A stretch of DNA of 25,889 nt from Macrostomum lignano (Eukaryota). A program made the translations under genes and the position numbers. Positions 1-25,889 of this stretch are shown in pieces. The stretch is taken from contig NIVC01001714.1 of assembly GCA_002269645.1 (NCBI GenBank), forward strand, positions 1 to 25,889, in the 5' to 3' direction. The notes under the pieces were generated by a model. That model was not told where the DNA came from and ran no database searches. It saw nothing but the letters and a program-made list of their open reading frames with translations. Position 1 is the stretch's first letter. Each line of letters begins with the position of its first letter.

Positions 1-369
1 GCAAGACGGACGAACTCCGTCTAACGGAGCAGGCCCAATCTAGCTCAACCAATGAGAGGGCAGTAAGGAGAGAGTTCAAGTTAGACTGGTGATGAAACTC
101 AGTCTAGGAGGCATGAACGCAAGACAGAGGAAACACAGCCTAGAGGGCAGCCCAATTCAGCTCAGCCAATGAGACAGCAGTAAGGAGAGAGGTCAAGAGA
201 GAAAAGTGTGGCGCCCCAGCCCCCTGCCCCCAGCTAGGCCGATAAAGAGTTAGACTTCCTCTCTCCGCTTGTGTTGTGTCTGACTTCGACCTCTCTCCTT
301 ACCGCTCTCTCATTGGCTGAGCTAAATTGGGCCTGTCCCCTAGACTGTGTTTCCTCTGTCTTGCGTTCA
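1..369. repeat. Direct plus inverted repeat (foldback) with six CCAAT boxes upstream of PLOD
   Basis: 114-197 is an imperfect inverted repeat of 284-369 (~85 nt arms, 86 nt spacer). 1-80 is a diverged direct copy of 119-197. CCAAT at 35, 49, 152, 166 and ATTGG at 312, 326. Confidence 0.8.
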
Positions 370-603
370 CTTGTGTACATCGAATTAAATTCTTGTTGTT
401 CATTCTTAAACCCAGATGCTTCAAGGCCACAAAAAAAGAAATTAAAACTTTAGCTGCCACATTAAATTTTAGTGATACTGTGCAGATTAACTACTTAAAA
501 CAGAATATACGCTCTACTTATACATATATTTTGTTATTATGGTATCTGTGCGCCGAGTTAGCTACTTGACCTTATTATATCCTGATTTACCTGTCAATCA
601 TTC

Positions 604-1114
604 ATGCCAGTTGCTATGCATCTCACACTGTCACTATTATTGATTGCTTGCATCAGCTCCGTTTACTACGAGAAAGTATCTGGAGCCAATTCTCAACTCC
701 GTATTCTAACGGTTGCCACGGAGACCAATGACGCTCTGGCCGCGTTTCTGGCCTCGGCTAAGCTGCGCGCTTGCCAACTCCGGAGCCGTTGGGTCTCGGC
801 TCCGATTGGCTCGGCGGCGACGTGTCTCGCGCGCGCGGGCGGCGGTCAGAAGATTCTGCTAATGCGCCGGGCGCTGGCTGACGTGCCAGACGATCAACTG
901 GTGCTGTTTAGCGACGCCTACGACGCTGTGTTTCTAGCTGGCCAGGCGGCTATTCGAAGTGCATTCGAGGCTAGCGGAGCCGGAGTACTAATCTCTGCCG
1001 AACGGTTCTGCTGGCCCGACCAGAGCCTGGCCGACAAGTATCCAAACCTCCCGCTGGCCGGAAGACAGCCTATTTAAATTCTGGCGGGTATATGGGCAAG
1101 GCTGGGGAGCTCAG
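604..1114 (+). CDS. PLOD: Procollagen-lysine 2-oxoglutarate 5-dioxygenase / glycosyltransferase (PLOD, LH3-type), exon 1 of 4; three apparent single-base frameshifts
   Basis: Signal-peptide-like start, then LRILTVAT, GGGQK, FSDAYD, SAERFCWPD. The conserved LGLGSDWLGGDV lies in another frame (771-836) and YLNSGGYMG begins at 1071 in that frame. Donor AG|GTGAGA at 1115. Start could be ATG 604 or ATG 616. Joined model 604-1114, 2010-2825, 4330-4797, 6119-6569 gives ~748 aa after a net +1 repair. Confidence 0.88.
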
Positions 1115-1222
1115 GTGAGACTTGATTTGAGTCTTGAAGGATGTGTGGGTCTAAACTTCGACACAAGATGTCAAATGGCACTGAGATTCTTACTTTTAAA
1201 GACACATAATGTGGCTCTTTGA

Positions 1223-1892
1223 GTCTAGGGTTGTGGGTTATTAGGTCTATAGGGTTGTGGATTATTAGGTCTATATGGTTGTGGGTTATTAGGTCTATAG
1301 GGTTGTGAGTTATTAGGGTCTATAAGGTTGTGGCTTATTAGGTCTATAGGGTTGTGGATTATTTGGTCTAAGATTGTGGTTTATTAGGTCTAAGGTTGTG
1401 GGTTATTAGGTCTGGTGTTGTGGTTTATTAGGTCTAGTTTTTTGGTTTATTAGGTCTGGTGTTGTGGTTTATTAGGTCTAAGGTTGTGGTTTATTAGGTC
1501 TGGTGTTTTGGTTTATTAGGTCTGGTGTTTGGTTTATTAGGTCTAGGGTTGTGACTGTGAGTAGGTCTAGGGTTGTGAGTAGATCTAGGGTTGTGAGTAG
1601 GTCTAGGGTTGTGAGTAGGTCTAGGGTTGTGAGTAGGTCTAGGGTTGTGAGTAGGTCTAGGGTTGTGAGTAGGTCTAGGGTTGTGAGTAGAGTAGGTCTA
1701 GGGTTGTGAGTAGGTCTAGGGTTGTGAGTAGGTCTAGGGTTGTGAGTAGATCTAGGGTTGTGAGTAGGTCTAGGGTTGTGAGTAGGTCCAGGGTTGTGAG
1801 TAGGTCTAGGGTTGTGAGTAGAGTAGGTCTAGGGTTGTGAGTAGGTCTAGGGTTGTGAGTAGGTCTAGGGTTGTGAGTAGGTCTAGGGTTAG
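1223..1892. repeat. Intronic minisatellite (PLOD intron 1)
   Basis: Degenerate ~21-23 nt GGTTGTGGTTTATTAGGTCT units grade into a homogeneous 18-nt GTAGGTCTAGGGTTGTGA array. Confidence 0.95.
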
Positions 1893-2009
1893 TCGGTGTT
1901 TGCAAGGTCATGCATATATTATTGTGCGAGTGTCATGGTTTATGGTCAAGGGCTCGTAAAGTGCGTCAAGGCCTGCACACTATGCACTCATTCACCTGTT
2001 CCAATGCAG

Positions 2010-2825
2010 GCGCCTGCTCAACTATGCCCCAATCACCGACTCAGACGATGACCAGCTGTTCCTGACTCGTGCCTTCCTCAACCCGGACTTGCGTCAGCGG
2101 CATCGCATGGCCTTAGACTACGACTGCTCAGTATTCCAGACGCTCAACGGAGCCCTGTCCGAGGTGTCGCTACGCTGGGACGACAGCGGCTTAGGCTATC
2201 TGCGCAACACTGTCACGGGTAGTTCTCCCGCCCTACTGCACGGCAATGGACCAATTAAAGCAGAATTTTGGCGATTAACAAACTATCTGGGCAGAGGCTG
2301 GTCAGACAGTCTGGGCTGTCAGCACTGCCCGCCAATGCCGCCGCCAACTGTGGCTCAACTGTTGCAGCGCCAATCAGAACTGCCCTACCTGACTGTCGGC
2401 GTGTTGCTAACCGATCCGGCGCCGTTTCCCGACCTGCTATTGGCTAGATTAGCCGAGCAGACTTATCCAAAGCAGCGAATTCATCTTCGTATCGATCTGG
2501 GACCGGGGGCCTCGGCTAGAAATGTTCATTTAGCCGTTAGAGATTTCATTGACAATCCTGTGCACGAGTATGCCAGTATTGTGCTGAATAATGCTTCGGA
2601 TAATTTAGCTTTCTCGCCGGTTTCTGCTAGACAGATACTGTTGGTTAATGAGTACAATTCAGATTTTATATTCTTTGTTGAGCCGATTGCTCAGCTAACT
2701 GGACGAGATGCTCTGACTCAGCTGGTGGCCGTTAATCGGTCTATTGTTGCGCCACTGCTAGTGCTGCCCGGTAAATTGTGGTCCAACTTCTGGGGCGCCT
2801 TGAATGCCGACGGATATTATGCCAG
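2010..2825 (+). CDS. PLOD: PLOD exon 2 (end of glycosyltransferase domain, accessory domain)
   Basis: Acceptor TGCAG|G at 2009. Reads RLLNYAPITDSDDDQLF, FQTLNG, LHGNG, GKLWSNFWGALNADGYYAR. Donor AG|GTGAGA at 2826. Phase 2 at both ends. Confidence 0.96.
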
Positions 2826-2833
2826 GTGAGAGG

Positions 2834-4290
2834 TCGGATAGCGGCTGTAGCCTTTAGAGGATTGGGGGCGGATAGCGGCTGCAGCCTTTGGAGAATTGGG
2901 AGCGGATAGCAGCCGAAGCTTTGGAGAATTGGGAGCGGATAGCAGCCGAAGCTTTTGGAGAATTGGGAGCGAATAGCAGCCGAAGCTTTTGGAGAATTGG
3001 GAGCGGATAGCAGCCGAAGCTTTGCAGAATTGGGAGCGGATAGCAGCCGAAGCTTTGGAGAATTGGGAGCGGATAGCAGCCGAAGCTTTTGGAGAATTGG
3101 GAGCGGATAGCGGCTGCAGCCTTTGGAGGATTGGGGGCGGATAGCGGCTGTAGCCTTGGAGGATTGGAGGCGGATAGCGGCTGCAGCCTTTAGAGGATTG
3201 GGGGGCGGATAGCGGCTGCAGCCTTTGCAGGATTGGGGGCGGATAGCGGCTGCAGCCTTTGGAGGATTGGGGGCGGATAGCGGCTGTAGTCTTTGGAGAA
3301 TTGAGGGCGGATAGCGGCTGCAGCCTTTGGAGGATTGGGGGCGGATAGCGGCTGCAGCCTTTGGAGGATTGGGGGCGGATAGCGGCTGCAGTCTTTGGAG
3401 GATTGGGGGCGGATAGCGGCTGCAGCCTTTGGAGGATTGGGGGCGGATAGTGGCTGCAGCCTTTGGAGAATTGGGGGCGGATAGTGGCTGCAGCCTTTGG
3501 AGAATTGGGGGCGGATAGCAGCCGAAGCTTTGGAGAATTGGGAGCGGATAGCAGCCGAAGCTTTGGAGAATTGGGAGCGGATAGCAGCCGAAGCTTTTGG
3601 AGAATTGGGAGCGGATAGCAGCCGAAGCTTTTGGAGAATTGGGAGCGGATAGCAGCCGAAGCTTTGGAGAATTGGGAGCGGATAGCAGCCGAAGCTTTGG
3701 AGAATTGGGAGCGGATAGCAGCCGAAGCTTTTGGAGAATTGGGAGCGGATAGCAGCCGAAGCTTTGGAGAATTGGGAGCGGATAGCAGCCGAAGCTTTTG
3801 GAGAATTGGGAGCGGATAGCAGCCGAAGCTTTGGAGAATTGGGAGCGGATAGCAGCCGAAGCTTTTGGAGAATTGGGAGCGGATAGCGGCAGTAGCCTTG
3901 GAGGATTGGGGGCGGATAGCGGCTGTAGCCTTTGGAGGATTGGGGGCGGATAGCGGCTGCAGCCTTTGGAGGATTGGGGGCGGATAGCGGCTGCAGCCTT
4001 TGGAGGATTGGGGGCGGATAGCGGCTGTAGTCTTTGGAGAATTGGGGGCGGATAGCGGCTGCAGCCTTTGGAGGATTGGGGGCGGATAGCGGCTGCAGCC
4101 TTTGGAGGATTGGGGGCGGATAGCGGCTGCAGTCTTTAGAGGATTGGGGGCGGATAGCGGCTGCAGTCTTTGGAGGATTGGGGGCGGATAGCGGCAGTAG
4201 CCTTGGAGGATTGGGGGCGGATAACGGCTGTAGCCTTTGGAGGATTGGGGGCGGATAGCGGCTGCAGTCTTTGGAGGATTGGAGGCGGAT
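2834..4290. repeat. Intronic minisatellite, 33-34 nt unit, two alternating variants (PLOD intron 2)
   Basis: Unit A GGAGGATTGGGGGCGGATAGCGGCTGCAGCCTTT, unit B GGAGAATTGGGAGCGGATAGCAGCCGAAGCTTT. Fills nearly all of the 1504-nt intron. Confidence 0.97.
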
Positions 4291-4329
4291 AGCGCCAACT
4301 CAAGTTAAACAAGTGCCGCACCCTTACAG

Positions 4330-4797
4330 ATCAGACGACTACTTAGACATTGTCAGCGACGCGCGCCGTGGCCTGTGGAACGTGCCTTACGTATCGGCAG
4401 CCTACCTAATCAATAGGCGAGCTGCTCAAATCCTACTCAAAGCTGGCGCATTCGATTCCAAACGATTAGCCGCTAGTGGAGTCGATTACGACATAGATTT
4501 CGCTTCAATTGCTAGATCGAAAAATGTGTTTATGCACGTGCTAAACACACTGCCATTCGGTCACCTGACTGACAACTCCAATACCACTAGGTTGCACGCT
4601 AGCAATGATCTGTGGGAGATTTGGGCTAATCCGGTGGATTGGGAGCACAAGTACATGCATCCGGATTATTGGCGATTCGCCTCCGACGATGCTCAGCTAG
4701 GGGATTTTGAGCAGCCCTGCCCGGATGTGTTTTGGTTGCCATTGGTTACGCCTTCGTTTTGCCACGATCTGGTTGCCGTTATGGAGTCGTTCGGAAG
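4330..4797 (+). CDS. PLOD: PLOD exon 3
   Basis: Acceptor TACAG|A at 4329. Reads SDDYLDIV, GLWNVPYVS, DLWEIWANPVDWE, EQPCPDVFW. Donor AG|GTGAGT at 4798. Confidence 0.96.
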
Positions 4798-4804
4798 GTG
4801 AGTA

Positions 4805-6030
4805 TTGGATTTTTACGACCTGGGATAGGAATTGGGATAATTGGGGATTTTTACGACCGGGGATAGGAATTGGGATAACTGGGATTTTTACGACCGGGGA
4901 TAGGAATTGGGATAATTGGGGTTTTTTACGACTGGGGATAGGAGCTGGGAAAATTTGGAATTTTTATGATTGCGGATAGGAGCTGGGAAAATTGGGGATT
5001 TCATGATTGGTGATAGGAATTGGGATAATTGAGAATTTTTATGATTGCGAATAGGAGCTGGGAAAATTTGGAATTTTTATGATTGCGGATAGGAGCTGGG
5101 AAAATTGGGGATTTCATGATTGGGGATAGGAACTGGGAGAATTGGGGATTTCATGATTGGGGATACGAGCTGGGAGAATTGGGGATTTTTAGGATTGGTG
5201 ATAGGAATTGGGATAATTGGGAATTTTTATGATTGCGAATAGGAGCTGGGAAAATTGGGGATTTCATGATTAGTGATAGGAATTGGGAAAATTAGGGATT
5301 TCATGATTGGGAATACGAGCTGGGAGAATTGGGGATTTTTATGATTGGGGATAGGAATTGGGATAATTGGGAATTTTGATGATTGAGGATAGGAGCTGGG
5401 AGAATCGGGGGTTTTTATGATTGGGGATAGGAACTAGGAGAATTGGGGATTTTTATGATTGGGGATAGGAACTAGGAGAATTGGGGATTTTTATGATTGG
5501 GGATAGGAGCTGGAAAAATTGGGGATTTTTATGATTGGGGATAGGAGCTGGAAAAATTGGGGATTTTTATGATTGGGGATAGGAGCTGGAAAAATTGGGG
5601 ATTTTTATGATTGGGGATAGGAATTGGGATAATTGGGAATTTTGATGGTTGGGGATAGGAGCTGGGAGAATCGGGGGGTTTTATGATTGGGGATAGGAAC
5701 TGGGAGAATTGGGGATTTTTATGATTGGGGATAGGAACTGGGAGAATTGGGGATTTTTATGATTGGGGATAGGAACTGGGAGAATTGGGGATTTTTATGA
5801 TTGGGGATAGGAACTGGGAGAATTGGGGATTTTTATGATTGGGGATAGGACCTGGGAGAATTAAGGATTTTTATGAATAAGGATAGGAACTGAGAGAATT
5901 GGGGATTTTTATGATTGGGGATAGGACCTGGGAGAATTAAGGATTTTTATGAATAAGGATAGGAACTGAGAGAATTGGGGATTTTTATGATTAAGGATAG
6001 GAACTGAGGACTTGTAAATTTGGGGATAGG
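4805..6030. repeat. Intronic G-rich minisatellite, ~38 nt unit (PLOD intron 3)
   Basis: Unit GGGGATAGGAACTGGGAGAATTGGGGATTTTTATGATT repeated with variants. Confidence 0.96.
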
Positions 6031-6118
6031 AGCTGCTAGTATTTAAGGATTTTAAATTCTGGGAAAGCAACTGTTATTCTGCTAATATTTCTACTAACAG
6101 CAGTAGTGCAATTCGCAG

Positions 6119-6569
6119 ATGGTCAGACGGCACAAACACAGATCCCCGGCTAGAAGGCGGCTACGAGAATGTGCCAACTCGCGACATTCACATGCGCCAA
6201 GTTGGCTGGGAGGCGCACTGGCTGCACTTTCTAGTAAAGTACATGCACCCAATCCAGCTAAAACTGTTCCAAGGCTACAGCGACAAGCCTTGGGCTCGAA
6301 TGAACTTCGTTGTTCGCTATCACCCCGAGGAGCAGAAGGAGCTTCGGCCGCATCATGACGCCTCAGACTACACTGTCAATCTGGCTCTCAATCAGGTTGG
6401 CGAGGACTTCGAAGGCGGCGGCTGCAGGTTTCCTCGCTACAACTGCTCCGTGATCGCTCCGCGACTAGGCTGGGCGTTTGTCCATCCCGGTAGGATCACT
6501 CACCTGCACGAGGGCCTGGAAGTCACTAAAGGTGTTCGTTACATCTTTGTCACCTTTGTTAATCCGTGA
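6119..6569 (+). CDS. PLOD: PLOD exon 4 (Fe(II)/2-oxoglutarate lysyl hydroxylase domain)
   Basis: Acceptor CGCAG|A at 6118. Reads [24 protein letters not shown] (HxD), THLHEGL (distal His), [12 protein letters not shown]-stop, matching the PLOD C-terminus. Confidence 0.97.
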
Positions 6570-6648
6570 TGAGGCTGGTTTTTGCTGTTTTTGTCAGCTA
6601 GATAATTTGGTCAAAATTAACTTGCTTTTCTAATCTCTCTCTTTCCAG

Positions 6649-6840
6649 TGTACACTCCCCCTATTCCTTACCCTTAATGTACACCCCCGATTCCTCTCCC
6701 CCGATGTACACCCCTGACCCCTTTCTCCCAATGTTCACTCCCTCTATCCCTTAGCCCAATGTACACTCCCTCTATTCCTCTCCCCCAATGTACACTCCCC
6801 AATCCCTCACCCTTAATGTACACTCCCCCGATCCCTCTTT
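6649..6840. repeat. Degenerate CCCAATGTACACTC minisatellite downstream of the PLOD stop
   Basis: About seven degenerate copies of (C)CCAATGTACAC(T)CCC separated by pyrimidine-rich spacers. Confidence 0.8.
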
Positions 6841-8107
6841 CCCTCTTTTTCTAGCACAAATACTTGCTAATTTCTTTACTTGCTACTCATTCTCATAGTA
6901 GCTAAGTAGTATAGACAGCACATTGACCACAATTATCTAGAATGCATGCCTTATATTTATTGCAGTAGTTTAATAGATTAACCCGACCTATATATTTGCA
7001 TGGCATTTTTTCAACCCGTAGATTGAACTTTTTTCAATTCGGCCTAATTGCTACTAGTAGTATGTCTGGTTTCTTTTCATTTTACAATGCTAGTCAAAAG
7101 GCCTGCCTTTATTTATCACAGCACTGTTCGACTTTTTATCAAAAAACCCACTTTTGCTTTGAGCGTCTGCTCACAGTAGTTGAAATGCGTTTTTTATCTA
7201 TTTATATACCGAGTTATTCGGAATTTTGCACACGAACAGGTTAATAGTCTTGTCAAAGATCTTGCTGAACTAATGCACATCTACACTAATATATCTTTAG
7301 TGTACGTAAACGGCCATCCTGCAGTATATTAGATGTACATCCATTCTAACGTACATTTAATGTACATGCAACTTCAAGTATATCGGATGTACATTAGTTC
7401 TGACTTGTTCGTTTGACAGTTTCTGTCTCGACTCTTTTTCTTACAATGTTAATTTTTTTAACCTACTACACCTTTTTACACAATTTTTATCAGCCTCAAT
7501 CACTGCTACAGTTCGACAAAATCTTCCCTTGGTCGCTTAATTAAATTTGCTTTTTTACTGTTTTATAAAAATTGTCCTAATTGTGTTTTTTTTAAACAGA
7601 TTTTGATTTTTTCGATTCATATCAAATTTTACTGCTAATTTGCTGCGATTGCCTACTTTTAGTATAGTAGCTCGAAATGTAAACCTTTTTTTACAACAAA
7701 GCTTTGAAAAAATCTTCCGGTTTTTATTTGTTACCCAAATCCTTCGTTTGTTCTCTGGCATGCATTGCTGTTTGACGTGAACTAATAATAATTAAATCAA
7801 GTTTTGATTAAACAACAACTATATATACTACTTAATACCAACGCGAATGCATGCTTATTGTGTGACTTTTTTGGCTTTTATTTAATAAAAAACAAACTTT
7901 AAAAAACAGAATTCTCTTTAGTTTTTTAATTTAGATATTTTCAGTAAAAAGTATCTAATTTTAGCAACCGACTGTTGCTAATTTTGTCTCTACACATACA
8001 AGAACTGCTTGTGTTTGGTTTCAGGTGTGTATATCTGTATATACACCTGCACATTTTATAAGCTCTATCAGATAGGGGGAGAGCTGTAACCACACATACA
8101 CAAAGCT

Positions 8108-8585
8108 ATGCACACGCTGCGCACCATACCTGGAGAGGAGCAGCCGTCACAGCAGCCAAACGAGCATCATCAGGCATTAAGCGACGATCAGGAGCCTCTG
8201 CTACCGCCTGCAGCAGCCAGTCAGCAGCAGGCATCGGCAGAATTGTTGCCAGCTGATAAATTCTACATCTCGCTACTGTTGTTCACCCTGCTGGGCGTTG
8301 GCAGCCTGTTGCCTTGGAATTTCTTCACTACGGCTAGAAGTTACTTCGAGTATAAACTGAGAAATGTCAGCAATATCACTGGCTGGCCGGATCAGCCCTG
8401 GATGCGGGACACTTTTGAAAGCTATTTGGCTGTGTTCAGCAATCTGCCAGGAGTTCTCTGTGTGTTGGCCAATGCGGCCGCTGCTGGCCGGGTCACTATT
8501 GCTGGCCGGATGGTTGTCTCTCTGAGCCTCATGTCCGCCATGTTCGCCTGCTCTGCTGCCTTTGTACTGGTGGATACCGACTGGC
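8108..8585 (+). CDS. ENT: Equilibrative nucleoside transporter (SLC29 family, ENT3-like), exon 1 of 3
   Basis: LLGVGSLLPWNFFTTA and FESYLAV are SLC29 signatures. N-terminal DQEPLL. Donor C|GTGAGC at 8586 (phase 1). Joined model 8108-8585, 9129-9446, 9991-10622 = 1428 nt = 475 aa plus stop, no frameshift. Confidence 0.93.
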
Positions 8586-8699
8586 GTGAGCTGCTGGGAC
8601 AGGGAAGGGGATTGTCTGCTGCTCACTGCACACTTGTGAACTCTCTGACACTTGAGTCTTGATAAGATGTACACTGTATGCATTTTATCGAGTCTGTGG

Positions 8700-9120
8700 A
8701 GCCTCTTCTCCACCCTGACTTACCCTCTCTTACCCTCTCTCACCCTCCTTACCCTCTCTCACCCTGATTCTTACCCTCTCTCAGCCTCTTCTCCCTCTAT
8801 TACCCTTCTTTCTCAATTACCCTCCTTACCCTCTCGCCCTTCTTACCGTTTCTCAACCTTTCCCACCCTCCTCTCCCTCTATCACCCCCCTCTCTCTCTC
8901 ACTTACTCTCCTTACACTTTCCCACCCTCCTTACCCTTTCTCACTCCACTTACCCTCTCTCTCACCCTTCCTCCCTCCATTCTCCCTCCTTCTCTTGCAG
9001 TTACCCTATTCTCCTTTTCTTAGCTTCCTCCATTACATTCCTCCACCCCTTACCACCTTACCTTTCTCCCCTTAACTTTCTTATCCACCTTACCCTCTTC
9101 TCACCCTCTTTACCCTCCTT
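8700..9120. repeat. Low-complexity polypyrimidine tract (ENT intron 1)
   Basis: ~420 nt built on CTTACCCTCTCT-like units, almost no G on the + strand. Confidence 0.85.
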
Positions 9121-9128
9121 GCCCGCAG

Positions 9129-9446
9129 ACCAGTCCGAGTTTTTCTGGGCCACCCTGGCCTCGGTGGCTCTGATGAGCGGCAGCGGTGCAGTGATGCAAG
9201 GCTCCTTATTCGGCTTAGCCGCCATGTTCCCCAAGCGCTACATCAACGCGGTGACTCTGGGCCAAGCCAGCGGCGGGGTGATAGCCGCTGTGGCCTATAT
9301 TATCAGCTTAGAGATTGGCAGCCACCCTCGATCTGCCGCTTTTCTCTACTTCCTATCGGCAACTGTCGTGTTGCTGATGTGTCTGGCAGCTTATCTACTG
9401 CTGCGGCGGCTGTCTTTTGTGCGGGATAGGCTGTGCAGAGCCAGGG
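9129..9446 (+). CDS. ENT: ENT exon 2
   Basis: Acceptor CGCAG|AC at 9128. Reads QGSLFGLAAMFPKRYINAVTLGQASGG and further hydrophobic helices. Donor G|GTGAGT at 9447 (phase 1). Confidence 0.93.
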
Positions 9447-9489
9447 GTGAGTTTCAAGTCAGCTAGTATCTCTTTAGCGTCAATCTTCT

Positions 9490-9925
9490 AGTTGAAAATT
9501 CCAAATCCCCAGTTAAAAATCCCAGATCTTCTACTTAAAAATCCCAAATCCCCAGTTAAAAATCCCAAATCCTCCAGTTAAAAATCCCAAATCCCCAGTT
9601 AGAAATCCCAAATCCCCAGTTTGAAATCCCAAATCCCCAGTTAGAAATCCCAAATCCCCAGTTAGAAATCCCAAATCCCCAGTTAGAAATCCCAAATCCC
9701 CAGTTAAAAATCCAAAATCACCAGTTAGAAATCCCAAATCCCCAGTTTGAAATCCCAAATCCACTAGTTGAAAATCCAGATCCCCTAGTTAAAAATCTCA
9801 AATCCCCAATCAAAAATCCCAAATCCCCAATTAAAATCCCAAATCCCCAGATAAAAATCCCAAATCCTTAGCTGGAAGTCCAGAGTCCCAAGTTAAAAAT
9901 CCCAAATCCCCAGTTAGAAATCCGA
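9490..9925. repeat. Intronic minisatellite, 21 nt unit (ENT intron 2)
   Basis: Unit AAATCCCAAATCCCCAGTTAG. Confidence 0.95.
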
Positions 9926-9990
9926 AATCCTCTGTTATCTTTGTACCATGAATCATACCTGTGCTAAAAATTCAATTCTCCAATCACCAG

Positions 9991-10622
9991 GCGCCGACCT
10001 GACTGATTCTTTGACGATACCAACGCCGACGCCGACACCGTCGCCGACGCTCCATGAGGCGCCCAATCGGCGCCGACTGTCCAACCGGCCCGCCTGGCGC
10101 CACCTGATCGGACCTGGCGGTGGCGCCTTCGCCGTGCTGACTATCACTCTGACCCTCTACCCGGCCCTGCTCAGCTCGCTGAGTCCCATGGCCGAACCGT
10201 GGCTGCTGTACTCGCCACTTTGCTGCTTCCTAGTTTACAACACTTTCGACCTGTTTGGCCGGTTCCTCACCTCCGCGGCGCCAACCCCGGGCGCCTGTGG
10301 GCGCGCACATTTCTCATTAATCACGCTGGCTCTGCTGCGGCTACTGTTTGTGCCGCTATTCCTGATGTGCAACTATTCGCTTGGTGGGGAACAGCGCAGA
10401 TTAATGCCAGTCTATTTCGCTTGGGACTGGGCGCCGCCGTTGCTAGTGTCAGCGTTCGGCCTTAGCAACGGTTATTTGTTTACTCTGTGTTTTATGCGCG
10501 CCTCGGAGCAGGCGCCAACTCACTTAGCCGAGTCGCATGGCGCTGTGATGAGCATGTGCGCTGTGGTTGGCTCCTCCACCGGGTCGGCGCTGTCGTTTCT
10601 GTTTACTGCCGGCACCAGGTGA
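9991..10622 (+). CDS. ENT: ENT exon 3 (TM7-TM11)
   Basis: Acceptor ACCAG|GC at 9990. Reads TLYPAL, FLVYNTFDLFGR, LRLLFVPLFLMCN, FGLSNGYL, GS..GSALS. Stop TGA 10620-10622. Confidence 0.92.
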
Positions 10623-10716
10623 ATGTTTTCTTTACTATTATTTGTAGCACTTTTATTCTATTGCTCATTTTTAGCCATGTTTTAATGTTTAATGTTGCAC
10701 TACTTTTATATCACAA

Positions 10717-11207
10717 ATGTACACACTCCTTTACCTCTGAGGTACACTCCCCCGATCTCTCTCCCCCAATGTGCACTCCCCCGATCCCTCCAATGTACAG
10801 GATCGCTCCCGACAACCCTTATTCCAATGTACACTCGCTACTCGCTACTGATAACTCCTTACCGCAATGTACATTTCACCGCCGATAATTCCTTACCCCC
10901 AATGTACACTCGCTGCCGATAACTCCTTACCCCCCAATCTACACTCTTTTGACAACTCCTTACCCCACTGTACATTCGCTGCCGATAACTCGCCCCAATG
11001 TACACTCGCCGCCAATAACTCCTTACCCCAATGTACACTCGCTGCCAATAACTCCTTACCCCAATGTACACTCGCTGCCAATAACTCCTTACCCCAATGT
11101 ACATTCGCTGCCGATGACTCGCCCCAATGTACACTCGCCGCCAATAACTCCTTACCCCAATGTACACTCGCTGCCAATAACTCCTTACCCCAATGTACAC
11201 TCGCCCA
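10717..11207. repeat. CCCAATGTACACTC-core minisatellite (33 nt and shorter units) downstream of the ENT stop
   Basis: Unit CCCCAATGTACACTCGCTGCCAATAACTCCTTA. Same core as 6649-6840. Confidence 0.93.
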
Positions 11208-12076
11208 CTAGTATGTACGCGCCACTAAACCATCAGCCCACTATCTGATTGCTCGATTAGTATTACGACCAAATTACAGATAACTGCTTCCCGACAACTA
11301 CTGTATAATAGATTTGTATCACAGGGGCCTTGATTTTTTTTGTCTTATTCTCGTTCGCTGCAATTTTAATCAGGCAAGTTAAGAATTGATAATTATCATA
11401 ATTTTATAGCAATAACTGATTATTGTACTCAATCAAGTTAACTACAAGGTGCTTATGGTTCTGTGTGTAAAAGATAAATTTATCTATACAGTCTTTCACA
11501 CTGCAGACTGCATTGTCAAACTGAACTGCCTGAAGAGCATGAATATCAATAATTCTTATATAGTATTCTACATTATATAGCCTTATTGACAATCCTTACT
11601 ATTTCAGCTGCTTAGTTTTTATTTTGATTTTTTATAATTCTCTGCATATACCAATCAGGTTACAGAATCTCTCTCCTCTGCTCTGTCTTCATTGAGTAAG
11701 AAATTAGTACACCATTTTTTCGTATTTGTTATTGTTTTATATTAAATATACATTATTTATATCATAGTTAGGCAGTTGATAATGCTTGCGACAGACAAAA
11801 ACTAATCACCATTTTTAATCAAATGCAGCAGTAAGACTGAAGTGAAGTTTCTTCAAAAATGGCTGAAATTCCCTCCAGCAAGACTGAACTTCCCCCCCTC
11901 CATTTTTATTATAGGCAGTGGATTGGGTGGGTGCACCTTCGCGCACTTTAAGCGACATTGGCACACAACCGGCGAGAGGCATTGCTGCCCATTCCGCCGA
12001 CTCCCCTGAGCAGGCACACAAGCGCGCGGATACGTACGCAGGCACACACTCACACAGGAGTGTACAGCGGCCCTAA

Positions 12077-12264
12077 CTTTATTTTATCGTTAGGCATGTA
12101 CACTTCACTGTGCCTTGGGGGGTTGGCTCTCAAGGCCGTTAATTGCAGGAGCAGAGCCAAGCCGAGATTCCAATTCAGCCCCAGTTTAACGTGACTGCAC
12201 TTGGAATCGAGCCTGGACCGCTGGCACATCGGAGTACCGCGCTAGACCGCTGGGCTACGGCCCC
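12077..12264 (-). mobile_element. tRNA-derived SINE-like element (or tRNA pseudogene with tail)
   Basis: Minus strand starts GGGGCCG TAGCCCAGCGG (A box at position 8, 12257-12247) with GGCTCGATTCC (B box at position 52, 12213-12203). An anticodon-like stem is retained but the acceptor and T stems are broken. A ~115-nt non-tRNA body ends in ATAAAATAAAG. The 3' boundary is approximate. Confidence 0.7.
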
Positions 12265-12281
12265 TTTGAAATTCCCCCCAT

Positions 12282-12407
12282 CCAGCAAGACTGAAATTCC
12301 CCAAACCAAGACCGAGATTCCTCCATTGCAAGAATGAAATTCCCCCAGCAAGACTGAAATTCCCCAAACCAAGACCGAGATTCCTCCATTGCAAGAATGA
12401 AATTCCC
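12282..12407. repeat. Tandem duplication of a 63-nt unit built from ~21-nt subunits
   Basis: CCAGCAAGACTGAAATTCCCC... starts at 12282 and again at 12345. Related copies at 11863-11896. Confidence 0.85.
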
Positions 12408-13924
12408 CCGCACGACTAGAAAATTCACCCTAGCAAGACCGGCAGTGTCCAGACAGGACAAAAATACCCACACAGCAAGACAACCGATTCATCCTTTAAA
12501 AAGCGTAATAATTGGCGATGACCAAAAGTAGTCGAGAAAATAATCGTTTTATTAACACATGTACAGTGTATTTAAGCACGTCAAGTGTACTTTAGTAACG
12601 TAAAGCAACAGTCGACAGCCAAGAATGCACAGGAGGACAACAAATACAAGCGGTTATTGCAGTTCCATGCACATGCAGTGGCTGCAGCATCAAAAGTTAA
12701 GTGAAAATTCCAGCCACATTCTGGTGTTGAAATGTTTCTCTCAATGATTTCTATCTCTTAATGTTTGCGGATGCAGAGATTGAGGTTAATTTATTTTGAA
12801 GCCATAAATACTTTGTCACATGTCAGCTTACTGAGAAAGTTTCTATGCAAAAGATGCATAGTTGTGTGTACGTTAAAAATTGCTGCATATCTTGCGCGAT
12901 ATATTAATATCTTATAGACTGCTGGTGGTAATATAGAGCAATCAGAATTGTGTAATTACTAATGCAATTATAGCTTGATGGGTCTTAAGGAGGCGCCGGT
13001 ATGACCCAGAGAGGGCATCTGCAGTATGACCCAGATTGGGAATGGGCACCAATATAACTTAGAATAGAATGATCGCCATGTACTTTCCAGCAAACTTCTC
13101 TGCTATCGCGTACATTCTTAGTTATTCATAAGTACATGTAGGAGACTTTAAAGCTGCAGTCAATCGCCAAGATGCATTTTCATTTTTTGAGAAAAGTATG
13201 ATTTTTATGAATTGGCACACAGGCAAGCTTTGGACACGTATGGCAATATTGGCGATTGGAAAATGTCATAAATAATCCAAGTTGTCTGGGCCATTTCCGC
13301 ATATTGGCTTGGTATGACAGTTTCTCTACTTGCAGTTCAGTAGCGAGAAAGAATATGTAAGCTATATTTTATGAAGAGAGACAACTTGCTTTTGATGCAG
13401 CCATAATGTACACTAGCCAGCGCCACTGCGAATGTACATTACAGGTTTTTTCAGCTTAACTGCAAGACTAAGTAGTAAAGACTTGTCTATGGCCATGGTC
13501 TATGATCGAAGTGTTTTAGTCTGTGGTCAAACTTCACCAAATACCAAGCCTTTTCAGTAAAGTGAGTCAAGCCATGTGGTTCAATAGATAGCAGTAACAG
13601 TTCAGAAATTAGAAGACTATGAATTTACTAATGAGAGATAAGATAAGAGATAGATTAGAAAATTTGAGGTTAAGTGAATGAGGGGCAGTTGTTTGCATAT
13701 TTGTTATTTAGGGCAATAAACTTCCAGCCACAGAGGGGGTTTGAATTCCTCTACAGTTTAAAAGATGCCTACGACAATTAAGTGCCGAACCTAACCCTAA
13801 ATTGAGCCTATCCTTTAACTCGACTCTAACCTAAATGTAGGTTGAAACTTTGTTAGCAACTTGGTACTGAGAGCGTCCACTAATTAGCATGCAGAAACCA
13901 ACTAACTGTGTACATGGCGATAGG

Positions 13925-14690
13925 CTACTTGATCAGCTCTCGCAGTCGAACCCTCGGTCTGCCACCGACGCCCGATCCGGCACCGCCGGGAGCTCCACCG
14001 ACGCCCGATCCGGCACCGCCGGGAGCTCCACCGACGCCGCCATCGTCTGCCAGACAGTCGAGCGATTTGGTACCAGTAGGGAACAACGGAGGTCTGCTGC
14101 TCGACTGACTCTGCGGCGGAGGCGGCGGAGGCGTGGCCTCCAGCAGAGTGTCCGCAGCGATGCTCTGTGCACCCTCGCTGCCATCGCCTTCAGCGCTCGA
14201 CATTCCCGTGACGCTGATCAACCGGTTGACCTCGGCCTCGACAATGTCTCGCACTTTGTCCAGCATAGCGTCGGTCTCGGTCTCTTGCTTCGGCAGGCAC
14301 TGGCGCATCATCTCTTCGCGACATTTGCGCAGGCCGAACGCCTGGAACAGCAGGAACTGGGTGACCAGCTTCTGGCGGAAGGAGCCGCCGCCGCCGCCTC
14401 CACCAGCGTGTCTGGTGCGACACCGACAGTTCTTGTGGCACACTCGGCGGCAGTAGCTCTTGAGCAATAGAAAAAATTTTCTAACTAGATCGAACACGTT
14501 CAGGGGCGGCGGCAGGCTGGACCGAGTTTCGAATTCTTCAATTAGATCGTGGCGTTCGAACTGCCAGAGACCTTTGCTGCGCGAGTCGATGGTCTCGATT
14601 GTCTTGCTGAACATGGCGACGATGAGATTCAGCAGCAGGATCTCCGTGACGATCACGTAGAGAGGCAGGATCAGATAGGGCACCAGGTAC
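13925..14690 (-). CDS. Ankyrin-repeat TRPM-like cation channel, copy 1, exon 4 of 4 (S6, TRP box, coiled coil, tail)
   Basis: Acceptor CACAG|G at 14691. Reads YLVPYLILPLYVIVTEILLLNLIVAMF, LWQFER (TRP box), LPPPLNVF. Stop TAG 13927-13925. Joined model 21478-20749, 20556-18343, 15701-15335, 14690-13925 = 4077 nt = 1358 aa plus stop, no frameshift. Confidence 0.93.
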
Positions 14691-14799
14691 CTGTGGTTCC
14701 GTTGAGATTTGTACATAGGATTACTCTCTGTCTAATCAGAGTACTAATGTCCAATGGGGATTAACATTTGCTGCAGAGAGCTTACCTTTGCTTGGGGAT

Positions 14800-15290
14800 T
14801 CGGATTCCCTTCCTCTCTCCCTCAGACCCATGGCTAAATCCTAGAGATTCCCTTCTTCTCTCCCCCCTCAGACCCATGGCTAAACTCTGGCGGATTCCCT
14901 TTCTTCCTCCCCCTCAGACCCACGGCTAAACCCCCAGGGATTCCCTTCCTCTCTCTCTCCCTCAGACCCATGGCTAAACATTGAGGGATTCCCTTCCTCT
15001 CTCTCTCCCTCAGACCCATGGCTAAATCGTGGGGGATTCCCTTCCCCTCTCTCCCCCTCAGACCCACGGCAAAACCCCGGGGGATTCCCTTCCTCTCTCT
15101 CCCTCAGACCCATGGCAAAACCTTGGGGGATTCCCTTCCTCTCTCTCCCTCAGACCCCTGGCTAAACCTTGGGGGATTCCCTTCCTCTCTCTCCCTCAGA
15201 CCCATGGCAAAACCTTGGGGGATTCCCTTCCTCTCTCTCCCCCTCAGACCCATGGCAAAACCCTGGGGGATTCCCTTCCTCTCTCCCAGG
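14800..15290. repeat. Intronic minisatellite, ~46-48 nt unit (TRP copy 1 intron 3)
   Basis: Unit CCCTCAGACCCATGGCAAAACCTTGGGGGATTCCCTTCCTCTCTCT. Confidence 0.95.
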
Positions 15291-15334
15291 GTTTTGGAAG
15301 TCCCAGGACCAACAATGACTGGAATCTCACTCAC

Positions 15335-15701
15335 CGGCCAAAATGATGCGGACAACTGCTGGTATTGTTCTCCCGCGTTTCGTAGATCATTTCGCAAGAA
15401 TCGTCGCCCATAATGGTATCCAGACTGTACTCCCCAACCATGCTGTAGAAGCAGATCTTGAGCATGCCCAGCAGCACGTGAACCTTGTTCAATTGACCAT
15501 AATTCCAGGCCCTGTATCCGTTTGGATAGAGCAAGCTGTGCATAAGCACTCCGAATCCCAGGATGAAGATGAACAGAATCAATAGAAATGGCAGCAGATC
15601 CTTAGTGATCATCTTTGCAATCATTTTCAGTTTGGGCCCGAGATTCTCCAGCACTGTGGAAATGTACAGCAGCCGGATCCAGTACAGGGTGCAGCAGATG
15701 C
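15335..15701 (-). CDS. TRP copy 1 exon 3 (S4, S5, pore helix, filter, turret)
   Basis: Acceptor TTGCAG|GC at 15702. Reads ICCTLYWIRLLYIS, LGPKLKMIAKM, FGVLMHSLLYPN, FYSMVGEY. Donor CG|GTGAGT at 15334. Phase 1 in, phase 2 out. Confidence 0.94.
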
Positions 15702-15799
15702 CTGCAAATATTGTTAAATAAAGATTATAGCAGTGCGCTACACTAAATACTACTGATTGAAGTTCAATTTGAGTAGCTATGTAAAGACATTTTCTGATT

Positions 15800-16950
15800 T
15801 TAGCGCCTAAATGAGATACTTTCAGACATCTATTTGAGATACTTTTAGTCGCCAAGTTGAGACACCTTTAGGCACCGAATTGGGATACTTTTAGGCACCT
15901 TTTTGAGATAATTTTAGGCGCCAATTTGAGATAATTTTAGGCACCTTTTTGAGATAATTTTAGGCGCCAATCTGAGATACTTTTAGGCACCAATTTGAGA
16001 TACTTTTAGGCACCAAGTTGAGATACTTTTAGGCGCCAATTTGAGATACTATACTTTAGGCACCTATTTGAGATAATTTTAGGCGCCAATTTGAGATACT
16101 ATACTTTAGGCACCTATTTGAGATAATTTTAGGCGCCAATTTGAGATACTATACTTTAGGCACCTATTTGAGATAATTTTAGGCACCTATTTGAGATAAT
16201 TTTAGGCGCCAATTTGAGATAATTTTAGGCACTTTTTTGAGATAATTTTGGGCACCTATTTGAGATAATTTTCGGCACCTATTTGAGATAATTTTAGGCG
16301 CCAATCTGAGATACTTTTAGGCACCAATTTGAGATAATTTTAGGCACTAAGTTGAGATACTTTTAGGCACTAAGTTGAGATACTTTTAGGCACCAAGTTG
16401 AGATAATTTTAGGCGCCAATTTGAGATACTATACTTTAGGCACCTATTTGAGATAATTTTAGGCGCCAATTTGAGATACTTTTAGGCGCCAATTTGAGAT
16501 AATTTTAGGCACCTATCTGAGATAATTTTAGGCGCCAATTTGAGATACTATACTTTAGGCACCTATTTGAGATAATTTTAGGCGCCAATTTGAGATACTT
16601 TTAGGCGCCAAGTTGAGATAATTTTAGGCACCAATTTGAGATACTATACTTTAGGCACCTATTTGAGATAATTTTAGGCGCCAATTTGAGATAATTTTTG
16701 GCGCCAATTTGAGATAATTTTAGGCGCCAATTTGAGATAATTTTAGGCGCCAATTTGAGATAATTTTAGGCACCTATCTGAGATAATTTTAGGCGCCAAT
16801 TTGAGATACTTTTAGGCGCCAAGTTGAGATAATTTTAGGCACCAATTTGAGATACTTTTAGGCGCCAATTTGAGATAATTTTAGGCACCAAGTTGAGATA
16901 CTTTTAGGCACCTATTCGAGATACTTTAAGGCACCTATTTGAGGTACTTT
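15800..16950. repeat. Intronic minisatellite, 23 nt unit with 28 nt variants (TRP copy 1 intron 2)
   Basis: Unit TTTTAGGCGCCAATTTGAGATAA, variant with ...GAGATACTATAC... Confidence 0.96.
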
Positions 16951-17554
16951 TAGGCACCACTTGTACAGCTTGAAATCCCAATAATCTCATACATACAAGC
17001 TCTGTCCCAAGCAAGATCCTAGTACCAAATACCAAAATGTCCTCTAATCTCTTGAGACAAGTCGGCAAACAGGCTTCCACTTAAAAACCAAAGCGCTAAC
17101 TAGCTGGATTGCTTTCCGCATGCATTTGAACTGCGAAATTTATTGCTATGCCAAATTCAGCCGTGATGTTCAATTGCGCATTCTCAGTGAAGCAGCTTCT
17201 TATAATCTATATGCATATTCATAGCAACCCTTCCGCCGGAAACCAGTACACATGCAGTAGCTCTTTAGTGCAATTTATGCAAATTTGCCAATGCCCAGAA
17301 CTATTGGAATGCATAGCGTACTGCATTTCCACTCCAAGTTAGGGTTAGACAGACGAAACAGTTCTTAACTGCAAGAGCTCCTGCTACATCATCTATCTGT
17401 GGGTTCCTACCATTTTTACTGCTACAGAACACTGCCACACTTGAAGAGAAGAAAGAGTTTTGCTACTTTTTGGTCGCTGAACAACAAAAAAATAAGCAAA
17501 AACTTAAATGACGACACTCCTTGCGCGGAATAGAAAGATTTTTTATTGGCCTTT

Positions 17555-18320
17555 TAGTAGACATTCTACAGACGTTCTACAAACATTCTACAGACACTTT
17601 AGAGACAATCTACACATATTTTAAACATTCTAGAGACATTCTACACAGATACACGATAGAGACATTCTACAGACATTATAATGACATTCTACAGATATAC
17701 TATAGAGACATTCTAGAGACATTATAAAGACATTCCACAGATATACTATAGAGACATTCTAGAGACATTATAAAGACATTCTACAGATATACTATAGAGA
17801 CATTCTACAGACATTATAATGACATTCTATAGATATACTATAGAGACATTCTAGAGACATTATAAAGACATTCCACAGATATACGATAGAGACATTCTAC
17901 AGACATTATAAAGACATTCTACAGATATACTATAGAGACATTCTAGAGGCATTATAAAGACATTCTACAGATACACGATAGAGACATTCTAGAGACGTTA
18001 TAAAGACATTCTACAGATATACTATAGAGACATTCTACAGACATTATAATGACATTCTATAGATATACTATAGAGACATTCTAGAGACATTATAAAGACA
18101 TTCCACAGATATACTATAGACATTCTAGAGACATTATAAAGACATTCTACAGATGCACGATAGAGACATTCTAGAGACATTATAAAGACATTCTACAGAT
18201 GCACGATAGAGACATTCTAGAGACATTCTACAGGCATTCTACAGATACAAGATTGAGACATTATAGAGACATTATAAAGATTCAAGAGACACTCTAGAGA
18301 AATTGGATAGAGACATTCTC
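17555..18320. repeat. Second intronic minisatellite, ~46 nt higher-order unit of AGACATT subunits (TRP copy 1 intron 2)
   Basis: Unit ATAAAGACATTCCACAGATATACTATAGAGACATTCTAGAGACATT. Runs to within ~22 nt of the donor site. Confidence 0.93.
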
Positions 18321-18342
18321 AAAACAGTACCGAAGAACTCAC

Positions 18343-20556
18343 TCAGGCTGATCCTCGCTGTGTACCAGGCCTTGTCCTCAAAGTCCCGCATCATGTCGCT
18401 CCACTCCTGCGAGTATTTGATCTCGCTGATGCGAATCGAGAAGCCGACCACCCCACAGGTCAGAGCTGTGATGTCGATGATGTTCCATTTGCTTCTGAAG
18501 TACGACTTGATGTCGTCGTGCTCCGTGTATTGGGCTATCTCGCCAACCTCTTCTAGCAGCATGCCGGAGAGAATGGCGTACACAATGATCTCCTTGATGC
18601 TCAGCTCGTACTGGAAGTCCATCAGCAGCAGATAGGACAGCAGAGCCACCAGGAGCACGTGCGAAGCCACGTGGTAGCGGAACTTCACGGCCGGGGTATC
18701 GTAAAACTCCGAGATCAGCTGGAAGAATCGCCGGAACCGTCTGAGCGCTCGGGTGCCGATCGAGCTCAAAATCGAGTGCTCATCCTGTTCGTCAGCCTTG
18801 TGCAGCAGCGAGGAGGCGTCCGACTTCTCCGACACCTTCGAGTTCGGACGGGCCATCTGTCGGAACTCGATCTCCTCTATTGGCGCCTCCTTTTTCTGCT
18901 GATTCTCCTTGTGCAGAGAGGAGGACGAGTGAGCTTGCTGCTTGGCCTCCTTGGCGAGCTTCTGCCCAGCTTGAGTTCCCAGCGAATGAGCGTTGGAGCC
19001 GCGTCGCCGAGTGATCTGGTCTTCCAGACTGTCAGCGGACTGGTCCGCTGGCAGCGGCAGTTTCGGCAGCAAATGGAATTTTTCGTAAATCGGCGTCGTC
19101 TCATCCTCCTGGACGAAGCTGCGCTCTTCGTGGCGACGCCTGGTGCGCATCTCCTTCTCGTCGTAGTAGAGCAGCACCAGCGGCACCAGGAAATTGAGCG
19201 GAATGGCGCCCATCCAAATGATAATCTCGCGCAGGATGGGGTTCATGTGCAGCAGCGATCGGAACCACATCTTGTCGAGGGCGCGCTGGCACAGCTCGCT
19301 CTGCAGGAACCTGGAGCACTCGTTGGAGGCGGCCAGCTTCACGCAGGAGATGCCGCCGTAGGACTCTAGTGGTCTCAGCAGGTAGTCGACACTGACAGAG
19401 CGATTGTACGAAGTATCGATTGAGTTGACCTTTTCGACAACTTTTCGAGCAAATTTCTCGCAGGTCAGAGCTAAAGCCTCGATTTCTTCCTCTTCCACGA
19501 CAAGTTCCTGATTCATTGGGAAAGTTCTCAGCAGGGCGGCGCAGAACAGGGACAGCGGAACGACGTCGAACTTCTCCTGGCGAAGTAGCAGCTCGGTGAG
19601 GGACAGCCGGCCGGACAGAACTGACCAGACTGGCAGGGTGGTCATCGGGTGACGCATGTACTGAATGTTGGGATTGAATCCCAGGTAGTACGGCTGCAGG
19701 TTGTAGCAAGACAGCTCGCTCCCGTAGTACTTAGATAGTTTGTCGTGCCGAACTCTGTTTTGCTCAACGAATCGGGATTTGAAGTGCATGACGATACCGT
19801 TGACTTCTCTCTCTGGAGCTTGGATGTACAGCGAGTCGAGATGATCCTCGATCAATAGCGACACCTTCGACCAGAGCACTCCGCAGTACATAATTCGCTC
19901 GAGCATCACAGCGTCCTCTCTGAACAGGACGTAGTGCACAATGTTCTCTACGATCTTGACCAGCACATCGCGATCATCCTCCATGATCAAGTAATGAATA
20001 TCCTCAGTTTGCAACAGCTGGACGATGACCTCCTTGAACTCCATGAGGTCGATTCGATCGTCGTGCTGCAGTTTGGCGCACAGAGTTTCCTTTTCAACCT
20101 CGCTGATGTCCTTGATCTCCATTGTGCACTCGTTGAATTCGTTGTCTACGTGAGAGAGAAATTCGAGGTACTTTTCGAAGTGCTTCTCGTGCGACAGTGC
20201 CATCAGGTTTCTCGCCGTGACGCCCTCGGTCATGCGGATTGAGTAGAATCGAGCGAAATCGTTAAGCAGCATCGGATTGTTGAGCTGCAGGATGAGGTCA
20301 ATGACTGTCTTGCCGCTGTCCGCTGGCACGTCAACCAGCGTTCCCTTGCTCAATAGCAAGTCTACTATCTGTCGATTCTGATTCAGCACAGCAATGTGCA
20401 GCGCTGTTTTGCCTTCGTGACCGCGCACGTTGAGCACCTCGCTGCTGAGATGCGGCGCCAGGCGTTTTACCGCAACGAGCGAGTCCTCGAGGCAGGCGCG
20501 GTGCAGCGGCGTGTTGCCCTGAGCGTCCAGCACGTGCAGCTCGGCGCCGCAGTAGT
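18343..20556 (-). CDS. TRP copy 1 exon 2 (ankyrin repeats, helical linker, MHR4-like region, pre-S1, S1-S3)
   Basis: Acceptor CCGCAG|AC at 20557. Ankyrin motifs GNTPLH and GKTALH. TRPM MHR4-like LPVWSVL, SCVKLAA...FLQSELCQRALDKMW, then EFYDTPAVKF and KWNIID. Donor A|GTGAGT at 18342. 2214 nt, phase 1 to phase 1. Confidence 0.94.
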
Positions 20557-20748
20557 CTGCGGTTTCAAACAAACCATTTAGTAAGTCATTTTAAGATTGA
20601 AAATTTATATTTTTATATGTATGCAAGCTTGCGAGACATATACTGGAAGTGGCGATCGCCATTAGGAGTCCTTGAAATTTATGGCCTCCCTAAGGGGAAG
20701 CGGGAAAGCTTTGCCCCCACAAAAGGAGCGCTGCGAATCTGCACATAC

Positions 20749-21478
20749 CAAGCAATGTGTCCAGCATTTTCTTGTCCGCACTAGCGCAGGCCACGTGCAG
20801 CGGATAGTCGGACAGTCCCCGTCCGCTTATGGACGACGGCAGAGGAATGTCTGGACTGGCACCCAAACTGTGCAGGTATCGAATAGTTCGATAGTGACGC
20901 TTCTTCAAGGCGTAGTGCAGCGGCACCATGCCTTCAGCGTTTCGCCTGTTGAAGTCGACCGACAATTCCTTCAGCAGATCCAGCACCTCGAACTTGCCAT
21001 CTTCCGCAGCTAGATCGGCTACTGTTTTGCACCTGTTGACTTCCGTATACACGCCTTTGATGGTTAGAAGCCGCTTGAGCTGCTCCAGTCGGTTCGCCTT
21101 GTAAGCGTCCAACACGATGGGATCAAAATCGCTGGTTGTTGCCGCGGTCGATCGGTTCGACCGGAAACTCGGAAAGTTTCTTCCTACCGCTGCGGATGAC
21201 GGCGCGGCACCAGCCGGAAAAGGCGCTGCCGGGACTCGAGAAGTCGGCCTAGACGACGACAAAGGCGCCCCGGCGCCACCTCCAGCCGTCGAAAAGTTTT
21301 CAAACCGTCGGATTCGCCATTGCAACGGCGCTGAACCGACCGGGTAAAAATTTTGGCCTCCGTGGAGGACATTCAGTTGAGTTCGTCGACTCGGTTGGTC
21401 AAAATCGTGGCGCTCTCGAGACACCTGGCGCGAGTACTGAAACCGTTGCTGCTCGCTGCTGATGTTGAACCCAGACAT
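20749..21478 (-). CDS. TRP copy 1 exon 1 (disordered N-terminus, first ankyrin repeats)
   Basis: ATG at 21478. Ankyrin motifs KTVADLAA, GMVPLHYA, DYPLHVAC. Donor G|GTATGT at 20748 joins exon 2 in phase (TLLD-YCGAEL). Confidence 0.9.
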
Positions 21479-22655
21479 GCCGGATGTCAGTTAAATTAAA
21501 CAATCAACTGTGTGTTAGTTGGCATATTGACTAACTGTTTTTAAACACTTGTTGTAGCTAACTGCCAGTGATCCAGTGACCATGCAGTGCTACAGTAGCT
21601 GCTGATAAAGAACTGTTTTATGGCTCACTCAGAGTCAGTAGTGCATGCAGCAGACGTTCATTAACACGAACGAGTCGGTCGCAGCTCGCGACGCGATAAG
21701 AAAGAATTACATGCGCTGCGCACAAGAGTTCACACGGCTTTGCTTCGTACAGAAAGCAGCTGGATCGTTAAATAAGGCTTTTTCGTGTATTTCTGCAGAG
21801 GAAGGAGTGGCCGGGGCAGCCCAACCTCTCCGCCTTGCCCTCTCTCTCTGCAAGGCAGTCTTTACTGCTTACACCCAGTGAGTCAGTCGCCGCCTCCAGC
21901 GCGTACACTCCCATGCACCTCTGTCCGCCTCTATCCCCCGCTCCCTACCGCACAGGGCTAGAGAAAAACGCCAAGGGGACGAGAAACGGGACTATTTAAT
22001 TGGTGCCTCTAGGCCAGTCTAGGGTTTTATGGCATTGGGGTGACAGGCTGTGCAGCAGAATGTACTGCATTAGGGATTTTGTCAATTGTTTTACCTGTTC
22101 CGTCGGATGATCAAGGGATTGCATTCAGCAGAGGTTGCTTTGGACTGAAGCTTTTCATCTTCCGGGCCACGTGCGGGGTTTCTTTAGTCAACTTCAGGTA
22201 AAAAAGCATCAATTAGTCCAAGTCTAAGTCTGCTATCTATACAAAGATGAACCCGGTCAGTTGGCGAACCTCAGAACTTTACATATACTCAATTCAGGTA
22301 TTTCTCTACAGTCTAGAGTCTGAGTATGCTGATTAAAATTGTTTGCATTTTGCCGGAAAGAAATTACGCCAAATCTACCCCAGTGTGCAGGCATCGCCAA
22401 GTAGTTAAATTCAACAAGCGAGAGGAGTCGGACAATTTTTACCTTGAATAATATTGGTTAAAAGTAAACGCGTTCGCGATTAAATAGCGTCGGAAAATTA
22501 ATTCATTCAGTTTGGCAAAATTAGAAATTGATCAATTTAACAAAGAAAACCGCTTTTTTAGTAAGCAAAAAGTGTAAAAAGTAATTTGTGTAGCCAAAAA
22601 TTTCTAGTAAAAAATGAGCAGGTAAAACGGCAAACTGGATTACTTCTGAAACAGC

Positions 22656-24071
22656 TACAAGCGTAGGAACGGGGGGACAGTGGGGCTATGGCCCCCCACT
22701 TTTTAAAATGTTTAAACGTAAAATGTAGACTTTTTGTTTATTTTTGTTTTTTGCTGCTTTGCATGAATGCATTTTGCTGCAGGGCGACAAAACATAGCAC
22801 CTGCGGCGCTAAAATGAGTGCCTGCGGCGCTAAAATGAGTGCCTGCGGCGCTAAAATGAGTGCCTGCGGCGCTAAAATGAGTGCCTGCGGTGCTTAAATG
22901 AGTGCCTGCGGCGCTAAAATGAGTGCCTGCGGTGCTAAAATGAGTGTCTGTGGCGCTAAAATGAGTGCCTGCGGTGCTTAAATGAGTGCCTGTGACGCTA
23001 AAATGAGTGCCTGCGGCGCTAAAATGAGTGCCTGCGGCGCTAAAATGAGTGCCTGCGGCGCTAAAATGAGTGCCTGTGGTGCTAAAATGAGTGCCTGCGG
23101 CGCTAAAATGAGTGTCTGTGGTGCTAAAATGAGTGTCTGTGGCGCTAAAATGAGTGTCTGTGGCGCTAAAATGAGTGCCTGCGGCGCTAAAATGAGTGCC
23201 TGCGGTGCTTAAATGAGTGCCTGTGGCGCTAAAATGAGTGCCTGCGGCGCTAAAATGAGTGCCTGCGGCGCTAAAATGAGTGCCTGTGGTGCTAAAATGA
23301 GTGCCTGCGGCGCTAAAATGAGTGTCTGTGGCGCTAATATGAGTGTCTGTGGCGCTAAAATGAGTGCCTGCGGCGCTAAAATGAGTGCCTGCGGCGCTAA
23401 AATGAGTGCCTGCGGTGCTTAAATGAGTGCCTGCGGCGCTAAAATGAGTGTCTGTGGTGCTAAAATGAGTGTCTGTGGCGCTAAAATGAGTGTCTGTGGC
23501 GCTAAAATGAGTGCCTGCGGCGCTAAAATGAGTGCCTGCGGTGCTTAAATGAGTGCCTGTGGCGCTAAAATGAGTGCCTGCGGCGCTAAAATGAGTGCCT
23601 GCGGCGCTAAAATGAGTGCCTGTGGTGCTAAAATGAGTGCCTGCGGCGCTAAAATGAGTGCCTGCGGCGCTAAAATGAGTGCCTGCGGCGCTAAAATGAG
23701 CACCTGCGGCGCTAAAATGAGTGCCCGCGGTGCTAAAATGAGTGCCTGCGGTGCTAAAATGAGTGTCTGTGGCGCTAAAATGAGTGTCTGTGGCGCTAAA
23801 ATGAGTGTCTGTGGCGCTAAAATGAGTGTCTGTGGCGCTAAAATGAGTGTCTGTGGCGCTAAAATGAGTGTCTGTGGCGCTAAAATGAGCACCTGCGGCG
23901 CTTTATAAAATGAGTGCTGACAAGACGGATTCTGAAAATAATCGGTACATGATAATGTGCATTTTCCATATATAAAAAATCTAACTCGACAGGGCGTGCG
24001 CCCTGTGCGCACCCCCCAAATCCGCCACTGAACCTGCCCCCCCCACTTTTTGAAACGTTCCTACGCCTATG
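22656..24071. mobile_element. Non-autonomous TIR DNA transposon (MITE-like) with target-site duplication and an internal tandem array
   Basis: Left end TACAAGCGTAGGAAC (22656-22670) versus reverse complement of the right end CATAGGCGTAGGAAC (24057-24071): 12/15 match. Flanking direct repeat GAAACAGC at 22648-22655 and 24072-24079 (extends to 10 nt, GAAACAGCTA). No transposase ORF. Confidence 0.8.
22797..23902. repeat. 21-nt minisatellite (~52 units) inside the MITE-like element
   Basis: Unit GCCTGCGGCGCTAAAATGAGT. Source of the spurious MSACGAK ORFs. Confidence 0.97.
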
Positions 24072-24218
24072 GAAACAGCTAAAAAATGGGTTAAGGAAGT
24101 ATCACGCTGCCAAGTGTTAAAATTTGAGAATTGGCACAGCAGAAAAATACAGACATTTTTGCAAACAAAAATTAATTGGCCACTAAAAAAACTCGAAGAG
24201 CAACAATAAGAAGGGTTG

Positions 24219-24855
24219 CTAGCGCCACATGGTCTGCAGTCGCAGAGCCTGTCTCCATCTGGTCTGGGCGAGACTGGGCCTTGGCAGCCTTGTCCTCGGC
24301 AAATTGCCTAACAGAGTGTTGGCTGTGATGGCTCTCGGCGGGTCGCTGTCGCTGTCGCTGTCACCTTCGCTGCCGCGGTCGCTACCCGCCGGTTGCTGCT
24401 TCAGCTTTGTCAACTCGGACTCGACAATTTTTCTCATCTTCATCAGCATCTTCTCGGCTTCGGTCTCCTGTTTCGGCAGACTCTGCTGCATCAGCCTCAG
24501 CCGGTTATTGCGCAGGCTGAGCGCTTGGAACAGCAGAAACTGCAGCACGACGCGGCGGCTAAAAACGGTCTCGACTTCGTTGACACAGCTGCAGAGGACG
24601 CATCTGGAATGCTGAGTCAGTCTCCGGAGAAGCCTGAGCAGCTTGTAGAATAGATCGAACACGTTGAGTGGCGGCGGAAGACTCGAACGAGTCTGGAACT
24701 CCATAACGAGATCGTGGCGTTCGAACTGCCACAGATCGGTGCTGCGCGAGTCGATGGTCTCGATTGTCTTGCTGAACATGGCGATGATGAGATTCAGCAG
24801 CAAGATCTCCGTGACGATCACGTAGAGAGGCAGGATCAGGTAGGGCACCAGGTAC
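24219..24855 (-). CDS. TRPM-like channel, copy 2 (tandem paralog), last exon
   Basis: Acceptor TGCTAACAG|G at 24856. Reads YLVPYLILPLYVIVTEILLLNLIIAMFSKTIETIDSRS, LWQFER, LPPPLNVF, nearly identical to copy 1, then diverges. Stop TAG 24221-24219. Confidence 0.9.
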
Positions 24856-24939
24856 CTGTTAGCAGGATTTTAGAATATTGGGTAAATAATCCTTAAACTA
24901 AACTCTGAAAATTCTAAATATCCAGTGCCACCAACTCAC

Positions 24940-25305
24940 CGTCCGATTTTGTGCGGACAGTTGCCTTCATTTAGAGTATAATTTTGGTACACATTTTCGC
25001 CACGAATCGTCCCCAATAATGGTATCCAGACTGTACTCCCCAACCATGCTGTAGAAGCAGATCTTGAGCATGCCCAGCAGCACGTGAGTACTGCTGATAC
25101 GAGCCGAGTTCCAGGCCTTGTACCCGTTGGGGTACAGCAAGCTGTGCATCAGCACCCGAATCCCAGGATGAAGATGAACAGAATCAATAGAAATGGCAGC
25201 AGATCCTTGGTGATCATCTGGGCGATCATTCTTAGCTTGGGCCGAGATTCTCCAGCACATTCGAAATGTACAGCAGCCGAATCCAGTAGAGGGTGCAGCA
25301 GATGC
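24940..25305 (-). CDS. TRP copy 2 penultimate exon (S4-pore); three apparent single-base frameshifts
   Basis: Same splice positions as copy 1 exon 3 (acceptor TTGCAG|GC at 25306, donor CG|GTGAGT at 24939). 366 nt versus 367 nt in copy 1. Missing base near 25239-25241, missing base near 25155-25157, extra base near 25000-25001. Sequencing error is favoured but a pseudogene is not excluded. Confidence 0.8.
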
Positions 25306-25394
25306 CTGCAAGAAACAATTAGCAGTTTCCTTTATATACTACTTATAAATAGAACGTTTTTTATCAGTAGTGAAATCAATTCATCTTTGTGGAG

Positions 25395-25745
25395 GTAGAC
25401 ATTGGTAGATTGTGTTTAATGGTTTTTTGAGTTTAACAATGGTAGATTGTGTCTATGGTTCTGTAGTCAGACAATGGTAGATTAAGTCTATGCTTTTGGA
25501 TATAGAAAATGGTAGATTGTGTCTATAGTTTTGGAGGTAGACAATGGTAGATTGTGTCTATGATTTTGGAGGTAGACAATGGTAGATTGTGTCTATAGTT
25601 TTGGAGGTAGACAATGGTAGATTGTGTCTATAGTTTTGGAGGTAGACAATGGTAGATTGTGTCTATGGTTTTGGAGGTAGACAATGGTAGATTGTGTCTA
25701 TAGTTTTGGAGGTAGACAATGGTAGATTGTGTCTATAGTTAAGAG
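25395..25745. repeat. Intronic minisatellite, 35 nt unit (TRP copy 2)
   Basis: Unit TTTTGGAGGTAGACAATGGTAGATTGTGTCTATAG. Confidence 0.95.
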
Positions 25746-25769
25746 TCAAACAATGATTGATTTTCTTAC

Positions 25770-25889
25770 TAAGAAAAATTCTGGCTGAATACCAAGCCGA
25801 GTCCTCGAAGTCTCGCATCATGTCGGACCACTCGCGAGTTGTGGCTTGATCTCTACCAGGCGAATCACAAACCCGTCGCACCTGACAGC
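25770..25889 (-). CDS. TRP copy 2, 3' end of the S3-containing exon (truncated by the window edge)
   Basis: Reads EWSDMMRDFEDSAWYSARIFL versus copy 1 EWSDMMRDFEDKAWYTARISL. Donor A|GTAAG at 25769, same position and phase. Another frameshift near 25833-25844 (GFVIRLVEIK is in a different frame). Confidence 0.82.

Follow-up and report, generated by a model that had tools for sequence, protein, structure and literature searches.

General accounts of TRP evolution describe TRPM and TRPS channels as having no ankyrin repeats and as always possessing MHR1/2 (PMC7306681; PMC13143021); flatworms were unsampled in both papers. A 25,889-nt stretch of Macrostomum lignano DNA (contig NIVC01001714.1, assembly GCA_002269645.1; here called the window) carries a gene in which the original prediction recognised ankyrin repeats on a TRPM-type body, and possibly an undescribed TRP subfamily. 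Is this one gene, and to which TRP family does its product belong? We consider that the best explanation as a whole, with a probability of roughly 0.8, is an intact, SLOG-less channel gene of the flatworm TRPM_MCLZ clade, one of many paralogues.

Gene structure

The TRPM-like gene occupies 13925-21478 on the minus strand, and its annotated range on NIVC01001714.1 is the same as that first proposed. Joining four ORF blocks gives a CDS of 4077 nt, encoding 1358 aa plus stop, with 0 in-frame stops; all introns are GT-AG and phases match across the four exons. NCBI lists the same protein, with 100% identity from end to end, as 'hypothetical protein BOX15_Mlig019746g1' (Macrostomum lignano). The locus is a real, intact, four-exon, protein-coding gene, in which the start codon and the first 118 aa represent a predicted extent only.

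20749..21478, minus strand: exon 1, aa 1-243 and the first base of codon 244; predicted ATG at 21478, low-complexity N-terminus (aa 1-118), ankyrin repeats 1-4a; donor G/GTATGT
20557-20748, minus strand: intron 1, interrupting the ankyrin-repeat domain
18343..20556, minus strand: exon 2, aa 244-981; rest of the ankyrin repeats, helical linker, MHR4, disordered pre-S1 insert, S1-S3, start of S4; acceptor CCGCAG/AC, donor CTGA/GTGAGT
15335..15701, minus strand: exon 3, aa 982-1104 (part); remainder of S4, S4-S5 linker (GPKLKMIAKM), S5, pore helix and filter (FYSMVGEY); acceptor TTTGCAG/GC, donor GGCCG/GTGAGT
13925..14690, minus strand: exon 4, aa 1104-1358 and stop; S6, TRP helix (LWQFERHDLIEEF), LPPP, C-terminal tail without an enzyme domain; acceptor CCACAG/G

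The exon 1 ORF alone gives Pfam Ank matches, and the uninterrupted exon 2 ORF (766 aa) alone encodes S1-S3 and the TRPM2-like domain together with ankyrin repeats, so the fusion is independent of any splice prediction. An ankyrin gene and a channel gene wrongly fused in the model, or a decaying duplicate, would be scarcely credible, even though the Macrostomum assembly is rich in repeats and in part polyploid, an adjacent tandem copy carries frame-breaking 1-bp indels and the gene is known from genomic rather than transcript sequence. Against such an artefact also stand the intact reading frame and splice sites, functionally critical residues conserved in the protein, and the recurrence of the same domain order in >10 paralogues, in trematodes and cestodes, and in transcript-like contigs. 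In addition, the cDNA of the Schistosoma mansoni relative, Sm.TRPM_MCLZ, has been PCR-amplified and sequence-confirmed, and the annotated sequence works when expressed (PMC10788528). The claim that ankyrins and a TRPM-type body share one 1358-aa spliced ORF was thus borne out by the four-exon model, the identical annotated protein and the exon 2 ORF.

Domain order of the protein

The protein can be divided as follows, the channel segment boundaries being those of helices in an AF2 model.

20282..21124, minus strand: ankyrin-repeat domain, aa 119-335, ~6 repeats and a capping half-repeat
19664..20281, minus strand: helical linker, aa 336-541
19187..19663, minus strand: TRPM-type MHR4, aa 542-700 (LPVWSVLSGR..., SCVKLAASNECSRFLQSELCQRALDKMW)
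18773..19114, minus strand: disordered insert between MHR4 and pre-S1, aa ~725-838, poorly conserved
14525..18694, minus strand: channel domain, exons 2-4, containing introns 2 and 3; S1 aa 865-890 (YHVASH His pair), S2 897-923, S3 933-954, S4 972-998, S4-S5 linker 1003-1012, S5 1017-1039, pore helix and filter 1054-1076 (VGEY), S6 1103-1131, TRP helix 1135-1159
13928..14524, minus strand: C-terminal cytosolic tail, aa 1160-1358

Counting by eye gives 6 ankyrin repeats and a capping half-repeat within aa 119-347, overall about 6-7. Pfam matches to the whole protein cover aa ~126-319 (Ank_2 5e-24, Ank_4 8e-23, also Ank_3, Ank_5 and Ank), an ankyrin-consensus probe matched aa 130-318, and the AF2 model of this region consists of helix-turn-helix pairs (pLDDT ~85-90). 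Searched with Pfam at E<=1, the whole 1358-aa protein has no LSDAT/SLOG, TRP_2, NUDIX or alpha-kinase domain; the Pfam TRPM tetramerisation domain had no match in it either. Alignment with hhalign to canonical SLOG-TRPMs runs from aa 542 to ~1188 (probability 100%, E 8e-78), with nothing aligned upstream of aa 542. Only ~65 residues lie between the last ankyrin repeat and the projected start of the TRPM2-like Pfam profile, which leaves no space for a ~250-aa SLOG. The predicted lack of SLOG, TRP_2, NUDT9H and kinase domains therefore holds at these thresholds, and 'ankyrins replaced MHR1/2' is a fair description, since TRPM homology begins only at MHR4.

The linker may be MHR3-like by fold only. 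No sequence similarity to canonical TRPM MHR3 was detected, and upstream of aa ~530 neither the PDB nor the profiles gave a match. When an AF2 model of aa 335-709 (pLDDT 84, pTM 0.80) was compared with the PDB by Foldseek, the top 50 matches were all TRPM channels, at weak E-values (1e-3 to 2e-2) and with 274-457 aligned columns for a query of 375 residues. MHR4 is recognisable by sequence: Pfam PF25508 'TRPM2-like domain' matches aa 493-661 (3e-8, above the gathering score), and in a phmmer search of the PDB with aa 340-740 alone, the MHR4 of TRPM2/8/1 and nvTRPM2 gave the only matches apart from one non-significant entry (E 0.25). The insert that follows has pLDDT <50 (residues 616-729 of the AF2 model) and alignment columns that are not conserved. 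Pfam Ion_trans covers aa 878-1142 (4e-15). In the PDB, aa 780-1190 is best matched by nvTRPM2, TRPM8, TRPM2, TRPM1 and TRPM3 (2e-38 to 1e-31), and Foldseek with AF2 models also returned TRPM channels. All the motifs first singled out are present (LPVWSVL, SCVKLAA...FLQSELCQRALDKMW, EFYDTPAVKF, LGPKLKMIAKM, FGVLMHSLLYP, VGEY and LWQFER...LPPP). The tail contains a stretch rich in Cys and Arg, a run of Gly, one helical segment and an end rich in Pro and Gly. A perfect tandem repeat (33-bp x2.3, 13962-14038) encodes GGAPGGAGSGV twice.

Judged on these matches, the transmembrane part and MHR4 are TRPM-type. A divergent TRPN/NompC-like, TRPC or TRPA channel with a superficial likeness to TRPM is very improbable. 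Drosophila NOMPC is the top whole-protein match in the PDB by both phmmer and Foldseek, and many TRPN1 proteins appeared in the first homologue search, but these matches stem from the ankyrin repeats. For aa 780-1190, the NompC transmembrane domain scores 32.5 bits against 98-135 for TRPMs; MHR4 matched only TRPMs, and TRP_2 had no match. In a neighbour-joining (NJ) tree without TRPA or TRPC references, TRPN forms the outgroup at 100% bootstrap.

Relation to the flatworm TRPM_MCLZ channels

TRPM_MCLZ (S. mansoni Smp_333650) is the target of the drug meclonazepam; HEK293 cells that express the channel respond to the drug with both Ca2+ signals and currents (PMC10788528). Flatworm TRPM_MCLZ proteins lack MHR1/2-SLOG and have N-terminal ankyrin repeats and a short, enzyme-free C-terminus (Park et al. 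2024, PMC10788528; Sprague et al. 2024, PMC11731825 section 3.1; Rohr et al. 2026, PMC12861061), and 'TRPM-like' has been proposed as the group name (PMC10788528; PMC11731825; PMC12861061). More than 60 orthologues occur in trematodes, cestodes and monogeneans.

In an exhaustive HMMER search, proteins of Opisthorchis, Schistocephalus, Dicrocoelium, Fasciolopsis and Protopolystoma came after the Macrostomum paralogues. Every parasite homologue scanned, full-length or nearly so, has Ank and Ion_trans and no SLOG. These trematode and cestode orthologues, recognised by published diagnostic residues, provide the tie to TRPM_MCLZ: the trematode proteins carry the published pocket signature LH...H / R..Y / Y..RT, the cestode proteins FH...H / R..F / Y..KS, equal to the published L826F, H946F, R1120K and T1121S variants, and Opisthorchis models have two Ion_trans stretches, equal to the published exon-3 duplication. 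The S1 His pair is shared by the window protein and 17 of the 22 clade members, SLOG-TRPMs having mostly N/Y. With a parasite TRPM_MCLZ query, reciprocal phmmer gave Macrostomum Ank proteins 154-225 bits (most 187-225) and the best SLOG-TRPM 169 bits.

The NJ tree (144 transmembrane regions, TRPN root; no TRPS, TRPC, TRPA or TRPV references) gave bootstraps of 100 for the Macrostomum clade, 86 for the parasite clade and 56 for their union. The window protein is thus probably a new member of the TRPM_MCLZ / 'TRPM-like' clade, with moderate support for that union. A previously undescribed subfamily, apart from every named clade, is decidedly unlikely. The 56% union and the denial of ankyrins in TRPM/TRPS by papers in which flatworms are unsampled (PMC7306681; PMC13143021) speak for it; against it, the same architecture is already published and named, and the S1 His pair, reciprocal-best relations and domain order are common to the TRPM_MCLZ clade. 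Of the original prediction, the architecture (ankyrins, linker, MHR4, channel, TRP helix) stands, and the undescribed subfamily does not.

A TRPS (soromelastatin) origin with loss of both SLOG and Nudix, instead of descent from TRPM proper, is unlikely. TRPS, the sister family of TRPM, is found in lophotrochozoans (PMC7306681; PMC13143021), several 'TRPM7-like' annotations elsewhere have been moved to it (PMC13143021), and our tree contained no TRPS references. However, the nearest non-Ank relatives in that tree are flatworm SLOG-bearing proteins that fall among mollusc/brachiopod 'TRPM2'/'TRPM-like' sequences, TRPM_MCLZ has been placed beside other flatworm TRPMs (Rohr et al. 2026, PMC12861061), and the window protein shows none of the defining TRPS traits (SLOG, Nudix, no ankyrin).

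Within the TRPM_MCLZ clade, the window gene represents one of the divergent Macrostomum paralogue groups, at least 10 in number, which appear jointly co-orthologous to parasitic-flatworm TRPM_MCLZ through a Macrostomum-specific expansion. The window also holds a truncated tandem copy, its frame broken by 1-bp indels. In the literature searched, the presence and expansion of this family in a free-living flatworm appear to be unreported, and the clade has been overlooked by general TRPM/TRPS evolution papers. Two Macrostomum proteins (P0140, P0292) and one from Clonorchis (P0152, 'TRPM2') combine Ank, SLOG, TRPM2-like and Ion_trans in an intermediate architecture. These forms suggest that ankyrins were gained first and SLOG lost later; the likely route would be addition of ankyrins on the N-terminal side of SLOG in a flatworm TRPM, a form still extant, followed by deletion of SLOG.

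Predicted function and comparison with known channels

The gene product is predicted to be a subunit of a tetrameric, non-selective TRP cation channel, probably Ca2+-permeable, in which the ankyrin stack would rest immediately on a helical MHR3/4-like domain that has been retained, the MHR1/2 nucleotide-binding module being absent. By analogy with Sm.TRPM_MCLZ and TRPM8, gating may involve the TRP helix and the voltage-sensor-like cavity of S1-S4. Of the pocket residues, both S1 histidines (His...His) are present, as are the S4 Arg and a Tyr (aromatic) at the key S4 position; at the TRP-helix positions, Arg and an aromatic are kept (Phe for Tyr). In schistosome channels, Tyr at the S4 position reduces meclonazepam sensitivity. 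The TRPM Ca2+ site is present in an E-E-N-D version, with the canonical TRPM 'G-E' filter.

Like TRPN/NompC, its top whole-protein PDB match, the window protein has an ankyrin N-terminus on a group-1 TRP channel, but NompC has 29 repeats and no MHR4, is an outgroup in the tree, and its transmembrane similarity is far below that of TRPMs. Canonical TRPMs (TRPM2/8-like, TRPM1/3/6/7-like), including the best PDB sequence matches nvTRPM2 (6co7) and TRPM8, share the TRP box W-x-F-E-R, the G-E filter and the Ca2+-site E/N/D. The window protein differs from them in lacking SLOG/MHR1-2, in an MHR3 unrecognisable by sequence, in its true ankyrin stack, and in a Ser after the TRP-helix Arg, where canonical TRPMs usually have Pro. 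The flatworm Ank+SLOG TRPMs, a weakly supported sister group (31% NJ bootstrap), share the flatworm TRPM lineage and N-terminal ankyrins; unlike the window protein, they have LSDAT/SLOG, a full-length TRPM2-like domain and ~3 repeats in 1700-1890 aa.

The window protein resembles TRPM_MCLZ in having ankyrins instead of MHR1/2-SLOG, in its TRPM-type MHR4, VSLD, pore and TRP helix, in a short C-terminus that lacks both NUDT9H and kinase, in its comparable length (1358 vs 1380 aa) and small number of exons (4 vs 3), and in shared residues (S1 His...His, S4 Arg, S2 Glu, TRP-helix Arg). However, parasite orthologues have only ~22-25% identity to the post-ankyrin body of the window protein, and Macrostomum differs in its many paralogues. 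From Sm.TRPM_MCLZ to the window protein the pocket changes are Y864->M, H946->Y, Y1117->F and T1121->S; given the first three, ligand specificity would surely differ. Three exons share the channel domain, which in parasites lies in a single one, and the pore filter is a canonical 'VGEY' where parasite orthologues have a diverged sequence.

Gene model and genomic surroundings

The channel gene lies on the minus strand as four long open blocks in the ORF listing. When the junctions were read, its introns proved to be canonical (GT...AG) with matching phases, and minisatellites fill introns 2 and 3.

Exons of the channel gene (slash, splice point)
21478-20749, minus strand: exon 1, donor ...CTTG/GTATGT, one base carried over
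20556-18343, minus strand: exon 2, acceptor CCGCAG/, donor CTGA/GTGAGT
15701-15335, minus strand: exon 3, acceptor TTTGCAG/, donor GGCCG/GTGAGT
14690-13925, minus strand: exon 4, acceptor CCACAG/

The joined CDS (4077 nt) encodes 1358 aa and a stop with no internal stops, in agreement with the length originally predicted. The product is identical (100%, full length) to the GenBank entry 'hypothetical protein BOX15_Mlig019746g1 [Macrostomum lignano]', the annotated range of which on NIVC01001714.1 (GCA_002269645.1) is exactly 13925-21478, the window being the entire contig. Within the coding sequence of exon 4 there is a perfect 33-bp tandem repeat (13962-14038, 2.3 copies) that places GGAPGGAGSGV twice in the C-terminal tail; the repeat expanded recently and in frame, in a part of the tail that is not conserved among paralogues.

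The 3' part of a second TRPM-like gene, a tandem duplicate, lies upstream on the same strand (24219-25839) and is truncated where the contig stops (25889). It comprises a homologue of aa 959-982, an exon 3 with 88% DNA identity, and an exon 4 homologue with S6 and the TRP box 'LWQFERHDLVMEF...LPPP' (56% aa identity, diverged tail). When its exon 3 is compared with that of the intact gene, 1-bp indels are seen to break the frame, two of which are deletions at short G runs, and the copy is either a pseudogene or a result of long-read assembly errors.

Two further genes were recognised. The first is of PLOD type (Pfam: GT_PLOD 1e-26 and 3e-17, 2OG-FeII_Oxy 7e-9), with long minisatellites filling the introns between its exons. 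In the second, Nucleoside_tran matches the ORF at 9948-10622 (1.5e-29) and the motif 'LPWNFFTTA' is found in the ORF at 8108-8662. Minisatellite density is very high across the whole window, in introns and intergenic sequence alike (periods 18-46 bp, 10-52 copies, 84-93% matches), and the arrays give rise to extreme local GC-skew (up to 0.83) and, on both strands, to long repeat ORFs that are spurious.

Other features of the window
604-6569 (ORFs 604-1077, 2089-2829, 4271-4801, 6171-6569), plus strand: PLOD-type procollagen-lysine hydroxylase/glycosyltransferase exons (Pfam)
8108-10622, plus strand: equilibrative nucleoside transporter (SLC29/ENT) exons (Pfam, motif)
1223-1890, 2835-4294, 4807-6006, 9490-9937, 10840-11205: examples of minisatellite arrays
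14813-15285, 15812-16959, 17625-18280, 22800-23902, 25390-25740: further examples of minisatellite arrays

Domain architecture and family of the channel body

A Pfam scan of the whole protein placed ankyrin families at aa ~126-319 (Ank_2 5e-24, Ank_4 8e-23, Ank_3 2e-18, Ank 2.5e-16), the PF25508 'TRPM2-like domain' at aa 493-661 (34.5 bits against a gathering score of 27) and Ion_trans at aa 878-1142 (4e-15). By inspection, aa 119-347 hold six repeats and a capping half-repeat. The same whole-protein scan returned no match at E<=1 to LSDAT/SLOG, TRP_2 (PF08344), NUDIX or alpha-kinase, and the short C-terminus thus carries no enzyme domain by Pfam. A fusion of two neighbouring genes was considered and rejected: a single 766-aa ORF in exon 2 encodes ankyrin repeats together with the TRPM2-like domain and S1-S3, so the joining of the ankyrin and channel halves cannot be an artefact of the splicing model.

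The channel body is of TRPM type. When aa ~780-1190 were compared with all PDB sequences, TRPM channels were the only strong matches (Nematostella TRPM2-like 2e-38, TRPM8 ~1e-35, TRPM2 8e-35, TRPM1 3e-33, TRPM3 ~2e-31), and every match to the transmembrane region between 2e-38 and 1e-24 was a TRPM. The TRP box, LWQFER, follows the TRPM pattern (W-K/x-F-Q/E-R). Searched alone against the PDB, aa 340-740 matched only the MHR4 of TRPM2, TRPM8, TRPM1 and nvTRPM2, barring one non-significant match (E 0.25). When the family alignment was compared profile to profile (hhalign) with ten canonical TRPMs that bear SLOG, the probability was 100% (E 8e-78) over a stretch running from aa 542, the start of MHR4, to ~aa 1188, beyond LPPP and the TRP helix; residues before aa 542 did not align to these TRPMs.

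Other TRP families were weighed and rejected. NOMPC tops both the PDB sequence and the fold searches, which would suggest a TRPN, but it does so through its ankyrin repeats; its transmembrane region scored 32.5 bits, against 98-135 bits for TRPMs (PDB phmmer), and NompC bears a spring of ~29 repeats, whereas the window protein has ~6-7. TRPC channels have a TRP_2 domain after ~4 ankyrin repeats, unlike this protein, in which PF08344 has no match at E<=1. Membership of TRPS (soromelastatin) fails on architecture, since TRPS is defined by SLOG and Nudix domains with ankyrin repeats absent (Himmel et al., 2020; PMC7306681), and the window protein is the opposite.

AlphaFold2 was run on aa 110-1205 with an alignment of 17 family sequences (mean pLDDT 75, pTM 0.59). 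In the resulting model the repeats form a stack, the linker is entirely helical, and the channel part has six transmembrane helices together with pore and TRP helices; aa ~725-838 are a disordered insert. Modelled separately, aa 335-709 reached pLDDT 84 and pTM 0.80; its 50 best Foldseek matches in the PDB were TRPM channels only, with most of the query aligned, at weak E-values (1e-3 to 2e-2). The models suggest that a helical MHR3/4-like domain is probably retained, and an MHR3-like fold is possible; by sequence only MHR4 of the canonical melastatin region is detectable. A cryptic SLOG in aa 336-541 was also considered and rejected: this region gave no sequence or profile signal, is too short, and has a predicted all-helical fold resembling the cytosolic helical domains of TRPMs. 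MHR1/2 (SLOG) is therefore gone. Together, Pfam, PDB phmmer, hhalign and Foldseek uphold the architecture of the original prediction, namely ankyrins on a TRPM-type body without SLOG.

Published precedents and relationship to TRPM_MCLZ

The original prediction had further proposed a possibly undescribed TRP subfamily, and this does not stand. The ankyrin-TRPM design is already described in the parasitology literature, where exactly this architecture is published for TRPM_MCLZ, the meclonazepam target Smp_333650 of Schistosoma mansoni and its flatworm orthologues (PMC10788528; PMC11731825; PMC12861061). Park et al. reported meclonazepam-evoked currents in HEK293 cells for this flatworm channel, earlier annotated as TRPM7-like (PMC10788528). 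Sprague et al. (2024) described a protein of 1,380 aa without an NH2-terminal MHR1/2 or SLOG domain (PMC11731825, section 3.1), and Rohr et al. catalogued 63 orthologues in trematodes, monogeneans and cestodes (PMC12861061). An ankyrin(-like) N-terminus with MHR1/2-SLOG absent is a defined feature of TRPM_MCLZ (PMC11731825, section 3.1; PMC12861061). The clade also has a channel body of TRPM type (MHR4, VSLD, pore and TRP helix) and a short C-terminus free of enzyme domains, and the window protein shares all of these features.

Searching with the full-length protein was dominated by ankyrin-repeat proteins and TRPN1, with three true relatives. Word-index searches with the post-ankyrin body and with a 7-sequence family profile gave two proteins each, probably owing to low-complexity words crowding the candidate list. 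An exhaustive HMMER search of aa 340-1200 against 1.84 billion representatives ranked many Macrostomum paralogues first (824 to ~300 bits), then Opisthorchis viverrini/felineus (334 bits) and two unnamed Logan contigs; further parasite matches were Schistocephalus solidus (UniRef 'TRPM7'), Dicrocoelium dendriticum, Fasciolopsis buski ('TRPM7') and Protopolystoma xenopodis. From ~207 bits down, SLOG-bearing flatworm TRPMs interleave with the parasite proteins, followed by canonical TRPMs. All scanned members of the family that are full-length or nearly so have Ank and Ion_trans, and none has SLOG; in this set PF25508 scores in all Macrostomum members and in no parasite or Logan protein.

For 144 transmembrane regions, a neighbour-joining tree (312 columns, Kimura-corrected distances, 200 bootstraps) was rooted on TRPN1, which formed the outgroup with 100% support; reference sequences of Schistosoma, TRPS, TRPC, TRPA and TRPV lay outside the set. 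A Macrostomum-only clade (n=10) had 100% bootstrap support and a clade of parasite and unknown TRPM_MCLZ proteins (n=12) 86%. Their union received 56%, and the link to TRPM_MCLZ runs through trematode, cestode and monogenean orthologues. Flatworm TRPMs that keep SLOG (SLOG-TRPMs) were sister at a weak 31%, and the deep nodes are weak throughout (15-56%). In reciprocal phmmer searches, Dicrocoelium and Schistocephalus TRPM_MCLZ matched the Macrostomum ankyrin proteins at 154-225 bits (most at 187-225), and their best SLOG-TRPM match was 169 bits.

The ligand pocket provides further characters. The conserved VSLD pocket of TRPM_MCLZ comprises, in S. mansoni numbering, H827 and H831 in S1, E868 in S2, R943 in S4 and Y1117 in the TRP helix (PMC12861061). 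In the window protein the first four residues are H, H, E and R, the Y1117 position is F, as in Gyrodactylus (PMC12861061), and the Y864 position is M; the corresponding motifs are S1 'YHVASH', S4 'R..Y' and TRP 'FETRS'. The parasite proteins collected here show the published pocket signatures of TRPM_MCLZ. In Dicrocoelium these are 'LHSIFH', 'R..Y' and 'YSERT', and the cestode motifs 'FHSIFH', 'R..F' and 'YQDKS' equal the published cestode variants L826F, H946F, R1120K and T1121S (PMC12861061). Opisthorchis gene models contain two Ion_trans stretches, consistent with the published exon 3a/3b duplication in Opisthorchiida. The S1 histidines, found in no other schistosome TRPM (Rohr et al., PMC12861061), occur as a pair in 17/22 clade members including the window protein, and most SLOG-TRPMs have N/Y. 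With moderate phylogenetic and good character support, the gene is probably part of an expansion in Macrostomum that is co-orthologous to TRPM_MCLZ.

A distinct TRPM_MCLZ sub-branch with Y/Y rather than H/H at the S1 pair is formed by the related proteins P0128 and P0278 and by L002, a locus on a 6849-bp Logan contig (DRR639838) in which the gene at 1001-4219 is an uninterrupted 1072-aa ORF with the ankyrin and channel architecture.

Evolution, putative function and comparison with known TRP channels

Some flatworm proteins combine Ank_2 with LSDAT/SLOG, the full TRPM2-like domain and Ion_trans. Two are from Macrostomum (P0140, P0292) and one is a Clonorchis sinensis 'TRPM2' (P0152), and all three fall in the weakly supported sister group of the NJ tree. 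In architecture they stand between canonical TRPM and the ankyrin-only TRPM_MCLZ type. Since such forms exist in the sister group, alongside ankyrin-only forms, they suggest a stepwise domain swap in flatworm TRPMs, with ankyrins first added N-terminal to SLOG and SLOG deleted later.

The ankyrin-only architecture occurs in at least 10-11 Macrostomum clusters less than 50% identical to one another (Mlig019746, 030565, 023207, 012389, 033956/026745, 022043/007691, 004154, 011337, 008432/029514 and 000356), and in one locus per parasite species among the sequences found. Planarians are known to have ~21 TRPMs (PMC12421698), so an enlarged TRPM set is no novelty among free-living flatworms; in the searchable papers we found no description of an ankyrin-type TRPM clade in free-living species. 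We consider it somewhat short of an even chance that the ankyrin-bearing, SLOG-less 'TRPM-like' lineage is ancient, shared by Macrostomorpha and Neodermata and thus early rhabditophoran, that ankyrins were gained before SLOG and SLOG then deleted, and that one locus per sampled parasite contrasts with at least 10 divergent paralogue groups and tandem duplication in Macrostomum. If true, the expansion would be of a sensory type, and the lineage would in effect be a TRP subfamily that general TRPM/TRPS classifications missed because they state all members to be MHR1/2-positive and ankyrin-free.

Judging from its sequence, the window protein would form a tetrameric cation channel. The Ca2+-site pattern of the TRPM VSLD is present as E-E-N-D, with E replacing Q, and the protein shares the canonical TRPM 'G-E' filter (FYSMVGEY) with all Macrostomum paralogues, whereas the pore sequence of the parasite orthologues has diverged. 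If Sm.TRPM_MCLZ, TRPM_PZQ and TRPM8 are a guide, the S1-S4/TRP-helix cavity would be where small-molecule or lipid ligands act. Tyr at the S4 '946' position predicts low sensitivity to (S)-meclonazepam (PMC12861061). Loss of SLOG and NUDT9H would remove both nucleotide (ADP-ribose-type) sites of TRPM2-like channels, and the ankyrin stack is presumably the bottom cytosolic layer, with a surface for protein interaction or allosteric control.

TRPM_MCLZ has been validated as an anthelmintic target, and Macrostomum lignano is a tractable, transgenic free-living model. Its co-orthologues could serve as a genetic system to ask what ankyrin-TRPM channels sense and what role an ankyrin ring plays where it has replaced the nucleotide-binding SLOG, and could reveal how the VSLD drug pocket varies. 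The gene is of modest interest: it gives an anthelmintic target family a free-living model and documents a clade overlooked by general TRP classifications. Himmel et al. (2020) reported ankyrin repeats in neither TRPM nor TRPS in a sampling without platyhelminths (PMC7306681), and a 2026 survey in which flatworms were not included found MHR1/2, MHR3 and MHR4 in all TRPM/TRPS members (PMC13143021). The clade is a counter-example to the generalisations that TRPM/TRPS channels always have MHR1/2 and never ankyrin repeats, and the window gene is a new, uncharacterised member of an ankyrin-TRPM architecture already described.
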